Source: Bacteroidia bacterium (lineage in GTDB: Bacteria > Bacteroidota > Bacteroidia > Bacteroidales > VadinHA17). From it: a DNA stretch of 64,000 bases. A program made the position numbers and the translations under genes. Below are positions 1 to 64,000 of this stretch, one piece after another; position 1 is the first letter of the stretch, and each line of letters opens with the position of its first letter. The stretch is taken from contig JAPLEB010000122.1 in NCBI GenBank assembly GCA_026391555.1, positions 8,778 to 72,777 of the forward strand, in the 5' to 3' direction. The notes under the pieces were generated by a model. It ran no database searches. It was given only the letters and a program-made list of their open reading frames with translations, and had not been told where the DNA came from.

Positions 1-832
1 TAAGCCAAAGATTATCAGTGTTTTTACTTATATTGTCAAGAACTTTTGTTGAATGGTGAAAATTGTCTTTATGTGTTTTCCCTTCTTTTGTTTCGACTCC
101 TTTAAGATTATCAAGTTCAGGAAAAATAATTTTAAGAAGGCCTGACTTTTCAAGAAGGATAAAACCTTTTGAAGGATGCTCACACATAATTATTTTATTC
201 AGTTCAGTGGCAATCCTTTCGGAAGAAACAATCCTGATCCTTTCAACATTCTCTTTTATTGAATTAAACGTACTCTCCTCAATTGTGAAATTAAGCTGGG
301 CAGCAAATCTTATTGCCCTCATCATCCTTAAAGGATCATCTGAAAAAGTCTTGCCGGGATCAAGAGGTGTCCTGATAATTTTCTTCTTAAGATCATCAAT
401 ACCTCCGAATGGATCAATAAATTCCCCGAATGTATCCTTATTAATGCTTATAGCCAGTGCATTAATGGTGAAATCTCTTCTTTTCTGATCATCTTCAAGC
501 GTTCCGTCTTCAACAACAGGTTTTCTTGAACCTCTGTCATACGACTCCTTCCGTGCTCCCACAAATTCAATCTCGTATTCTTCATTTCTGAACATTGCTG
601 TTCCAAAATTTTTAAAGACGCTGACTTTTATTCCCGGACTTATCTTCCTGGCTGCTTTACGCGCTATCTCAATACCACTTCCAATGACAACAATATCGAT
701 ATCCTTATCAGGGTGATCCCTCTTGAGGAAACAATCCCTGACCCAACCTCCGATAACATATGCTTTTACATTCTCAGATGTAACCACAGTAGAAAGTTTC
801 TCGAAAATTTTGTCATTAAGACATATATTCAT
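1..832 (-). CDS. CCA-adding tRNA nucleotidyltransferase / poly(A) polymerase family protein, N-terminal ~277 aa (gene runs off left edge)
   Basis: Absent from the ORF track because it is open to the window edge. My translation of the minus strand from the ATG (complement of 830-832) reads MNICLNDKIFEKLSTVVTSENVKAYVIGGWVRDCFLKRDHPDKDIDIVV...RRDFTINALAI...DPLRMMRAIRFAAQL. It carries the class-II nucleotidyltransferase motifs GGxVRD, DxD and RRDFTINA. The + ORF 63..488 is its antisense shadow. Confidence 0.8.
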   Translation of the reverse strand, partial: MNICLNDKIFEKLSTVVTSENVKAYVIGGWVRDCFLKRDHPDKDIDIVVIGSGIEIARKAARKISPGIKVSVFKNFGTAMFRNEEYEIEFVGARKESYDRGSRKPVVEDGTLEDDQKRRDFTINALAISINKDTFGEFIDPFGGIDDLKKKIIRTPLDPGKTFSDDPLRMMRAIRFAAQLNFTIEESTFNSIKENVERIRIVSSERIATELNKIIMCEHPSKGFILLEKSGLLKIIFPELDNLKGVETKEGKTHKDNFHHSTKVLDNISKNTDNLWL

Positions 833-867
833 ATATAGATATGCCAATTTGTTAAATATTCATGACA

Positions 868-900
868 AAGTTACAAATAATACTCAATTTTTTGTAACTT
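868..900. promoter_or_regulatory. Perfect 10-bp inverted repeat AAGTTACAAA-N13-TTTGTAACTT in a divergent intergenic region
   Basis: Read directly: arms at 868-877 and 891-900 are exact reverse complements. It lies between the divergent CCA-enzyme and thioredoxin genes. An operator role is inferred only. Confidence 0.3.
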
Positions 901-983
901 ATGGTATTTAAGGAGTATTGGCATAAAGGTTGTTACTGAGTTAAACAAACTGAGGTTCTGTATGTTTAATAAATATAAATGCA

Positions 984-1343
984 ATGGTAGAACATTTAAC
1001 AAAAGAGACGTTTTTGAATAAGGTATTCAATTACGAAACGAACAAAGAGTGGAAATTTGAAGGCGAAAAGCCTTGTATAATAGATTTTTATGCCGATTGG
1101 TGCGGACCATGCAAGATGGTAGCACCGGTACTTGAAGAGCTGGCTAAAGATTTTGATGGTAAGATTAATGTTTTTAAGGTTAATACCGAGGAAGAGCAGG
1201 AACTTGCATCGGCTTTTGGTATAAGAAGTATACCTTCCTTTTTATTCGTTCCATCGGCGGGTCAACCACAAATGGCTATGGGGGCATTACCTAAGGAAAC
1301 ATTTGTTAAAGCATTCAGGGATGTACTTGGCGTAGAAAAATAG
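984..1343 (+). CDS. Thioredoxin
   Basis: 119 aa with the WCGPC active site (DFYADWCGPCKMVAPVLEEL) and thioredoxin-fold spacing (IRSIPSFLF). Confidence 0.9.
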   Translation: MVEHLTKETFLNKVFNYETNKEWKFEGEKPCIIDFYADWCGPCKMVAPVLEELAKDFDGKINVFKVNTEEEQELASAFGIRSIPSFLFVPSAGQPQMAMGALPKETFVKAFRDVLGVEK

Positions 1344-1499
1344 GCTGTTCGTCAAAAAGCAGTCTGTTTTTATTAAATATGTTGAAAAAAACGAAACAAT
1401 TTATGTCTGATTAACGTTTAATTATACAGAAGGTTGTAAAAATTCGTTACAAGGTTTTTTTTCATAGGTTTAGGTTTAGTTTTAGGGTAGTAAAGTAGT

Positions 1500-1530
1500 A
1501 AGTCAGGACTCCGGTCCTGACTTATTTTTA
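1500..1530. terminator. Stem-loop terminator between convergent thioredoxin and xseB
   Basis: AAGTCAGGAC-TCCG-GTCCTGACTT is a perfect 10-bp stem followed by ATTTTTA. Confidence 0.5.
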
Positions 1531-1725
1531 TACCAGGTCCTTAAATATACTGTTGATCTCCTCCTCCGTTGATCTTAATTTTTTCTGACATTGTTTAATC
1601 AGTTCAGAAGCACGCTTTACTTCAACTGATAACTTATCAACGTCCATATCCCCGTTTTCGATATTCTTCAGAATATCCTCGATCTCTATTACCGCTTCAT
1701 TAAACGAAAATTCCTTTTTTGCCAT
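1528..1725 (-). CDS. xseB: Exodeoxyribonuclease VII small subunit
   Basis: 65 aa helical protein (FSFNEAVIEIEDILKNIENGDMDVDKLSVEVKRASELIKQCQKKL), typical XseB. It shares a strand with xseA. Confidence 0.85.
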   Translation of the reverse strand: MAKKEFSFNEAVIEIEDILKNIENGDMDVDKLSVEVKRASELIKQCQKKLRSTEEEINSIFKDLV

Positions 1726-1740
1726 ATTTTTAAGTTTTAA
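1701..1740. repeat. Direct repeat, left copy (functional xseB start region)
   Basis: TAAACGAAAATTCCTTTTTTGCCATA is 26 nt identical to 2301-2326. Degenerate similarity (10 of 14) continues to about nt 40. It covers the first 25 nt of the xseB CDS plus upstream bases. Confidence 0.8.
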
Positions 1741-1831
1741 ATTTATCTTGATTCTTCAGGTTTTCTTATCTAATTTGTTGATATTAAATGACTGATATAA
1801 ATACAGGTAAAAATATTTTTCCAAAGAACAA

Positions 1832-1862
1832 TTCCCCCTTTGAAGGGGGTCAGGGGGATGTT
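1832..1862. repeat. Inverted repeat, left arm of the DUF559 cassette
   Basis: TTCCCCCTTTGAAGGGGGTCAGGGGGATGTT. Its reverse complement matches 2261-2291 at 30 of 31 positions. The arm contains its own hairpin CCCCCTT-TG-AAGGGGG. Confidence 0.85.
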
Positions 1863-1876
1863 TCTTCTTAAATAGA

Positions 1877-2248
1877 TTAGCATTCTTCTATTTCTATAAT
1901 GACAATTTCTAAAGCCCTTAATACGTCGTTCATATTCCGTTTGACATCAATATCGCTGAATCTGATAAATTTTACTCCAAGCCTTTCTAACTTACTCTGC
2001 CTGTTTGCATCATATTCATATTTGTGATCGTGTGTACATCCATCAATTTCAATAGCCAACATTAGTTCATGGCAATAGAAGTCAACAATATAATCACTTA
2101 AGGGAACCTGTCTGTGAAACTCAAAACCAAAAGATTTTCCTTTAATTTTCTGCCATAACAAAATTTCAGATAAAGTGCTGTTTTTACGTAGTTGTCTGGC
2201 AAGTTCTTTTAAATAAGGATTATATGATATGATCTTGTTTAGTGACAT
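1877..2248 (-). CDS. DUF559 (Vsr-like, PD-(D/E)xK fold) endonuclease domain protein
   Basis: 123 aa with LLWQKIKGKSFGFEFHRQVPLSDYIVDFYCHELMLAIEIDGCTHD...RQSKLERLGVKFIRFSDIDV. This is the typical DUF559 pattern R-Q...Y..DF.....L.IE.DG..H...R...L...G....RF. Confidence 0.85.
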   Translation of the reverse strand: MSLNKIISYNPYLKELARQLRKNSTLSEILLWQKIKGKSFGFEFHRQVPLSDYIVDFYCHELMLAIEIDGCTHDHKYEYDANRQSKLERLGVKFIRFSDIDVKRNMNDVLRALEIVIIEIEEC

Positions 2249-2260
2249 AACCTGGTTTTT

Positions 2261-2291
2261 AACATCCCCCTCACCCCCTTCAAAGGGGGAA
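2261..2291. repeat. Inverted repeat, right arm of the DUF559 cassette
   Basis: AACATCCCCCTCACCCCCTTCAAAGGGGGAA differs by 1 mismatch from the reverse complement of 1832-1862. Confidence 0.85.
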
Positions 2292-2300
2292 TTAAATTAG

Positions 2301-2340
2301 TAAACGAAAATTCCTTTTTTGCCATAACATTTAGTTTTAA
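2301..2340. repeat. Direct repeat, right copy (orphan xseB start)
   Basis: 26 nt identical to 1701-1726. On the minus strand it starts a 28-codon ORF, MAKKEFSFTNLIPPLKGVRGMLKTRLCH. That ORF's stop overlaps the DUF559 ATG in the string ATGTCACTAA. Confidence 0.8.
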
Positions 2341-2382
2341 TTACTACTTTTTAAACTTTTGTCTTATAACTTTTACATTTTT

Positions 2383-2455
2383 TAACCCACCCCATGCCCC
2401 CCGCCGAAGCGGGGCAGGCTCTCCCAGGAGGGGATTTTTTTTATTAGCATTCTTC
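2383..2455. repeat. C/G-word element plus 13-nt DUF559 3-prime-end remnant
   Basis: TAACCCACCCCATGCCCCCCGCCGAAGCGGGGCAGGCTCTCCCAGGAGGGGA is followed by T8 and ATTAGCATTCTTC. The same ATTAGCATTCTTC spans the stop codon of the intact DUF559 gene (1874-1886). A shorter relative of the word element lies at 60190-60220. Confidence 0.4.
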
Positions 2456-2468
2456 CCTGTTCCCCTCC

Positions 2469-3845
2469 TCACCCAGTCTCCCCAACAACTCTGCTTTTAA
2501 TCGAACCATCACTGAATTGTGTATCAATTAGATCATCTGTTTTTATCTGACTACTCTTTTTCAATATTCTGCCATTCAGTGATGTAATAGTATAACCGCG
2601 CTTTAAAACATTTTCGGGCCTCAGAATTTTAAGAGTGTTTTCCATTCCTGCCAGCAACAGATTATTTCTGTTCATAGAATCTGTTGTGAAGGTTATCAGA
2701 TTCTGTCTGTTTCTTTCAAGTATTGTCTCTTTGCCTGACGAAAAAGATTTTACTGCTGAAACAAGCCTCGATTCCTGATTTGCCGGAACAAGGCCTGCTT
2801 TAAAAGTATATTCTTTACCAATATTCATGATTTCTATTATTTCCCCTGAAAGTTTATCTTTTATATCCGACATCATTAACCGGGCGAGAGGTAATAGTTT
2901 TATTTTGGATGTTTCAATCCGGTTTCTGTTCTTTTCGATGATTATCCGTGAAATATCTTTGATCTCAGAACTCACCTCAATAAGTTGGTTTTCAACCAAA
3001 GCCACGCTATCGATAAGGAAATCGGCCACTGCTGTGGGTGTTTTTAGCGACTTATAAGCTACCATATCGGTGACTGACATATCTTTCTCATGGCCTATGC
3101 CGGTTATAACAGGTAAAGGAAACTGGGTAACATGATATGCAATATTGTAACTGTCGAACCAGCTGAGATCAGACTGAGAGCCTCCACCTCTAATAATTAC
3201 TACAAGGTCGAATAAATGTGAATTTATTGCAATTTTATCAAGAGCGCTTATTACACCCTGTTCAGTTTCTGCCCCCTGCATTGCGCTCTCGATCAATGCA
3301 GTATAAAAAACATATCCAAAACTGTTTCCGGTCAGATGGTTGATAAAATCGGAATATCCTGCTGCCTTCCCTGAAGAAATAATCGCAATTCTTTGAGGAG
3401 CAACGGAAAGGTCAAGTTCCTTATTCATTGAAAATACTCCTTCCTGCTCAAGCTTTTTAATAATAAGCTGACGTTTCATTGCCATTTCTCCGATTGTAAA
3501 TGCAGGATCTATATCGGTGATTACCAGGCTTAGTCCATATAACTCGTGATATTCAATTTTTGTTTTTACCAGGATTTTGAGCCCCTCTTTTAGGGATTCT
3601 CCGGTAATATTTTCAAAAAATGCCTTAAGGAATCTGTAACGGTTGCTCCAGATTATTGCTTTTGCACGTGCCCTGATACTATTCTCGTCGGGATGTTTTT
3701 CAATGAGTTCGAGGTAACAATGACCGGCAAAATTTTCCTTAATCTCCGAGATTTCAGCAATTACCCAATACATGTCAGGCAAAGCCAGATATAAAGAATC
3801 TCTTATAATCAACTGTAATTCTGTTAATGACAGTTTTTCAGTCAT
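2469..3845 (-). CDS. xseA: Exodeoxyribonuclease VII large subunit
   Basis: About 458 aa with N-terminal OB-fold region, central catalytic region (IIRGGGSQSDLSWFD) and long helical C-terminus. The ORF track begins at a TTG at 3851; the first ATG is at 3845. Confidence 0.9.
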   Translation of the reverse strand: MTEKLSLTELQLIIRDSLYLALPDMYWVIAEISEIKENFAGHCYLELIEKHPDENSIRARAKAIIWSNRYRFLKAFFENITGESLKEGLKILVKTKIEYHELYGLSLVITDIDPAFTIGEMAMKRQLIIKKLEQEGVFSMNKELDLSVAPQRIAIISSGKAAGYSDFINHLTGNSFGYVFYTALIESAMQGAETEQGVISALDKIAINSHLFDLVVIIRGGGSQSDLSWFDSYNIAYHVTQFPLPVITGIGHEKDMSVTDMVAYKSLKTPTAVADFLIDSVALVENQLIEVSSEIKDISRIIIEKNRNRIETSKIKLLPLARLMMSDIKDKLSGEIIEIMNIGKEYTFKAGLVPANQESRLVSAVKSFSSGKETILERNRQNLITFTTDSMNRNNLLLAGMENTLKILRPENVLKRGYTITSLNGRILKKSSQIKTDDLIDTQFSDGSIKSRVVGETG

Positions 3846-3847
3846 GT

Positions 3848-5515
3848 TCAATTTTTAAGTTTGATAACCTTGTGAGTAAAAGTGCCATAACCGGTTATTA
3901 TCCTGATAATATAGATTCCCTCTTCTTTATTCCTGAGCTCGGTTATTAGCAATGTACGTCCGAAATAATCAGGGTAATTCCTCTCAGCAACTAAATTTCC
4001 GGAAATAGTAAAAATCTCAAGTTTAAACTGACCCGGGGTTAGCCGGAAGGCTATTTCTATATCATCAGTGAAGGGGTTTGGACCGGCAACAGTTTCTTTA
4101 TCAGGGTTTCCTAAAAGAAAATTCTGCAGTAATTTAAGCATCGTGAGGGCGTCAACCATATCGGGAATTCCATAGCCATAAAGGGAGTCGGGTGAGTTAT
4201 GCCTGTCACCGCTGGAGTGAAGAGCCTCAATAACATCGGTGTTTAGCGCCATGGGGACAGCCTGCATGAGACATGCTGCCATTCCACTTAAAACGGGACA
4301 GGAAAAGGATGTGCCATTTGATCTATCCACTAAAGATAAAGCGGTTTGCACCGGAACACTTACCCCCATAGTGGAAATATCCGGTTTGATTCTGCCATCG
4401 GCAGACGGACCGGCTGAGGAGAAAGTTGAAATAATGTTGTTCCCATCAACAGCTCCAACCGCAAGAACACTATCTCCGTCTGAGGGGAAGATGATACGTT
4501 TCCAATTTTTGTTCCTCTCATTCCCGGCACTGTTGACAACAAGAATTCCTTTTGAAGCGGCGATATCAGCCGCCCTTGTCACGAAGGCGGTGTTACCGTC
4601 CAGATCGGAGTATTTATAATTGAGAGTTGGATCATTAAAATCGTAATATCCCAGTGATGAGGAAATTATGTCGGCGCCTGCACTATCTGCAAATTCAGCG
4701 CCTGCGGCCCAGAAATCTTCCTCACAAGGGAACTCGGACTCTACATCTTCAGTTTTGAGAAGTAAATAATCGGCCCCGGGAGCTGTTCCTTCGATCGACC
4801 CGGGAATTTTTCCGGCCAGGACAGAAAGTACAGCGGTACCATGTGAGCTGTTACTATATACGGACTTATTATTATTTACAAAATCATATGTCGCTTTTAT
4901 TCCATTTCTGTTTCGAAGATCATTCAGGGAGGATATCTGATCGGCTATAATAAAGCCTCCATCAAGAATGGCTATCAGAACGCCTTTTCCATCATAACCT
5001 GAATTATGAAGAGGATAGCCGTTAACCATTGCTATCGGCCGGTCAAAAGGAGGGAGGTCGGCCTGTTCTATCTGAAAGTCGTGTTTATCAATAAAATTGT
5101 TCTTGTAACCTGGTGTTTTTACGATTTTGACATCGCTTACAAATGATAAATCAAGCAAGATGTTAATATCGGCAGGAGACTGAGTTTTGAATAGGGCAGT
5201 ATTCATCCATTTCGAAGTACAGTGAAGTTTAAATACTGAAGATGATATCTGATTAAGGTAGCCTGTATAAACTGGGATATCCCTGAAATCTGGTACAGGA
5301 ATTCCGGATTTTTGTCTGCGGTACATAGCTCTGGGGGAAATCAGATCTCCGGGGGCATAATTGCCTGTTGCATTCTCTCCTTTGTCCCTGAAGTAGACTC
5401 TGTAATAATAGTAATAAGTTGATCCTTGTCCATACAAGCAATTAGCTGCTGATAAAAGCAAAAGAGTAAAAGCGATTTTCACTCCCTTCCCTGTTGAAAG
5501 ATTGAAAGCCTTCAT
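3848..5515 (-). CDS. S8 (subtilisin-like) serine peptidase with T9SS C-terminal sorting domain
   Basis: Catalytic triad contexts are AILDGG (Asp), HGTAVLS (His) and GTSFSCPVLSG (Ser). It has a signal peptide. The C-terminal ~80 aa (NPFTDDIEIAFRL...GIYIIRIITGYGTFTHKVIKL) resembles a Por/T9SS CTD. ATG at 5515; the track starts at a GTG at 5521. Confidence 0.85.
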   Translation of the reverse strand: MKAFNLSTGKGVKIAFTLLLLSAANCLYGQGSTYYYYYRVYFRDKGENATGNYAPGDLISPRAMYRRQKSGIPVPDFRDIPVYTGYLNQISSSVFKLHCTSKWMNTALFKTQSPADINILLDLSFVSDVKIVKTPGYKNNFIDKHDFQIEQADLPPFDRPIAMVNGYPLHNSGYDGKGVLIAILDGGFIIADQISSLNDLRNRNGIKATYDFVNNNKSVYSNSSHGTAVLSVLAGKIPGSIEGTAPGADYLLLKTEDVESEFPCEEDFWAAGAEFADSAGADIISSSLGYYDFNDPTLNYKYSDLDGNTAFVTRAADIAASKGILVVNSAGNERNKNWKRIIFPSDGDSVLAVGAVDGNNIISTFSSAGPSADGRIKPDISTMGVSVPVQTALSLVDRSNGTSFSCPVLSGMAACLMQAVPMALNTDVIEALHSSGDRHNSPDSLYGYGIPDMVDALTMLKLLQNFLLGNPDKETVAGPNPFTDDIEIAFRLTPGQFKLEIFTISGNLVAERNYPDYFGRTLLITELRNKEEGIYIIRIITGYGTFTHKVIKLKN

Positions 5516-6303
5516 TACCACATAACTCCGGTTTTCTCCGGGTCAGCAATTTTCCCCTTGTTTTTCTCAAGGAAGTCTAAATAGTCAGACTCATCAATAT
5601 CCATCTGGCGATCCTTTGTAACTCCTGCCAGGTATTCTAATTTGTATTTAATGGTTCCGTCATTATTATAAATAAGCCAATGTCCATCCCTTACGTCATT
5701 TTTATATTGTCCGGAAAACTCAATCTGTCCATTTTCAAACCAAACCTCAAACCTGCCATTAACTTTGCCGTTCAGATAATTAGATTTCAGGCAGATGGCG
5801 CCGTTTGGATAGTATCTGATCCATTCCCCCTGCCTGATATCATTTATGTATGTGAGTCTTTCGGCAACCGTACTGTCGGGATAGAATTTAAGGGATGGAC
5901 CGTTTTTGAGATTTCGGGAGTATTGTTCTTCGGAGATCAGATACCCTTTCGTAATTGCGGAGAAGAATTGCCATTTTCCCTCTTTCATCTGTTTGATGTA
6001 AGTTCCTTTTGAGGAGATATTGCCATTCGGGTGATAAATAGTTGCAATTGCCGCTGTACCATCGCCATTGTATATGAGCAGGGATTTTAAAGTTTTGTCT
6101 TCATTATATCTTCTGAACTCACCGACAGGATGATCGTCCTTAAAAAGTCCATCATACATAACATTTTCATTAGGATATTTTTTAATCCAATGTCCCTGTT
6201 TCCTTCCCTCGGTATCTGTCTGATTAATATTCATTTCAGTCTGACATGTTGCCATGGCCGAAATGGCAAACAAAGAAGTAATTGTAATTATTTTCAGATT
6301 CAT
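5515..6303 (-). CDS. MORN-repeat (YwqK-like) periplasmic protein
   Basis: Contains repeated G.W..Y..NG motifs (GEWIRYYPNG, GRFEVWFENG, GHWLIYNNDG) and a signal peptide from the ATG at 6303 (MNLKIITITSLFAISAMA). The track start at 6330 is a TTG. Confidence 0.7.
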   Translation of the reverse strand: MNLKIITITSLFAISAMATCQTEMNINQTDTEGRKQGHWIKKYPNENVMYDGLFKDDHPVGEFRRYNEDKTLKSLLIYNGDGTAAIATIYHPNGNISSKGTYIKQMKEGKWQFFSAITKGYLISEEQYSRNLKNGPSLKFYPDSTVAERLTYINDIRQGEWIRYYPNGAICLKSNYLNGKVNGRFEVWFENGQIEFSGQYKNDVRDGHWLIYNNDGTIKYKLEYLAGVTKDRQMDIDESDYLDFLEKNKGKIADPEKTGVMW

Positions 6304-6373
6304 AATAAGGGAACGCAAAATTTGATACAAAAGTACAAAAAATTCTCCCGCAGTTTGTACTGATTTGAGCAGA

Positions 6374-6405
6374 TAAAAAAAGAGGTTGAATTATTCCAAC
6401 CTCTT
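6374..6405 (-). terminator. Rho-independent terminator of dnaK
   Basis: On the minus strand, AAGAGGTTG-loop-CAACCTCTT (9-bp stem) is followed by a T7 run, 23 nt after the dnaK stop. Confidence 0.6.
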
Positions 6406-6427
6406 TTATGAACCAGTTATCCTGATA

Positions 6428-8338
6428 TTATTTTACCTCTTCAAAGTCAACATCAGTTACCTCCTCATTCCCCGGCTTAGTGTTATTACCACCGGGTTGT
6501 TCCGGACCGGGTTGAGATGTTGGCTGACCGGTATTCTGTGCAGTTTTGTACATCTCTTCTGAAGCAACCTGCCATACTGAATTCAGTTCAGCAAGGGCTT
6601 TATCGATTGCATCAATGTCTTGTGACTTGTGTGCTTCCTTAAGCTTGGCAAGGGCATCTTCAATAGCCGGTTTCTTATCTGCCGGGAGTTTGTCTCCAAA
6701 TTCCTTAAGCTGTTTTTCGGTTGTAAAGATCATACTGTCAGCAGTATTAAGCTTCTCGACTTTTTCTTTTGCCTTATTATCGGCTTCAGCATTGGCTTTG
6801 GCTTCTTCTCTCATTCTCCTGATCTCATCATCACTCAATCCTGACGATGCTTCAATCCTGATTCTCTGTTCTTTACCGGTACCTCTGTCTTTAGCGGATG
6901 CGTGTAAAATGCCGTTTGCATCTATATCAAAGCTTACTTCAATCTGAGGAACGCCTCTTGGGGCAGGTGGAAGACCATCGAGATGAAAACGTCCGATAGT
7001 TTTGTTACCAGTGGCCATTGGTCTTTCGCCCTGCAGAACATGGATTTCCACAGATGGTTGGCTATCGGCAGCAGTGGTGAACACCTCTGTTTTCTTAGTA
7101 GGGATGGTGGTGTTTGACTCAATCAGTTTGGTCATAACTCCGCCCATTGTTTCGATACCCAGCGACAATGGTGTAACATCGAGAAGGAGAACATCTTTAA
7201 TCTCTCCGGTAAGTACGCCACCCTGTATTGCTGCTCCTACTGCCACAACTTCGTCGGGGTTAACCCCTTTTGAAGGCACCCGGCCAAAGAATTTTTCAAC
7301 AAGTTGCTGAATAGCAGGTATCCGTGTAGAACCTCCCACAAGAAGAACTTCATCGATTTCAGTTACTGCAAGGCCGGAATCTTTAAGAGCGATCCTGCAA
7401 GGCTCGGTACATGACTGTATCAGTTTATCACAAATCTTTTCAAAGTTGGCGCGTGTAAGTGTTTTTACAAGATGCTTTGGAATTCCATCAACAGGCATAA
7501 TGTAAGGGAGATTAATCTCTGTAGTTGTTGCACTGGAAAGTTCTATTTTGGCTTTTTCGGCAGCTTCTTTCAGACGCTGTAATGCCATTGGATCTTTTCT
7601 GAGATCAATACCTTCTTCTTTAAGAAACTCTTCTGCCATCCAGTCAATGATCAAATGGTCAAAGTCGTCTCCTCCAAGATGGGTATCACCGTTAGTGGAT
7701 TTAACTTCAAAAACACCATCACCAAGTTCAAGAATTGAAATATCGAAGGTTCCACCGCCAAGGTCAAACACTGCTATCTTCAGATCCTTTGACTTTTTGT
7801 CGAGACCATAAGCCAGGGCAGCAGCAGTAGGTTCATTAATGATCCTTTTAACATTCAACCCTGCTATCTCTCCCGCTTCTTTTGTTGCCTGACGCTGTGA
7901 ATCGCTGAAATATGCCGGAACTGTAATAACTGCATCAGTAACCTCTTGTCCGAGATAATCTTCGGCGGTCTTCTTCATCTTCTGAAGAACCATTGCAGAT
8001 ATCTCCTGCGGAGAATAGTTACGGTTATCAATTTTCACCCTTGGAGTATTATTATCGCCTTTAACAACAGTATAGGTTACCCTTTTTATCTCTTTCGTAA
8101 CCTTATCATACGTTTCCCCCATAAACCTTTTAATCGAGTAAATGGTCTTCTTCGCGTTGGTAATAGCCTGTCGTTTGGCAGGGTCGCCTATTTTACGTTC
8201 TCCATTCTCAACAAATGCAACTATGGAAGGGGTGGTTCTCTTACCCTCACTGTTAGGGATTACAACAGGCTCATTGCCTTCCATTACTGCAACGCACGAA
8301 TTTGTTGTTCCCAGATCGATGCCAATTATTTTTCCCAT
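6428..8338 (-). CDS. dnaK: Molecular chaperone DnaK (Hsp70)
   Basis: 636 aa with Hsp70 signatures [26 protein letters not shown] and [14 protein letters not shown]. Confidence 0.98.
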
Positions 8339-8499
8339 TTTATAATAATTTAATTTTTTTCATTTTGATAAAATTGATATGCAATGATTATGCCATTTGA
8401 GTTACTTCCTGTATTTCTGACAAAACGACAGAGAATCTGAGAAAGTCTGACAATTTAAAAAGATATAACATTGAGGAGGTATCATCTGATACAAATCAG

Positions 8500-8507
8500 T
8501 AACTTTG
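8500..8507 (+). promoter_or_regulatory. Candidate Bacteroidota -7 promoter box (TAACTTTG) for panB
   Basis: Matches the TAnnTTTG consensus, 28 nt upstream of the panB ATG. Confidence 0.35.
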
Positions 8508-8534
8508 TCTGCTTGAATTAACACATTTATAATT

Positions 8535-9350
8535 ATGCCGATACATAAGTCTGTTAAAAGGGTTACTACTCATGTTTTGAATGGGATGAAGCTCAAAGGT
8601 GAGAAGATTGCAATGCTGACTGCTTATGACTATTCCACTGCAAAGATTCTAGATGAAGCAGAAATAGATGTTATACTGGTAGGGGACTCTGCATCAAACG
8701 TGATGGCCGGCTATGATACAACTTTGCCGATTACCCTCGATAACATGATTTATCATGCTGCATCTGTTGTAAGGGCTGTTAAGAGAGCTCTTGTTGTTGT
8801 AGATCTTCCGTTCGGAACGTATCAGGGCAATTCAAAGGAAGCCCTGGCTTCATCGATCAGGATCATGAAAGAGACAGGGGCACATGCTGTTAAGCTTGAG
8901 GGAGGATACCAGGTGGTTGAATCTATACAAAGGATACTATCGGCCGGAATTCCTGTAATGGGACATCTGGGTCTGACACCACAGGCTATTTATAAGTTCG
9001 GAACGTATGTTGTCAGGGCAAAAGAAGAAGAAGAGGCCTGCAGACTGTTAGAGGATGCCAGGTTGCTTGAACAGACCGGTTGTTTTGCAATAGTGCTTGA
9101 AAAAATACCGGCCAGGTTGGCGGAAGAGGTTACAAACAGTCTGAAAATACCCATTATTGGCATTGGAGCAGGTGGTAAAACTGATGGCCAGGTGTTGGTT
9201 CTTCATGATATGCTTGGTATAACACAGGAATTCTCTCCACGTTTTCTTCGCAGGTACCATAACCTTCATGCAGAAATTAAGGGAGCTGTACAGGCTTACA
9301 TTAGCGATGTAAAATCACAGGACTTTCCCAACGAAAATGAACAGTACTAA
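8535..9350 (+). CDS. panB: 3-methyl-2-oxobutanoate hydroxymethyltransferase
   Basis: 271 aa with [19 protein letters not shown] and AVKLEGG motifs. Confidence 0.95.
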
Positions 9351-9361
9351 CTTAAACTGAA

Positions 9362-10042
9362 ATGGCTGAGATTATATACGAAGACAACCATATTATCGCT
9401 GTTTATAAAAGATCTTCTGATTTGTCGCAGGGAGACAAGACTGGAGATATCTCCCTGGATACTGAAATAAAAAAATACATTGCAGAGAAGTACAAAAAAC
9501 CCGGTGAAGTTTTTCTTGGCGTTGTTCACAGGCTCGACCGACCTGTAAGCGGGGTTATACTGTTTGCCCGCACATCCAAAGCGCTCGAAAGGCTTAATGA
9601 GATGTTCAGAACAAAGCAGGTTAAAAAGATCTATCTGGCAATTGTAAAAGAAAGACCTCCTGAAGATGAAGCTACAATAACTCATTTTCTTAAGAAGAAT
9701 GAGACGCAAAACAAAAGTTATGTCTATGATAGTGAGGTAAAAGGGTCAAAAGAGGCGAGCCTGACATATAGATTGAAAGGAAGATCTGAAAAGTATTATC
9801 TGCTTGAAGTTGAGCTTCATTCCGGCAGGCACCACCAGATAAGGGCGCAATTGGCAAAAATCGGATGCCCCATAAAAGGAGATTTGAAATACGGCTTTCC
9901 ACGGTCGAACGAAGATGGTGGCATAAGCCTTCTTGCACGCAGGTTGGAGTTTATTCATCCTGTCAAAAAAGAGCCGGTTTCGATTACTGCCCATTTCCCT
10001 GAGGGCGATATCTGGTCGGTTTTTATGGATTCTATTACATAA
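9362..10042 (+). CDS. RluA-family pseudouridine synthase
   Basis: 226 aa with the catalytic motif HRLDRPVSGVILFART and the C-terminal HQIRAQLA motif. Confidence 0.85.
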   Translation: MAEIIYEDNHIIAVYKRSSDLSQGDKTGDISLDTEIKKYIAEKYKKPGEVFLGVVHRLDRPVSGVILFARTSKALERLNEMFRTKQVKKIYLAIVKERPPEDEATITHFLKKNETQNKSYVYDSEVKGSKEASLTYRLKGRSEKYYLLEVELHSGRHHQIRAQLAKIGCPIKGDLKYGFPRSNEDGGISLLARRLEFIHPVKKEPVSITAHFPEGDIWSVFMDSIT

Positions 10043-10050
10043 AAAAATAA

Positions 10051-10072
10051 GCCGGAAAACCCGGCTCATTTT
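10051..10072 (+). terminator. Stem-loop terminator after the rluA-like gene
   Basis: GCCGG-AAAAC-CCGGC followed by TCATTTT. Confidence 0.5.
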
Positions 10073-10226
10073 GGGATTTGGAAATGAAAACCTGATCGGA
10101 ATTTTATGTTATTAAGAATCAAAATTACTTTATTTTCTGTAAGTTACAGTTAAATTCTGCTCAATTAAGAGTTAACGAAAAGTTAAATCCTGCTTTAGTG
10201 ACAACTAAATAATTTAATTTTGTAAC

Positions 10227-11867
10227 ATGAACAGGATGAAATTCACCGGTCTTATCATTATGATGCTGTTATCCATTATCGGCATAATATGGGTTCAGAT
10301 CGTGTGGATAAGGAATGCTGTAGGCATACGGAACGAAAATTTCAACAACGCAGTAATTGTCAGTCTTAATAATGCTGCAAATGCCATTGAGTCCTCAAGG
10401 AAGGTGAATTTCTTTAATAATTTTATGCTTGCAGACCCCCTTTCATTTAATAACTCATCAGGCGATGTGACCAGCTATCTGAGCATCGGAAGTTATTCTT
10501 CCGAACCCGGGAACAAATTCAGTGTCAGGATTACCAACCAGACAGTTTCAGGCAGTTTTGATACCGGAAAGTTGACAACAGTAAACAAGTCTTTTATATT
10601 TCCAGGCGATACTTCCATTGTTTCAGACACCGTAACTTTACTTGTTGCTGCCAGGGATGAATCGGGCAAAATGAGCATTGTAAGGAGAGAAGAAGGTGTG
10701 AATAAAAATTCAAGGGCTGTATATTTCAGGCAAAATGAATTCCTTGAATGGGTGAGAAAAAGATCAAGCGAATTTCAGAACATGAGCGACCAGATGATAT
10801 CGGAGATTTACCAGTGGGAAAAGACTCTTGAGCTTGATAATAAGGAGATTGGGTATACAATAAGGCAATCGCTGTCATTTGCGGGAATACAGACTCCGTA
10901 TGAATATGCAATAATCAAAGATGGGATAGTTCAGGAAGGGACATTTAAAAAATCGCAAAAAAATGATTTTCTGAAAAGCAATTATATGGTCAGGTTATTT
11001 CCCGGCAATATTATAAGACAAGATCTTATTATGTCCGTAATTTTCCCTGAACGGACCAATTATGTATTGGGATCAATGGCATGGATACTGGGAGGTTCGA
11101 TGCTCTTCTCACTTTTTATCCTGGCAACTTTTGCCCTGAGTCTGTATTTTATTATCAGGCAGAAGAAGATCTCAGAGATGAGATCAGATTTCATAAACAA
11201 TATGACGCACGAGTTTAAGACTCCTATTGCCACAATTTCGCTTGCCGCAGATACTATAACCAATCCGAAAGTAATTAACGATGAGACAAGTATCAGGCAT
11301 TTCATAAGCATGATAAAGAAAGAAAACAGCCGGATGAATAAAAAGGTTGAAACAATTCTGCAGATAGCATCGCTCGATAAAAAAGAGATTGAATTCAGAT
11401 TTGAAAATGTCTCAATGCATATAATTATTGAACATGCAATTGAGACAATTGATATACAGGTTCAGCAACGAGAAGGAAAGATCAATCATAATCTTGATGC
11501 CGCAGAACCTGTAATTTACGGAGATAGTGAGCATCTCACAAATCTTGTAAATAACCTTCTTGACAATGCAATAAAATATTCACCTGAATCGCCGGAAATA
11601 ACCGTTAAAACAAAGAATAACGAAAAAGGAATTATTTTGTCTGTTGAGGATAAAGGAATCGGTATGACCAAAGCAATACAGAGCAAAATATTTGAAAGGT
11701 TCTACCGGCAGAGTTCCGGTAACGTGCATGATGTTAAGGGATTTGGCCTTGGCTTAAACTATGCACGGGCGATTATTGATGCCCACAGGGGCACTATTAA
11801 TGTTTTCAGCGAACCCGGAAAGGGGAGCCGGTTCGAAATATTTTTACCATATAACTGGGAGAACTAA
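10227..11867 (+). CDS. Sensor histidine kinase
   Basis: 546 aa with two TM segments, H-box MTHEFKTPIATI, and N/G boxes (LLDNAIKYS, DKGIGM, GFGLGLNYA). Confidence 0.85.
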   Translation: MNRMKFTGLIIMMLLSIIGIIWVQIVWIRNAVGIRNENFNNAVIVSLNNAANAIESSRKVNFFNNFMLADPLSFNNSSGDVTSYLSIGSYSSEPGNKFSVRITNQTVSGSFDTGKLTTVNKSFIFPGDTSIVSDTVTLLVAARDESGKMSIVRREEGVNKNSRAVYFRQNEFLEWVRKRSSEFQNMSDQMISEIYQWEKTLELDNKEIGYTIRQSLSFAGIQTPYEYAIIKDGIVQEGTFKKSQKNDFLKSNYMVRLFPGNIIRQDLIMSVIFPERTNYVLGSMAWILGGSMLFSLFILATFALSLYFIIRQKKISEMRSDFINNMTHEFKTPIATISLAADTITNPKVINDETSIRHFISMIKKENSRMNKKVETILQIASLDKKEIEFRFENVSMHIIIEHAIETIDIQVQQREGKINHNLDAAEPVIYGDSEHLTNLVNNLLDNAIKYSPESPEITVKTKNNEKGIILSVEDKGIGMTKAIQSKIFERFYRQSSGNVHDVKGFGLGLNYARAIIDAHRGTINVFSEPGKGSRFEIFLPYNWEN

Positions 11868-11869
11868 AA

Positions 11870-12565
11870 ATGAGCAACAAACCCGTAAAAATTTTTCTGG
11901 TTGAGGATGACTTGAGTTTTGGATCGGTTCTGAAGTCATACCTCGAAATAAACGACTATTCTGTTGAGTGGGTTGACGATGGCAAATATGCTCTTGATCA
12001 TTTCAGAAAAGGGATCTTTAATATCTGCATTCTTGACATTATGCTTCCGCATGTTGACGGATTTACTATTGCGAATGAGATAAGGCTGATAAATAATGAG
12101 GTCCCGATTATTTTCCTTACGGCAAAAAAGCTTAAAGAAGATGTTCTAAAAGGATATGGGGCAGGAGGGGATGATTATATTACAAAACCATTTGATACCG
12201 ATATACTTCTGGCAAAGATACGAGCGATCCTCTCCAGACGTGACTTTCAAACCGGTACAAAAGATATTTATGAAATCGGAAAGTTTGTTTTCAACTCCAA
12301 ACTGAGAACACTGACTTTTGGAGTTGATGAAAAGAAACTCTCCCCGAAAGAAGCCCAGTTACTTGAATTACTTGCAATTAATTCTAATGCATTGATCAGC
12401 AGGGAGAAAGCTCTGAAAAAAATATGGGGATCTGATAACTATTTTACCGCGAGGAGCATGGATGTTTATATAACAAAATTGAGAAAGTTATTATCGGACG
12501 ATCCGGAACTGAATATAAAAAATATTCACGGAGCAGGCTTCCAACTGATTGTCAGGGAAGATTGA
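11870..12565 (+). CDS. OmpR/PhoB-type response regulator
   Basis: 231 aa. The receiver domain shows IFLVEDD, LDIMLPHVDGF and LTAK. A winged-helix C-terminus follows. It starts 3 nt after the kinase gene. Confidence 0.9.
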   Translation: MSNKPVKIFLVEDDLSFGSVLKSYLEINDYSVEWVDDGKYALDHFRKGIFNICILDIMLPHVDGFTIANEIRLINNEVPIIFLTAKKLKEDVLKGYGAGGDDYITKPFDTDILLAKIRAILSRRDFQTGTKDIYEIGKFVFNSKLRTLTFGVDEKKLSPKEAQLLELLAINSNALISREKALKKIWGSDNYFTARSMDVYITKLRKLLSDDPELNIKNIHGAGFQLIVRED

Positions 12566-13049
12566 CCCTCAGATTCTTTTTATTGAACTGCAATGGGAGA
12601 AGACTGCTTACGCTGTCAATAACAATTGTTTTGTTTTTCCCCGAGAGAATTATCCTTATCTGATTTCCGATTCTCAACTCCTCTTCGGCAATTACCTGGC
12701 GGCAGTTACCGCATGGAGGAACAGGATCTTCAGCCAGGCCATCTTCTGTCATAGCTGCAATCGCAATCGCCACAGGTTTATCATTATGGTGATTTGATAC
12801 TGAATTGGAAAGGGCACTCCTTTCGGCACAAATCCCTGAAGGAAATGCGGCATTCTCAACATTTGTTCCACGGACTATTGTACCACTATTCAGTCTTACT
12901 GCCGCTCCGACTTTGAAATTTGAATAGGGAGCATAAGCATTTAAAGCTGTTTCTCTTGCAGAAAAAACAAGCTCCCTGTCATCAGGATTTAATTCTTCAG
13001 TTTTTTCAAATTCTTTGTATGAAAATGAAATATAATTTGTTTTTATCAT
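12552..13049 (-). CDS. cdd: Cytidine deaminase
   Basis: 165 aa with zinc motifs CAERSA and PCGNCRQ. Confidence 0.9.
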   Translation of the reverse strand: MIKTNYISFSYKEFEKTEELNPDDRELVFSARETALNAYAPYSNFKVGAAVRLNSGTIVRGTNVENAAFPSGICAERSALSNSVSNHHNDKPVAIAIAAMTEDGLAEDPVPPCGNCRQVIAEEELRIGNQIRIILSGKNKTIVIDSVSSLLPLQFNKKNLRVNLP

Positions 13050-13170
13050 AACACTCTTATTCAGTAATGGTTATAAAGGTAGTAATTATTGTTTATAAAT
13101 AGGATCTGTTCCAATGATTAGTAACCTCCCGGCACTTTTTTTTTCTATTTTTGTCATAAACATAATTAAT

Positions 13171-14190
13171 ATGCTCAACAGGTTATTTTTCATTCTTCAA
13201 CTGTCTTTGATTTTGGGTCTGTTTTCATGCAGGGCATATAACCCGGTTGTTTCAACATCCGGTTCAGGACTGTCGGCAGAGGATTATATAAACACATATA
13301 AAGATCTTGCTATTAGTGAGATGAAGAGAACCGGCATTCCTGCCAGTATTACACTTGCACAGGGGATGATTGAATCGGACTTTGGGCGCAGTAGCCTTGC
13401 ACGTGAGGCAAATAATCATTTTGGGATCAAATGTCACGATGATTGGACCGGAGCTACAATAAGGCATAATGATGACAAAAGAAATGAATGTTTCAGGAAA
13501 TACCGCCGACCTGAAGAGTCGTTTTACGATCATTCCGATTTTCTTAAATCCGGCTCACTATACAGTTTTCTCTTTGATATTGACCATACTGATTTTAAAG
13601 CATGGGCACGGGGATTAAAGAAAGCCGGTTATGCCACAAACCCGGACTATGCAAATATACTGATCAGAATAATCGAAGAGAATAACCTCTGGTATTTCGA
13701 TCGCGGCTACAATTCCACAAATCTGCCTCCCCAAACGACTATCCCTGTAAAAGAGTCCATTACCGTCCATAATATAGATAATATTGAGAAGCCTGTGATT
13801 TTTTCAAATGAGAACAATGCGGTTGCAGCCCATGTTCAAAGGGTTATGGAAAATAACAGGATTAAATATATAATTGTTAAGGACGGAGATACCAAAGAGA
13901 AACTTGAGAATGAGTTCCGGTTATTGAAATGGGAACTGCTTAAATACAATGAACTTAAAAGTGATTTTCCACTTGTTCCCGGGCAGATATTATATCTTCA
14001 ACCTAAAAGGGAAAAGGCCGAACCCGGCAAAGATTATTATAATACTGTAGAAGGAGACACTATGTACTTTATTTCCCAGCGTTATGGGGTAAAATTGAAA
14101 AGTCTTTATGAGATGAACAGAATGACAGAGGGTACCGAGCCTGAAGCAGGGGAAAAGATATGGCTTAGAAGTATTAAACCGGTTAATTGA
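13171..14190 (+). CDS. GH73-type N-acetylglucosaminidase with LysM domains
   Basis: ITLAQGMIESDFGRSSLAREANNHFGIKC is the glucosaminidase motif. Two LysM-like segments follow (YIIVKDGDTKEKL, YNTVEGDTMYFISQRYGV). The lipobox LGLFSC fits a start at the ATG at 13171; the track ORF begins at 13114. Confidence 0.8.
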   Translation: MLNRLFFILQLSLILGLFSCRAYNPVVSTSGSGLSAEDYINTYKDLAISEMKRTGIPASITLAQGMIESDFGRSSLAREANNHFGIKCHDDWTGATIRHNDDKRNECFRKYRRPEESFYDHSDFLKSGSLYSFLFDIDHTDFKAWARGLKKAGYATNPDYANILIRIIEENNLWYFDRGYNSTNLPPQTTIPVKESITVHNIDNIEKPVIFSNENNAVAAHVQRVMENNRIKYIIVKDGDTKEKLENEFRLLKWELLKYNELKSDFPLVPGQILYLQPKREKAEPGKDYYNTVEGDTMYFISQRYGVKLKSLYEMNRMTEGTEPEAGEKIWLRSIKPVN

Positions 14191-15148
14191 CAGGAATGAT
14201 ATAATCCGTTATTCTGAAACCCCTGAGGAATTCGACAGTATTCATCCTGTTTTTCCCTTCAAGTTGCAGACTGACGATACTTATAAATCCATCCTTGCAG
14301 GCGACCCTAATAAAATGCTTACTGTCGGAGATTAAATTTCCGGGTTTAAACTTGTGGTTCTCAAATTCCGGCTGGCTTTCGAAGACTTTAAATGAAAGGG
14401 TTGACGAATCGTTTTTGAAGAATGATCTGGCGCAAGGGTAAGGGGCGAGTCCCCTGATGAAATTGTGAATTTTTACCGGGTCATTATTCCAGTCGATAAT
14501 ACAGTCATCCGGGTGTATCTTTGGAGCTAGCTTAGGAGCTTCTCCGGGTTTAATAAACTGTGACTGAGATCGAGGTTCGATGCTATTTTCCGCAATACCA
14601 GCCAACGTCCTGATTACAAGGCTGGCTCCATGTTTCATCAGCCGGTCGTGAATATCACCGGCATTTTCAAAAGGGAATATCTGCACCTCTTCCCTGAGAA
14701 GAATATTCCCGGTATCGATTTTTTCATCAATAAAAAATGTTGTCACACCTGTAATGGTTTCTCCATTTATAATAGCATGGTTTATCGGGGCAGCACCGCG
14801 GTAATGTGGCAGGAGTGATGCATGCAGATTAATTGTGCCTATTGCAGGTATTTTCCATACAACTTCAGGGAGCATTCGGAACGCAACAACAATAAAGAGA
14901 TCGGCATAAAGCTTTTTCAGTTCGGAAATAAATCCTGCATCTTTCAGGCTATCAGGTTGCAAGATAGGCAGGGAACTGAATTCTGCAAATTCTTTAACAG
15001 CAGATATGGTTATCTTCCTACCTCTTCCTGAAGGTTTGTCCGGGGCAGTTACTACTCCGACAACATTAAAACCATTCATAAGCAGAGAGCCAAGTGTTGC
15101 TACTGCGAACTCAGGTGTCCCCATGAATACTATCCTGAGATTCTTCAT
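14183..15148 (-). CDS. fmt: Methionyl-tRNA formyltransferase
   Basis: 321 aa with IVFMGTPEFAV and HASLLPHYRGAAPI. Confidence 0.95.
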   Translation of the reverse strand: MKNLRIVFMGTPEFAVATLGSLLMNGFNVVGVVTAPDKPSGRGRKITISAVKEFAEFSSLPILQPDSLKDAGFISELKKLYADLFIVVAFRMLPEVVWKIPAIGTINLHASLLPHYRGAAPINHAIINGETITGVTTFFIDEKIDTGNILLREEVQIFPFENAGDIHDRLMKHGASLVIRTLAGIAENSIEPRSQSQFIKPGEAPKLAPKIHPDDCIIDWNNDPVKIHNFIRGLAPYPCARSFFKNDSSTLSFKVFESQPEFENHKFKPGNLISDSKHFIRVACKDGFISIVSLQLEGKNRMNTVEFLRGFRITDYIIPVN

Positions 15149-15183
15149 AAATGGTTAATTTTTATACAAACCTAATATAAATA

Positions 15184-16416
15184 TCAATCCTTTACAATAT
15201 GTTTATAGCAGGTAAGGTTATGCCCCATTTTATTTGCCTTAGTCTCGAGATAAAATTTATTATGGGGATTTGATTCAATTACAAGAGGTATTGTTTCAAC
15301 AATTTTAATCCCGTAACCTTCCAATCCGGCTCTTTTGACAGGGTTATTTGATATAAGACGAACTTTTCCCAGGCCCAGTTCCCTCATTATGCTGGCGCCA
15401 ACTCCATAATCTCTTTCATCCACGCCGAAGCCCAGTTTCAGGTTTGCCTGCACTGTATCCATCCCTTCATCCTGGAGACGGTAGGCTTTTATCTTGTTCA
15501 GAAGGCCTATTCCTCTTCCTTCCTGGCTAAGATAAATAACCACCCCTTTTCCCTCAGCTTCAACCATAGCCATTGCTTTTTGCAGCTGAGGCCCGCAGTC
15601 GCATCTCATTGAACCGAAAATATCACCGGTGAAGCAGGATGAATGAAGTCTGACCAGAACGGGTTCGTCCTTTGTCCATGTACCTTTCACGAGAGCTGCA
15701 TGCTCTAGTCCATTGCTGGTTTGACGAAATGGAATAAACACAAAATCACCCTTATCAGTTGGTAGTTTAACCCTTTCGCCCTTTTCTATAATTGAATCTC
15801 TTTCAAGGGTATAAGTTATAAGGTCTTTAATAGCTATTATCTTAATATCAAATTTTTCGCTGATCTTCTGCAGATCATCTAACCGGGCCATAGAACCATC
15901 ATTATTCATTATTTCAACCAGGGCGCCTCCTGGCCGGAGACCTGCAAGCCGTGTAAGATCAACAACAGCTTCCGTATGACCAGCCCTTCTCAGCACCCCT
16001 TTTGCTTTTGCTTTCAGGGGGAAGATATGTCCGGGGCGTCCCAGATCAGATGGTTTTGTTTCCGGATCAACAAGTGCCTTAATAGTGAGAGCCCGGTCTT
16101 TAGTTGATACTCCGGTAGTTGTTTCTTCGTTCAGTAAATCGACGGAGACAGTGAACTGTGTCTCGTGCAGTGAAGTATTGATTCCTACCATAAGATCCAG
16201 ATCAAGCTCTTCGCATCTCTCTTCCGGCAGTGCAACACAGATTAGGCCGCGACCATGTTTGGCCATGAAATTGACGATTTCCGGAGTTATAAGTTCAGCT
16301 GAGCAAATGAAATCACCTTCATTCTCGCGATCTTCATCATCAACAACAATTAAAAGTTTTCCCCTCTTAATATCTTCAATAGCCTCTTCAATTGTATTTA
16401 GTTTAGTATCATTCAT
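15184..16416 (-). CDS. ribBA: Bifunctional 3,4-dihydroxy-2-butanone-4-phosphate synthase / GTP cyclohydrolase II
   Basis: 410 aa with [10 protein letters not shown] (DHBP synthase) and [21 protein letters not shown] (GCH II zinc site). Confidence 0.95.
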
Positions 16417-16429
16417 TTTTCATTATTTT

Positions 16430-17926
16430 TTAGTCCGACACGGAGTTTCTGCGTGTTTCGTTCATTGTAATCCTGTATAAATAATCATTTATCTTTCTGA
16501 AGAACGAAAGATATGTGTCAATGTTCATAATAACAGAATCGGTAGTAGCTTTGTATGTAAGGAAAATACCTATGGGTAATAATATATATGAAGCTGCCCA
16601 CATTCCTGCAAATGTACCCACAACATCCTCTTCCACCAGTTTCTGTCCCGAAATGGAAATGACATAATAAATAACAAAGAAAAAGATCGAAATTACAGAT
16701 GGTGTACCGAGTCCTCCTTTTCTGATGATGGCGCCAAGAGGGGCTCCGATAAAGAAAAAAACAAGGCAAGCGAAAGACATTGTAAGTTTCTTGTTCCATT
16801 CCACTTCATACCGTTTGATGGTCTTAACTTCATAATGGAGCGATTCATTTTTCTGTGCCAGGAAACTGTTTCCATCTTTAAGGTTCCCAATAGCTGTAGC
16901 CAGCACAGACTTTTTTTCTGTTATTGAGAGAGAATCGAACAGGGCTTTCGTGTCAAATTTTTTAATTTTCTTTAAAGTGTCAGCATTCTCTTCCCGGACA
17001 GCATAATCGGTTAGATAGTTTTTCTCGTAATAAATTTTTGTGTTATTGAATTCTTTGAATTGAGAAGAGAGTCTTTCATTATAACATTTATTGAGGGAGT
17101 CTATGTAAGAGGTTAATTGTGAAATATTTAACATAGCTGAATTTGATTTAAAAAGGCCTTCTTCGCTTCTTTCCAGATCAAATCCGATAAGGGAGATCAC
17201 TATGGTCTGCTCTTTAAAATAGTCTTTTCTCGAAGGATATTTTCGGGAATCTGTGTTCCCCTTTTTCTCTTCTATCTCATTGTAAGAATATCCGTTAAAA
17301 AGAATCATAATCAAGCCTGCTCCGTCAGGGGTCGTTTTCATATAGCCCGAGTCAGCCAAAATAACTGAGGTATTACCCCTTCTGTCACGATGATCGTAGA
17401 TTATAAGTTTGTCGAGGCGGTTGGTCACCGGATCTTTGGTAGTTATTTTAATGCTGAAATCGGGTACTCCGTTATAAAATGTACCGGCCTGTATATTTAT
17501 ATCAGGTTTTTTGCGACGGATATCGTAGAGAAGAGTTCTGGCTTTAACAGTTGAATACGGGAGGACATTATTTGAAAAGAAGAAAGACACGAAAGCAATG
17601 ATTGAGATGAGTACAATTAATGGTCGCATTATCCTCTGAAGTGGTATTCCTGAAGATTTCAGGGCAGAGAGTTCACTGAATTCACCCATATTTCCGAATG
17701 TCATAAGGGAGGCAAGCAGTATTGCCAGGGGAAGTGCAGTTGGTACAAAGGTGAGCGAAAAATGGTATAATAGCTCAGCAAGTATTTTAAAATCAAGACC
17801 TTTCCCGGCAAGTTCATCGACATACATCCAAAGGAACTGTAAAATGAGGATGATAAGCACAATAAAAAATGTGAATATCAGGGGACCAATAAATGATTTT
17901 AATACAAAACTGTCAACCTTCTTCAC
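16430..17926 (-). CDS. LptF/LptG-family (YjgP/YjgQ) permease
   Basis: 498 aa. The N-terminal FVLKSFIGPLIFTF is followed by 3 TM segments, a large periplasmic loop and 3 C-terminal TM segments. Confidence 0.8.
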   Translation of the reverse strand: MKKVDSFVLKSFIGPLIFTFFIVLIILILQFLWMYVDELAGKGLDFKILAELLYHFSLTFVPTALPLAILLASLMTFGNMGEFSELSALKSSGIPLQRIMRPLIVLISIIAFVSFFFSNNVLPYSTVKARTLLYDIRRKKPDINIQAGTFYNGVPDFSIKITTKDPVTNRLDKLIIYDHRDRRGNTSVILADSGYMKTTPDGAGLIMILFNGYSYNEIEEKKGNTDSRKYPSRKDYFKEQTIVISLIGFDLERSEEGLFKSNSAMLNISQLTSYIDSLNKCYNERLSSQFKEFNNTKIYYEKNYLTDYAVREENADTLKKIKKFDTKALFDSLSITEKKSVLATAIGNLKDGNSFLAQKNESLHYEVKTIKRYEVEWNKKLTMSFACLVFFFIGAPLGAIIRKGGLGTPSVISIFFFVIYYVISISGQKLVEEDVVGTFAGMWAASYILLPIGIFLTYKATTDSVIMNIDTYLSFFRKINDYLYRITMNETRRNSVSD

Positions 17927-17944
17927 TTACTGACAGAATTAGAT

Positions 17945-18325
17945 TCAAATACCTAATAATCTTTTCAGATCTGCAATCTGAGAATTCCAAAGATTGATTG
18001 CATCTTCTGTTTCATCAGCTTCTGCAAAATCAGATATTATAAGGGCCAGATCACCGGTAAGCTCATCGATGTTAATTCTGAACTCGAAATAATTTGATTC
18101 TTCATTTTCCATCCCAATCCATTCAAATCTGACCAGTTTATTGTCTTTCAGGGCAGCGAGCCGGGCTTTCGATTCGGAATTATTCCAGAAAAATGCATAG
18201 ATATCACCATCTACATCCACATTGTCAGCGAACCACTCACTTAGCCCCTCTGGTGCACTGAGCCGTGAGAAGAGCACTTTCGGTGAGCTTTTCAGGGTAT
18301 ATTCCAATTCGAACTTCAATCTCAT
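17945..18325 (-). CDS. START/SRPBCC-like small protein
   Basis: 126 aa acidic protein (LSEWFADNV...FEWIG). The assignment rests on general resemblance only. Confidence 0.55.
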   Translation of the reverse strand: MRLKFELEYTLKSSPKVLFSRLSAPEGLSEWFADNVDVDGDIYAFFWNNSESKARLAALKDNKLVRFEWIGMENEESNYFEFRINIDELTGDLALIISDFAEADETEDAINLWNSQIADLKRLLGI

Positions 18326-18462
18326 GATAAAAATTTGTTCTTTATGCTTAACTATTTTTGCAATATAGAAAAAATATTGAAACTAAAAACCCTAATTGCT
18401 AATTTGTAACAAACTGATTATATTTGCACCCGCAAAAAGGGTAGTAAAAAACAGATTTTGTT

Positions 18463-18536
18463 GGCGAGATAGCTCAGTTGGTTAGAGCGCATGATTCATA
18501 ATCATGAGGTCCGGGGATCATTCCCCCGTCTCGCTA
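18463..18536 (+). tRNA. tRNA with CAT anticodon (elongator Met, or tRNA-Ile2 if lysidine-modified); non-canonical T-loop
   Basis: Hand-folded cloverleaf: acceptor GGCGAGA/TCTCGCT, D-arm GCTC-AGTTGGTTA-GAGC, anticodon arm CATGA-TTCATAA-TCATG, variable loop AGGTC, T-arm CGGGG-ATCATTC-CCCCG, discriminator A. No 3xGC anticodon stem, so it is not an initiator. Confidence 0.8.
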
Positions 18537-18896
18537 CAAAGAATAAATATAAAAGCCTGTATATTAATAATATATGGGTTTTTATGTTTAAAAATGGAAG
18601 CATGTTGGAAACATTGACCAGTAAATTAGGCTTAAAACAGTAAATCCCTGATTGCGATCCGAGGACTTACATCTCGTTTATCAGCTAGACCCCCGCCCCC
18701 AGACGAAACACTAATTTATGAAGCTGGACAAATAAATGTACAAATGACACTTATTCCTTTCGCCGGGTTCCGATAGCTATTGGCAGGCAAAAACGCGTGC
18801 CATACCCTCCTTGCACCGTGACAATTTTCTGGCTAAAGAACAACATGACCTGCCCGGATGGGCATCGGGTAACACCTACTTACTTTATTGCCGGGC

Positions 18897-19170
18897 CGTC
18901 AGACTGTCTAATAACCTGCCTTTTTTGTTGATAACTATGAGGTGGGTGATTCTTCAATTAACGCCGGGTTAAAGTCCCTCAAACCTGATCATTTCGCTGT
19001 TTTTGAGCACAATAGATCATCACAGATCAAAAATCAGTCCCTTTCAGACTACTTTTTTCCGGTTAGATGTTTGGGATAGAAAATTTCCGTGGTCGCCGGT
19101 ACCGGCTTAAATCAAATGAAAAATTATGAACTAAAAAAGGTTATTGGACAAACTGCCGTTACCGCGCATA
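18897..19170 (+). mobile_element. MITE-like repeat, copy A
   Basis: 274 nt non-coding. It matches copy B with 14 mismatches and no indels by manual alignment. Terminal inverted repeats are CGTCAGACTGTCTAATAACC (18897-18916) and GGTTATTGGACAAACTGCCG (19139-19158), complementary at 16 of 20 positions. Confidence 0.6.
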
Positions 19171-19207
19171 TAAAGTGCTAACTGAGCGTCCTTGATTAAA
19201 AAGTTTA

Positions 19208-19215
19208 TATATTTG
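19208..19215 (+). promoter_or_regulatory. Candidate -7 promoter box TATATTTG directly upstream of the MNT gene
   Basis: Matches the Bacteroidota TAnnTTTG consensus and ends 4 nt before the ATG at 19220. This implies a leaderless or very short-leader mRNA. Confidence 0.4.
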
Positions 19216-19219
19216 TATT

Positions 19220-19510
19220 ATGATAAAACAGAAAGAAATAAAAAATAAATTAAAAAATCTGATGCCAGTCCTTTCAGATCGATTTTCTGTTGAAAGAATT
19301 GGGTACTTTGGTTCATACTCTCGCAATGAGCAGAACGACAAATCCGATATTGATATTTTGGTTGAATTCCGTAAACCCATTGGCTGGGAGTTTTTTGATT
19401 TACAGGAATTTCTTGAAAATGAATTAAAAATTAAAGTTGACCTTGTTTCTAGTCGTGCTCTTAAAGAACAATTAAGGGAATCTATCCTAAAACAAGTTCA
19501 ATACATATGA
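19220..19510 (+). CDS. MNT-type nucleotidyltransferase (antitoxin of the HepT/MNT module)
   Basis: 96 aa with GYFGSYSRNEQNDKSDIDILVEF, which is the GS-X10-DxD minimal nucleotidyltransferase motif. Confidence 0.85.
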   Translation: MIKQKEIKNKLKNLMPVLSDRFSVERIGYFGSYSRNEQNDKSDIDILVEFRKPIGWEFFDLQEFLENELKIKVDLVSSRALKEQLRESILKQVQYI

Positions 19511-19878
19511 CTCCGATCAATCGGCAATTCGACTTCTACCTGGAAGACATGCTCAAATCTATGTTAAGAATTACTGAGTATATTGACGGTAAAAAATTTA
19601 CTGATTTTAAGAAAGACTATATGCTTGTTGATGCTGTTGTGAGAAATTTTGAAATTATTGGCGAAGCATCAAAAAATATTCCCTTGGTAATTCAAAAAAA
19701 ATACCCCGAGATTCCTTGGAAGAAAATGTATGGGCTTAGGAATTTAATATCACACGAATATTTTGGAATAGACTACGAGATGTTATGGGAAATTGCTTCT
19801 GTCAGCCTTCCTCAGAATATTCAAGATTTGGAAAGATTAATAGAGGGACATAGAAATACGCGCAGCAACACGCGTTAA
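19507..19878 (+). CDS. HepT (DUF86, HEPN-domain) toxin
   Basis: 123 aa with RNLISHEYFGID, the HEPN Rx4HxY motif. A 4-nt ATGA overlap joins it to the MNT gene. Confidence 0.85.
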   Translation: MTPINRQFDFYLEDMLKSMLRITEYIDGKKFTDFKKDYMLVDAVVRNFEIIGEASKNIPLVIQKKYPEIPWKKMYGLRNLISHEYFGIDYEMLWEIASVSLPQNIQDLERLIEGHRNTRSNTR

Positions 19879-19982
19879 GGCCGATGCCTTGCTCCGTCTT
19901 ATAAGGACATCTTTTGTTTAAATATCCTATTCGAAAAAACGACAATATATCTATTAATGCCGGCGCCGGCCCTACCGCCGTC

Positions 19983-20256
19983 CGTCAGACTGTCTAATAA
20001 CCTGCCTTTTTTGTTGATAACTATGAGGCTGGTGATTCTTCAATTAACGCCGGGTTAAAGTCCCTCAAACCTGATCATTTCGCTGTTTTTGAGCACAATA
20101 GACCACCACAGATCAAAAATCAGCTCCTTTCAGACTACTTTTTTCCGGTTAGAAGTTTGGGACAGAAAATTTACGTGGTCGCCGGTACCGGCTTAAATCA
20201 AATGAAAAATTATGGAATAAAAAAGGTTATTGGACAAACTGGCGTTAGGGCGCATA
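19983..20256 (+). mobile_element. MITE-like repeat, copy B
   Basis: Same orientation as copy A, at an offset of exactly 1086 bp at both ends. TIRs lie at 19983-20002 and 20225-20244. Confidence 0.6.
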
Positions 20257-20388
20257 ATGAGGATGACCACAATTCGTACATTGTCAATTTCTGGTTACAA
20301 TATTTTCAAGATATTAATAATTAAGGCATAATTTTTGTTATATAATTCATCATCAAAGCTCAAGAATTAATAATAAATACCTGACAAA

Positions 20389-21006
20389 ATGAAAAAATCT
20401 ATTTTATTATGGCTTTCAGCATGGTTTATTGCCATCTCATTAGCAGCACAGACTTATCCTTCTGCTTCAAATAGCAAATCAGGGACTTTAGTTTTAATTG
20501 ATGGAAAAGTATGTAATACTGAATTAAATTCCATTGATCCAAAACTTGTAGAATCAGTAACGGTATTAAAAGGCCAAGAAGCAATGAATATTTATGGGGA
20601 ATCAGGTAGAAATGGTGTTATACTTGTGACTACAAATCAACCAAATTCAGATAGAAAATTAGATTCAGAAATTTTGGTTATAGTTAATGGGAAAGTCTGT
20701 AGCACTGGTTTGAATTTGATTGATCCAAAGAGGATAGAATCTGTATCCGTATTAAAAGATCAAGCAGCATTGAAGATCTATGGTGAAGCTGGGAAAAAAG
20801 GTGTGATTCTGGTGACATTGACAAATGAAAAACAAAACTCAGAGTCAGAGGCTTTGGTTATAGTTAATGGAGAAGTATGGTATACTGGATTTAATTCGAT
20901 TGATCCAAAACGTGTAGAATCACTAGCAGTATTAAAAGATCAAGCAGCATTTAATCTCTATGGCGAAGCAGGGAAAAACGGCGTAATACTTGTAACTACC
21001 AAATAA
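20389..21006 (+). CDS. Secreted protein made of three tandem ~60-aa plug-like modules
   Basis: A signal peptide is followed by three repeats starting near 20485, 20671 and 20851. Each reads (L/I)V(L/I)(I/V)(D/N)GK...IDPK.(V/I)ES(V/L).VLK(G/D)Q(E/A)A...YGE(S/A)G(R/K).GVILVT. This resembles the IxVLKDAxAxAxYGxRGANGVIxITTK motif of TonB-dependent receptor plugs. Confidence 0.7.
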   Translation: MKKSILLWLSAWFIAISLAAQTYPSASNSKSGTLVLIDGKVCNTELNSIDPKLVESVTVLKGQEAMNIYGESGRNGVILVTTNQPNSDRKLDSEILVIVNGKVCSTGLNLIDPKRIESVSVLKDQAALKIYGEAGKKGVILVTLTNEKQNSESEALVIVNGEVWYTGFNSIDPKRVESLAVLKDQAAFNLYGEAGKNGVILVTTK

Positions 21007-21065
21007 CCAACCTATATATCTTGACTACTAATAACGAAAGCCTAACACGGTCAGTGCTATCGGGA

Positions 21066-21095
21066 GTCTTTTATCTTCTGCATGAATAATGCAGG
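21066..21095 (+). repeat. 30-nt exact repeat, left copy
   Basis: GTCTTTTATCTTCTGCATGAATAATGCAGG is identical to 57734-57763. It contains the hairpin CTGCA-TGAATAA-TGCAG and ends 22 nt before the ATG at 21118. Confidence 0.8.
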
Positions 21096-21117
21096 TTAAA
21101 CCCTAATAATAATTTCT

Positions 21118-21468
21118 ATGAAAAAGTTAATCCTAATTTTTGTAACCATTGTTCTGATAATGAGTTGTGAAAAGCATGATAACACCTGCAACTGCGACAA
21201 TCCATTGGACGATCTTGCATGGCTCAAAGAATTAAAATCATCATTCACTAATTGTACCTGCAGGATGGCGATAATTCAAGCCACTTATAATAAACAGACA
21301 GTTTTTTATAGCACAATGAATGATCCCTTATGCGATGGGTATTATCCTATCAACTTACTTGATTGCAACGGGAACTCGATAAAAGTGTACGAACCCCCAC
21401 TTGGAGAAACCTTTAGTAATGAGGTGACAGATCGAAAGGAATTGTACAGTTGCAAGACAAAAAAATAA
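21118..21468 (+). CDS. Small Cys-rich lipoprotein, unknown function
   Basis: 116 aa with the lipobox LIMSC, further cysteines, and the motif DDLAWLKEL. Confidence 0.5.
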   Translation: MKKLILIFVTIVLIMSCEKHDNTCNCDNPLDDLAWLKELKSSFTNCTCRMAIIQATYNKQTVFYSTMNDPLCDGYYPINLLDCNGNSIKVYEPPLGETFSNEVTDRKELYSCKTKK

Positions 21469-21590
21469 TGCCGGCCGCTAATAAAGAGGACTTCATGTGG
21501 CATGAGGTACTCGTTTTTTGGGGTGGGATTTAGAGCAACTTAAATTACATATTTATAAAATTTTATATAGGCTTATTTTTTATTGAAGTA

Positions 21591-24500
21591 TTATTTTTTT
21601 TTGTATTTAGACATATATTCTGTTGGGGACATCTTATAATAAGACTTGAACCATTTCGAAAAATACAGTGGACTTGAATGGCCAATGTCATATGCGATTT
21701 CAGAGATATTCAGATCGGATTCGAGTAAAAGCTGAGTAGCTCTTTTTAACCTTACAGAATCTACAAAATCTTTTCCGGTTGTGCCAGTTAAAGATTTTAT
21801 TTTTCTGAAAAACGTGGACCGGCTCATTCCTAAAGAATCTGCAATGAAATTAATGTTCAGATCGGGTTCGCCAATATGCTCATTAATATAGTCCAATAAA
21901 TTATTCATAAACTGCTCATCTTTGCTATTTGTAGTAATCTCTTTTAAATGAGAATATTGGTTAGAGCTAAAAAGTTTTCTTAACTTCTCTCTCGACTCAA
22001 TTACTTTTTTAATTCTGAGACTTAGAAGTTTTATATTAAAAGGCTTTGGAATAAAGTAATCGGCTCCGATTTCGATACTTTCATATTGGCTATCTGAATC
22101 CCCTCTTGCCGTTAATAAAATTACTGGTATGTGCGAGGTGCTAATATTATTTTTAATTTTAGTACAAAATTCAAATCCGTCCATCTCAGGCATTACAATA
22201 TCGCTTAATATTACATCAGGCTGATTCTGAATTGCCATTTCAAATCCTATTTTCCCATTTGGTGCAACAATAACATTATATATTTCTGAAAGGTAATGGC
22301 TAACATCATGAAGTAATTCTTTGTTATCATCAACAATTAGTATTTGAGCTTTTGTTGAGTCTGAATTAGCGATTTCATAATTTGGAATATCAATTGTTTC
22401 ATTTATTATCTTCTGCTTTTCAAGACTTTCAACAATAGAGCTGAAATCTGTTTTCCAGATTACTTTATCTGCCTTGTCCCCGCTCGAGTATAATGATTCA
22501 TTCATTGGCAAACTGATGGTAAAACTCGATCCCTTGTAAGGTTCACTGGTTACAGTAATGAATCCCTTATGTAATTCGATAAGATTTTTTGAAATCGACA
22601 ATCCAATCCCAAATCCCTTTTCATAAGACTCTGTATTTCCCCCGAAATGATAAAACCGGTCGAAAATCCTGGGTAAATGTTCTTTGGCAATTCCTATTCC
22701 GTTATCAATTACGTTTATATCAAGAAAATCCATATTCTCTGAAGGATTAACTATAATCTTAACAAAGCCACCACTTTTGGTATATTTTAATGCGTTGGAA
22801 ATAAAGTTGAAAAGTACTTTTTCCAGTGCATTGGCATCAAACCAAAGAGAGACCTCCTGCTTATAACTTTCAATAGTTAGGGAAATATTCAATTTTTCGG
22901 CCAACGATTCAAAAGCACGAATAACGTTCCTGATAAATTGAACTATGTCATCTTCTCTAACATTAATCTGGTAATTACCTGTTTCAATTTTGCTAATTTC
23001 CAATAGCTCATTAGTGAGTTGTAACATTCGGTTTACATTTCTGTTAATCGTGACAACTTCTTTTTCTTGCTCCTTATTTAATTTAAAATTCGTAATAAAT
23101 TTTTCAACTGAACAAACAATTAAGGTTAACGGAGTCCTGATTTCATGCGAAATATTTATAAAAAACTGAAGCTTTGCCTCATTAATCTTTTCAATATGAT
23201 CGTGATATTCTTTTTTCAATATTTGTTCGTGTTTCCTATTTACTCTTCTTTTTGTAATTATTGCAACCAATATTATCAGAGATAAAAGCAAAAAGGTATA
23301 AATTGTAAAAGCAGGAAATGTAAGCCAAAAAGAAGGTTGTATTTCAACTGGTATCGAATTATACTTTGAGCTCCAAACACCATCTTCGTTTGAAGCTTTT
23401 ATTTTAAAAGTATAGTTCCCCTTTGGCAGATTTGTATATTCTGCAGTTCTTCTATCTGCTGTAGTGTAAATCCAATCTTTATCGTAACCATCCAGGATAT
23501 AGGCATAGCTACATTTCGACGGATTTACATAATTAAAAGATATAAAATCAAACTTTATATTATTTTCAAAATAAGCCAAACTCAATAAACTTGAACCATT
23601 AATTTCTCTTATTTTTTTTACACTTACTCCATTGATAAGGACATCCTTGATTACTACTTGTTCAACAAAATCATTTAGAATTAATTTATCAGGCGAAAAT
23701 TCGGACACCCCATTTATCCCTCCAAAGTACATCCTGCCATTACGATCAACACAAGAAGCATGTTCAACAAATTCATTATCCTGAATACCGTCATTAATAT
23801 CATAAATGATATTTTTATGTGACAATTTATTAAATCGGACCAATCCTCTATTCGTTCCAAGCCAAAGATTTTCGTGTTCATCACTTCTAATAGATTGAAT
23901 CATGTTGCTTGGCAAACCGTCTTTAGTAGAATAAATATCAACTTCATTAATTGCACCCGAAGAGAATAATTTAAGATAGGCAAGCCCATTCCTTGTGGCA
24001 ACCCAGCAATTATTATTTCCATCGAAATGGACATCGCAAATATAATTGCTTAATAAGATGCTATCTTTCAGCTGTTGGTAAATTAAAACAAATTCCTTGA
24101 TATTATTTTTGTCATCTAATACAGCTTTTACTAATCCACTCTTTTCATAGCCTATCCATACACAATTATTTCTAATATCATATTTTACACACCGAATTGT
24201 GTTTTGGGATTTTGAGTCCAATAGTAATTCGTTATTAAAACTTTCGATCTTCGATGCTTTATAATTATCTGTTAAATCAAAGCTTATAAGTCTGGAACCT
24301 GTGCCTATCCAGTATCTGTTCGATTTATTACAAATAGAAAAAACTATACCGGTTATTTCATTATCTATTAAGATTTTCTCCGCCTTTATCTTCTCTCTGT
24401 TGTAGCTTATCAGATATAATCCATCGGAACAGCCAGCTAAAAAATGTTTATCATCGATTTCCGACAATGCAAAAACAGAAGTATTTCTTAATAACGATTT

Positions 24501-25703
24501 TACTACTTCTTGTTTTTCAATATCATAAATGTACAAACCTTCAAAAAGGGTTCCAATCCATAATCTATTGAATGAATCTTTACTTATTGACCTGACTGAA
24601 GTGTTACTTGAATTATCAGTAATTTGATAATTTTTAAATTTAATACCTGATCTATTATAAAAAAAGACCCCGTTGCCCAATGATCCCAACCATAAGGTAT
24701 TATCGCGTGATTTATATATGCTTCTTATCTTTTGACTTTGTAACTCGTATTTGCTTAATTTGTATGGTATTATAATGTTATTTCCCAAATCCTCCTTTGG
24801 TATTATTATAACTCCATCGCTTCTTGAAGTTATCCATAAATTTTTTTCATTGTCTTGCAAAATATCTGTTATTCTTTGAAAATAAACAGGGCTATTCAAC
24901 GTGGGATAAATCTTTGTCGAAGTATATTTCCCTTTATTTTTAATGATTTTATACAAGCCGTGCATTGCTGTTCCCACCCATATATTTGAAAAATTATCTT
25001 TATAGAAAGAAGTTATTTCAATATTTGTATTCTTGTCAATTTCAATTTCATCTATAACTAGTAGCTTGTTCCCCGCTATTTTTGAGGCAATAACATGATT
25101 ATTCGCAGTTAGCCAATAGGTGTTATCTACATCTTTATTATATATTTTTATTGACTGCAGGTTTAAATCGGACTCTAATTTGTGGCAATAGTTTCCTCCA
25201 CAGACTTTATTTGCTATTTCTTCTGAAAAAAGACTATCAACCGGATTAATTTCCCACAACCCTTCATTGCTGCTTGCCAGAATTTTACCGTCTATAAATT
25301 TCATTGATAGAATAGTCTGATTGAAAATACCCTCTTTTGATTTGTATTTACTCAGGTTAAAAAAATGTTCTTTAACAGGATTATATACTGAGATTCCTTC
25401 AAAAGTGGCGATCCATATATTTCCTATCGAGTCTTGAACAATTGCCTCTATGGTATTCCCTGAAAGATCTGTTTTGGAATCACCCCTGTAAAAAGTTTTC
25501 ATTTCGAAGCCATCGAATCGGTTCAGCCCGTAATGTGTGCCAAACCACATATACCCCTCCCTGTCCTGGGAAATGGCAATAACCCCATTTTGAGACAAGC
25601 CTTTCTTATTGTCTATATTCTTAAAAACAATTTGACTTTTATCAATTCCAAACAAACTGGAAAAACAAAAAACTATGAACAATATGAGGATACTTCTGGC
25701 CAA
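21591..25703 (-). CDS. Hybrid two-component system regulator (propeller/Y_Y_Y sensor - HisKA - HATPase - receiver - AraC HTH)
   Basis: 1370 aa. Repeated WIGT/WFGT/WVAT propeller motifs precede a TM segment. Then come ISHEIRTPLTLI (H-box), DNGIGI, ILIVDDNKEL...SDIVMPEMDGFE (receiver) and a C-terminal AraC HTH (IAYDIGHSSPLYFSKWFK). The start appears to be a TTG at 25703, with an in-frame TAA two codons upstream and no nearby ATG. Confidence 0.9.
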   Translation of the reverse strand: MARSILILFIVFCFSSLFGIDKSQIVFKNIDNKKGLSQNGVIAISQDREGYMWFGTHYGLNRFDGFEMKTFYRGDSKTDLSGNTIEAIVQDSIGNIWIATFEGISVYNPVKEHFFNLSKYKSKEGIFNQTILSMKFIDGKILASSNEGLWEINPVDSLFSEEIANKVCGGNYCHKLESDLNLQSIKIYNKDVDNTYWLTANNHVIASKIAGNKLLVIDEIEIDKNTNIEITSFYKDNFSNIWVGTAMHGLYKIIKNKGKYTSTKIYPTLNSPVYFQRITDILQDNEKNLWITSRSDGVIIIPKEDLGNNIIIPYKLSKYELQSQKIRSIYKSRDNTLWLGSLGNGVFFYNRSGIKFKNYQITDNSSNTSVRSISKDSFNRLWIGTLFEGLYIYDIEKQEVVKSLLRNTSVFALSEIDDKHFLAGCSDGLYLISYNREKIKAEKILIDNEITGIVFSICNKSNRYWIGTGSRLISFDLTDNYKASKIESFNNELLLDSKSQNTIRCVKYDIRNNCVWIGYEKSGLVKAVLDDKNNIKEFVLIYQQLKDSILLSNYICDVHFDGNNNCWVATRNGLAYLKLFSSGAINEVDIYSTKDGLPSNMIQSIRSDEHENLWLGTNRGLVRFNKLSHKNIIYDINDGIQDNEFVEHASCVDRNGRMYFGGINGVSEFSPDKLILNDFVEQVVIKDVLINGVSVKKIREINGSSLLSLAYFENNIKFDFISFNYVNPSKCSYAYILDGYDKDWIYTTADRRTAEYTNLPKGNYTFKIKASNEDGVWSSKYNSIPVEIQPSFWLTFPAFTIYTFLLLSLIILVAIITKRRVNRKHEQILKKEYHDHIEKINEAKLQFFINISHEIRTPLTLIVCSVEKFITNFKLNKEQEKEVVTINRNVNRMLQLTNELLEISKIETGNYQINVREDDIVQFIRNVIRAFESLAEKLNISLTIESYKQEVSLWFDANALEKVLFNFISNALKYTKSGGFVKIIVNPSENMDFLDINVIDNGIGIAKEHLPRIFDRFYHFGGNTESYEKGFGIGLSISKNLIELHKGFITVTSEPYKGSSFTISLPMNESLYSSGDKADKVIWKTDFSSIVESLEKQKIINETIDIPNYEIANSDSTKAQILIVDDNKELLHDVSHYLSEIYNVIVAPNGKIGFEMAIQNQPDVILSDIVMPEMDGFEFCTKIKNNISTSHIPVILLTARGDSDSQYESIEIGADYFIPKPFNIKLLSLRIKKVIESREKLRKLFSSNQYSHLKEITTNSKDEQFMNNLLDYINEHIGEPDLNINFIADSLGMSRSTFFRKIKSLTGTTGKDFVDSVRLKRATQLLLESDLNISEIAYDIGHSSPLYFSKWFKSYYKMSPTEYMSKYKKK

Positions 25704-25990
25704 TATTTTTTAATTGATCGGAAGTTATAAGAAATTAATGATATAACCATATTTCCCAGAAAAATTGCAAGTAAATCGCCTTTATCATTTCAGGACTTTT
25801 TCTCTGTAATTATCATCCAATAAGGCATTAAGCCTTTTTATTATTCATTAAACGAATTTTCCTTTTCAAGCAAAGTCAATGCGATCTTTAGAATAATATT
25901 TAATTTATAGGTGATTCACTTTGGGATCCATGGTTTCTCCCCTGTCCTACACCCCCAAGGAGCTTATTAGCGGCTGTGCTTTGATATTGG

Positions 25991-27643
25991 TTAAGAAAAT
26001 GTTGTTTTTGTCTTCTCCTTTTTTCCCTTCTTTTCTTCTTTATCGTTCTTCTCTTTCGGGCCTACTGTTGGAACATTTTTAGTTGCCCATTCATCATACA
26101 ATTTCACTAATTCTTGAAATTTATCCGGATATTTTGCTTTTAGATCGTTGGTTTCGTTTCTGTCAGTTTGCATATCGTATAGCGCCCAAACATCACTAAT
26201 GGCTACAGCTTTCCAGTTTCCAACCCTTATGGCTTTGCCTTTTGCCCATTGCCAGAAAATCGGTTTCTGGCGCTCTTTAATTGTTTCCCCTTTCAATGCT
26301 GGCAGGAAACTCTCGCCTTGCATGGGAACAATTTCCTGATTTCTGAAATGGGTAGGATAGGAAGCTCCGGTAATATCTTTGAATGTAGCCAGTATGTCCA
26401 CAAAGTGAAGAGGTTGAGTGTTAATCGTTCCTTCTTGCCTGATTTTTTTTGGCCACCAGGCAATAAATGGAGTACAAATTCCACCTTCGTAACTCGAATT
26501 TTTATAGTACCGGTAGGGCGTATTGCATACGTTGGCCCAATTTTCTTTCAGCGATGCCCAATAAGCCAAAGTTCCTGGTTCTCCTGTTCCCTTAGGATTT
26601 TTGATATTCCCTTCAGCATTTTCGGCACAAGCACCGTTGTCAGACGCGAAAAGAATTAAGGTATTATCCAGTTTTCCGGTCTCCTCTAACTTCTTCAGTA
26701 ATTTTCCTATATTTTGATCGATACGATCTATCATTGCAGCATAAATGGACATTCTTAAATCTTCCTGATCTTTTTCTTCTTCGGTAAGCGATTCCCAGTC
26801 TATTGCTGTTTGTTCTGATAATTTCATACTTTGATCCACCATTCCTAATTCGAGCATTTTCTTGTACCGTGCATCGCGAATAGTTTTATAACCGGCCTTG
26901 TATTTACCTCTGTATTTTGCTATATCCTCCGGCCATGCCATCAACGGGTCATGTGGTGCAGTATATGCCAAATAAAGGAAAAACGGTTTGTTTTCGCTTT
27001 TATATTCATCTAAAAAGGATATTGCATATTTGGTGAAATAATCTGTTGAATAAAAATCCTTAGGGGGTGTATACGGATGATAGGATTTATCATCAATGTT
27101 CCATGTGTCTGGTCCGCCTTTAAATATCGGAACCGGTTCATCCATACGTTGTTCACCGGGATTAAAGTGGTTGGTCGCTCCTCCCCAGAATTCGTACACA
27201 CGATCAAATCCAAAGTTATAAAGGCTGGTTTTACTATGGTTTTTACCAGAAAGGAATGTTCTATATCCCACAGTTCTCAATAAATCGCCAATCGAAATGG
27301 TATTTTTAAAACTATCAGGATTCTGGCTCATGCCGCTCTGTTGTGCATACACGCCTGTAAGTAAACATGCTCTCGAAGGAAAACATTTAGCCGTATTGTG
27401 CATCTGGGTAAAACGAATACCGTTATGAGCCAACTTATCCAGATTCGGTGTGTTAATTTCGCCTCCGTAACAGCCAAGATCAGAATAGCCCATATCATCT
27501 GCCAGAATCATAATTATATTAGGTTTTTCTGGTTTATTATTTTTTTCGGCTTTTATTTTTGTCTCCGTTTCCTTCGAAAAGCCTGAAATGGAAACAAAAA
27601 ATGAAAATAAAAGTGAAATGTAGGTTCGTATTTTTAATTGCAT
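25991..27643 (-). CDS. S1-family sulfatase, Cys-type
   Basis: 550 aa with a signal peptide, IIMILADDMGYSDLGCYGG and the formylglycine motif CFPSRACLLTG. Confidence 0.9.
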   Translation of the reverse strand: MQLKIRTYISLLFSFFVSISGFSKETETKIKAEKNNKPEKPNIIMILADDMGYSDLGCYGGEINTPNLDKLAHNGIRFTQMHNTAKCFPSRACLLTGVYAQQSGMSQNPDSFKNTISIGDLLRTVGYRTFLSGKNHSKTSLYNFGFDRVYEFWGGATNHFNPGEQRMDEPVPIFKGGPDTWNIDDKSYHPYTPPKDFYSTDYFTKYAISFLDEYKSENKPFFLYLAYTAPHDPLMAWPEDIAKYRGKYKAGYKTIRDARYKKMLELGMVDQSMKLSEQTAIDWESLTEEEKDQEDLRMSIYAAMIDRIDQNIGKLLKKLEETGKLDNTLILFASDNGACAENAEGNIKNPKGTGEPGTLAYWASLKENWANVCNTPYRYYKNSSYEGGICTPFIAWWPKKIRQEGTINTQPLHFVDILATFKDITGASYPTHFRNQEIVPMQGESFLPALKGETIKERQKPIFWQWAKGKAIRVGNWKAVAISDVWALYDMQTDRNETNDLKAKYPDKFQELVKLYDEWATKNVPTVGPKEKNDKEEKKGKKEKTKTTFS

Positions 27644-27644
27644 G

Positions 27645-28469
27645 TTATTTATTATTAGAGTTCAATAATACTAAATTAGCTCTTAGACAGATGTTTATAA
27701 ATGCAGCCGAAGTCCATAGTTGCTGTCCGGAGCCAGAAATTAAACCTGATGGGAGTTGAACTTTTTCGTGAAATGAACCGAATCCACCCCATTCAGTATT
27801 TCTATTTTCAGATAGTTTGGTGCCCATTGTGCGGGCAAGTAATGCTGCATTATATCCTGTATAGTCCTTACCATCAGCAATTTCCGGATGAGTTTTAAAT
27901 AAATCATCAACTGCCCAAATCCACACAACATCATCCGTGCGACGAGTTATACTATTGCTTTTGTACTGTGCCATTACCTGTTTTACATCATCTGTGATTA
28001 CCTCCCAAGGAGCATTGATTTCTTTTATAACTTCTTTACTGGAAACTTTATACCCTAACCTGGAAGCTACAATTCGTGTTACCTTCAGTGATTGCAACAT
28101 CTCTTGCGGGTAAAGAGCATTAAGTCCCAAAATACCTGCAAAAGAAATGTCACGAGTATAAACACGATCTGTATAACGTCGTCCTGCTGCAAAATAAGTT
28201 CCATAATTGTTACTTATCATGTTTTGCTCAACGTCATTCAAGGCAATTTTCCACATCTTATTTGTCAGTGGAGTTGCATTTTTTTTCAGACTAATGCTGC
28301 ATTTAGGGTCAACAACCGGCAAATCTTCGACCTTAAACCTACCCAACCCATCGGTCAACGAGTTTTCTGTTAGAACTAATGGAGGAGTGCTATATAATAA
28401 TTTTGGTTCATTTTTACGAGTACACAATAAAAAAGAGCACAGAATAATCAATGTTGTTTTTGCTATCAT
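27645..28469 (-). CDS. Secreted hypothetical protein (possible alpha/alpha-barrel glycosidase-like)
   Basis: 274 aa with a signal/lipobox (SFLLCTRK). The motifs YTDRVYTRDISFAG and QQLWTSAAFI recall (alpha/alpha)6 glycosidases. It ends 1 nt from the sulfatase start. Confidence 0.45.
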   Translation of the reverse strand: MIAKTTLIILCSFLLCTRKNEPKLLYSTPPLVLTENSLTDGLGRFKVEDLPVVDPKCSISLKKNATPLTNKMWKIALNDVEQNMISNNYGTYFAAGRRYTDRVYTRDISFAGILGLNALYPQEMLQSLKVTRIVASRLGYKVSSKEVIKEINAPWEVITDDVKQVMAQYKSNSITRRTDDVVWIWAVDDLFKTHPEIADGKDYTGYNAALLARTMGTKLSENRNTEWGGFGSFHEKVQLPSGLISGSGQQLWTSAAFINICLRANLVLLNSNNK

Positions 28470-28779
28470 AATCTTTTCAGAATAAAAATTTATTCACAAA
28501 TAAAACAAATACCCTCATTACATACCTGTCGAAAAAATTTCATTAATGCAGTGAATTTGTATCATTGTATCTATAAGATGTTCATCAACTCAGATTTCAG
28601 AAAAACAAAAAGAAACCTGCATATTCGTTAATAAGCTCCACTGAGTTTGTGAATTGTATAGCATAGCTATGATAAAAATTTAAAAATTGAAACAAAACAA
28701 CCATGTATTTGAGACTTTATCATAAGGTATTTGAGTACATCAGTTACTAATTTTACAACTATAAATTTTAATTCGAAAA

Positions 28780-30681
28780 ATGAAGAAATTATTAGGAATC
28801 TCAACCTGCTTAATCATTTTTGCATTTCTGCAGGGATGTTCTGATTTGAAAAGGAATTTGGTAAATGTCAAGTTAATCACATCCCAAAATAGCACTGAAC
28901 CGAAAGTTATTATTGAAGAAGGGAAAAATGGACAAAATTACATTCGTATTTTACTCACGAACAAAGGACAGAAAACAGATTATATTGATTCGATTGAAAT
29001 TGTAATAAAGCAAAACTCTGTAGTAGATGATACAAAATTACTGTTTGGAGGAACTTGCATGGGACGTACCCCTTTGAAGCAATCCAATGCTTCAGATACT
29101 CTAAGCAATAGCGATACTTTTCTAATGATCAGGCATAATGAAAATAGTTTCTCTCAAATTGGTGTACTTACCTGGAATACTTTTCTGCCTTACATTCATT
29201 ACAATATAAGAAAAGGTATTGTAATTACGGCCAATGGAGAAAGCAAACCAATCAATCCGGGAGAAACAATTGAATTTGAGAAATTAGTATTATCCGAAAG
29301 CGATTCCTGGCAAGATTTAATGTTTAATTATGGAAAAGAGATTGCTAAAGAACACAAGATTGAACCCAAAAAGCCGATATACTTTAAAGGATGGTCAAGT
29401 TGGGACTATTACGGAAGAGTTTATAACACAAAAGATATAATAGAAAATATTGATCAGTTGATAACTGATGGATTTGATGCTAATATCATCCAGATAGATG
29501 GCGGATGGTGGACAGCACGCGGCGATTATTTAAGTGTTCGAAAAAACCTCCAGGGTGGAATGAAAGCAATTGCCGATTATGCAAAATTAAAGGGCTACAG
29601 AGCCGGCATTCACCTTGATGGATTCAGAGGTGATAAAAATTCTGATTTATACAGAGCTCACCCCGATTGGTTTTTGAAAGATCAGGATGGGGAAGTTATT
29701 TGTCAGACTATAGATAAAGGGGATGCTTTTATGCAATACATTTATTTTGATTATTCAAATCCGGATGTATGTGAATATATGAAAAATGTTTTGAAAACAA
29801 TACGCAAAGATTGGGGTTACAGCTATTTCAAAATTGATTTCATGCGCTATGGTTTGCTCGAAAGTATTTTGGCAGAACACGGTAACAATTATGGATTAGG
29901 CAAAAAACCAGTTACAAAAGTGATTTCATTTAATAATAGTATGACCAGTATTGAAAGAACAAGAGCTGGTTTAAAAGCAATGCGGGAAGGCATGGGAGAT
30001 GCTTTCTTTTTAGGTTGTTCGGCGATTTTTGGACCTACTTTCGGTATTGTTGATGGACTTAGAACAGGAGCTGATATTTGTTCAACTTTCGATTATTACG
30101 AAGCATGTTCTTTACAAAATGCAGGTAATTTCTATCTGAATCAAAATGTAGTACAAAACGATGCCGACTATTTGGTAGTGCGAAATAAAGATGACGAGGA
30201 ATCAGAGCGAGCATGGGGCGAGAACAAATTTGGCGGAAACACAACTTTAAACGAAGCAAAGATGTGGAGCGACTATATTGCATTGTATGGCGGACCAAAA
30301 ATAAACAGTGATAATTTGCTGACATTAAGAGATGGAAGGAAGAAATTAATAGAGAATGCTTTTTCTATTAAAACTGCAACCCGATTTATACCTCTGGATT
30401 TATGGGATCATGCAAGAGATAAAAATGACGCCTTTAATATTATGCTTGCCGAAAACGAAGATGGTGTATATCTCTCTCTCTTTAATTGGGATAATAATGA
30501 CATACAATTTGTAATTGATGGATTTGCTAATGCTGAACTGACGGATATTTTAACTAAAGAGCGAATCAACTTAAATGATGGCATATTACGTATTAATTCT
30601 AAAACTCATACCTCAATAATTCTGAAAATTGAGGGTGAAAGTTTCGATTCTCTTAGAAAAACAATTCAGTGTAACACATAA
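28780..30681 (+). CDS. Clan GH-D (GH27/GH36-like, melibiase-fold) lipoprotein, atypical motif
   Basis: 633 aa with the lipobox LQGCSD. KGWSSWDYYG, IIQIDGGWW, GIHLDG and YFKIDFMRYG line up with the GH27/36 motifs GWNSW, (I/L)DD(C/G)W and the KxD nucleophile. Confidence 0.65.
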   Translation: MKKLLGISTCLIIFAFLQGCSDLKRNLVNVKLITSQNSTEPKVIIEEGKNGQNYIRILLTNKGQKTDYIDSIEIVIKQNSVVDDTKLLFGGTCMGRTPLKQSNASDTLSNSDTFLMIRHNENSFSQIGVLTWNTFLPYIHYNIRKGIVITANGESKPINPGETIEFEKLVLSESDSWQDLMFNYGKEIAKEHKIEPKKPIYFKGWSSWDYYGRVYNTKDIIENIDQLITDGFDANIIQIDGGWWTARGDYLSVRKNLQGGMKAIADYAKLKGYRAGIHLDGFRGDKNSDLYRAHPDWFLKDQDGEVICQTIDKGDAFMQYIYFDYSNPDVCEYMKNVLKTIRKDWGYSYFKIDFMRYGLLESILAEHGNNYGLGKKPVTKVISFNNSMTSIERTRAGLKAMREGMGDAFFLGCSAIFGPTFGIVDGLRTGADICSTFDYYEACSLQNAGNFYLNQNVVQNDADYLVVRNKDDEESERAWGENKFGGNTTLNEAKMWSDYIALYGGPKINSDNLLTLRDGRKKLIENAFSIKTATRFIPLDLWDHARDKNDAFNIMLAENEDGVYLSLFNWDNNDIQFVIDGFANAELTDILTKERINLNDGILRINSKTHTSIILKIEGESFDSLRKTIQCNT

Positions 30682-30822
30682 TAATGATAAATTTAACCTT
30701 AAACCCATTCAAATGAAACAAAAACAAAACTACATCAAGCCATTATAGCTTGCAATAAAATCAATAAATCATCTACTCTATGGACAGACTCTAATTAATT
30801 TTTAATCCTAAAATAATGAAAA

Positions 30823-33800
30823 ATGAATTTTAAATCTATTCAAAGTAAAAATGCTTTCTTATTATATAGAAAGTATTATTCTGTGGTACTGCTTATGCTA
30901 ATTTGCGGAATTCCGACTCAACTGTTAGCAACCGATAAAGTTCAAAAACCGACAGAAGTCACACAACAAAAAAAAACCGTTAAAGGAATAGTATTGGATG
31001 AAAACAATGAAACTTTAATTGGGGTAACTGTTTTAGAAAAAGGAACGACAAATGGTATCATTACCGATGTAAATGGGAAATTCGAACTTAATGTTTCAAA
31101 TGCAAATGCTAAGCTTATATTTTCATACATAGGTTATGATACCAAAGAATTGATTGTTGAAAATACTGAATTGACAATTCAATTAATTCCCGCGATAAAA
31201 CAAATTGATGAAGTAGTCATTGTGGGTTACGCCAGTCAGAAAAAGCAAAGTGTGGTAGGATCAATTGCACAAACAACCGGTGATGTATTAAAAACAAGAG
31301 GTGGAGTAACCGACATGTCGAATGCATTAAGTGGCGCTATTCCAGGTGTGATTATTCTGACTCCGGCCGGCAATCCCGGAGGTGGTGTCGGATCTGATCC
31401 GTTGATATTAATTCGTGGTATGAATACATGGAATGATGCATCACCACTAATATTAGTAGATGGTGTTGAACGTAAAATGAATGACATTGATATGAATGAA
31501 GTAGCATCAGTATCCGTACTAAAAGATGCTTCAGCTACTGCAGTTTTTGGAGTAAGAGGTGCCAATGGAGTTATATTGATTACAACAAAACAAGGAAATA
31601 CCGGTAAACCTAAAGTCAATATCGAACTTAATACAGCGTTTAAATCATATTCCAAAATTGAAAAGCAATTAGATTCATACGATGCCTTGTTAGCCAGAAA
31701 TTATGCTTTGGTAAATGAATTACCTTTACCAATGCCTCAAGCTAATTGGAATACTTATTATATACCTGACAGAATCTTAGGTTATTTTAAAGATCAATCT
31801 AATCCATTGGAATATCCTAATGTAGATTGGCGGGCATATATGATGCGTCCATATACAAAAACTGATAAATACGCCGTTAATATTTCGGGAGGTACAGACT
31901 TTGTGAAATATTTTACTTCTGTGTCATATACATCCGATGGCGATATATTAAATTCGGCTCCAAATCCTAAGGGTTACACTCCTGAATTTAATTATAAAAG
32001 ATATAACTTTCGTACAAATCTGGATTTTAACCTGACAAAAACAACTCAGTTTAAAGTTAATTTATCAGGATATTATGGAAAACAACAAGAACCGGGTATT
32101 GGTATTAGTGCAATTGCAGCAGGAATCTACAGACATTCACCTACTGCAATTCCTATATATCCCGATGGAATTTTTGGTTCCGATGAAGAAACATCCGACA
32201 AATATGGGACAAATGTATATTCATTAATGCAAACCACCGGGACAAAATCTACAGGTCGTACATCATTGACAAGTGATTTTGAAATTACCCAAAAATTGGA
32301 CTTTATCACTAAAGGGCTAACTGCTAAAGCAAAGTATTCGTATGATAACTATTTTGCTACAAAAGGAGTAGATATAGTAGATAATGAAGTTAGCACAACA
32401 AAGAGATATGATATTCCTTCAAATTCATGGGTAATAACTAAACCTACAATAGGATCAAATGGTTTTGATGTTTTCCCTACTCCATTAGGGTACAATGCTG
32501 AGACCACAGCTGCAGGTACACAGAGTCGAGTTTATTATGACGTATCTTTGAATTACAACCGTAAATTTGGTAAAAATAATATCGGTGCTTTAGCTTTATT
32601 TAGCAGACAAGAAGCAGTTACCGGAACAAACTGGCCGGTTAAACGTGAAGATTGGGTTGCTCGTGTAACGTACAACTATGATGAACGTTATTTAGCCGAA
32701 GTGAATGGAGCATATAATGGATCAGATCAATTTGGTCCGGGACATAAATTTTCACTTTTCCCATCGTTGGCTTTAGGATGGAGAATCTCGGAAGAAAAGT
32801 TCATAAAAGAAAATATTCCACAGATATCTAATTTAAAATTGAAATATTCTGTTGGTTTAGTTGGAAATGATAATTTGAGAAATATCCAATGGGGTTATTT
32901 AACGACCTGGGGTAATTTTTCCGGTAACTTTCAGAAATTTGGTTATCCAAATTTTGGTTATTCACCGTATTATTCCGACCCTTCAAAAACACCGAGTCCG
33001 GTTTATGTTGAAGGTACTCCAGGTAATCCTAATTTACAGTGGGAAATGGCAAGAAAGCAAAATATTGGAGCTGAACTTGGCTTGTTTGATGGATTATTTA
33101 CTGGTTCAGCAGACTTCTTTAACGAACATCGATGGAATGTCTTAATGGTAGGATCCACAATTACTGCTTATCCTGCTTATGTTGGTGCAGTGGCTTCTCC
33201 GTCAAATCTTGGTATAATTAATTCACGTGGTCTCGAACTGGAATTTAAATTAGAAAAGAAAATTAGAAAAGTAAATCTTTGGGCATCCTACAACTGGACT
33301 CAGGCAATAAATAATGTAGTTAGCAAAGCTGATCCTCAATTAGCACCTGCTTATCAAAAACAAGCTGGTTTTCCCATCAATCAGAATAATACATTATTAA
33401 CAGCAGGTATTATTCAAAGTTGGGACCAAATGTACACGGTTGCAGGTTACGATGGAGCTATTGGCCAAAACAAAAATGGAATTCCGGGTGATATTTATTT
33501 GGTTGATTTTAATTCAAATGGGGTAACTGATAAATATGATTCAGCTCCAAATGGTTATTCAAGTTATCCACAAAATACATATGGATTTTCATTGGGTGGT
33601 GATTATGCTGGATTTTCAATAATGGTTCAATTCTATGGAGCATATAATGTAACTTTGATGGAAGGGATGCTTTACGAGTTTATAAATAACTCACCTACAA
33701 TTAGTCAAATTATATTGGATAAAACATTCCAACCTGAATATCAAAATGCGAATCCGGACTATCCTTCTTTATCTATTAAAAGAACATCTTTAAAAGGGAA

Positions 33801-34053
33801 TAATGTGTTGGGGTATGGATCTAGCTTGAACTATGATGCTTCATACTTGCGGTTAAAAACCGCCGAACTTAGTTATACTGTACCAAAAAAGTTCTCTGAA
33901 AAGTTTTCTATAGATAATATGCGGTTTTATGTGAATGGAAATAATTTACTTTTCTGGAGTAAACTGGCTGTAGATATTGAAGGTGTAGATCCGAATACCG
34001 GGGCTTACCCGAATTCAAAGAATATTAACCTGGGTTTACGTGTTACTTTTTAA
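30823..34053 (+). CDS. SusC/RagA-family TonB-dependent outer-membrane transporter (pair 1)
   Basis: 1076 aa with a carboxypeptidase-regulatory-like N-domain (VKGIVLDENNETLIGVTVLEKGTTNGIITDVNGKFEL) and plug motif VSVLKDASATAVFGVRGANGVILITTKQG. It ends in ...GLRVTF. Confidence 0.9.
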   Translation: MNFKSIQSKNAFLLYRKYYSVVLLMLICGIPTQLLATDKVQKPTEVTQQKKTVKGIVLDENNETLIGVTVLEKGTTNGIITDVNGKFELNVSNANAKLIFSYIGYDTKELIVENTELTIQLIPAIKQIDEVVIVGYASQKKQSVVGSIAQTTGDVLKTRGGVTDMSNALSGAIPGVIILTPAGNPGGGVGSDPLILIRGMNTWNDASPLILVDGVERKMNDIDMNEVASVSVLKDASATAVFGVRGANGVILITTKQGNTGKPKVNIELNTAFKSYSKIEKQLDSYDALLARNYALVNELPLPMPQANWNTYYIPDRILGYFKDQSNPLEYPNVDWRAYMMRPYTKTDKYAVNISGGTDFVKYFTSVSYTSDGDILNSAPNPKGYTPEFNYKRYNFRTNLDFNLTKTTQFKVNLSGYYGKQQEPGIGISAIAAGIYRHSPTAIPIYPDGIFGSDEETSDKYGTNVYSLMQTTGTKSTGRTSLTSDFEITQKLDFITKGLTAKAKYSYDNYFATKGVDIVDNEVSTTKRYDIPSNSWVITKPTIGSNGFDVFPTPLGYNAETTAAGTQSRVYYDVSLNYNRKFGKNNIGALALFSRQEAVTGTNWPVKREDWVARVTYNYDERYLAEVNGAYNGSDQFGPGHKFSLFPSLALGWRISEEKFIKENIPQISNLKLKYSVGLVGNDNLRNIQWGYLTTWGNFSGNFQKFGYPNFGYSPYYSDPSKTPSPVYVEGTPGNPNLQWEMARKQNIGAELGLFDGLFTGSADFFNEHRWNVLMVGSTITAYPAYVGAVASPSNLGIINSRGLELEFKLEKKIRKVNLWASYNWTQAINNVVSKADPQLAPAYQKQAGFPINQNNTLLTAGIIQSWDQMYTVAGYDGAIGQNKNGIPGDIYLVDFNSNGVTDKYDSAPNGYSSYPQNTYGFSLGGDYAGFSIMVQFYGAYNVTLMEGMLYEFINNSPTISQIILDKTFQPEYQNANPDYPSLSIKRTSLKGNNVLGYGSSLNYDASYLRLKTAELSYTVPKKFSEKFSIDNMRFYVNGNNLLFWSKLAVDIEGVDPNTGAYPNSKNINLGLRVTF

Positions 34054-34064
34054 ATTTATTTACA

Positions 34065-35942
34065 ATGAATAATTATAAATATTATATTCTACCTGTAATA
34101 GCAACAATCATGCTTTCGGCATGTACTGACTATTTAACGCCGCCACCAGAATCAGCGAAATCTGAGGCAGATATTTTTGGAAACTACAGTTCTTTCCAGG
34201 CATATACGGATCAAATTTATCTTTATGTTACAGACCCAATGGATATGGCAGTTTCAGATGCCTGCTTTGGAGGTGAAGCAATCGGTTCGTTGGCTTCTAC
34301 TACAGGTAACAGGGCAATAATTGGTGATTATTATGGATTTGAAGCCCGTGGATTTTTTGGTGACGGAAGTAAAAATGTTGGACACGGAATTTGGTATTTT
34401 AGTTGGCCTGGAATAAGAATAGCAAATATTGGATTAAAAAATATTGATTACTTACTAAAATCATCTGCAACAGAAGAACAGAAATCCCTTATAAAAGGTC
34501 AACTCTATTTCTTTAGGGCTTACTTTCATTTTGAGCTTTTATCAGCCTGGGGTTCTATTCCTTATATAAATACTGTAATGGGTGGTGGAGAGTTGGATAA
34601 ACCACGATTTTATGAATATAAAGGCAAGCATAATTATCAGGCATGTACCGAATACATTGTTCAGGATCTTGATTCGGCTGCCAGATATTTACCAGCATCG
34701 TGGCCAAGTGATTTGACCGACAGAGGACATGCCACTAAGTTTGCTGCCTTAGGATATAAAGCAAGAGCTTTACTTTATGCCGGTTCACCATTGATGAATG
34801 AAGCATCGGGCAATGCAGCAGTTGTTGATGAGGATTATATGAAAAGAGCAGCTGATGCAGCCTGGGAGTTAATAATACTTAGCAGAACTACCTACCTGGC
34901 AGATGGAACTAAAGCTTGTGATCTGATGCCCATGAGTCAATATGAACAAATGTTTGCGACAACTGATGGGACGCATCCATGGAAACAAGAAAATATTTGG
35001 GGCAAATACAGATTTGCTAAAGGTAAGGGTAATTTTACCGGTGGACCCGGTAAAATTCATGTACCGGATCCTACCATATTTGGTGGTGGACAATTACAAA
35101 CTATAACGCAAAATTATACAGATATATTCGAAATGGCTGATGGCACTTTGTATAAACCGGAATATGACAGTATTAATAGTTTGAGATGGAATTTTAGAGA
35201 CCCCCGCTTCAGGCAGAGTATTTACGTGGATCGTGATAATGCAGGATTGGATCCTACTAAAACTATATTGGCTTTATATTCATCAGGTGGACCGTTAGCA
35301 GGAGGAGTAGGTCAAACCAAGAGTCAAAGCAGTTGCTTCACTCCTTATATAATTCATAAATTTTGGCCGAAAGGTGTGAACGTATATGATGGATCAAGAA
35401 CTGGTTCAACTTTGTATAATAATTTTCAGTATATGGTTCCATTGATGCGTTTAGCCGAAATTTATTTGATTTATGCCGAATCTGTCAATGAAGGTTATGG
35501 TAGCCCTACGGCTACAGCCCCTGGCGCAGATTTGACAGCCGTAGATGCAGTAAATGTCATCAGGCAACGTGCTTACCAAGGCGCAAAATTTAATGGTAAC
35601 CCTATTCCATGTCCTCTTGCCACAGCCACAGCCACAGCTTATCAACCGGCTGCTGCTACAGGAGGTCCGGGAGCTTTTACCCGTCTGGTACTAAACGAAA
35701 ATGCTGTTGAAACCACCTTTGAAGGAAGATATTGGTATGATTTACGCAGGTGGAAACTTGGAGATAAATTCAATCAAACTCCTGTATATGATTTACGCTT
35801 TGATAAAAACTGGACTCCCACTTCGTTTCAACGAGTTAAAATAGCAACAAGAATCTTCGAAGCACCAAAACATTATTGGATGCCTTTCCCTTTAGCGCAA
35901 ACACAAATGTATGTTGATTTTCCTCAAAACACTGGTTGGTAA
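34065..35942 (+). CDS. SusD/RagB-family lipoprotein (pair 1)
   Basis: 625 aa with the lipobox MLSAC and a C-terminal FEGRYWYDLRRWKLG motif. It immediately follows SusC. Confidence 0.9.
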   Translation: MNNYKYYILPVIATIMLSACTDYLTPPPESAKSEADIFGNYSSFQAYTDQIYLYVTDPMDMAVSDACFGGEAIGSLASTTGNRAIIGDYYGFEARGFFGDGSKNVGHGIWYFSWPGIRIANIGLKNIDYLLKSSATEEQKSLIKGQLYFFRAYFHFELLSAWGSIPYINTVMGGGELDKPRFYEYKGKHNYQACTEYIVQDLDSAARYLPASWPSDLTDRGHATKFAALGYKARALLYAGSPLMNEASGNAAVVDEDYMKRAADAAWELIILSRTTYLADGTKACDLMPMSQYEQMFATTDGTHPWKQENIWGKYRFAKGKGNFTGGPGKIHVPDPTIFGGGQLQTITQNYTDIFEMADGTLYKPEYDSINSLRWNFRDPRFRQSIYVDRDNAGLDPTKTILALYSSGGPLAGGVGQTKSQSSCFTPYIIHKFWPKGVNVYDGSRTGSTLYNNFQYMVPLMRLAEIYLIYAESVNEGYGSPTATAPGADLTAVDAVNVIRQRAYQGAKFNGNPIPCPLATATATAYQPAAATGGPGAFTRLVLNENAVETTFEGRYWYDLRRWKLGDKFNQTPVYDLRFDKNWTPTSFQRVKIATRIFEAPKHYWMPFPLAQTQMYVDFPQNTGW

Positions 35943-35967
35943 CTAATTACTTAAAAAAGAAAGAACA

Positions 35968-38900
35968 ATGAAAAAACATATAAATAGATTATCTATATTA
36001 CTATGCCTTTTTTTGGTATTGCCAATTTCGGCTCAGAAAAGAGAGAAAAAAGGTAACGTAAATCAGACTCAATCATCCGAATTAGATGTTACAACACAAC
36101 AATCATCAAAAAAAGTAGTAAAACATGCAATAACAGGTCAGGTTATTGATGAGAAAGGTAATCCCATTTCAGGTGTGATAATTACTGCCAATGAGGACTC
36201 AGATCAGTCAACCACCGATGGCGAAGGCAAGTTTAGTATTGAAATAAAACAAGGCTCAACCTTCTTGTTTGAATTGAGTGGTTATCAGAAAGTTTCAATG
36301 AACGAAACACAATTGACATCCAAATTGAACAGAGTTGTTTTATTAACTGAAGTGATATCCAATATTGACGGAAAAGTAGAATTGCCATATCAAACTCTTA
36401 GTCACTATAAAACTACGGGGTTAGTTTCAGTCATCGATCCTGCTAATGAATTGGATCGTGATTCACGTTATAGCTTATCAACTGCTATCAATGGAAAAGT
36501 TCCCGGTTTGTTGGGAGCGAAGAATATTCATGGTATGGGTACGGCAGTTGTCATAGTTGATGGTGTAAAGCGTGATGAATCTTATCTTAACTTGCAGGAG
36601 ATAGAATCAATCACTGTATTAAAAGATGCTGTCTCTCGCATGCTTTATGGCGCAGATGGCGATCAGGGGGTTATTTTAGTTAAGACAAAAAGCGGGGAAT
36701 CAAACAAAAAAATTGTGAATGTGAATGTAGAACAAGGCATACAGCAAGCGTTACAATATCCAAAATTTTTAAATGCGGCTCAGTATATGGCGGCTTATAA
36801 CAAAGCTCAACAGAATGATGCCTCTTTTGCCGGCAGCCCATTAGTCTTACCTAAGTATTCTCAGTCAATGATTGATAATACACTGAATAATGTTGATCCT
36901 GTTTTGTATCCTGACAATGATTATTACAGTAGTGAGTATGTAAAAAACTTAACTAATTACACCAATGTTTTTGGTGAATTATCAGGAGGAAATTCAAATA
37001 CTCAATATTACTTAAATGTGAGCTGGAAACACAGTGATGGTTGGACAAAAGTTGGGAATAATGATTCTCAGGACATAATGAATATTCATGGGAAAGTAGG
37101 TTTTAAAGTGACTAACTGGCTGAAAATGAATTCCGAAGTAGTGGGAATTTTTGATATCACAAATTTGCCGAATGTAAATACTTACAATGCCGATGGATCA
37201 GTAAATCTCGATTACTGGGACAAAGCTTCAACTTATTTACCTAATACACAATCATTATTAATCCCGGTATCCCGCATATCGAATCCGGCTATTATTCCTT
37301 CCTCGAGTTTAATAGATGGACAGTATATTTTAGGAGGTAGCGGCGTTTATCAAACAAGTTTATTGGGAGATATGACCCGATCAGGAAGCAACATGATAAT
37401 GAATCGCTACATGCAATTTAATACCGGTTTTGATTTGAGTTTGGATGGAATCACGAAGGGGTTAACAGGAAAAGGTTTGTTGAGTTTGAATTTCAATAAT
37501 ACGTATCAGAAAACCATTCTTAATACATATTCGGTATATCAAATGGGAGTGGTTGATTCTGTTGGAAATTTTCCCGTAACTCAAATTGGTGTTGACAACA
37601 AAACATCGGAACAAACTAACACACAAACGTATTTCGACCGGACTATATCAGCTTATATGTCGTTGAATTATGATCGTACATTTGGAAAACATGCCATATC
37701 TGCTGTTTTGGTAGGAACATTTAATCAATATACGCAAGCGGCTCTATTCCAAGAGAACAAAAATGTGAAAGTTGGGTTACAAGCTAATTATTCATTCAAT
37801 GATCGTTATATGCTGGATGCAGGTTTGTTGTGTCAGGGAAGTTCAAAATTGCCAACCAATAATAAATTTGGTTTGGCTCCTTCAGTAGGTTTGGGATGGA
37901 TAGTTTCGAAAGAAAACTTCATGAAAAACATGAAGGCTATAGATTATTTGAAATTACGTGCATCTTATGGTGTAATTCAAAATGACAGCTGGACCATAGG
38001 TAATTACAATGGTTACTTATTATACGAGACAAACTACAGTACTTCCAGTAGTTTCACATACGGAAATGGTGCAGCAAGTAATACGCAGGTATTAATAAAC
38101 TCTTTTGCAAGTAATATCACCTGGCAAACCAGAAAAGAATTTGTTGCGGGCTTTGATGCCTCTTTGTTTAATAAAAAGACTTGGTTAGAAGCCTCGTATT
38201 TCAACAGTGAAAATGGCAATATTATAACACAAATGGATAACAATTCTCCAGCCACTTTGGGAGGTGTTCCGATATTTGAGAATTATAATACGACTGTTTA
38301 TCAGGGCGTTGAATTAGGAATTAAACATTCAGAAAAAGCAGGGGCATTTTCATTAACTATTGGTGCAAACTACATGTATTCAGCTTCCAATATCACAAAG
38401 ATTGATGAGCCGGTTTATAATTTACCAACCAATATAAATCTGGAACAAGTTGGAACAAGCAGTAATGCATTTTGGGGGTTAACATCAGCAGGAATGTACA
38501 TGTCTTCCGATTTTGATAGCAATGGTCAACTTTTAACAACACTGCCAACTCCAACTTATGGTACAGTCAGACCTGGAGATATAAAATATGTGGACTATAA
38601 TCAAGATGGAAAGATAACTGCAAACGACAGGCATGTTTTAGGTTTAAGTAGCAATAATCAACAGTATAGTTTTGATTTGGATTTAAAATACGGCAACTGG
38701 CAACTTTATGTATTAGCCATTGGACAAATGGGAGGTAAAGGTTTTACCAATTCAAATTATTACTGGTTTAAAGGAACTTCTGCTAAGTATTCTACAGTTG
38801 CATTAGGAGCTTTCGACCCTTTAAATCCCGATCCAAATGCTGCCTATCCCCGTTTGAGTTTGAGTAATGGAACAAATAATTACATTAACTCAACATTTTG

Positions 38901-39111
38901 GGAATACGATAAAAGTAACTTCACACTTTCTGCTGTACAAATAGGTTATAACTTTAAGTTTAAACAACACTCACCTATCACCGGTTTGAAAATTTATGGC
39001 AGAGGTAGTAACTTGCTGACTTTTGCTAAAGATTTGGAAATTCAAAAATTGAATTATCAATCTAACCCTCAAAACAGAGTATTTTCTCTTGGACTAATTG
39101 CATCATTTTAA
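35968..39111 (+). CDS. SusC/RagA-family TonB-dependent transporter (pair 2)
   Basis: 1047 aa with ITGQVIDEKGNPISGVIITA, the plug motif ITVLKDAVSRMLYGADGDQGVILVKTKSG, and a C-terminal ...GLIASF. Confidence 0.9.
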   Translation: MKKHINRLSILLCLFLVLPISAQKREKKGNVNQTQSSELDVTTQQSSKKVVKHAITGQVIDEKGNPISGVIITANEDSDQSTTDGEGKFSIEIKQGSTFLFELSGYQKVSMNETQLTSKLNRVVLLTEVISNIDGKVELPYQTLSHYKTTGLVSVIDPANELDRDSRYSLSTAINGKVPGLLGAKNIHGMGTAVVIVDGVKRDESYLNLQEIESITVLKDAVSRMLYGADGDQGVILVKTKSGESNKKIVNVNVEQGIQQALQYPKFLNAAQYMAAYNKAQQNDASFAGSPLVLPKYSQSMIDNTLNNVDPVLYPDNDYYSSEYVKNLTNYTNVFGELSGGNSNTQYYLNVSWKHSDGWTKVGNNDSQDIMNIHGKVGFKVTNWLKMNSEVVGIFDITNLPNVNTYNADGSVNLDYWDKASTYLPNTQSLLIPVSRISNPAIIPSSSLIDGQYILGGSGVYQTSLLGDMTRSGSNMIMNRYMQFNTGFDLSLDGITKGLTGKGLLSLNFNNTYQKTILNTYSVYQMGVVDSVGNFPVTQIGVDNKTSEQTNTQTYFDRTISAYMSLNYDRTFGKHAISAVLVGTFNQYTQAALFQENKNVKVGLQANYSFNDRYMLDAGLLCQGSSKLPTNNKFGLAPSVGLGWIVSKENFMKNMKAIDYLKLRASYGVIQNDSWTIGNYNGYLLYETNYSTSSSFTYGNGAASNTQVLINSFASNITWQTRKEFVAGFDASLFNKKTWLEASYFNSENGNIITQMDNNSPATLGGVPIFENYNTTVYQGVELGIKHSEKAGAFSLTIGANYMYSASNITKIDEPVYNLPTNINLEQVGTSSNAFWGLTSAGMYMSSDFDSNGQLLTTLPTPTYGTVRPGDIKYVDYNQDGKITANDRHVLGLSSNNQQYSFDLDLKYGNWQLYVLAIGQMGGKGFTNSNYYWFKGTSAKYSTVALGAFDPLNPDPNAAYPRLSLSNGTNNYINSTFWEYDKSNFTLSAVQIGYNFKFKQHSPITGLKIYGRGSNLLTFAKDLEIQKLNYQSNPQNRVFSLGLIASF

Positions 39112-39214
39112 TAATAAAATTATGAACCGAGCATGTTTAACTAAAAACGCAAACTTGCATGAACAAAATCAACATGCGAGCTCCATCCAACCTATTAAAA
39201 ATAATTTTGTACGG

Positions 39215-40978
39215 ATGAAACTGAAATATATTTTTAAATTTATCGTTCCTTGTGCTGCACTGCTTATAGGGCTGACTTCGTGTACCGATTTTTTGACTGA
39301 GAGTAATGAAAATAGCCGATTAACTCCTGAAGTAACATGGTCTTCTCCTAAATCAGCAGAGGGTGTTTTACTGGCAGTTTATAATAACCTGCCCTCTGAT
39401 TACACGGCCAAAGACGATTGGGCAACTGACGATATGGTCACAAATTTATTGAATGACCAAACCTTAGTAATGGCAACCGGTGGTTGGACATCAACACAAA
39501 ACCCATTGAGTAATTACAATGACATGTATGTGAATTTTGCTCAGCTAAACGACTTTTTAGATCACGTGGACAAGGTGAAATGGACTTTAGAAACAGATAC
39601 CAAAGGTGATACCCTGAATGCGATGTATATCAAACGCCTTAAAGGTGAAGCTTATGGTTTACGCGCGTATTGTGGAGATCAATTGTTGAAAATGGTTGGT
39701 GGAGTGGATCCAAGTGGTAATTTATTGGGTTATCCTATTATGACCTCAGTTGTCAAAACCATTGTCGATGCACAGCTACCTCGCAATACCTACGCCGATT
39801 GTGTAAAACAAATATTTTCGGACTGTGACTCGGCTTTTACAAATTTGCCGTTAATTTATTCAGACGCCGGTTTGAATGCAAATCAAAAACGGGTTCTTGG
39901 GGTGCAGTTTGCAAATCGCATCAACGGGAAATCCGTTAAGTTGATAAAATCGTCTGTTGCTTTAAGGGCTGCGAGTCCTGCATTTGCTGCAAGTGGTGTT
40001 ACATGGGAACAGGCAGCACAATATAGCGCCGATGTATTGAATCTCAACAGCGGGTTAACTAAAATGGTGGCTAAGGATGAACAATTTTACCTGCAGGTAG
40101 ATGCAACTTACCTGAATTCATATACCGAATGTTTTTGGTATAGCACGAATAGTAAATTAAGTTCAACACGGGAATCAAATAACTTTCCTCCATCCTTGTT
40201 TGGAAAAGGACAGATTAATCCTTCTCAGAATTTAGTAGATTGTTTCCCTGATAAAAATGGTTATCCAATCACATCTTCTACAGTGTATAATGCATCAACG
40301 CCTTATCTTAACAGAGATCCGCGATTAACCATGTATATCTATTACGATGGAGCAAAAACCACCGGAACCGTTACAACCATTAGAACTGCTCAACATATCA
40401 CAGTAGATGCGAAAGACTCTGTAGTAACTTCCACCAGAACGTCCTATTATATGCGTAAACTAATGAACGAGGGAACAATTACAGGGTCTGCAACAACCGG
40501 AAAGCTAACAAGCGTTGTTCATACCTATGTTTATGCACGTTATACGACGGCTTTGCTGAACTTTGCAGAAGCAGCCAATGAAGTTGGTGGACCCGATTAC
40601 GCCATTGGAGGATTTACAGCCCGCCAGGTAATTAATGCTATTCGCGCCAGAGCAGGGATTGTTGGTACTGCTTATACTTCAACGCTTATAACAAAAGATG
40701 ATTTTAGAACATTGATTCATAATGAACGCCGCATAGAGCTTTGTTTCGAAGGACACCGTTTTTGGGATTTAAGAAGATGGGTGAATGGAGTAACCGATGT
40801 TGCTGGTTTAAGCAAACTAAATGAACCGGTTGCAGGAATAGTAATTAATTCAACAGCCACAGCTTTTACTCCAATACCTCAATTGGAAATACGCTCATAT
40901 CAACCTTACATGATTTATGGTCCTATACCATATAGTGAAACTTTGAAATATAATATAATACAAAACCAAGGCTGGTAA
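39215..40978 (+). CDS. SusD/RagB-family lipoprotein (pair 2)
   Basis: Contains ELCFEGHRFWDLRRW. The ATG at 39215 gives the lipoprotein signal MKLKYIFKFIVPCAALLIGLTSC. The track ORF starts at a TTG at 39098 inside SusC. Confidence 0.85.
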   Translation: MKLKYIFKFIVPCAALLIGLTSCTDFLTESNENSRLTPEVTWSSPKSAEGVLLAVYNNLPSDYTAKDDWATDDMVTNLLNDQTLVMATGGWTSTQNPLSNYNDMYVNFAQLNDFLDHVDKVKWTLETDTKGDTLNAMYIKRLKGEAYGLRAYCGDQLLKMVGGVDPSGNLLGYPIMTSVVKTIVDAQLPRNTYADCVKQIFSDCDSAFTNLPLIYSDAGLNANQKRVLGVQFANRINGKSVKLIKSSVALRAASPAFAASGVTWEQAAQYSADVLNLNSGLTKMVAKDEQFYLQVDATYLNSYTECFWYSTNSKLSSTRESNNFPPSLFGKGQINPSQNLVDCFPDKNGYPITSSTVYNASTPYLNRDPRLTMYIYYDGAKTTGTVTTIRTAQHITVDAKDSVVTSTRTSYYMRKLMNEGTITGSATTGKLTSVVHTYVYARYTTALLNFAEAANEVGGPDYAIGGFTARQVINAIRARAGIVGTAYTSTLITKDDFRTLIHNERRIELCFEGHRFWDLRRWVNGVTDVAGLSKLNEPVAGIVINSTATAFTPIPQLEIRSYQPYMIYGPIPYSETLKYNIIQNQGW

Positions 40979-41005
40979 GTCATAAAACAACAAAAATCAA
41001 ATAAA

Positions 41006-42118
41006 ATGAAAAAAAATATATTAAGCTCTATTTTTGCTGTGTTTTTGATTTCGGGTTGTACCAACGACCCAAACGATTTTCCAAACTACACAGAACAATC
41101 AACTTATTTCCCATATCAATTTCCTGTACGCACACTTGTATTTGGAGAATCTAATGTGGATAACTCAATTGACTTGCAGCACGCATTTAATATAGGAGCA
41201 TGTGTGGGCGGATTGTATGTAAATGACAAAGACTGGAATCTTACTTATGGATTAGCCCCTGAGTATTTAAATTACCTGACAAACTATCAGGTAGTGGATC
41301 CAAGCGGAGTTACAACAACTGTGAAAATGCTACCTTCAAATTACTACAATTTGGCTACAACGAGCGATTCTACCATTGTAATACCCAAAGGCAGTTTTTC
41401 AGGTCTTTTAAAAGTTAATTTGACTGATGCGTTCTTTAATGATACAAATTCATACAAGGTACTTTATGTACTCCCTCTAAAAATTAAGTCAGCTTCAACA
41501 AATATCTTAACAGGAACACCAAATGTAGATTTGAGTTTAAATCCATATCCAAATCCCGTTTTATCAACAGATTGGGCTACCGGTTTTGCTCCAATGAACT
41601 TTACGATGTTTGCCATTCGATATATAAACCCCTGGCACGGAACATTTTTCTATCGTGGAAAGCAATACAAGAATGGGGTTTTGGATAATACGTATCATCA
41701 ATTGGATATTGAATCGAATACTACTGCTTCGGTTGCCACAGCTGGTTTTACAAAGTGTCTTTTCAAACGTATGGGTACATTTGTTACCAGTACTAATGAG
41801 TCTATGTTGACATTTTCATCAGATACGGAAGGTGTTGGTAATATTACTGTGTCAAGCGCAAATGGCTCTTTATTAGGTGTAACTGGTACAGGTAAATACT
41901 ATAAATCAAACACTGAGTTTGCCAAGAAATACGGAGCTTGGTTGATTAACCCAATAACAGGTTTACCTACTCCTCATCTGACCATGACCCTTGATTATAC
42001 TGTCACTGGAATTTCTGCAGGAAATACATATCATTTTGTTGATACATTGGTCATACGTGATAATGCAATGGTTTTTCAGGAATTTACACCTGTTGCAACT
42101 ACACTAACTCATTACTAA
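41006..42118 (+). CDS. PUL-associated surface lipoprotein (SusE/F-like or DUF1735-like)
   Basis: 370 aa with the lipobox LISGC. It sits directly after SusD. It is beta-rich and I see no catalytic motif. Confidence 0.55.
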   Translation: MKKNILSSIFAVFLISGCTNDPNDFPNYTEQSTYFPYQFPVRTLVFGESNVDNSIDLQHAFNIGACVGGLYVNDKDWNLTYGLAPEYLNYLTNYQVVDPSGVTTTVKMLPSNYYNLATTSDSTIVIPKGSFSGLLKVNLTDAFFNDTNSYKVLYVLPLKIKSASTNILTGTPNVDLSLNPYPNPVLSTDWATGFAPMNFTMFAIRYINPWHGTFFYRGKQYKNGVLDNTYHQLDIESNTTASVATAGFTKCLFKRMGTFVTSTNESMLTFSSDTEGVGNITVSSANGSLLGVTGTGKYYKSNTEFAKKYGAWLINPITGLPTPHLTMTLDYTVTGISAGNTYHFVDTLVIRDNAMVFQEFTPVATTLTHY

Positions 42119-42327
42119 ACCATAGCATTTTATGTTCAAATAAACTTCCAATGATACTTAATTGATTAAGTGGATGTTTTTATTATATTTTAAAATTAAA
42201 AGTATTAAAGAATATTAATGGAAATAAATAAAATATGAAACCCACATGTTATGCTAACAAAAACACTTATTTATAATTTTTATCAACATGTGCGGTTCCA
42301 TCATACCTTAAAAATCAAAATTATATT

Positions 42328-44367
42328 ATGATGAAAATAAAATTACTTAAAAACTGCATTTTATTTATTTCAATGTTTTTTTTCGTAACAACATTGCAAT
42401 CACAATCCCTGTCAGTTTCTGCTTATGGAGTCTGGGATAGAGGTGATGGTGTTACTGATTTTTCGGACCCAAATTATGATTTTGTGCTTGGCATAGAGTC
42501 TGCTGCATATTGGTCGGATGTAAACCCTGTTCGGAATAACTTTAATTTTTCTGCATTACAGCTTGACTTGGATAAAGCATTTGCAAATAATAAATTAATT
42601 AGATTCAGTATTGGGGTAGGTCCAAATGGACCTGATTGGATGTATGATAATGATTCGGATTCTACTAATAATCCTTATCCGCAAATGCGAAAAGTGACTA
42701 CTAGTGGTGGTAATGATAAGGATAAATTCCCTTACTATCCACAATATTTATCTCAAACGCATAAGGATTATTTATTTAAGCTTATTCAGGAATTTTCTAT
42801 TTTCCTTAGGAATCAGCCAAAGGAGAAATTTGATTTGATTGCTTTTGTTCAAATTAAAACAGGCTGTACAGGAGACGAGGTTGCCTATAAAGGAACTGTT
42901 GACAATCCAGCTGATGCCATATCAAATGATGATTGGGAAAAGTATCGTTATGAGGTTTTTAATGAATACAAAAAGTGGTTTAACGATGTGCCAGACAGAA
43001 GGATAGTGTTAACATTTAACAGCTTAGATCCTTTTGAACCCGGGAAAGTTGAAGCCTGGAATTGGGTTACAACTCATATTGATCCTCAAATTGGTTTTGG
43101 AATTAAAGGCGGGGCTTTTAACAGGGGGCATCATTTATCGGATGAACAACCTTATAAAGAAACCTGGACCCCTTATTTAATCAATCCTAAAGGGACGAAA
43201 CTATTCTCGGCCTCAGAAATGGATCAATCTTGGACTAAAGGATATTTTACTATTAACTATGAAATTGGGTTTTATTGGGGAGCACTTGCGGGTATCAATG
43301 TAGGCTTGTCTACTTATAATGTAAGTAAATCCGCAATGGATTATGCATCTACCCATCCAGGGATTAGGGATATCTTTAGAATGTTCAGTAAATACGCACA
43401 ACAGGTATATCCAGCAACTGCCACAACAGCCTTTTCTATATTTCATGAAGGACTAAATTCTGCCGATAAAATAAAATTTCCTGAAAATATTTATGGAAAA
43501 AGTACTATGGTCAATTTAGACCGCTACAGAAAAATTTGCAAAGCTTATGAAGCCAGAGGAGCTCGAATCGATGATTCGCTAGCCGTTGTTCAAGGACAAG
43601 TTTATCAACGTGATAAACAGACAGGTTATAATGATGCCGGTTGGGAGATTGCAGAAGGTAATATTGAACGGTTTTTTACTCAAATTAAACCTGATTCAAC
43701 TTCTATTGGATTATTTAGGGTACGTGGAACAATTGATCAAAATTCCTCTAAGTACGATCGATTTGCCCGTTCATTTGAAAACGCAACAGGTAAAAACACC
43801 ATGTTTTGTAAATTTGATAATGAGGTATTTGCAAATTCGACTCCAAAAAGTTTAAAATTTAAAATTATTTGGTTAGATAAAATTGTAGGTTCAACCTGGT
43901 CTTTCAACTATAAATCCGAGCAAGGAATAAAGAGTGCTATTCAGGTTACAGGCATAGGTGATAATTCCTGGAAGGAAGTTTATTTTACAATTAACGATGC
44001 GATTGTGGATGGTAGTGGTTTGTTAGGTTCTGATTTTACACTTGTAAATACAGACGATAAGGATGATATTTTTAATGGTATTGAAGTAGATATTGAACGA
44101 GTGACAACCGGCGTAAAAGATATTGTTAACGACAAAGAAAATTCGTTTCAACTCTTTCCTAACCCTGTAAAATCGGTTTTGAATTGGGAAAATAGTATGA
44201 ATATCGACCGTGTAAAGATTTACAGTATTAACGGAGTATTATTATTCCAATCATCTAACACAGAAACCGGATCTATTGATCTCAGCCAGTTAAAAAGAGG
44301 AATGTATTTTTGCCAACTCTGTAAAGGTAATCAGGTAATTCATTCAGGGAAATTTATAAAAGAATAA
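42328..44367 (+). CDS. Unassigned putative glycoside hydrolase, paralog 1, with T9SS C-terminal domain
   Basis: 679 aa with a signal peptide. It is paralogous to 50087..51877 and 44380..46128. The C-terminal ~75 aa (FQLFPNPVKSVLNW...IYSINGVLLF...GMYFCQL) is a T9SS sorting domain. Confidence 0.7.
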   Translation: MMKIKLLKNCILFISMFFFVTTLQSQSLSVSAYGVWDRGDGVTDFSDPNYDFVLGIESAAYWSDVNPVRNNFNFSALQLDLDKAFANNKLIRFSIGVGPNGPDWMYDNDSDSTNNPYPQMRKVTTSGGNDKDKFPYYPQYLSQTHKDYLFKLIQEFSIFLRNQPKEKFDLIAFVQIKTGCTGDEVAYKGTVDNPADAISNDDWEKYRYEVFNEYKKWFNDVPDRRIVLTFNSLDPFEPGKVEAWNWVTTHIDPQIGFGIKGGAFNRGHHLSDEQPYKETWTPYLINPKGTKLFSASEMDQSWTKGYFTINYEIGFYWGALAGINVGLSTYNVSKSAMDYASTHPGIRDIFRMFSKYAQQVYPATATTAFSIFHEGLNSADKIKFPENIYGKSTMVNLDRYRKICKAYEARGARIDDSLAVVQGQVYQRDKQTGYNDAGWEIAEGNIERFFTQIKPDSTSIGLFRVRGTIDQNSSKYDRFARSFENATGKNTMFCKFDNEVFANSTPKSLKFKIIWLDKIVGSTWSFNYKSEQGIKSAIQVTGIGDNSWKEVYFTINDAIVDGSGLLGSDFTLVNTDDKDDIFNGIEVDIERVTTGVKDIVNDKENSFQLFPNPVKSVLNWENSMNIDRVKIYSINGVLLFQSSNTETGSIDLSQLKRGMYFCQLCKGNQVIHSGKFIKE

Positions 44368-44379
44368 ACAAACAACAAA

Positions 44380-46128
44380 ATGATGAAAATATATATTTTA
44401 ATTATTTATATTCTGATTGCCTTACAACAAAGTACTTTTAGTCAGCTTTATTCGCAAAAGGCAGAAAAACAGGCTCCCGGGATTTTTCCAAAAGAAGCTT
44501 GTGGTGTTTGGTGCTGGTACTCGTGGGGTGGCACACCAAGTAAGTGGAATGGCAAAATTGAAGCCAACGAAACTTATTCAAAAATGCGTGGTGTACCCAT
44601 CGTGATTGGGTGGAATGAGTTGGAACCAAAGGAAGGAGTAGTAAACTGGGATTTAATTGATGATATCATTAAAAAAGCAGCTGCTCACAAAAAATATGTA
44701 TTTACATTATTATGGCTGAATCCAACTGAACCAGATTGGTTGTATGAGAATGGTGTACCAAAGGTGGAGATAAAGACGTTTAAATCGGACAAAAATTTTT
44801 CTTACAATGCCTATCCGATGGATCCAAAATACAAGTTCTATTCCGAACGGATTATTACACAGTTAGCCGACCATCTTCGGAGTTTGCCCGACAGCTTGTT
44901 TAAGCACATACTTTTTCATCAGGCAGTGGAAGGCTCAACCGGCGATGGGTTTTGTTACAAAGGCGATCCTGTTGACCCCAAATTTAATGTAGACAAAAAA
45001 GAAGAATGGCCTGCCTATCAGGCATATATCAGAAAATTTACTATTAATGCTTTTACTAACGAAAGTAACGGTAAGCCTGCTATCCCATTGTTGATACATA
45101 CTGAAGACATGAACTGGGGAGCGAAAGAATATCCCGGTTTTATTGTCAAAAAAGGAGTTGCATCGCATTTCTACGGTATGAATGACACAAAAGAAAAAAT
45201 TGATATTTATAAACCATGGGATACTGACAAAAATAGTTTGCATCGTCCGGTGTTTAGTCGGGGCGAAGGCGAGACAATGTGGATGCATGAATGGTTTATA
45301 AAAGACTCCCTTCAAAATTTATACTGGAGTGCCCTGTATGCTTTACATTCTGGTTTGGATATCTGGAACATTCCCCAAAATGTACTTGAAAACCCCAAAT
45401 TATATCAGGCTTTAGATATATTTGATAAATATGCCGGGTATAAATATCCTGAACGGTCTCCGGTAGCCTTTTGTGCCATGAGAGATCAATTAAATGCTGA
45501 TGATAAAATCCGTTTCCCTGAAAATATTTATGGTGATGCCAACAAAAATAATACCGAAAGAGTACAAAAAATCTGCGCAGCTTTTGCGAGTCATGGTGCA
45601 ATCGTTGAAGATGTAGAAAAAAGCTTAGCCGGTTCACTCGCAAGTCGCGGCAGAAAAGGATATAATGATGTAGGTTGGAATTGTATAGACGATGATTATA
45701 ACCTGTATTTATATTCAATTGATAAAGTTCAAACGAGTGTAGGATGGTGGCACGTTGGTCCAAAAGATAAACCTTATGGTCTTTCTGCGAGAGGTTTTGA
45801 ACACGCCACAGGAAAAGATACACTCTTTTTTAAATTTCACAGTGACTTTTTTAAGACTACAAATGCTACCGCAAAAACCTTAACCTTCCGAATTGTTTGG
45901 CTCGACAACAATAAAGGTTCATGGAATTTCTGCTATGATGCCGGAGGTAAAACATTAAAAATAGCTAAAACTTTCACGGGTAAAGGAACCAACAGCTGGC
46001 GCGAAGATTATGTATCTGTAACCGATGCCATAATGAAAAATAATGGACCGGGAGGTTCAGATATTGCAATGATAAATGCAGGAAAAGAGGATCATATTTT
46101 CCATTTGATTGAAGTGGAAAGGAAATAA
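44380..46128 (+). CDS. Unassigned putative glycoside hydrolase, paralog 2 (diverged)
   Basis: 582 aa with a signal peptide. GWNELEPKEGVVNWDLIDDIIKKAAAHKKYVF resembles the first strands of clan GH-A barrels. It shares FPENIYG, GYNDVGW, ATGKDT and IVWLD with paralogs 1 and 3. Confidence 0.7.
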   Translation: MMKIYILIIYILIALQQSTFSQLYSQKAEKQAPGIFPKEACGVWCWYSWGGTPSKWNGKIEANETYSKMRGVPIVIGWNELEPKEGVVNWDLIDDIIKKAAAHKKYVFTLLWLNPTEPDWLYENGVPKVEIKTFKSDKNFSYNAYPMDPKYKFYSERIITQLADHLRSLPDSLFKHILFHQAVEGSTGDGFCYKGDPVDPKFNVDKKEEWPAYQAYIRKFTINAFTNESNGKPAIPLLIHTEDMNWGAKEYPGFIVKKGVASHFYGMNDTKEKIDIYKPWDTDKNSLHRPVFSRGEGETMWMHEWFIKDSLQNLYWSALYALHSGLDIWNIPQNVLENPKLYQALDIFDKYAGYKYPERSPVAFCAMRDQLNADDKIRFPENIYGDANKNNTERVQKICAAFASHGAIVEDVEKSLAGSLASRGRKGYNDVGWNCIDDDYNLYLYSIDKVQTSVGWWHVGPKDKPYGLSARGFEHATGKDTLFFKFHSDFFKTTNATAKTLTFRIVWLDNNKGSWNFCYDAGGKTLKIAKTFTGKGTNSWREDYVSVTDAIMKNNGPGGSDIAMINAGKEDHIFHLIEVERK

Positions 46129-46386
46129 TAATGGTGTTATGTTAATTATAATATGACTATTTAAACACATCCCATACAGCAAAAAAAATGCAGTATGGTA
46201 ATAAAAAAAGGAAATAGACTTGTCGAAGTTATGGAATTAAAAACAAAGAAGGACTGGGCAATGCTAGTAATATGAATATCATAGAAAAAGTAAGAGGTGC
46301 TTTTGTTTGATACATGAAGTAGTTTGTGTTTTCTTAATAATAATAGAATTAAAGCTGGTAGTTTTTGGTTTAATAAATGTTTTAAG

Positions 46387-48519
46387 ATGAAAATAAATGG
46401 TTTAGTTGCCACACTATTGTTGGTAATGTTTAATTTAGTTGCTGCAGTGCAACCTATTGTGAAATACAATAACAATAGTGCCGAGTATAGTATACAATGG
46501 GAAAAACAGTTTGCTCAGATAAATAATCTTTCACCGGAGATTGAAATCAACGACAAATGGATATCAATGAGCGAATTTAAAAGCATAAAATGGGAAAAAA
46601 GAGATGGTAATCGCCTGAGTGAAAAAAACAAATATTCCGGCAAAGTTGAGTATTTATATCTCATCTGTGAAAATCATCCGTTGATTTCTAAGTTCACGAT
46701 AGAATTTGAACTAATGGAAGATCGCCCTTATTTAGTGATGAATGCTTCGCTTCAAGTTGACAAAAAAATCAAATTAGGAGGAATCCGACTTTTTAACTCC
46801 GCCAAAGAAAATATTGTTTTGCCCGGAGAAAGTAAAGATTGGATTATTTTTAACGAAAGTGCATCAGCGCCACATGTTGGCGCATTAATGTATCCATATC
46901 AATTAAATACAAAAAAAGCAAAACAGGGCTCATTTTCTAAAGCTGATACGGGTGTTTGGTTGAGTATGTTGGTCAATGACAGTAAAAATTGTGCCTTTTC
47001 ATTTGCCAGTATTTCAGGCGAATTGTGGCCCAACAATTTTAAATGGGAATTACCTGTAGAAAACGATGTCAACAAACTGAAAGTATCAGCCCGGAGTGGC
47101 GCTATTGACGAAAAAGAAAAAATATGGGTTCCAGCCGGTAAAACCATCACTACTGATGCTTTTATAGTAGGTTTCTGGGAAAATCAACGTCCAACGAAAA
47201 CATTATTGGAGACTGGTGAGATCATAGGTGAAAATGTACGAAAAGGAAAGCCAATGCATTGCCCTGAGCCGGGTTGGAGTTCGTGGCATTCTTATGATCG
47301 TAGGATAACTGAAAAGCAATTTTTAATTACAACAGATTTTATTAATCAAAATTTAAAGGAGTATGGTTGGAAAACACTTCAGATAGATGGTGGATGGTGG
47401 ACAGATCAAGGTCTTTATGCCGTAAATGATTCATTTCCTCATGGAATTCGTTATCTGTCGAACTATGTAACGGAAAGAGAACTTGATTTCGGTTTACACG
47501 TTAGCCCTTTACGTACCAATACAACTGACCCTGTAGTAAAACGACATCCCGATTGGATTTTGCGACCCATTACTTCAAAAAAAGTAGATAAGAGCGATGA
47601 AGAAATGGTAACAACTCTTGGGACAGTTTATGTTGATGGCAGCCACCCCGAAGTTCCTGCATTTTTAGCTGGTCGTTATCAACAACTGGTGGAAGGCTAC
47701 AAACCTTCCTTTATGAAATGGGACCATCATTATGGCGCGTTGGAAGAAGGAAATCGTTACGATTCTACCATGACTTTCCTGCAAGCTCACAATATAACTA
47801 TCAGAGCCATTCGTAGTGCTTTACCCGACGATTTAATTATTACCCGCAGCATGGGATATCTGTTTGGTGCATTGGAATGTTACGATGCCATTCGTATAGG
47901 TCAGGACATTAATCGTCCTGGAATAAAATCGGCAGAAGAACCCTATACTAACATTACTTACGGCAAAACACTGGGTACTATCGAAGACGATCAGGTAGAA
48001 AAAGGATTGATACGATTTGCACGTCAGGCTGCACAAAACTTCTATACACACAAAAATATTGCCATTTGTGATCCGGATGCATTTTTTGTTTCCCCGCAAT
48101 ATACAATCAATGAAGCCAAATGTCACATGACACTGGAGGCCATTATGGGCGGGCTTTTCTTTTTTGGTGATAAAGTGGAATCGTTACCGGCTGAACGTTT
48201 AGAGTTATTGAAAAACAAAGATATAATAGCAGTAAATAAATTGGGAGTTCATGCCATTCCGCTCGATTTGTTTACCGGGGTAGATATTCCAACTATTTGG
48301 AAATTAGAGACAAAAGATCGGCTAATTATCACTGTATTCAACTGGCTCGATAACGAAGTGACCAAAACATACAATCTCAAAACCGATTTCGAGTTAAACA
48401 ATTCAAAATATAAGCTTACGGAATTGTGGACAAAAAAGAACTTCGACTTAATTGCAAATAAATTGACACTGATTCAACCGGCTCATTCTGTTAAAATCTT
48501 AGAGTTTGAAAAATTGTAA
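46387..48519 (+). CDS. Clan GH-D (GH27/GH36-like) protein, second copy
   Basis: GWSSWHSY, LQIDGGWWTDQG, SFPHGIRYL and SFMKWDHHYG. The signal peptide starts at the ATG at 46387 (MKINGLVATLLLVMFNLVAA). The track start at 46324 is a TTG. Confidence 0.65.
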   Translation: MKINGLVATLLLVMFNLVAAVQPIVKYNNNSAEYSIQWEKQFAQINNLSPEIEINDKWISMSEFKSIKWEKRDGNRLSEKNKYSGKVEYLYLICENHPLISKFTIEFELMEDRPYLVMNASLQVDKKIKLGGIRLFNSAKENIVLPGESKDWIIFNESASAPHVGALMYPYQLNTKKAKQGSFSKADTGVWLSMLVNDSKNCAFSFASISGELWPNNFKWELPVENDVNKLKVSARSGAIDEKEKIWVPAGKTITTDAFIVGFWENQRPTKTLLETGEIIGENVRKGKPMHCPEPGWSSWHSYDRRITEKQFLITTDFINQNLKEYGWKTLQIDGGWWTDQGLYAVNDSFPHGIRYLSNYVTERELDFGLHVSPLRTNTTDPVVKRHPDWILRPITSKKVDKSDEEMVTTLGTVYVDGSHPEVPAFLAGRYQQLVEGYKPSFMKWDHHYGALEEGNRYDSTMTFLQAHNITIRAIRSALPDDLIITRSMGYLFGALECYDAIRIGQDINRPGIKSAEEPYTNITYGKTLGTIEDDQVEKGLIRFARQAAQNFYTHKNIAICDPDAFFVSPQYTINEAKCHMTLEAIMGGLFFFGDKVESLPAERLELLKNKDIIAVNKLGVHAIPLDLFTGVDIPTIWKLETKDRLIITVFNWLDNEVTKTYNLKTDFELNNSKYKLTELWTKKNFDLIANKLTLIQPAHSVKILEFEKL

Positions 48520-48608
48520 GTAATAAAAGAAATAATCAGCAAAAAAAAGACTAAAAATTAGGACCAGTATTTTATAAACTACGATAAAAAAATATAACAA
48601 AAAATAGT

Positions 48609-50090
48609 ATGCAATCAAGTTTTATTAAAGCCGGGATATTTCCTCTCTTGTCAACAGTTGCTTTTCCATTAATTGCCAACACTTACGCAAAAGAGACAAC
48701 TGACAAGCCGAATATTATTCTTATTTTATCGGACGATCATAGTTATCCACACTTGGGTTGCTATGGTGATGCCAATGTGTTGAAATATAACATCACACCA
48801 AATTTAGACGCATTTGCCAAACAAGGAGTCAGATTTGAGAGAGCTTATACAACAGCTCCTCAATCTGCACCTTCACGTACTTCTATTTTTACAGGCTGCA
48901 GTCCGGTGAGCATCGATGTAACCCGCTTTGCTGAACCTGCAAGAAAGGACGTGCCATTTTTTACAGATGTATTGAGAAAATCGGGTTATTGGGTTGGTCT
49001 TGACGGTCGCAATCACCATTTGGATGGCACAGAAGATGATAAAAATCCAATGATTAACGAAGTCCTGGCAAAAGAGGGGATGAGAAGTCTCGATCTCCGT
49101 TTTGATCATGTGGCAAAATACAACACCAAAGGCGCTCATTTAGCCGAAGTGCCACAAAGAGTGAACTCCATTTTGGATGAAGTGCCAAAGGGAAAGCCAT
49201 TCTTCCTCTATTTTGGATTCAATCAGCCGCATAGAAAATTTGAAGATGGATACGAAGAGATAAATCCAGATCAATTGGTATTGCCTCCCGATTTCCCCGA
49301 TTTGCCTGAGGTTCGAAAAGATTATGCACGTTATTTATCCGATGTACGCGATATGGACGGCGGATTTGGTGCTATCATGAAGGTGTTGGAAGATCGGAAA
49401 TTGACCAAAAATACCATTGTTATTTTCATGGGTGATAACGGTGAATCGTTGTTGAGGGGTAAAGGAACGCTTCACAGTCGGGGTATTCACGTACCGCTCA
49501 TTATACGTTTTCCAGGCGTTACAAAACCTAATTCGTCGATTAAAACCTTAGTGAGTGGCGAAGACCTTGCCCCGACAATTCTTGATTTAGTGGGATTGTC
49601 TTTTGAGAAAGCAATTACGGGTAGAAGTTTTAGCAATACATTAAAAGGAATTGAGGATCAGAATAAGCGCGAATACGTTTTCGCTGAGCGTGGATGGCAT
49701 TCAGGACCTCTTACCCGAACAGACGGATTCGACCTTTCGAGATCGGTAACCTCCGATCGTTATCATTTTATTTACAATGCGCTGCCAAAACAAGAGTTTG
49801 CACAGGTAGATATGGTGAAAACCGAGGCATGGGAGGAAGTTGTAAAAGCGCATTCTGAAAAGAGATTGTCTGAATTAATTGAGAGTTTTTATTTTTACAA
49901 AGAACGATCGCTTTTTGAATTATACGATTTAGAGAATGACCCTTTTGAGTCCAATAATCTATCAGGACAGAAAGAATACAAAGAAATTGAGAAAGCCCTT
50001 AGAGACGAAATTGAGAAAAAGATGCTCGTAGATCATGATTTTCTTCCGTTGCCCTCTCATATAATTGATAACAATAAAAATAAAAAATGA
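48609..50090 (+). CDS. S1-family sulfatase, Ser-type
   Basis: 493 aa with NIILILSDDHSYPHLGCYG and the motif SAPSRTSIFTG. Confidence 0.9.
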   Translation: MQSSFIKAGIFPLLSTVAFPLIANTYAKETTDKPNIILILSDDHSYPHLGCYGDANVLKYNITPNLDAFAKQGVRFERAYTTAPQSAPSRTSIFTGCSPVSIDVTRFAEPARKDVPFFTDVLRKSGYWVGLDGRNHHLDGTEDDKNPMINEVLAKEGMRSLDLRFDHVAKYNTKGAHLAEVPQRVNSILDEVPKGKPFFLYFGFNQPHRKFEDGYEEINPDQLVLPPDFPDLPEVRKDYARYLSDVRDMDGGFGAIMKVLEDRKLTKNTIVIFMGDNGESLLRGKGTLHSRGIHVPLIIRFPGVTKPNSSIKTLVSGEDLAPTILDLVGLSFEKAITGRSFSNTLKGIEDQNKREYVFAERGWHSGPLTRTDGFDLSRSVTSDRYHFIYNALPKQEFAQVDMVKTEAWEEVVKAHSEKRLSELIESFYFYKERSLFELYDLENDPFESNNLSGQKEYKEIEKALRDEIEKKMLVDHDFLPLPSHIIDNNKNKK

Positions 50091-51877
50091 AAAACTCAGG
50101 TATGACATCAATGAAAAATCAGTTTGGCTTGTTTCTGCTCTTCATTGCAGCACCATTGTGCAATATGAATGTAGTTCAGGCACAAAAAGCAGCTGTTCCT
50201 ATTAGTACTTATGGAGTCTGGGATCGTGGGGAAGGAATTGATGATTATTCAGATCCAAAAGCGGATTTTGTATTGGGGATAGAAGTATCAGATAAATGGT
50301 CAAACGTTCAATCAAACGGGCCAGACAAATTTGATTTTTCTACCTTTCAGAACACGTTAGATAGGGCTGCGAAATACCATAAAATAGTAAAAGTAAGTAT
50401 TAATGTAGGACCGGACTCTCCGACTTGGCTATATGATAATGGTGTTCCATTGGTAAAGGTTGTAAGTTCTAAGCCGGAAAAACATGCCAAATTTCCGAAT
50501 TACCCTTATTATTTAAGTGATGCGTATATAAAATATTATTTTGAGCTTATTAAACAGTTCTCCCTTTTCTTGAGAAATCAGCCTAAAGAAAAATTCGATT
50601 GCATTGCATTTGTGCAAGTAAAAACAGGAGCAACTGGAGACGAAGCGCCTTACAAAGGAGAACCTATTGATAAAAAGTATGTGATTGCTAATAAAAAGGC
50701 TGAATGGGAAGATTTTCGCTTAGAGTCATTCGCTCAATTTAAAAAATATTTCAATGATGTAAATAATCGTCAGATTGTTTTGGTTTTTAATGCAGTAGAT
50801 CCTGACAAACAACCCATTGCTTATAATTGGGTCATGAATACCATCGACCCTCAAATTGGTTTTGGAATTAAAGGTGGCGCTTACAACAGAGGACATCATT
50901 TATCCGGCGAACAATCATTTAAAGAACAATGGACTCCTTATTTAATAAATCCCAAAGGGATGAAACTATTCTCAGCGTCTGAAATGGATGAATCGTGGAA
51001 CAAAGCGATATTTAATATTAACACAGAACTGGGATTTTATTGGTCAGCCCTTAGTGGAATTAATACAGGACTTTCTTCGTATAATGCCTCCAAACAAGCA
51101 ATTATTTATGCTTATGAGCATAAAGAGATTAGCGATATCTTTAGAATGTTCAATAAATATGCCCAACAGGTTTATCCGGCAACTACAACTACAGCCTTTT
51201 CTGTTTTTCACGAAGGACTAAATGCTGCCGATACGGTAAAATTCCCTGAAAAAAAATTCGGAAAAGCAAGTGAGAAAAATCTTGATCGCTACTCAAGTAT
51301 TTGCAAAGCCTATGAATCAAGAGGCGCTAAAATGGACGATTTAAAAGCTGTTACTATAGGTCAAGTAAACCAAAGGGAGCAACAGACTGGCTATAATGAT
51401 GTTGGTTGGGATATTGCAGAAGGAAATTATGAGCGGTTTTTGACTCAGATTAAACCGGATGAAACTTCAATTGGTCTTTTCAGAGTTCGTGGAACAATTG
51501 ATAAGAATTCATCTAAATACGATCGTTTTGCTCGTTCCTTTGAAAATTCAACCGGCAAAAACACCATGTATTTTAAATTTGATGATGAGATGTTTGCAAA
51601 TTCAAAACCGGAGAGTCTTCGTTTTACTATTACATGGCTCGACAAAAATGCAGGTTCTACCTGGTCGTTAAACTATAACAATGGGGATAAATCCATGAAA
51701 TCTGCTTTAAATGTTAAGGGTATTGGCGACAATCAATGGAAAACTCAAATCGTTACTATTAACGATGCAATTATTGATCGCAGTGGTAAATTCGGGTCTG
51801 ATTTTATGCTGGTTAATACCGATAAGGTTGATGATATTTTCAATGGTATTGAAGTTGATATTACACGAAAAAAATAA
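50087..51877 (+). CDS. Unassigned putative glycoside hydrolase, paralog 3
   Basis: 596 aa with a signal peptide, collinear with paralog 1. A 4-nt ATGA overlap joins it to the upstream sulfatase. Confidence 0.7.
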   Translation: MKNSGMTSMKNQFGLFLLFIAAPLCNMNVVQAQKAAVPISTYGVWDRGEGIDDYSDPKADFVLGIEVSDKWSNVQSNGPDKFDFSTFQNTLDRAAKYHKIVKVSINVGPDSPTWLYDNGVPLVKVVSSKPEKHAKFPNYPYYLSDAYIKYYFELIKQFSLFLRNQPKEKFDCIAFVQVKTGATGDEAPYKGEPIDKKYVIANKKAEWEDFRLESFAQFKKYFNDVNNRQIVLVFNAVDPDKQPIAYNWVMNTIDPQIGFGIKGGAYNRGHHLSGEQSFKEQWTPYLINPKGMKLFSASEMDESWNKAIFNINTELGFYWSALSGINTGLSSYNASKQAIIYAYEHKEISDIFRMFNKYAQQVYPATTTTAFSVFHEGLNAADTVKFPEKKFGKASEKNLDRYSSICKAYESRGAKMDDLKAVTIGQVNQREQQTGYNDVGWDIAEGNYERFLTQIKPDETSIGLFRVRGTIDKNSSKYDRFARSFENSTGKNTMYFKFDDEMFANSKPESLRFTITWLDKNAGSTWSLNYNNGDKSMKSALNVKGIGDNQWKTQIVTINDAIIDRSGKFGSDFMLVNTDKVDDIFNGIEVDITRKK

Positions 51878-51893
51878 AAAAATTATCTTTATA

Positions 51894-53486
51894 ATGAAAA
51901 ATGCAATTTTAAAAACTACTCAATGCACACTTGCTTTGGCGGGCCTTTGCTTGTCGACAAATGTAGTATGTCAAACCAAACGGCCCAATATATTAGTCAT
52001 CATGGGTGACGATATATCGCGAACCAGCATGGGCGTCTATGGTTGTAAGTATATTAAGACTCCCAATTTCGACAGAATTGCGAATGAAGGGGTTTTATTT
52101 ACTAATGCTTATGTTTGCAATCCTAAGAGTTCACCGTCCAGAGCTTGTTTCCTGACTGGTCGATATTCGTGGCAGCTCGAAGAAGCCTGTAACCACATAC
52201 CGGTAATGCCTCCAAAATGGAAATTCTATCCGGAATTACTGGAACAAAGCGGATATTCTATCGGCTTTACCGGAAAAGGATGGGCGCCCGGCGTGTTTTA
52301 TGGAGAACACAATCCCGCAGGTTGGGAATATAATAATATCTCTTGTACGCCCCCCTACAAAGGGATCAACAAACAGGATTATGCTGCTAACTTCGAAGAA
52401 TATCTGAATAAATGGGATGTAAACAAACCATTCTGTTTTTGGTTTGGAACTCATGAAGCACATCGTAAATACGAAGAAGACTCATATAAAAAGGAGGGTA
52501 AAGATTTAAGCAAAGTTGTCGTACAGGAATTTTTGCCTGACAATGAATTGGTTCGGGGCGATTTGGCCGATTATAGTGTAGAAGTAGAATACCACGATAT
52601 GATGATTGGTAAAGCTTTAGAATCGTTGGCTAAACGCGGTTTGCTCGACAATACAATTATTATTGCCACTTCCGATCAGGGCATGCCATTTCCCCGTGTC
52701 AAAGGACAAATTTATGATGAAGATTTTCATGAAGCATTTGTTGTTCGCTGGGGAGATAAAATTAAATCTGGTAGAACTGTTACCGATTTTATTAATTTTC
52801 CGGATGTTGCCCCCACCCTTATGGAGTTAGCAGGACTAAAACCTGATAAACAAATGACAGGGAAAAGCTTCCTCAATCTATTGCTCTCTGATAAATCAGG
52901 TAGACTTGACAAAGACCGAACTTTTTCTTTAATAGGAAGAGAACGACATGACATGGGACGTATAGATGGTGATCAAATTGCTGTTGGTTATCCTGTACGT
53001 GCAATAAGAACGGATAAATACCTGTATTCTCACAACTACAAACCTTACAGATGGCCGGCCGGTGATCCGGAATACGGATATAATAATTGCGATGACTCGC
53101 CGACTAAATCGTATTTAACAGGGTTGAAGGAAAATGATCCTGATTACAATTATTTCCTGCTATCTTTTGGCAAACGTCCGGCAGATGAACTTTATGATAT
53201 TGTTAAAGACCCCGATTGCGTACATAATTTAGCTGTTGATCCGAAGTATGCATCGGTTATTAAAGAATTAAAAACACAAATGGACAAAACTTTAAAACTT
53301 CAAAAAGACCCGCGCGTATTGGGTAAAGGTGATATTTTCGATTATTACCCGGAAGCTCGTGAAGAAAAACTGAAGAGAATGTACAAAGATAAATACTACG
53401 ATATGTATGATAAGTTCTTCGAAAAATTTGGTAAAAAAACAGTGCCAATACCTGAAGGATGGGTAGAAAAGGATGGGGAAAATTAA
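51894..53486 (+). CDS. S1-family sulfatase, Ser-type
   Basis: NILVIMGDDISRTSMGVYGC and the motif SSPSRACFLTGR. The signal peptide starts at the ATG at 51894. The track ORF start at 51711 lies inside paralog 3. Confidence 0.9.
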   Translation: MKNAILKTTQCTLALAGLCLSTNVVCQTKRPNILVIMGDDISRTSMGVYGCKYIKTPNFDRIANEGVLFTNAYVCNPKSSPSRACFLTGRYSWQLEEACNHIPVMPPKWKFYPELLEQSGYSIGFTGKGWAPGVFYGEHNPAGWEYNNISCTPPYKGINKQDYAANFEEYLNKWDVNKPFCFWFGTHEAHRKYEEDSYKKEGKDLSKVVVQEFLPDNELVRGDLADYSVEVEYHDMMIGKALESLAKRGLLDNTIIIATSDQGMPFPRVKGQIYDEDFHEAFVVRWGDKIKSGRTVTDFINFPDVAPTLMELAGLKPDKQMTGKSFLNLLLSDKSGRLDKDRTFSLIGRERHDMGRIDGDQIAVGYPVRAIRTDKYLYSHNYKPYRWPAGDPEYGYNNCDDSPTKSYLTGLKENDPDYNYFLLSFGKRPADELYDIVKDPDCVHNLAVDPKYASVIKELKTQMDKTLKLQKDPRVLGKGDIFDYYPEAREEKLKRMYKDKYYDMYDKFFEKFGKKTVPIPEGWVEKDGEN

Positions 53487-53496
53487 AAAAAAATAT

Positions 53497-54918
53497 ATGA
53501 AAATCAACAATTTATTATTTCCTGCGGTTTCATTATTAGCATTAAGTGCAGGTGCAAAAGAGAAAGAAACGGTTTTAAAACCAAACGTAAAACCCAATAT
53601 TGTTTTCATTTTAGCAGATGATATGGGTTACAACGAACTGGGCTGTTTTGGTGGCAAAGTAATCGAAACTCCCAATATCGACCGTTTGGCCAAACAGGGA
53701 ATGGTGTTTACAAACTATTATTGTGGTTCAAATCTTAGTGCACCTTCCCGATGTTCTTTGATGACAGGGAAACATACAGGTCATGCCTGGATCAGAGACA
53801 ATAAACCACTTCCTTTTGAGGGAAATGAGCCTATCCCTGCAAGTGAGGTGACGGTTGCCGAAGTGTTGAAGAGTGCAGGTTATACAACCGGAGCATTTGG
53901 TAAATGGGGATTGGGTTATCCAGGCTCTGAAGGGTCACCAAACAAGCAAGGTTTCGATCAGTTTTATGGTTATAACTGTCAGCGACATGCACACGATTAT
54001 TTCACTACCTACATGCGTCAAAACGACGATTCAGTCACATTATACGGGAATATAATAAAGCCGTTTACAATTTATAGTGCAAATGTTATTAAAGATGAGG
54101 CGTTAAAGTTTATTGAAGATAACAAAAATAAACCCTTCTTCCTGTACTTTGCGCCTACATTACCACATGCGGCTTATCACCAACCGGATGATTCTCTTTT
54201 GACATATTATGCAAAAAAAACCGGATTCCCCAAAGGTGTTGCGCATGACGAGGATTTTTCGGTACCAAAATATGCCTCTATGTCTTCCAGGCTTGATATG
54301 GAAGTGGGTGAAATCGTCGCGAAGTTGAAGGCAATGAACCTGTTGGATAATACCTTGATTATTTTTGCCAGCGATAATGGTACGGCTCTCAGACCCGAAG
54401 AAGATAGTTACCTGCAAACAGGAGGACAACTACATGGACGAAAAAGCGAAGTTTACGATGGCGGAATTAAAAGTCCTTTTGTTGCTTATTGGAAAGGGAA
54501 AATCAAACCTGGAACTAAATCCGGCCACATTTCTGCTTTCTGGGATTTCTTGCCTACTTGTGCCGAAATTGTCAACGTGAAAAATCCTGAAAATATCGAT
54601 GGTATTTCATTTCTGCCAACACTTTTAGGCAATACAAAAAAACAAAAAGAACACGAATACCTTTATTGGGAACGTAATCAATGTCAGGCCATCCGTCGAG
54701 GTGATATGAAAGCTGTTATAAAGTATGGAAAAAACGCCAATGAACAAACTGTCGAAATTTACAATCTGGCAAAAGATCCATTTGAAAAGACTGATTTAGC
54801 GGCATCAATGCCACAATTAAAAGATGAATTTCTGAAGCTGGCTAAAACAGCACATGTTGAATCAAATATTTTCCCATTTTTTAAAAAAGTAAAGAAAAAT
54901 CAAGATATAGAAGAATGA
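53497..54918 (+). CDS. S1-family sulfatase, Ser-type
   Basis: NIVFILADDMGYNELGCFGG and the motif SAPSRCSLMTGK. The signal peptide starts at the ATG at 53497. Confidence 0.9.
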   Translation: MKINNLLFPAVSLLALSAGAKEKETVLKPNVKPNIVFILADDMGYNELGCFGGKVIETPNIDRLAKQGMVFTNYYCGSNLSAPSRCSLMTGKHTGHAWIRDNKPLPFEGNEPIPASEVTVAEVLKSAGYTTGAFGKWGLGYPGSEGSPNKQGFDQFYGYNCQRHAHDYFTTYMRQNDDSVTLYGNIIKPFTIYSANVIKDEALKFIEDNKNKPFFLYFAPTLPHAAYHQPDDSLLTYYAKKTGFPKGVAHDEDFSVPKYASMSSRLDMEVGEIVAKLKAMNLLDNTLIIFASDNGTALRPEEDSYLQTGGQLHGRKSEVYDGGIKSPFVAYWKGKIKPGTKSGHISAFWDFLPTCAEIVNVKNPENIDGISFLPTLLGNTKKQKEHEYLYWERNQCQAIRRGDMKAVIKYGKNANEQTVEIYNLAKDPFEKTDLAASMPQLKDEFLKLAKTAHVESNIFPFFKKVKKNQDIEE

Positions 54919-55143
54919 TACGCGTAAATTCAATATTGTCACTATTGGCACTACCTCTTGTGCCAGTGTTGGCTGAAAGCCCTATGGTTAAACCAAATAT
55001 CATTATCATATGTGATGGCTGCCACACAAGATCGTGTACCAACAGTTTATATTGATAATGGTTTTGTTGATGGATTAAAGCCGAACGATCCGATTCAAGT
55101 TGATTACAATAAGAATTTCGAAGGCCAACCCACAGTCAGATAG
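54915..55143 (+). pseudogene. Sulfatase stub (signal peptide plus first strand only)
   Basis: The ATG at 54915 overlaps the preceding stop (ATGA). Translation is MIRVNSILSLLALPLVPVLAESPMVKPNIIIICDGCHTRSCTNSLY followed by a stop. KPNIIII is the conserved sulfatase N-terminus but the DD...G metal site is missing. The rest is open only in another frame. Confidence 0.45.
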
Positions 55144-55173
55144 TTTGAAACAGGTTTAAACATTATTCTTATG

Positions 55174-56160
55174 TCATTCTAGAATTCCTCTCATGTATTC
55201 AATGCACTTAGTTACTTCTTTAACAGGGTCAGAACCTTCAGGGATCGGGTATTCAAGCTCAAGGTCAACATTAATGGGCCATTTCTCCTTTTTAAGAAGC
55301 AGAAGAATGTCAGCTATTGGTGTCTCACCCTGACCAAACGGCATATTGGTGTTTGGCTGTGCATGTTTCGGTCCGGTTTTATCCTTTATATGGATGCTCG
55401 GAATAAGTTTATGATATTTTTCTATAATGGTGTTCGGATGCAACCCGGTTGATCCGAAATAATGCCCTGCGTCAAGATTCAGCCTGTTGGCCGGTGAATA
55501 GCCCAGATACTTATCTATGTCAAATCCGGGCATCCCGAACTGACCATGGGTATGGAAGATAGCCAGGCTTTTATGTTTCTCGGCAAACGGACCAAGTCGT
55601 TTACTCGCCTCATCGGTGAATTCATCTGTTACGCCATATGCACCGAGTGTCTTTGCTGCATTATAAGCATAGTCAATTTCTTCATCTGACCATGATGAGG
55701 GTACAAACTTGGCAATATGGATATCCACACCGGCATCATTGTACATTTTTCGTATATCAGCATACTTTTGCATAGGTAATGATAATCGCCATTTGCGCTG
55801 TGCCTCTTTAACCCCTTCAGCTATTTTTGCACGTTCAGCTTTATCCTGCTCAGTAAGTTCAACACCACGTGCAGGACGCGGTGGCGCCTGAGGAATACCT
55901 AATCCCTCTTCAAGTACACTTCTCATTTCAAGAGTATTAACTCCGGACTGAAGGACATATTGAAGAACCTCATCAAGACTATGTGAAATACTCCGGTAGC
56001 AAAAGGTTGTGAGACCCAGCTGAACTCCATTTACTTTTGAGTTGGGCTTTTTAATCGACGAACCAATAGCGAAGGAATAATTGAAAGGGATTGCTGTAAT
56101 CGCAGCTCCAGTTGCAACTGTCCCCAAGAATTTGCGTCTCGAGATTGATGAGTTTTTCAT
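55174..56160 (-). CDS. Tat-exported xylose-isomerase-like TIM-barrel protein
   Basis: 328 aa with the twin-arginine signal SRRKFLGTVATGAAITA and TIM-barrel motifs (FHTHGQ, IHIKD, DLELEY). Confidence 0.8.
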   Translation of the reverse strand: MKNSSISRRKFLGTVATGAAITAIPFNYSFAIGSSIKKPNSKVNGVQLGLTTFCYRSISHSLDEVLQYVLQSGVNTLEMRSVLEEGLGIPQAPPRPARGVELTEQDKAERAKIAEGVKEAQRKWRLSLPMQKYADIRKMYNDAGVDIHIAKFVPSSWSDEEIDYAYNAAKTLGAYGVTDEFTDEASKRLGPFAEKHKSLAIFHTHGQFGMPGFDIDKYLGYSPANRLNLDAGHYFGSTGLHPNTIIEKYHKLIPSIHIKDKTGPKHAQPNTNMPFGQGETPIADILLLLKKEKWPINVDLELEYPIPEGSDPVKEVTKCIEYMRGILE

Positions 56161-56357
56161 GTTTATTATTTTTTATTAATATTATTTATCCGGTTGAAAT
56201 TCATTTAAAATAACTCAGGTATTAATGAGTTTCAAGGTCTATAAAGATAAGTATTTTAATTTTCTGTATACTTGTTCAGAACTTTCATTCAGATTTGTTT
56301 TACCTATATTTTCTAAATGGAAATTGACTTTTCTCTGATGTTTTAAAATTGGTTAAT

Positions 56358-56593
56358 ATGAAAGCAAAAAACCTCTTGATCATTATTATAATGTTTTTAT
56401 TGTTATTCGTTTCACAACAGGCTCATTCACAGCTGCCTAAGGAGACTGAAGCCCAGAAAATGCAGCGAATGAAATGGTGGACCGATGCCCGGTTTGGGAT
56501 GTTCATTTACTTGCCTATCCGATGGGGAACCTGACACTTCCGGTTCAGAAACCACAAAGTGAGATTCCGGTGCTGGAGGTTTATCTCAAGTAG
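56358..56593 (+). pseudogene. GH29 alpha-L-fucosidase remnant (internal deletion)
   Basis: A signal peptide is followed by MKWWTDARFGMFI, the GH29 N-terminal motif (normally ...ARFGMFIHWG). It then diverges to a stop at 56532-56534. A different frame continues LTLPVQKPQSEIPVLEVYLK to a stop at 56591-56593, which may be the old C-terminus. Confidence 0.55.
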
Positions 56594-56596
56594 TCA

Positions 56597-56638
56597 GAAG
56601 TCCGAAGTCCGAAGTACAGTTTCCGACTTCCGGCTTCT
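56597..56638. terminator. Hairpin built from heptad words between convergent genes
   Basis: (GAAGTCC)x2 plus GAAGTAC pairs with TTCCGAC-TTCCGGC-TTCT. About 15 of 18 positions are complementary. Confidence 0.45.
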
Positions 56639-56639
56639 A

Positions 56640-57518
56640 TCATATTCCTGTCATTTTATTAAACAGAGCTAACTGGTCTTTCATTGCACTGATCCTGTCA
56701 GCCGGTGAAGTACGGGCCTCAAGAAGTATCCACCCATCATACTTAATTCCGTTAAACAGGTTAAAGAGCTGCTGATATGGGTAGTTGCCTTCATTAAGCT
56801 CCCGGATGTGCACAGTGTCGCCAAACCATTTTTTTACCGAATTGAAATTAGCTTCCAGTCCCGGAGGAAGTAAGTCCTGGTCATTGCAGTTCCAGCACAT
56901 TTTTACATTCTTTTCGGTTACCTGTTCAAAGATGGCCCTCATATTGGGTATTTCCTGTGTAAGATTTCCATGAACCTCTACTCTTATTAGCTGACCATAA
57001 TCCTGTGCAAACTTTCCAACCTCATTCAGCGAAGCAGCTATTTGTGCAATAGTTTTTTCTTTAGCAACTGAAGCAGGAAGATCATTCGGTTTCACTTTTA
57101 TACCAGAGGCCCCTATATCTTTACAAAGCTTGATATACTCTTTTGTCTGTTCAATATTTTCGCGCAGTTTGGCAGGATCGGGGCTATGGTATTCAAAATT
57201 AGCACCATAGCCAATGCATGTAACCTTACTGTCGGCGAACCGTTTTTTTACCTCGGCACGTTGTGCTGCATTCAGATTTGTCTCAACTTTATGCGCATGA
57301 TGTGTGCGCAACTCCAATCCCAGTAAACCGGTTTTTTCGCAGTTGGCAATCAGAGTAGGGAGATCCCAATCCTGACCCCAGAGGTAAGTGCATAACCCCA
57401 GCTTCATTCCTGATACGACGGAAACTGAAAATGCTTCCAGGTTTCTCATTGCTGCCAGTCCGATACCTGCGGCAAGGCTTTTCTGAATAAATACACGACG
57501 CGATAAATTGTTTTTCAT
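56640..57518 (-). CDS. Tat-exported xylose-isomerase-like TIM-barrel protein
   Basis: 292 aa with the signal SRRVFIQKSLAAGIGLAA and motifs LELRTHHAH, IRVEVHGN and ILLEAR. Confidence 0.8.
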   Translation of the reverse strand: MKNNLSRRVFIQKSLAAGIGLAAMRNLEAFSVSVVSGMKLGLCTYLWGQDWDLPTLIANCEKTGLLGLELRTHHAHKVETNLNAAQRAEVKKRFADSKVTCIGYGANFEYHSPDPAKLRENIEQTKEYIKLCKDIGASGIKVKPNDLPASVAKEKTIAQIAASLNEVGKFAQDYGQLIRVEVHGNLTQEIPNMRAIFEQVTEKNVKMCWNCNDQDLLPPGLEANFNSVKKWFGDTVHIRELNEGNYPYQQLFNLFNGIKYDGWILLEARTSPADRISAMKDQLALFNKMTGI

Positions 57519-57605
57519 GATAATATATTTTTTTAAAAAAATATTTAAGTTGTGCTAACCTGTTTAATTAACTTCGTTGAGGGCTTCGCCGTTCACAAAC
57601 TTCAA

Positions 57606-57647
57606 AAAAGACAAAAGATAAAAGGCTAAAGACAAAAGGTTCAAGAC
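57606..57647 (+). repeat. Heptad word array (AAAAGNN-type), 6 units
   Basis: AAAAGAC AAAAGAT AAAAGGC TAAAGAC AAAAGGT TCAAGAC. Confidence 0.7.
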
Positions 57648-57712
57648 ATTATGAAAAACAAGCATAAAAATCAACTTTAAAAATATATATTGAAAATGGT
57701 TTGCAAATGCCT

Positions 57713-57747
57713 GACTTTTATCTTTTTACTTTTGTCTTTTATCTTCT
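57713..57747 (-). repeat. Heptad word array, inverted orientation, 5 units
   Basis: GACTTTT ATCTTTT TACTTTT GTCTTTT ATCTTCT is the reverse complement of the AAAAGNN words and can pair with 57606-57647. Confidence 0.7.
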
Positions 57748-57763
57748 GCATGAATAATGCAGG
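57734..57763 (+). repeat. 30-nt exact repeat, right copy
   Basis: Identical to 21066-21095. The next 4 nt differ at one position (CTAA here, TTAA in the left copy). Confidence 0.8.
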
Positions 57764-57777
57764 CTAAGATAGTAAAA

Positions 57778-58026
57778 ATGAAAATTGAAACTTTTAAAAG
57801 CATACATACACTTAAAGCTTCTAATTTTGAAATAAAACAGACAGTTACAACATGGAAATCATACTTTAATATACTAGCTGGTTTAGTTCTGGGAGCCTTA
57901 ATTGCGTATATGGGAACAAAGTCCGGATTAATTCTTATTCATCAGCAGATACTGCTTGAGAAAACTGATGAAAAGAATATGGAAAAGACAAAAGTTGAGG
58001 CGCAGCCGAACCGGGCTGCAGGCTAA
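57778..58026 (+). CDS. Small hypothetical membrane protein
   Basis: 82 aa from the ATG at 57778, with one predicted TM segment (FNILAGLVLGALIAYMG). No recognisable family; weak call. Confidence 0.3.
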   Translation: MKIETFKSIHTLKASNFEIKQTVTTWKSYFNILAGLVLGALIAYMGTKSGLILIHQQILLEKTDEKNMEKTKVEAQPNRAAG

Positions 58027-58053
58027 CTCGGCGCAGCCAAACGCCATAACGGT

Positions 58054-58074
58054 TAAAGACAAAAAGTAAAAGGC
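58054..58074 (+). repeat. Heptad word array, 3 units
   Basis: TAAAGAC AAAAAGT AAAAGGC. Confidence 0.6.
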
Positions 58075-58136
58075 ATATTTTCATTTATTACGACTCCTTT
58101 TGCTGCTATAACGGCCTCTTTTATTATTTTTGCAGT

Positions 58137-58439
58137 ATGAGTGAAAAAATGAAACCTATTTTCGGGAAGCGCATTTTTTGGGATGTAAACTTTGAGCAGA
58201 TTAACTACGATGCCAGGGCCAACTTTGTTATTGAGCGGGTTTTTGAACGTGGCGATGTTGAGGATATCCGCCAGTGCCGGAGGTATTATGGCGATGAAAA
58301 AGTGACTGCCGCTCTGTTACACGCTAAGTACTTGCCACTTCAGACTATCCATTTTGCCAGCGCAATAATTGATAAACCACTTAATGAATTCAGATGTTAC
58401 ATACTGAGGCAGTTGACCCCGGGGCTCTTTCCTTACTGA
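58137..58439 (+). CDS. Small partner protein of the AbiEii-type nucleotidyltransferase (putative antitoxin, DUF6922-like)
   Basis: 100 aa (IFWDVNFEQINYDARANFVIERVFERGDVEDIRQCRRYYG). It overlaps the downstream NTase gene by 46 nt. The family name comes from memory of typical Bacteroidota gene pairs. Confidence 0.55.
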   Translation: MSEKMKPIFGKRIFWDVNFEQINYDARANFVIERVFERGDVEDIRQCRRYYGDEKVTAALLHAKYLPLQTIHFASAIIDKPLNEFRCYILRQLTPGLFPY

Positions 58440-59020
58440 AAAAGTTAATGACGCTACCATCCCTTCAACCATTTTCGTTGGTGGGAGGAACAGCCTTGTC
58501 GTTACGGTATGGCCATCGCAGTTCGGTTGATCTGGATTTATTTTTTCATGAAAAATTTGATCATCCCCAAGTAATTGATGAACTTGAGGCAACTTTCAAA
58601 CATAGATTTGTTTACAAACAGCAACAGACACAGTTTGGAATTTTTTGTTTCATTGATGACATTAAAGTTGATATTGTTCACTTTCCCCACCTGCCGATTG
58701 CTGCTATTGAGGAGGAGGACAAAATAAGAATGTACAGCAGCGCTGATATTTCTGCAATGAAGATTCAAGCTATATTTGGGAGGGCAAAGAAAAAGGACTT
58801 TTGGGATTTGTATGAATTACTCCGGCATTACCCGTTGCAACAACTTATTGAATGGCACAAACAGAAATATCCCAGCCAAATGCTGGCAATAAGTATTCCT
58901 CATGCAATCACCTACTTTGCCGATGCAGAAGAAAGCGAAGCACCCGTGAGTTTTGAAAATCAAACATGGGAACGAATAAAAAAGGGCATTTCGAAAACGG
59001 TGAGTGATTATCTGAGATAA
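58394..59020 (+). CDS. AbiEii/AbiGii-family nucleotidyltransferase toxin
   Basis: 208 aa with FSLVGGTALSLRYGHRSSVDLDLF, the GG...DxD NTase core typical of AbiEii. Confidence 0.8.
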   Translation: MLHTEAVDPGALSLLKKLMTLPSLQPFSLVGGTALSLRYGHRSSVDLDLFFHEKFDHPQVIDELEATFKHRFVYKQQQTQFGIFCFIDDIKVDIVHFPHLPIAAIEEEDKIRMYSSADISAMKIQAIFGRAKKKDFWDLYELLRHYPLQQLIEWHKQKYPSQMLAISIPHAITYFADAEESEAPVSFENQTWERIKKGISKTVSDYLR

Positions 59021-59039
59021 AAGGGAAAAGGCAAAAGAT
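59019..59039 (+). repeat. Heptad word array, 3 units
   Basis: AAAAGGG AAAAGGC AAAAGAT, starting inside the AbiEii stop codon. Confidence 0.6.
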
Positions 59040-59248
59040 AACCTGACTGCCCTGTCTTTCCTTTAGCGATTTATCGGGGAAGTGGAGCTCAGTACTGATT
59101 AGTTACTCAGAAAATAATTTTGTATCTCTTAAGAATTTTTATATCTTGCGGTTCCCTGTTTAGGTTTGATTCTATCCATTTATTCAGGTGTAGAAGTTAA
59201 TTTCGTTGTTTTAAAATAGTAATTATTGATAATAAAAATAATTAAATA

Positions 59249-60088
59249 ATGAAGTCACGTCGTCAATTTTTTAAGTTGGCCGGTACAGGCATTATTGCAG
59301 CAGGGGTATCATCTGTTTACGCTTCATCAGGCATTCCATCTCTGATTGAAAATACGCCAGATATTTTCAGTATTGGAATGGCTGGTTTTACATTCAAGGA
59401 ATTCACTGTTGAGAAAACCATCGAAATGATGAATAGGATAAGGGTTACCAACCTTTCTCTGAAAGATTTTCACATGCCATTGAACAGCACCCAGGAACAG
59501 ATTAATGCTGTTTTAGAGAAGTTTAAAATTGCAGGAATTAATGTTTACACTGTTGGCGTAGTTTATATGAAGACCCAGGAGTCAGTTGATCAGGCCTTTG
59601 AATATGCAAAAATGGCCGGAGTTAAAATGATAGTCGGGGCCCCAAATTACGAGCTTCTTCCATACGTAGAGAAAAAGATAAAAACATACGACTTCAAACT
59701 TGCAATTCATAATCATGGTCCGGATAACCCACTCTATCCGAATGCCACAGATATATGGGACCATATAAAAGACCTTGATCCACGTATAGGGATATGCATC
59801 GATATCGGGCATACAACCAGGGACGGTGAGGATCCTTCAGCTGATATTGAGAAATATAGCAAACGGATTTATGACATTCATATCAAGGATGTTAACAAAG
59901 CCACAAAGGAGGGTAAGACAATTGAAATTGGCAGGGGAGTTATCGATATTCCAAAGGTAGTCGCCACTCTTCGTAAAGTTAAATACAGTGGAAGTTGCAG
60001 TCTTGAATTTGAAAAAGATATGAAAGACCCGCTTGCAGGAATAGCCGAATCGATAGGATATTTCAAAGGGGTGATGGCATGTAAGTAA
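59249..60088 (+). CDS. Tat-exported xylose-isomerase-like TIM-barrel protein
   Basis: 279 aa with the signal SRRQFFKLAGTGIIAAGV and motifs LAIHNHG, IDIGHTTRDG, IHIKD and CSLEFE. Confidence 0.8.
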   Translation: MKSRRQFFKLAGTGIIAAGVSSVYASSGIPSLIENTPDIFSIGMAGFTFKEFTVEKTIEMMNRIRVTNLSLKDFHMPLNSTQEQINAVLEKFKIAGINVYTVGVVYMKTQESVDQAFEYAKMAGVKMIVGAPNYELLPYVEKKIKTYDFKLAIHNHGPDNPLYPNATDIWDHIKDLDPRIGICIDIGHTTRDGEDPSADIEKYSKRIYDIHIKDVNKATKEGKTIEIGRGVIDIPKVVATLRKVKYSGSCSLEFEKDMKDPLAGIAESIGYFKGVMACK

Positions 60089-60165
60089 TGAATAGTGAGT
60101 AGTGAATAGTGAATAGTGAATAGTGAATAGTGAATAGTGAATAGTGAATAGTGAATAGTGAATAG
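60089..60165 (+). repeat. Tandem heptamer (TGAATAG) x 11
   Basis: 11 consecutive units counted by hand, with one variant (TGAGTAG as unit 2). The array starts 1 nt after the TAA stop of the TIM-barrel gene. Confidence 0.95.
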
Positions 60166-60189
60166 TAATGCGAAATAAGTTCAATTTAA

Positions 60190-60220
60190 TCCCCTCATGG
60201 GAGAGGCCAAAGGTGGGTTA
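60190..60220 (+). repeat. C/G-word element (short relative of 2383-2434)
   Basis: TCCCCTCATGGGAGAGGCCAAAGGTGGGTTA. The reverse complement of 2383-2434 is TCCCCTCCTGGGAGAGCC...GGTGGGTTA. They share 17 of 19 nt at the 5-prime end and 9 of 9 at the 3-prime end. Confidence 0.5.
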
Positions 60221-60299
60221 ATGGATCAACTTGAAGAGAAAGTTAAGCGATTTTTTAATGCCGCCGATTAATAATTTGTAAACCTTTATAGAAAATAAT

Positions 60300-61715
60300 A
60301 TGAAAAATAAAACACGTCGTGATTTTCTGAAAAAATCCCTTCTGACCGGTGTAGGCCTGATTACTCTTCCTGAAATACTGAGGCAATCTACATTTGCCAT
60401 TGGTTCGCCAAATAAGCTCATTCAGTTTGCTCAAATCGGTTGTGGCCGTGAAGGAACTTCAGATTATGAAGGGACAATGAAACACACGGACCTTTGCAGA
60501 ATGGTTGCTGTTTGTGACCTTGACTCACGAAGAGTTGATTTAGCAAAAAAGACTGTTGAGGAGTTCTACAGGAATAAAGGGGAAACGAATGTTGATGTGA
60601 AAGCCTATCATGACTTCAATGAAGTGCTTGCCCGTCCAGATATTGATGCTGTAATCGTCAGCGTTCCTGACCATCAACACGCATTTGTTGCTGTCAAGGC
60701 AGTACTTGCCGGGAAGGATGTGTACGTTCAGAAGCCATTGACATATTCAATATCAGAGGCAATAGCTTTGCGGACAGCCGTCAGGTCAAGGAAGATAATT
60801 CTTCAGACGGGTAGTCAGCAACGTTCCGAAAAACCCTGGAACACATTTCGTATTGCCAGTGAAGCGGTTCGCAATGGTCGCATTGGAAAGCTTCACTCAG
60901 TAAAAATCGGTATTGGGATAGACAAAATTAAGGGTGTTAAGCCATTACCCCAGACTCCTCCTTCAACCTTTGATTATGAACGCTGGCTGGGAGCAGCACC
61001 TGAGCAACCCTATATGGAATTCAGGTGTCATCCTCAGGACAGTATCGACGGAAGGCCAGGCTGGATAACAACTGAAGACTTTGGCCTTGGAATGATAACC
61101 AACTGGGGAGCACATCATATGGATATAGCTCATTGGGCTATGGGGTTAGAACTTGACGGGCCTTTATCTGTTGTGGCAAAAGCTGACTTCATGAAAGATG
61201 ATGTATGGACCGTTCACACTACTTACCATGCAGAGATGATGTATCCGGGTAATATACAGGTGATCCTTGATAATAAGTTTACCAACGGTATTCAGTTCGA
61301 AGGATCCGATGGGATGGTATTTTGTGCCCGTGGCAGCGAAAAGGTAACCAAAAGCGACCCTGTTTCCACAGTTGATGATAAGAAAGGTCCGCTTTTTGCC
61401 AGTAACGATAAAATTCTATATCCCAGGGTAGGTTCCGAAGGTAAAATATGGATGCCAAGTGCTGACCATTACCGTAACTGGCTCGAAAGCATTATAAGCC
61501 GTAAAGATCCAATAGCCCCGGTCGATCAGTCAACCCGTAGCCTTGAGGCGTGTGCAGTAGCCTGGATAGGAATGAAGCTGAACCGTAAACTCACCTGGGA
61601 TGCTAAGAAAGAGAAGTTTGTCGGCGATAAAGAAGCTAATGCAATGCTGTCGCGCAAAGCACGTAAACCTGAATACGACTTAACTTTATTAATGAAGAAG
61701 GCAGGATTGGTCTGA
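60300..61715 (+). CDS. Tat-exported Gfo/Idh/MocA-family oxidoreductase
   Basis: 471 aa with the signal TRRDFLKKSLLTGVGLITL, Rossmann segment FAQIGCGREG and VSVPDHQHAFVAVKAVLAGKDVYVQKPL. Confidence 0.85.
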   Translation: MKNKTRRDFLKKSLLTGVGLITLPEILRQSTFAIGSPNKLIQFAQIGCGREGTSDYEGTMKHTDLCRMVAVCDLDSRRVDLAKKTVEEFYRNKGETNVDVKAYHDFNEVLARPDIDAVIVSVPDHQHAFVAVKAVLAGKDVYVQKPLTYSISEAIALRTAVRSRKIILQTGSQQRSEKPWNTFRIASEAVRNGRIGKLHSVKIGIGIDKIKGVKPLPQTPPSTFDYERWLGAAPEQPYMEFRCHPQDSIDGRPGWITTEDFGLGMITNWGAHHMDIAHWAMGLELDGPLSVVAKADFMKDDVWTVHTTYHAEMMYPGNIQVILDNKFTNGIQFEGSDGMVFCARGSEKVTKSDPVSTVDDKKGPLFASNDKILYPRVGSEGKIWMPSADHYRNWLESIISRKDPIAPVDQSTRSLEACAVAWIGMKLNRKLTWDAKKEKFVGDKEANAMLSRKARKPEYDLTLLMKKAGLV

Positions 61716-61781
61716 ACCGTACAATAATACAATGAGTCTGCTGGAAAGCATAGTTATAAATAACATATCACTAGTGCCACG

Positions 61782-61895
61782 TCAGCGGTTGTATGACGGA
61801 TAAAGTCTTTTTAGTTTGATTCGGGCTTTCTCCGTTGTGAACTGCCAGTTAATCTTCTTATCTAACCCATTACGAGACTGCTCCCAGGTTTCAAC
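61782..61895 (-). pseudogene. Transposase C-terminal fragment (possibly IS630-like)
   Basis: The minus strand reads VETWEQSRNGLDKKINWQFTTEKARIKLKRLYPSYNR then a stop, and an in-frame stop lies just upstream. W.FT...AR.KLK.LYP resembles the C-terminal tail of DDE transposases I recall. The family is uncertain. Confidence 0.35.
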
Positions 61896-61965
61896 TTATT
61901 CTCTGACTTGTTCTATGAATATCTGTTTTTAGCGATTGAATATTGATATATTAAATTAGAAGAAT

Positions 61966-64000
61966 ATGAAAAAATCCATCCTACTTATTATCAGCTTGTA
62001 TGTCACAATGATGCTGCAAGCACAAGTTTTCAAATCAGTTAATGCTACTGCAGGTGGTTTATCAACAGCTTTAACCGCCACAGAGCTTAACACAGTTACT
62101 AACCTCACGCTTACAGGCACCATAGATGCCCGCGACTTTAAAACCATGCGCGATAGCATGCCTGTTTTAGCGGAACTGGATTTGATCGCTGTTACTATTG
62201 ACGCTTATACCGGCACGGAGGGAACGGCAATTACAGGTAGTGTTGCTTATCCTGCAAATGTTCTTCCAACTGGAGCATTTAGCAATACTGTTTCATTTAA
62301 TGAAAGATTGAAATCAGTTATTCTGCCATCATCGATTACATCGATCGGTAACTGGAGCTTTGGATATTGTAATAATATAACCTCTCTTAATGTCCCGGTG
62401 GGAGTAACTTCGTTAGGAAACTATGCCTTTAAAGGCTGTGCAGGTTTGACATCATTAATTCTCCCGGAAGGGCTTATTTCAATTGGATTCGATGTTTTTG
62501 AAAACTGTACTGACCTTACATCAATTATTATCCCGGCAGGGGTCACTTCGATTGGTGGTTATACCTTTTTTGGATGCAGTGGTTTGACTTCAATAACAAT
62601 TCCTTCGTCTGTCACTTCTATTGGATCTGCTGCTTTTCTGAACTTCAATGGTTTGATTACGGTTGAAGCAAGCAATCCTAATTATTCAAGTGTTAATGGT
62701 TTGTTGTTTAATTTTACAAAAACGAAATTAATACAATGTCCTGTTTCAAAAACTGGAAGCTATACTATTCCTTCAACGGTTACTACCATTGGTGAGAGTG
62801 CTTTTATGGGCTGTAGTGGTTTAACTTCAATTACCATACCTTCATCGGTTACAACCATAGGAACTCAATGTTTTAATGGTTGCAGCGGTTTAAGTTCAAT
62901 CTTTGCAAATCCAATCTTACCAGTAGATTTAAGTTCATCATCAGGTGTTTTTGGAAACGTTGATAAATCAACCTGTGGTTTGTTTGTGCCACAAAACTCT
63001 AAGAATGCGTACCAGGAATCAAATCAATGGAAAGATTTTGATAATATTTTTGAAAAAAACGGTTTTGTACTTTCAGCTTCATCTGTTAAACTTGCCTATA
63101 CTGATAATGCATCGGATTCTGTAATTATTACAGCCAATACCTCATGGACAGCCAACTCTGACCAAACATGGCTCTCAGTAAATCCTCAAACAGGCACAGG
63201 TAACGAAACCCTTGTTTTCAAAGCCGAACAAAATAATCCAAATGAGGACCGATTGGCAACAGTGACCGTTTCAGCGGCCGATATTCCCTCTCAAACTATT
63301 TCTGTAACACAAGAAGCCGGACCAGTAACTGTTAATGTTTCTGCAGGAGGTTTATCAGAAGCCCTTACTGTCAATGAAAAAAACACCTTTACTAAACTTA
63401 GGCTTACAGGCGTCATCGATGCTCGCGATTTTAAGACAATGCGCGATAATATGCCCCTATTAGCTGTATTGGATTTGAGTGGGGTAACTATTGCTGCTTA
63501 TAATGGCATTGAAGGAACTGGCCCGGGGAGTAGCAAATATCCGGCAGATGCAATTCCAAAGTTTGCATTTTGCGATTCAACTACTTCGGTAGGTAAAACT
63601 AGTTTGACCTCATTTATTCTACCTTCATCAGTGAAATCGATCGGAAATTATTCTTTGAAAAACTGCAGCGGTTTGATTGGAGCATTAACCTTACCGTCAT
63701 CAGTAACTACTATAGGAGATGGAGCTTTTTACAACTGTCTAGGCATAAGCTCTATTAATATTCCAGAAGGGGTTACATCGATCAGATTTTCTACTTTTAA
63801 GTACTGTTCTGCTTTAACCTCGATTATTATTCCCAAAGGGGTTACTTCGATAGAAGGATTTGTTTTTTCTTATTGTACCAAATTAACTTCAATTAAAATT
63901 CCTTCATTGGTTACTTTAATTGAACAATGTGCTTTTGATAATTGCAGCGGTTTAACTTCTATCTATGCGTATCGCATCTCACCTGTTGATTTAGGATCTA
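61966..64000 (+). CDS. Cell-surface leucine-rich-repeat (BspA-type) protein with BACON-like domain, partial (runs off right edge)
   Basis: Absent from the ORF track because it is open to the window end. My translation is MKKSILLIISLYVTMMLQAQVFKSVNATAGGLSTALT... with repeated ~23-aa units (ITSIGNWSFGYCNNITSLNVP, VTSLGNYAFKGCAGLTSLILP, and others). A BACON-like segment follows (TSWTANSDQTWLSVNPQTGTGNETLVFKAEQNNPNEDRLATVTV). The module repeats from 63331. Confidence 0.8.
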   Translation, partial: MKKSILLIISLYVTMMLQAQVFKSVNATAGGLSTALTATELNTVTNLTLTGTIDARDFKTMRDSMPVLAELDLIAVTIDAYTGTEGTAITGSVAYPANVLPTGAFSNTVSFNERLKSVILPSSITSIGNWSFGYCNNITSLNVPVGVTSLGNYAFKGCAGLTSLILPEGLISIGFDVFENCTDLTSIIIPAGVTSIGGYTFFGCSGLTSITIPSSVTSIGSAAFLNFNGLITVEASNPNYSSVNGLLFNFTKTKLIQCPVSKTGSYTIPSTVTTIGESAFMGCSGLTSITIPSSVTTIGTQCFNGCSGLSSIFANPILPVDLSSSSGVFGNVDKSTCGLFVPQNSKNAYQESNQWKDFDNIFEKNGFVLSASSVKLAYTDNASDSVIITANTSWTANSDQTWLSVNPQTGTGNETLVFKAEQNNPNEDRLATVTVSAADIPSQTISVTQEAGPVTVNVSAGGLSEALTVNEKNTFTKLRLTGVIDARDFKTMRDNMPLLAVLDLSGVTIAAYNGIEGTGPGSSKYPADAIPKFAFCDSTTSVGKTSLTSFILPSSVKSIGNYSLKNCSGLIGALTLPSSVTTIGDGAFYNCLGISSINIPEGVTSIRFSTFKYCSALTSIIIPKGVTSIEGFVFSYCTKLTSIKIPSLVTLIEQCAFDNCSGLTSIYAYRISPVDLGS

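Follow-up and report, generated by a model that had tools for sequence, protein, structure and literature searches.

In the window (the whole 64-kb stretch of DNA that was analysed), a gene for a DUF559 protein lies between two inverted copies of a structured repeat unit, and this cassette occupies the start of xseB, which encodes the small subunit of exonuclease VII. The xseB start is present on both sides of the insert: the upstream copy is the native xseB start, now an orphan, and the downstream copy heads the intact gene. That a gene of this kind and its inverted repeats form a discrete cassette, found at many unrelated sites, is supported by comparison across the Bacteroidota. Taken as a whole, the explanation that we consider probable is that a cassette of about 464 bp, with a DUF559 gene that has no promoter of its own, was inserted into the xseB start with duplication of that start, and that the cassette family moves by nuclease-provoked repair.

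Organisation of the locus

The inverted arms (1830-1862 and 2261-2293) are 97% complementary and flank the DUF559 gene, as the initial annotation had described; its arm length of 31 nt has to be corrected to 33 nt. The direct repeat formed by the two xseB starts (1701-1740 and 2301-2340) extends over 40 nt, with 36 of the 40 positions identical and a spacing of exactly 600. There are no mismatches between 1701-1725 and 2301-2325, and the identical core of 26 out of 26 nt that had been noticed earlier was found again. Each of these two patterns occurs only at this locus within the window, and neither was matched in 100 shuffles. The duplicated xseB start region covers about 40 nt, from about -14 to +26, and may run from -22 to +33, with the cassette 33 nt inside the former xseB reading frame. 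Because the downstream copy heads an intact xseB with an Exonuc_VII_S domain, in line with its earlier reading as the real gene, the small subunit can still be made, and the earlier phrase that the insert had restored its target with a duplicated start holds as a description of the outcome. The upstream part of this functional copy is 85-94% identical to native spacers of relatives, and the encoded XseB shows 80-95% identity to 80 metagenomic relatives. The features of the locus are collected in Table 1.

Table 1. Features of the xseA-xseB region in window coordinates.
Feature	Position	Strand	Evidence or remark
xseA, exonuclease VII large subunit, 460 aa	2469..3851	-	Pfam Exonuc_VII_L 5.7e-62 and tRNA_anti_2; syntenic in all relatives
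13-nt exact copy of DUF559 3' end including stop, GAAGAATGCTAAT	2443..2455	-	Direct repeat, directly after xseA stop
Solo terminal-type unit, CCCCTCC...GGGGTGG class	2385..2434	-	Native xseA-xseB spacer; between xseA and orphan start
Orphan xseB start copy, 14 nt upstream and first 26 nt of coding sequence	2301..2340	-	Native position downstream of xseA; aligned to empty sites
Orphan ORF, 28 codons, from orphan xseB ATG	2239..2325	-	ORF translation
Junction filler, 8 nt, CTAATTTA	2293..2300	-	Between orphan copy and cassette end
5' terminal inverted unit	2261..2293	-	Inverted-repeat search; architecture recurs family-wide
DUF559 nuclease gene (predicted), 123 aa	1877..2248	-	Pfam DUF559 2.8e-29
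3' terminal inverted unit, reverse complement of 5' unit	1830..1862	-	Inverted-repeat search
A+T-rich tail, 89 nt, between cassette and real xseB start region	1741..1829	-	
Functional xseB start copy, heads intact gene	1701..1740	-	
xseB, exonuclease VII small subunit, 65 aa, intact	1528..1725	-	Pfam Exonuc_VII_S 7.1e-14
Hairpin after xseB stop, before opposite-strand thioredoxin gene	1490..1533	.	Inverted-repeat search

The solo unit of the native spacer is the third and last match of the generalised unit pattern in the window. It carries an extra hairpin (2396-2419) in its second loop, is colinear with solo units of the cassette-free loci L107 and L145, and reaches a contig depth of 140-589 in sediment metagenomes, compared with about 10 for its flanks. 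The 13-nt copy of the DUF559 3' end has a roughly estimated chance expectation of 0.01-0.05 in the 1.2-kb region and is possibly a remnant of an earlier cassette, or else a product of chance. On the mRNA strand, the 3' unit forms a hairpin followed by AATTGTTCTT and is terminator-like.

The tail between the cassette and the functional start has one 27-nt block (1762-1788) in common with locus L081 (tail alignment z = 3.0). It was considered as a part of the mobile unit and rejected, as homology to unrelated sites ends at the 3' unit. The 8-nt junction filler may be the diverged end of the duplicated target. The insertion model does not account for either the tail, which lies outside the canonical cassette, or the filler.

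No methyltransferase gene was found beside the cassette, the neighbours of which are xseA, xseB, a thioredoxin gene and an S8 peptidase gene. Exact-sequence look-ups showed that the XseB and DUF559 proteins of the window are not on record, and an Rfam search over 1400-2600 gave nothing near the gathering score. PADLOC and NCBIfam returned weak or sub-threshold matches only; the cassette is not filed as a defence system.

The DUF559 protein as a predicted nuclease

The DUF559 protein scores 101.6 bits against PF04480 (cut-off 20.6) and matches PDB entry 3hrl by sequence at 3.8e-14. A structure model with a pLDDT of 90.2 retrieved 3hrl (6e-7), 3r3p and 1vsr with Foldseek, and residues D55, E66, D68 and H72 are invariant in 37 homologues. 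On this basis the protein is a predicted nuclease of the Vsr / I-Bth0305I fold with a PD-(D/E)XK core. Its gene is the only ORF of the cassette, in which Pfam detected no DDE, HUH or serine/tyrosine transposase. A protein search recovered 2587 relatives, the family is annotated as very-short-patch repair endonuclease, and no relative of the window protein was found in viral contigs.

Terminal units with a triplex-like design

Each arm contains the CCCCCTT/AAGGGGG hairpin that was pointed out in the initial annotation, but that description was incomplete, as there is a second G-run besides the CCCCC/GGGGG hairpin in each arm and it is part of a conserved three-part motif. In the 5' unit of the window, the order is ATT, CCCCCTT (Y1, 2283-2289), a TG loop, AAGGGGG (R1, 2274-2280), TGA, GGGGGAT (R2, 2264-2270) and GT. 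More generally, the units consist of a pyrimidine run, a short loop, the complementary purine run, 3-4 nt and a second purine run that mirrors the first. Of 63 unit variants, 53 agree better with the mirror relation than with a direct repeat and 2 agree worse, and at least 8 stem classes co-vary across all three segments. An alternative in which the C-run forms Watson-Crick pairs with the second G-run was rejected: ViennaRNA, which cannot model triplexes, chooses it for the homopolymeric unit of the window, but it fails in the interrupted stem classes, where the mirror relation alone holds.

Judged by its sequence, the terminal unit is built in the manner of the bacterial "intrastrand triplex" repeats (BoxC/PIT/TM), the three blocks of which are present in the window as CCCCCTT / AAGGGGG / GGGGGAT. 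Stems are 5-8 nt long in the family and 7 nt in the window when two A:T pairs are counted; the TM_ECO stem has 9 nt, and the ITxF program searches for stems of 6-15 nt (PMC4666352). Triplex formation has been shown by CD and NMR for the TM_ECO motif of E. coli only, and not for units as short as these, and G/C-rich intrastrand-triplex repeats have been linked to genome instability (PMC4666352).

A cassette family across the Bacteroidota

A correctly oriented unit lies beside the gene in 64 of 80 Bacteroidota DUF559 loci, and in 32 of them on both sides. Unit density is 0.12 per kb in the flanks of DUF559 loci; over 301 kb from relatives that lack the cassette it drops to 0.017 per kb, and in shuffles to 0. 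Beside DUF559 genes, the enrichment of units exceeds 100-fold, with inverted orientation on the two sides. Ubiquitous REP elements unconnected to DUF559 genes, a possibility that had been raised beforehand, were rejected for the sampled genomes on the low density in relatives and the linkage at DUF559 loci. Homology to copies at unrelated sites is limited to positions 2293..1830, that is, the cassette of about 464 bp with the ends ATT and AAT.

Several other observations characterise the family. For example, the unit of the window recurs with 27 of 27 positions identical next to dxr in locus L169, and several copies of the DUF559 gene are present per genome or locus (L036, L047, L056). In addition, solo units without a gene occur in the spacers of L145, L154 and L162 and at high depth in metagenomes. 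Direct repeats of 40-240 nt occur at other loci, and the duplication measures 40-55 nt at the window locus; a duplication of 40-55 nt is unlike what homing endonucleases or classical transposases leave.

Besides recurring across the Bacteroidota, the pairing of gene and repeat has one counterpart in E. coli, in which ycjD, the DUF559 gene, is 168 nt away from TMECO no. 9 of 23 repeats. This gene is single-copy and the 23 repeats are dispersed. A literature search of incomplete coverage found no paper linking DUF559 genes to triplex-type repeats.

Filled and empty xseA-xseB loci

The 74 related xseA-xseB loci without a cassette all have a single xseB start, situated 2-341 nt after xseA, and with 5 filled loci they define one precise insertion point. 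The orphan copy aligns colinearly with the native starts of these empty loci. A recognisable second start occurs only in cassette-bearing loci (the window, L081 and L165), and no relative with two starts was present among the 74 cassette-free loci. In a fourth carrier, L084, the orphan start has been lost as such, and only a decayed copy is left. Between the orphan ATG and the end of the cassette there are 33 nt in the window and in L081, and 32 nt in L165. The initial annotation had proposed that a selfish nuclease cassette landed in the 5' end of xseB, and both the occurrence of a discrete unit at unrelated sites and its absence from the 74 related loci support this. Among the metagenome contigs of the sample that were aligned to the locus, none showed an empty-site joint.

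Expression of the DUF559 gene

The 5' unit and the DUF559 ATG are separated by 12 nt, which leaves no room for a promoter belonging to DUF559, and the gene would be transcribed together with xseA. A search of RNA runs returned none with this locus. As described beforehand, the orphan start opens an ORF that reads through the right (5') unit and ends at a TAA by the DUF559 ATG. This ORF translates to MAKKEFSFTNLIPPLKGVRGMLKTRLCH, and its TAA comes 7 nt after the A that opens the DUF559 start codon, within ATGTCACTAA, which holds both. The stop adjoins the downstream start as in translationally coupled gene pairs, and translational coupling via the orphan ORF is plausible from this arrangement. 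Ribosomes from the orphan xseB ATG would traverse the 5' unit and terminate once they are 7 nt into DUF559; their passage would probably open the hairpin and may allow re-initiation at DUF559, a sequence of events that we hold to be slightly doubtful.

The orphan ORFs of L081 (29 codons) and L165 cross the repeat too and end 11 and 33 nt past the DUF559 ATG, in other frames; in L084 there is no such stop. By chance, an ORF would be expected to remain open through a repeat that is rich in G+C. As a trait of the family, leader ORFs were rejected: they are no more frequent than in the control, with 7 independent loci among the 68 scored vs 8%.

Proposed origin and movement of the cassette

As the way in which the cassette family moves, we lean slightly towards nuclease-provoked repair. 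A nick or break would be repaired with another copy of the cassette as the template. As for the long host-derived duplication, either the nicks would have been widely staggered or the target would have been copied again after a template switch. Via recombination through xseA and xseB, a filled allele could then be passed between related genomes, and recombination between the two starts could lead to clean loss of the cassette.

As a tentative extension, on which our doubts outweigh our confidence, DUF559 nucleases could be the missing partner enzymes of the BoxC/PIT/TM repeats, for which Holder et al. 2015 (PMC4666352) report neither a partner enzyme nor, close to TM_ECO sites, a mobility gene. 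The nuclease would bind the folded three-block unit and nick beside it, and through template switching during repair or replication restart, new sites would receive copies of the unit or of the whole gene-bearing cassette, with long, variable, host-derived duplications and 3'-end remnants left behind. By such a process the cassette could establish itself within the opening codons of host genes, where either the start would be duplicated, as at xseB, or the host protein would be read as a fusion from DUF559, as for a PALP enzyme and IspG.

The main alternative is one ancient insertion at xseB that was inherited vertically and lost cleanly many times by recombination or slippage between the two starts. 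The similarity of the starts would then be maintained by gene conversion or because a good initiation region is selected for, with no ongoing mobility at this locus. We consider it unlikely, while several observations fit it. The orphan copies form a graded series of decay, with 0, 2 and 4 mismatches and finally the unrecognisable copy of L084; out of 5.8 billion proteins, the four nearest homologues of DUF559 (85, 82, 80 and 76% identity) all lie between xseA and xseB or directly upstream of xseB; and the direct repeats would ease precise loss. The insertion point common to the window, L081 and L165, and the tail block of the window and L081, fit one ancient insertion with many losses as well as repeated site-specific entry. 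What weighs against this alternative is the placement of XseA of the window, which has only 62% identity to L081: it falls within a group of more than 50 lineages that lack the cassette, at 77-79% identity, so the cassette would have had to be lost independently at least ten times. Moreover, third-codon identity between the window and L081 is 73/104 for DUF559 vs 216/441 for xseA, xseB and trx together (Fisher p = 1.2e-4), and silent sites are thus less diverged in the cassette gene than in the flanking host genes. This and the placement of XseA speak for lateral movement of the cassette. Bases specific to one lineage also occur in both of its starts (G in the window; AAG and GAG in L081), which implies a fresh duplication per lineage or gene conversion; under one ancient insertion, they would need at least 3 parallel changes, or conversion over only 26-40 nt. 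The shared start bases and the tails comprise too few sites to separate single from repeated insertion.

It is very improbable that DUF559 is a resident Vsr-like mismatch endonuclease of the host and that the palindromes are generic REP-like or terminator elements. The annotation of the family as repair enzymes and a Caulobacter DUF559 protein that acts with a cytosine methylase (PMC12907096) would agree with such a role, as would gene-free units in spacers and metagenomes and the terminator-like 3' unit with generic repeats. A resident gene would, however, not be expected to be present or absent at one site among close relatives, to occur in several copies per genome and to lack a methyltransferase gene beside it, and generic repeats explain neither the enrichment and inverted orientation of units around DUF559 nor a homology that stops exactly at them. 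An assembly artefact, in which repeats gave rise to a chimeric contig that falsely places the cassette and the second start, is scarcely credible: in the source metagenomes the units have a high copy number and are points at which short contigs end, yet the same architecture is found in independent JGI, ENA and Logan assemblies (L081-L083, L084 and L165), and Logan contigs cover 1833-2413 and 1585-1859 of the window with no mismatch.

Implications

DUF559 is a very common domain of unknown function. It and the intrastrand-triplex repeats are two widespread objects of unassigned role, and each would account for the other. Should the link be functional, it would represent a new system of repeat plus enzyme, comparable to REP-RAYT, with a Vsr-type nuclease and a non-B DNA structure as its basis. 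A clean natural experiment is provided by the xseB locus, with filled and empty alleles, exact junctions, a duplicated target and a leader ORF. The locus illustrates that a selfish insert can occupy a coding start without killing the gene, here by duplication of the start. At other sites, the host protein seems to rely on the start that the cassette itself supplies, so that losing the cassette would be difficult.

Comparison with known systems

Free-standing homing endonuclease genes, including EDxHD (I-Bth0305I, PDB 3r3p), have a catalytic fold related to that of the cassette protein (Foldseek TM 0.61/0.74), and DUF559 and EDxHD have been placed in the same PD-(D/E)XK clade (PMC3424549). The cassette gene resembles homing endonuclease genes in being small, promoter-less and embedded in a host operon, in being present or absent at one precise site of a conserved gene, and in having silent sites younger than those of the host genes. 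The two differ in that homing proceeds without target duplication or terminal inverted repeats, whereas the cassette has 40-nt direct and 33-nt inverted repeats and is located at many unrelated sites. Similarly, transposons of the IS or MITE type resemble the cassette in their terminal inverted repeats, but the latter has neither a transposase nor a short target duplication of fixed length.

Integrating elements such as prophages and islands in tRNA genes leave the displaced gene end present twice, as flanking direct repeats, and their target gene stays functional. The same applies to the functional xseB, the displaced part of which is doubled as flanking direct repeats, except that here it is the gene's 5' end rather than its 3' end that is duplicated, there is no integrase and both start copies look host-derived in each lineage. 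Vsr and the Caulobacter protein VsrA have the same Pfam domain and fold as the cassette protein, and in vivo, lack of the cognate methylation leads to DNA damage by VsrA (PMC12907096); the cassette has no adjacent methyltransferase partner, and its terminal-unit architecture has not been described for Vsr/VsrA genes.

The repeats themselves are closest in design to BoxC/PIT/TM_ECO, with a C-rich run, a loop, a complementary G-rich run, a 3-nt loop (often TTA) and a second G-rich run, with interruptions at mirror positions and T allowed opposite A, and with an intergenic location either solo or as inverted pairs. Differences are the stems (5-8 nt in cassette units vs 9-10), the host phylum and the framing of a gene by cassette units, where no mobility gene is reported near TM_ECO sites (PMC4666352). 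With REP/REPIN-RAYT systems, the cassette shares the arrangement of one small gene between inverted structured palindromic repeats that are also dispersed without the gene, in solo, paired or arrayed form. Unlike these systems, the cassette enzyme is a predicted PD-(D/E)XK Vsr-like nuclease and not an HUH tyrosine (Y1) transposase, and its units carry ATT/TGT instead of a GTAG or CGTC tag and are rare, at 0.017 per kb in the sampled genomes. The cassette family further differs in its several gene copies per genome and its site polymorphism, which point to a mobile rather than a domesticated gene.

The xseB locus and its empty counterparts

The DUF559 gene of the window lies in a minus-strand cassette of about 464 bp, closed by 33-nt inverted arms that are 97% complementary and set between two copies of the xseB start. 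These copies form a 40-nt direct repeat with 36 matches, an unbroken 26-nt core and a spacing of exactly 600. The arm pattern and the direct-repeat pattern have no further occurrence in the 64-kb window and none in shuffles. Repeat detection and gene calls recovered every element of the locus that the initial annotation had described.

Features of the window locus and of comparison loci (L numbers: other genomes or metagenome contigs)
Locus	Feature	Position or length	Strand	Remark
Window	xseA	3851..2469	minus	
Window	Spacer, xseA to upstream xseB start copy	143 nt	minus	
Window	xseB start region, upstream (orphan) copy	2340..2301	minus	
Window	Filler, start copy to arm	8 nt	minus	
Window	5' inverted-repeat arm	2293..2261	minus	
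Window	Gap, 5' arm to DUF559 ATG	12 nt	minus	
Window	DUF559 gene	2248..1877	minus	123 codons
Window	Gap, DUF559 to 3' arm	14 nt	minus	
Window	3' inverted-repeat arm	1862..1830	minus	
Window	A+T-rich tail	89 nt	minus	between 3' arm and second xseB start copy
Window	xseB start region, second copy	1740..1701	minus	
Window	xseB remainder	to 1528	minus	intact, 65 codons
L004, L005, L013-L015, L020, L021, L023, L025, L027, L029, L031, L033, L044, L055	DUF559-PALP open frames	about 2995-4340		
L061	Further open DUF559 frame	2422-4464		
L065	Further open DUF559 frame	2986-4947		
L168 (E. coli K-12 NC_000913.3)	ycjD-TM_ECO region	5217-5465		1,351,204-1,351,465

Scanning metagenome contigs with XseB gave 80 loci of 80-95% identity. 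The 74 that lack a DUF559 gene and include the xseA end each have a single xseB start, 2-157 nt after xseA (341 nt in one), and the proposal that a cassette had been inserted here is borne out, as no cassette-free relative carries two. A second copy of a locus's own first 24 xseB bases, searched for in each locus, occurs only in the window, L081 with its duplicates, and L165, all cassette-bearing. On this comparison the orphan start is the native position, and the additions are the cassette, the tail and one start-region copy, because between the xseA stop and the orphan start the window is colinear with the cassette-free spacers of L107 and L145 (including a solo G+C-rich unit upstream of the start), starts are single there and a second start comes only with a cassette.

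Triplex-type units, as the terminal repeats are called here, also stand alone. In the window, one occupies 2385-2434 of the xseA-xseB spacer, with an extra hairpin in its second loop, and seven A's upstream of it stand 13 nt identical to the DUF559 3' end, stop included (2443-2455); an earlier cassette could have left this trace, or it could be chance. Cassette-free relatives carry units at L145 2441-2465, L154 2195-2271, L162 68-100 and L107 about 2420-2455. All five units found in 301 kb of such relatives fall within the xseA-xseB spacer or just upstream of it, and this spacer looks like a hot spot for the repeats. Short tandem repeats, for example (TAAGGGAC)n, (GACGAAGAGA)n and (GGGAGAAT)n, often follow the xseA stop directly in the spacers of L117, L138, L143, L148, L087 and L103, and such spacers range from 2 to 157 nt among close relatives.

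One entry or several

The closest DUF559 proteins in a collection of 5.8 billion are 85, 82, 80 and 76% identical. In L081-L083 and L084 the gene lies between xseA and xseB, in the order S8 peptidase, xseA, DUF559, xseB, thioredoxin, poly(A) polymerase; in L165 it lies between xseB and an apparent xseA end, and in L166 directly upstream of xseB, on a contig that starts inside the 5' unit and does not cover the left flank. The L166 DUF559 frame continues through the 3' unit to give a 146-aa product, and three degenerate hairpin-only repeats follow that unit in an array with a period of about 31 nt (430-575). The orphan start is present in L081, 11 nt past the xseA stop, and in L165; in L084 it has decayed through an ATG to TTG change and a deletion.

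On balance, the filled allele more probably spread laterally, or the cassette entered more than once. In the XseA tree the window is nested among cassette-free lineages of 77-79% identity, as sister to L097 and L107, and L081 and L084 branch off deep, at about 62%. A single ancient entry with many losses and gene conversion would account for the identical insertion point in three lineages (33, 33 and 32 nt from orphan ATG to cassette end in the window, L081 and L165) and for the 27-nt tail block common to the window and L081 (z = 3), and clean loss through the direct repeats would be easy; the nesting in the XseA tree speaks against it. Third-codon positions at conserved residues also agree more often between the window and L081 in DUF559 (73/104) than in xseA, xseB and thioredoxin together (216/441; p = 1.2e-4), and in each lineage the two start copies share that lineage's bases: AAG and GAG in L081, and in the window TCG, which its cassette-free sisters also have. 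Such an ancient entry is the less likely of the two histories.

Cassette limits and the gene-repeat linkage

The window is homologous to DUF559 loci at unrelated sites only from 2293 to 1830; outside the units conservation stops after ATT/AAT, and the 89-nt tail is common to L081 only. For example, the DUF559 gene beside dxr in L169 is framed by the window's identical 27-nt unit, and that of L167 lies near rpsU. The L169 contig is binned as Nitrospirota and carries, at 1440-1910, this unit with a 72%-identical DUF559 gene, which reflects either cross-phylum transfer or a binning error.

Among 80 DUF559 loci sampled from one-per-species Bacteroidota genomes, 64 have a correctly oriented hairpin-plus-G-run unit within 150-200 nt of the gene, 32 of them on both sides. 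Units occur at 0.12 per kb in the rest of the flanks, at 0.017 per kb across the 301 kb of relatives that lack the cassette and not at all in shuffles, and the three units of the 64-kb window are all at the DUF559/xseB locus. The link between gene and repeat drawn in the initial annotation stands: the repeats are not generic elements unconnected with DUF559, because they accompany most of the DUF559 genes sampled and are scarce in the cassette-free relatives. Units do occur without the gene, in cassette-free relatives and in sediment metagenomes. In the source freshwater-sediment metagenomes, contig depth over units is 10-60x that of neighbouring genes and flanks, with many different flanking sequences (raised regions: window 1832-1885, 2264-2317 and 2372-2439); in run X4 units are abundant though the source genome is nearly absent. 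Several genomes hold more than one DUF559 gene (L036 2995-3366 and 5226-5591; L047; L056; L018 and L045, from the same genome), sometimes with cassettes 2 kb apart. Many cassettes lie between direct repeats, 60-240 nt long, that consist of units (L076, L018, L003, L056, L006).

Three-block mirror design of the units

Across the family a unit reads ATT, a pyrimidine run (Y1), a loop (often TTGA), a purine run complementary to Y1 (R1), 3-4 nt (often TTA), a second purine run (R2) and TGT. Lineage stems include CCCCC, GTCCCC, ATCCCC, CTCCCC, CCCTCC, CCTCCC, CCCCTC and CCCCTCC. R1 co-varies with Y1, and R2 varies as the mirror image of R1 rather than as a direct or Watson-Crick copy (GGGAGGA/AGGAGGG; GAGGGGA/AGGGGAG; GGAGGGA/AGGGAGG; GGGGAT/TAGGGG; GGGGAG/GAGGGG), occasionally with T where the mirror predicts A. 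With a detection rule that did not impose the interruption positions, 53 of 63 distinct variants favoured the mirror over a direct repeat, and two favoured the direct repeat. An extra hairpin in the second loop leaves the mirror undisturbed (L002, L006, L018, L046, L068 and the window's solo unit). The window unit, CCCCCTT / AAGGGGG / GGGGGAT, fits the design and is uninformative about the mirror by itself because its runs are homopolymeric; in ViennaRNA its C-run pairs with either G-run.

Expression and possible dependence of host genes

As only 12 nt separate the 5' unit from its ATG, DUF559 must rely on transcription that starts further upstream. A 28-codon ORF begins at the orphan start, runs through the arm to the TAA of ATGTCACTAA and would bring ribosomes through the 5' unit to a stop 7 nt inside DUF559. 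Translational coupling, proposed at the outset, is a reasonable guess and no firmer, because analogous ORFs end 11 nt (L081) and 33 nt (L165) past the DUF559 ATG in different frames and are absent from L084, merely 5-8 A+T-rich codons need remain open by chance, and leader ORFs are no commoner in the family (7 independent loci among 68 scored) than at random control ATGs (8%). The 3' unit followed by AATTGTTCTT is terminator-like, and xseB may require either read-through or a tail promoter.

The DUF559 frame passes without a stop through the 3' unit and into a PLP-dependent enzyme (PALP) in about 15 Flavobacteriaceae loci, and into IspG/GcpE in two Bacteroidales loci. These ORFs suggest real fusion proteins or host reliance on the cassette start, because their lengths vary among species by multiples of three and no in-frame ATG, GTG or TTG lies between unit and conserved host domain in the two junctions read (L005, L065). 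From the PALP and IspG junctions and xseB, the cassette is found repeatedly where host genes begin; the xseB start was duplicated, and the PALP and IspG proteins seem to depend on the cassette start.

Comparison with known systems

The window DUF559 structure model is confident (pLDDT 90), and its best matches are Neisseria DUF559 (3hrl), the catalytic domain of homing endonuclease I-Bth0305I (3r3p, TM 0.61/0.74) and Vsr. Residues D55, E66, D68 and H72 are invariant across 37 homologues, the DUF559, I-Bth0305I and Vsr families form one clade in a PD-(D/E)XK survey (PMC3424549), and a Caulobacter DUF559 protein causes DNA damage when cognate methylation is missing (PMC12907096). The protein is for these reasons likely to be a nuclease or nickase.

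The 40-55 nt host-derived repeat at xseB is unlike the products of homing or classical transposition. Direct repeats of 40-240 nt, mostly composed of units, flank many family members. In L066 a 43-nt stretch plus unit precedes both the DUF559 gene and the following gene, a GntR-type regulator (repeat copies at 2905-2975 and 3477-3547), a second case of long duplication bracketing a cassette. The repeat could arise from nicks about 50 nt apart on the two strands followed by fill-in, from break-induced replication with a switch onto a cassette copy and a return to a point upstream of the departure, or from a 600-bp circle that is released when the two starts recombine and then undergoes Campbell-type integration. 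The tail (89 nt) and the filler (8 nt) fit a replication switch or a circle better than staggered nicks.

We consider the pairing of nuclease and repeat more interesting than the reading of the xseB start, whether the cassette is a selfish nuclease cassette or a repeat-plus-enzyme system. Within incomplete literature coverage, we found no prior description of this pairing, and the papers found do not link DUF559 to intrastrand triplex repeats. The DUF559-linked units share their design with the bacterial intrastrand triplex motifs BoxC, PIT elements and TM_ECO; the triplex is shown for the E. coli version, and here the design is known from sequence. Holder et al. demonstrated that TM_ECO folds as a purine-motif triplex in vitro, tied it to genomic instability and stated that they found no mobility function in its vicinity (PMC4666352). 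The DUF559 gene of E. coli K-12 is ycjD, between sapF and fabI. According to a recent survey (PMC12817139), the E. coli lineages with ycjD at this locus are exactly those in which the locus lacks the eefRABCD operon. Of the 23 TM_ECO copies listed in PMC4666352, no. 9 (1,351,204-1,351,239) is on the ycjD strand, 168 nt downstream of the gene; by our own arithmetic, there is a chance of about 0.0025 that one of 23 copies in 4.64 Mb comes within 250 nt of a given gene on either side. A decayed inverted partner of this copy spans the ycjD stop (25 nt, 80% complementary), and a 39-nt copy of the ycjD 3' end lies between the two. Read at this level, a Vsr-type nuclease gene is paired with inverted triplex-motif repeats throughout the Bacteroidota family and at one E. 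coli gene.

Follow-up and report, generated by a model that had tools for sequence, protein, structure and literature searches.

What role do four exported enzymes play beside a sulfatase-rich PUL in an uncultured wetland Bacteroidales bacterium? The window, a stretch of 64,000 nucleotides, carries four genes at positions 55174-61715: A, B and C encode TIM barrels of the xylose-isomerase-like type, and D encodes a Gfo/Idh/MocA oxidoreductase. Gene A (55174-56160, minus strand) encodes 328 amino acids with the sequence ISRRKFLG, its Tat motif SRRKFL occupying residues 7-12; gene B (56640-57518, minus strand) encodes 292 amino acids with LSRRVFIQ (motif SRRVFI). They are followed on the plus strand by gene C (59249-60088; 279 amino acids, KSRRQFFK, motif SRRQFF) and gene D (60300-61715; 471 amino acids, KTRRDFLK). 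All four ORFs are intact, with the boundaries first assigned to them. The enzymes most likely cut or remodel sugars via a keto intermediate, following export in folded form to the periplasm. We assign a probability of roughly 0.55 to the following reading as a whole: A-D transform sugars in the periplasm and belong to the “oxidise, eliminate, hydrate” (3-keto-glycoside) superfamilies, and they form an independent module outside the sulfatase PUL. On this reading, the module is loose and recently assembled, with A and D as its core, C replacing the C-like barrel of a related triad, and B at its periphery.

Export is predicted from the S/T-R-R-x-F-L-K-type motif that each protein carries near its N-terminus. 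R8 and R9 are invariant or nearly so in an alignment of 49 relatives of A; among 27 relatives of D, R6 and F9 are invariant and R7 is conserved in at least 90%. Orthologues of A are named ‘twin-arginine translocation signal domain-containing protein’ in NCBI, and TatC is encoded in the genome (contig C151). Given motif, hydrophobic stretch and TatC, all four proteins are predicted Tat substrates, in support of the periplasmic location originally proposed. A strict Tat motif with a hydrophobic stretch is present in 30 of the 2509 ORFs of at least 150 amino acids in this 3.5-Mb genome. Their clustering at the locus exceeds chance, since chance would place about 0.06 such ORFs in 6.5 kb, against the four present here. 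Gfo proteins or TIM barrels account for 20 of the 30, and about ten further Tat Gfo proteins and six further Tat barrels are encoded elsewhere in the genome.

The family assignments also hold. D contains PF01408 (59.7 bits), PF19051 (60 bits) and PF22725, and its Rossmann and C-terminal domains, GxGxxG motif and (E/Q)KP motif place it by sequence in the Gfo/Idh/MocA family. Residues G47, G49, D73, D75, D124, H125, H127, K145, P146, H272 and D275 are invariant in its 27 relatives; the Asp73/Asp75 pair that follows the second strand would favor NAD over NADP as cofactor. The best NCBIfam model is BT_2158_fam (NF058561, glycoside 3-dehydrogenase), which scores 113.1 bits over residues 5-301 only, against an equivalog cut-off of 750 bits. 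D is not itself a BT2158 equivalog; the true one, with 857 bits and a DUF1080 neighbor, is located at C72:30088-31575 and is 29% identical to D. The family profile of D matches the Alistipes glucoside-3-dehydrogenase AL3 (PDB 8tdf/8tdh) with E 2e-38. D itself is about 20% identical to AL3, and the two share the DH-x-HA and (E/Q)KP motifs. AL3 is likewise the top Foldseek match of the AlphaFold model of D (pLDDT 85; E 4.7e-24, TM 0.65-0.68, 455 columns). The other best solved relatives are the DgpA C-glycoside 3-dehydrogenases and a glucuronide-3-dehydrogenase, then KanD2 and WlbA; like AL3, all oxidize sugars at C3. As for the NAD-dependent glycosidases of GH109, such as the alpha-N-acetylgalactosaminidase NagA, the D family profile matches the structure 2ixa over the Rossmann part only (profile positions 37-153; E 5.5e-15), and AL3 is much the better match. 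We regard D as a candidate NAD-preloaded glycoside 3-dehydrogenase.

The three barrels all exceed the PF01261 gathering cut-off of 31.1 bits (A 33.9, B 73.5, C 80.9) and are as diverged as first described: A is 27% identical to C across 194 amino acids, and B has no significant BLAST similarity to them beyond the signal peptide. C is closest to 3lmz from Parabacteroides distasonis (E 1.3e-95). It also aligns with 8bvk, the beta-eliminase AtOGE (E 4.8e-6): HNH pairs with HNH, D185 with the Asp of ELDVA, and IHIKD with IHAKD. The metal ligands of AtOGE are His132, Asp163, His189 and Glu233, and its catalytic residue is His134 (PMC10628242). Residue for residue, C has H154, H156, D185, H211 and E253 at these sites, all invariant in eight relatives. 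In A, the residues E78, H203, H205, D230, H257, K259, D260 and E301/E303 are invariant or nearly so across 49 relatives, and H203, H205, D230, H257 and E301/303 match the AtOGE site by motif rather than by direct alignment. An AtOGE-type 3-keto-O-glycoside beta-eliminase site is hence predicted in C and, by motif, in A. Together with the nearest relatives of D (AL3, DgpA, BT_2158_fam), these residues strengthen the proposed route of C3 oxidation, elimination and hydration.

Structure prediction was among the checks suggested for the original prediction, and the models of A and D bear on it. The A model (pLDDT 92.2) is nearest in fold to 3lmz, 3p6l and Art22 (Z 23 to 3lmz and Art22), and the A profile matches 3p6l with E 8e-28. 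The 3-keto-glucoside lyases AL1 and BT1, the C-glycoside deglycosidases and AtHYD follow within 2-3 Z units. Since epimerases, IolE, AsbF and UlaE resemble the fold of A just as closely, its chemistry cannot be read from the fold; A is a candidate 3-keto-glycoside 1,2-lyase or keto-glycal hydratase. B appears most like the ketose 3-epimerases, with a changed metal site, and by sequence has the same range of relatives (epimerases, IolE, AsbF, UlaE) at equal distance. Among solved structures, D-tagatose 3-epimerase matches B best (E 1.1e-6, residues 39-268); Glu152, His211 and Glu246 of the epimerase align with E181, H237 and E267. N210 stands in place of Asp185, and all B site residues, N210 included, are invariant in eight orthologues. 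Relative to AtOGE, the site of B is altered, with Glu as first ligand (E181-x-H183) and Asn for Asp. Assignment as a ketose 3-epimerase (D-tagatose/D-psicose 3-epimerase, NF051856) was rejected on this substitution and on a score of 28.6 bits against a cut-off of 300.

A DUF1080 gene (PF06439; “3-keto-disaccharide hydrolase”) is found 4.5 kb beyond D, at C70:75005-75775. Within 12 kb there are thus genes for a Tat Gfo protein, for PF01261 barrels and for DUF1080; they are on both strands, a 1314-aa LRR gene and a toxin-antitoxin cassette break up the stretch, and none of the products is orthologous to the characterized proteins of the BT2156-BT2159 and AL systems. The double-DUF1080 gene of an Akkermansiaceae MAG stops 22 nt short of a D orthologue of 62% identity. 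This association points to 3-keto-glycosides. The scheme we propose, including its substrate, order of steps and role for each barrel, is inferred from the genes, export signals, folds, conserved site residues and recurrent pairings observed. D would fold around NAD(H) in the cytoplasm, be exported by Tat, and oxidize a glycoside at C3 in the periplasm. A metal-dependent barrel with the AtOGE-type His-x-His/Asp/His/Glu site (A and/or C), or the DUF1080 protein, could then eliminate the aglycone across C1-C2, and a second barrel may hydrate the keto-glycal. Finally, the 3-keto sugar would be reduced to the sugar by the NADH held on D; since this NADH stays on D, no free periplasmic NAD pool would be needed. 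Export of a cofactor-loaded Gfo protein and a redox-neutral cycle have been proposed for BT2158 (PMC8121099).

The alternative that survives best, though we consider it unlikely, is that A-D act on free periplasmic monosaccharides or cyclitols and cut no glycosidic bond, whether by GFOR-like dismutation, by an inositol dehydrogenase with an IolE-like dehydratase, or by epimerization. GFOR (PMC8121099) is the textbook case of a Gfo enzyme exported by Tat, B resembles ketose 3-epimerases, and a sugar-porter MFS gene adjoins D orthologues in at least three loci. In addition, relatives of D carry the JGI label ‘myo-inositol 2-dehydrogenase’, and the second-best NCBIfam models are IolG for D and IolE for C. 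However, these matches are far below their cut-offs (IolG, TIGR04380, 64.6 bits against 355; IolE, TIGR04379, 44.7 against 290, with 16.5 for A and 16.8 for B). IolG, rejected as an identity for D, also ranks under the glycoside 3-dehydrogenase match. For the D family profile, inositol dehydrogenase (E 1.5e-28) falls about 30 bits behind AL3, with an alignment that reaches less far along the protein. The association with DUF1080 and the eliminase-type His-x-His kept in A and C likewise favor 3-keto-glycosides.

Slightly less probable still is that the four genes are functionally unrelated passengers, joined by local rearrangement, with partners elsewhere and a cluster without meaning. Certain features of the locus are in line with this. 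A-D are neither one operon nor co-transcribed: they form two divergent pairs, between which a GH29 fucosidase remnant and the toxin-antitoxin cassette, flanked by 27-nt inverted repeats, are inserted, and the interval also holds an 11-copy heptamer array. Only this genome has all four genes in one cluster, and the same-genus genome G022 has them on three contigs. These observations leave the view of the four as one unit unsupported. Orthologues of C elsewhere have no Gfo or barrel neighbor, just an unrelated gene of 645 aa, and the further Tat Gfo proteins and barrels of the genome are possible partners. In relatives, B adjoins a Tat Gfo/Idh/MocA gene (~455 aa), often with DUF6807, and sometimes within a SusC/SusD locus; these usual partners are absent at the present locus.

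Against this, four Tat genes of two families within 6.5 kb are far over chance, and some associations recur. Of 15 other D loci, four have an A orthologue no more than 10 kb from the D orthologue, and in two of these the genes adjoin directly; this is the sole recurring pairing among the four genes. The remaining 11 have no barrel within 10 kb of D, their neighbors being unrelated genes or the sugar-porter MFS gene. Five same-genus genomes and one further MAG have a paralogous triad, in which a C-like barrel and a Tat Gfo gene diverge from A. D itself recurs, 70-88% identical, in many metagenomes from fens, soils and sediments.

The remaining explanation, that A-D are accessory to the adjacent PUL and supply missing bond cleavage on its imported sulfated glycan, is very improbable. 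The genes are physically adjacent, with A ending 255 nt past the last PUL sulfatase (53473-54918), but A is convergent with the PUL and so shares no transcript with it. Neither this sulfatase nor the PUL SusD (34065-35942) has an orthologue in 24 same-genus genomes, whereas A has one in nine, B in 14 and C in 12. None of the 15 other D loci has a SusC/SusD pair (three have short SusC-like N-terminal pieces of ~27-31% identity), and just one has a sulfatase (32% identity). Across the genome, Gfo/TIM clusters occur near SusD at about the chance rate. The PUL was also described as poor in hydrolases; it proves to have five candidate glycosidases of its own, namely two melibiase-like genes and three GH42/GH35-like paralogues. 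Judged by orientation and conservation, A-D are probably not members of the PUL, and the proposed tie is unsupported. A different SusC/SusD locus, found in same-genus genomes, does contain orthologues of A and B and a C-like barrel, together with four Tat Gfo genes, esterases and a single GH3. Such enzymes can therefore work with SusCD uptake.

More tentatively, the D subfamily, the A/C barrels (3lmz/3p6l clade) and DUF1080 might constitute a distinct periplasmic system for non-hydrolytic glycoside cleavage in wetland Bacteroidales. Placed behind SusC/SusD in relatives, it would act as an ‘oxidative PUL’ whose targets are plant glycosides bearing ester or methyl groups; the relatives’ SusC/SusD loci with such enzymes have esterases and a URO-D-like protein and almost no glycoside hydrolases. 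The route itself is already known from gut and soil bacteria. If our preferred reading of A-D as periplasmic 3-keto-glycoside enzymes is true, uncharacterized subfamilies would be added to recently described oxidise-eliminate-hydrate glycan breakdown, among them the A/C clade with its three orphan crystal structures. About two thirds of the predicted Tat substrates of this organism would then serve 3-keto-glycoside chemistry, which would help account for the carbon that peat and wetland Bacteroidales turn over despite having few apparent glycoside hydrolases. The neighboring sulfated-glycan locus is left unexplained by this assignment.

Several known systems resemble A-D in part. The GFOR of Zymomonas mobilis is, like D by prediction, a Tat-exported Gfo/Idh/MocA protein and matches the fold of D; its nicotinamide cofactor does not dissociate, and its ping-pong cycle is redox-neutral (PMC8121099). 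However, it is only ~14% identical to D, works at C1/C2 of free glucose and fructose, and lacks the long C-terminal part common to D and AL3. DgpA is among the best matches of D in sequence and fold, DgpB-C is among the fold matches of A (Z ~21), and B has the Glu-x-His arrangement reported for C-glycoside enzymes (PMC10628242). In contrast to the predicted location of A-D, the Dgp enzymes are cytoplasmic, and DgpB-C forms heteromeric complexes with lid domains; a gene for such a second subunit is absent from the A-D locus. The true close family of C and A comprises 3lmz, 3p6l (BDI_1903) and 4kw2 (BDI_1873) of P. distasonis, which give no chemistry since they are structural-genomics orphans. 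The GlycDH/AtOGE/AtHYD/Gfo operon of Agrobacterium tumefaciens (Bitter et al. 2023, PMC10628242; 8bvk, 8ro4) combines two xylose-isomerase-like barrels with an oxidoreductase, as here, and the AtOGE site is kept in C and by motif in A. It differs in that sequence similarity is weak (E 5e-6), A-D carry predicted Tat signals, and oxidation is assigned here to a Gfo-type NAD enzyme instead of GlycDH. In the BT2156-BT2159 and Alistipes AL systems (PMC8121099, Liu et al. 2021), AL1 (8tcd) and BT1 (8tct) are 3-keto-beta-glucopyranoside 1,2-lyases. Neither of them is orthologous to A, B or C (best E 3e-7), D falls short of the BT2158 cut-off, and the present locus has neither a co-directional operon nor a SusR-type regulator. 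Nevertheless, the ~470-aa Tat Gfo protein of these systems, with its C-terminal extension, is nearest to D, and the stepwise 3-keto-glycoside pathway of Bacteroides thetaiotaomicron and Alistipes uses PF01261 barrels and a DUF1080 protein, both of which are also encoded near D.

Four genes at window positions 55174-61715 encode proteins with twin-arginine (Tat) motifs: three xylose-isomerase-like TIM barrels (A, B and C) and a Gfo/Idh/MocA oxidoreductase (D). The original prediction proved correct on these points, since all four reading frames are intact and the motifs and Pfam families were confirmed. The N-terminus carries ISRRKFLG in A (55174-56160, minus strand, 328 aa), LSRRVFIQ in B (56640-57518, minus strand, 292 aa), KSRRQFFK in C (59249-60088, plus strand, 279 aa) and KTRRDFLK in D (60300-61715, plus strand, 471 aa), in each case followed by a hydrophobic stretch. 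The barrels exceed the PF01261 cut-off of 31.1 bits (A 33.9, B 73.5, C 80.9), and D exceeds the cut-offs of PF01408, PF19051 and PF22725. As was also predicted, the barrels are mutually diverged; A and C share 27% identity, and B has no detectable similarity to either. The twin arginines vary little or not at all across alignments of 49 relatives of A and 27 of D, A orthologues are labelled by NCBI as Tat-signal proteins, and the genome encodes TatC. Across the whole 3.5-Mb genome, a strict Tat motif was present in 30 of 2509 ORFs of at least 150 aa. Two-thirds of these (20/30) are Gfo/Idh/MocA proteins (12) or xylose-isomerase-like barrels (8), and four fall within these 6.5 kb, compared with about 0.06 expected. 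The genome also encodes seven DUF1080 and two DUF6807 genes.

On the basis of NCBIfam, profile and fold results, D appears most like a sugar C3 dehydrogenase that lies outside the BT2158 equivalog. Its top NCBIfam model is the BT_2158_fam glycoside 3-dehydrogenase, which scores 113 bits (cut-off 750), and membership of that equivalog was rejected on this score. The D-family profile matches PDB entries 8tdf/8tdh (E 2e-38). The AlphaFold model of D (pLDDT 85, pTM 0.85) is nearest to ‘Alistipes sp. glucoside-3-dehydrogenase AL3’ (E 4.7e-24, TM 0.65-0.68, 455 columns), followed by DgpA C-glycoside 3-dehydrogenases, glucuronide-3-dehydrogenase and GFOR; AL3, and likewise AL1 and BT1 below, are identified through their PDB titles only. 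The true BT2158 equivalog of this genome is found on another contig, C72, where it scores 857 bits (cut-off 750) and adjoins a DUF1080 gene of its own. It is 29% identical to D. Its locus (C72:30088-37368, L044), with a Tat TIM barrel 5 kb off, is a canonical-looking 3-keto-disaccharide module.

Barrel C matches 3lmz, a Parabacteroides protein without assigned function, at 1e-95. When aligned on AtOGE (8bvk), the Agrobacterium 3-keto-O-glycoside beta-eliminase, C matches His132/His134 with H154-N-H156, Asp163 with D185 and His189 with H211. Eight relatives of C all conserve H154, H156, D185, H211 and E253. A falls in the same clade (profile match to 3p6l, E 8e-28) and has the same site set (H203, H205, D230, H257, E301/303), which 49 relatives keep with little or no variation. 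Its model is a TIM barrel with pLDDT 92 and matches the 3-keto-glucoside lyases AL1 and BT1, C-glycoside deglycosidases and the Agrobacterium hydratase AtHYD at Z 20-22; UlaE, AsbF, IolE and xylose isomerase reach about equal Z. Foldseek and VIA-align searches with this model were non-discriminating, as no more than about 3 Z units separate lyases, hydratases, C-glycoside enzymes, epimerases, IolE and AsbF. Because other barrel enzymes score about the same, the predicted fold of A permits the chemistry proposed below and is not proof of it. For B, the nearest solved relative is D-tagatose 3-epimerase (E 1e-6). Its site has a Glu-x-His arrangement, with Asn replacing the Asp ligand; a role as a ketose 3-epimerase was not upheld. 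An ESM Atlas search with B yielded nothing more specific than generic clusters named ‘sugar phosphate isomerase/epimerase’.

We put the probability at roughly 0.55 that D and the barrels or a DUF1080 protein perform a 3-keto-glycoside cycle, for which we infer the steps, substrate and roles. D would acquire its NAD in the cytoplasm, cross the membrane through the Tat system and oxidize a glycoside at C3. Either A or C, as an AtOGE-type barrel, or the DUF1080 protein encoded nearby would then eliminate the aglycone, and another barrel would hydrate the keto-glycal. The NADH retained on D would finally reduce the 3-keto sugar, closing a redox-neutral cycle. The main rival explanation, that the enzymes act on free sugars or cyclitols, seems to us unlikely. 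An inositol 2-dehydrogenase model ranks second for D in NCBIfam, at 64.6 bits against a cut-off of 355, and an IolG/IolE assignment was not upheld; in the profile search, inositol dehydrogenase stands behind 8tdf/8tdh at E 1.5e-28. A GH109 assignment of D was not upheld either; the D-family profile matches 2ixa over the Rossmann part only.

The gene for the DUF1080 protein of this proposed cycle lies close by. Past D comes a gene for a 1314-aa LRR/BACON protein. It is followed, 4.5 kb from D and 2.2 kb outside the window, by an oppositely oriented gene that encodes a secreted DUF1080 protein (PF06439, ‘3-keto-disaccharide hydrolase’; 75005-75775 of contig C70, minus strand). Only 22 nt separate the end of a double-DUF1080 gene of an Akkermansiaceae MAG (L036:805-3609; 48% identical) from the D orthologue that follows it (62% identical). 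DUF6807 was not found in the A-D cluster; both copies in this genome adjoin other Gfo paralogues, on contigs C106 and C140.

The four genes do not form a single operon. A and the last sulfatase (53473-54918) of the neighbouring PUL face each other in convergent orientation. The 479-nt gap between A and B contains the N-terminal remnant of a GH29 alpha-L-fucosidase (56349-56534, plus strand), which retains a signal peptide and WWTDARFGMFI before derailing; over 40 aa it shares 75% identity with the beginning of a full-length 451-aa gene (L063:198-1553), which in a same-genus genome lies 4 kb away from the orthologue of B. Between the divergent genes B and C is a patch (57718-59041) comprising an 89-aa ORF and a toxin-antitoxin pair of DUF6922 (58137-58439) and AbiEii nucleotidyltransferase (58394-59020). 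This patch looks like an inserted cassette, splitting a once-divergent B and C-D pair, because 27-nt inverted repeats, 85% complementary, mark its two ends (57718-57744 and 59015-59041). Just upstream of B, at 57606-57748, is an imperfect 37-nt inverted repeat of AAAAGAC/AAAAGGC words (arms 57612-57648 and 57712-57748, spacing 63 nt). C and D are co-directional and possibly co-transcribed; between them is a slippage-prone (TGAATAG)x11 array (60089-60166) that begins 1 base past the C stop and ends 134 nt short of D. Scans for promoters (16 promoter-like sites, 19.9 expected) and terminators (one, 5.9 expected) performed no better than on shuffled sequence.

The PUL (21591-54918) encodes a hybrid two-component regulator, two SusC/SusD pairs and five sulfatases. 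It had been described as poor in recognisable hydrolases, a view that is not supported: its candidate hydrolases are two genes resembling melibiases and, in the PUL core, three GH42/GH35-like paralogues (42328-44367, 44380-46128 and 50087-51877). Identity is 62% between the first and third paralogues and 29-33% between these and the second; Pfam detects only a weak GH42 match in the second and a T9SS sorting tail in the first. No orthologue of the last PUL sulfatase or of the SusD at 34065-35942 was found among the 24 genomes of the genus that were searched, where A occurs in nine, B in 14 and C in 12. Because these two PUL genes lack orthologues where A, B and C are present, orthologue distribution indicates that the four genes are conserved independently of this PUL. 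Genome-wide, the proximity of Gfo/TIM clusters to SusD genes is apparently no higher than chance.

Orthologues of D (70-88% identity) are numerous among environmental metagenomes and rare in reference genomes, with 3/24 in the genus and 1/300 across the order, the latter yield being too low for co-occurrence statistics. Neighborhoods were compared in same-genus genomes and at 15 further D loci, which come from Bacteroidales MAGs of fen, soil and sediment and from a single Akkermansiaceae MAG. A lies within 10 kb of D at four of the 15 loci, a C-like barrel is present at one, B is absent from all, and a sugar-porter MFS gene occurs at three or more. All four genes cluster in the present genome only; one same-genus genome (G022) holds them on three contigs. 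A short TonB-dependent-receptor-like protein (about 210-235 aa) with only CarboxypepD_reg and Plug domains recurs directly downstream of A or A-D in several genomes (L025:3779-4477, L024:5584-6294, L058:4218-4856) and is absent from the window.

A paralogous triad, in which a C-like barrel and a Tat Gfo gene are transcribed away from A, recurs in five genomes of the genus and in another MAG. In at least three genomes it sits inside a SusC/SusD locus that also has B, three more Tat Gfo genes, GDSL-/AXE-type esterases, a URO-D-like gene and one GH3; most of this locus is missing from the present genome. The Tat-type genes at one such locus, at about 10.5-34 kb of G019:C113 (L057, L058; also L053, L054), are four of the Gfo/Idh/MocA family and three TIM barrels, among them orthologues of A and B; the locus has only one GH3. 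A cycle of the kind proposed here has been suggested for BT2158 (PMC8121099), and for the Agrobacterium enzymes its steps have been demonstrated one by one (PMC10628242).
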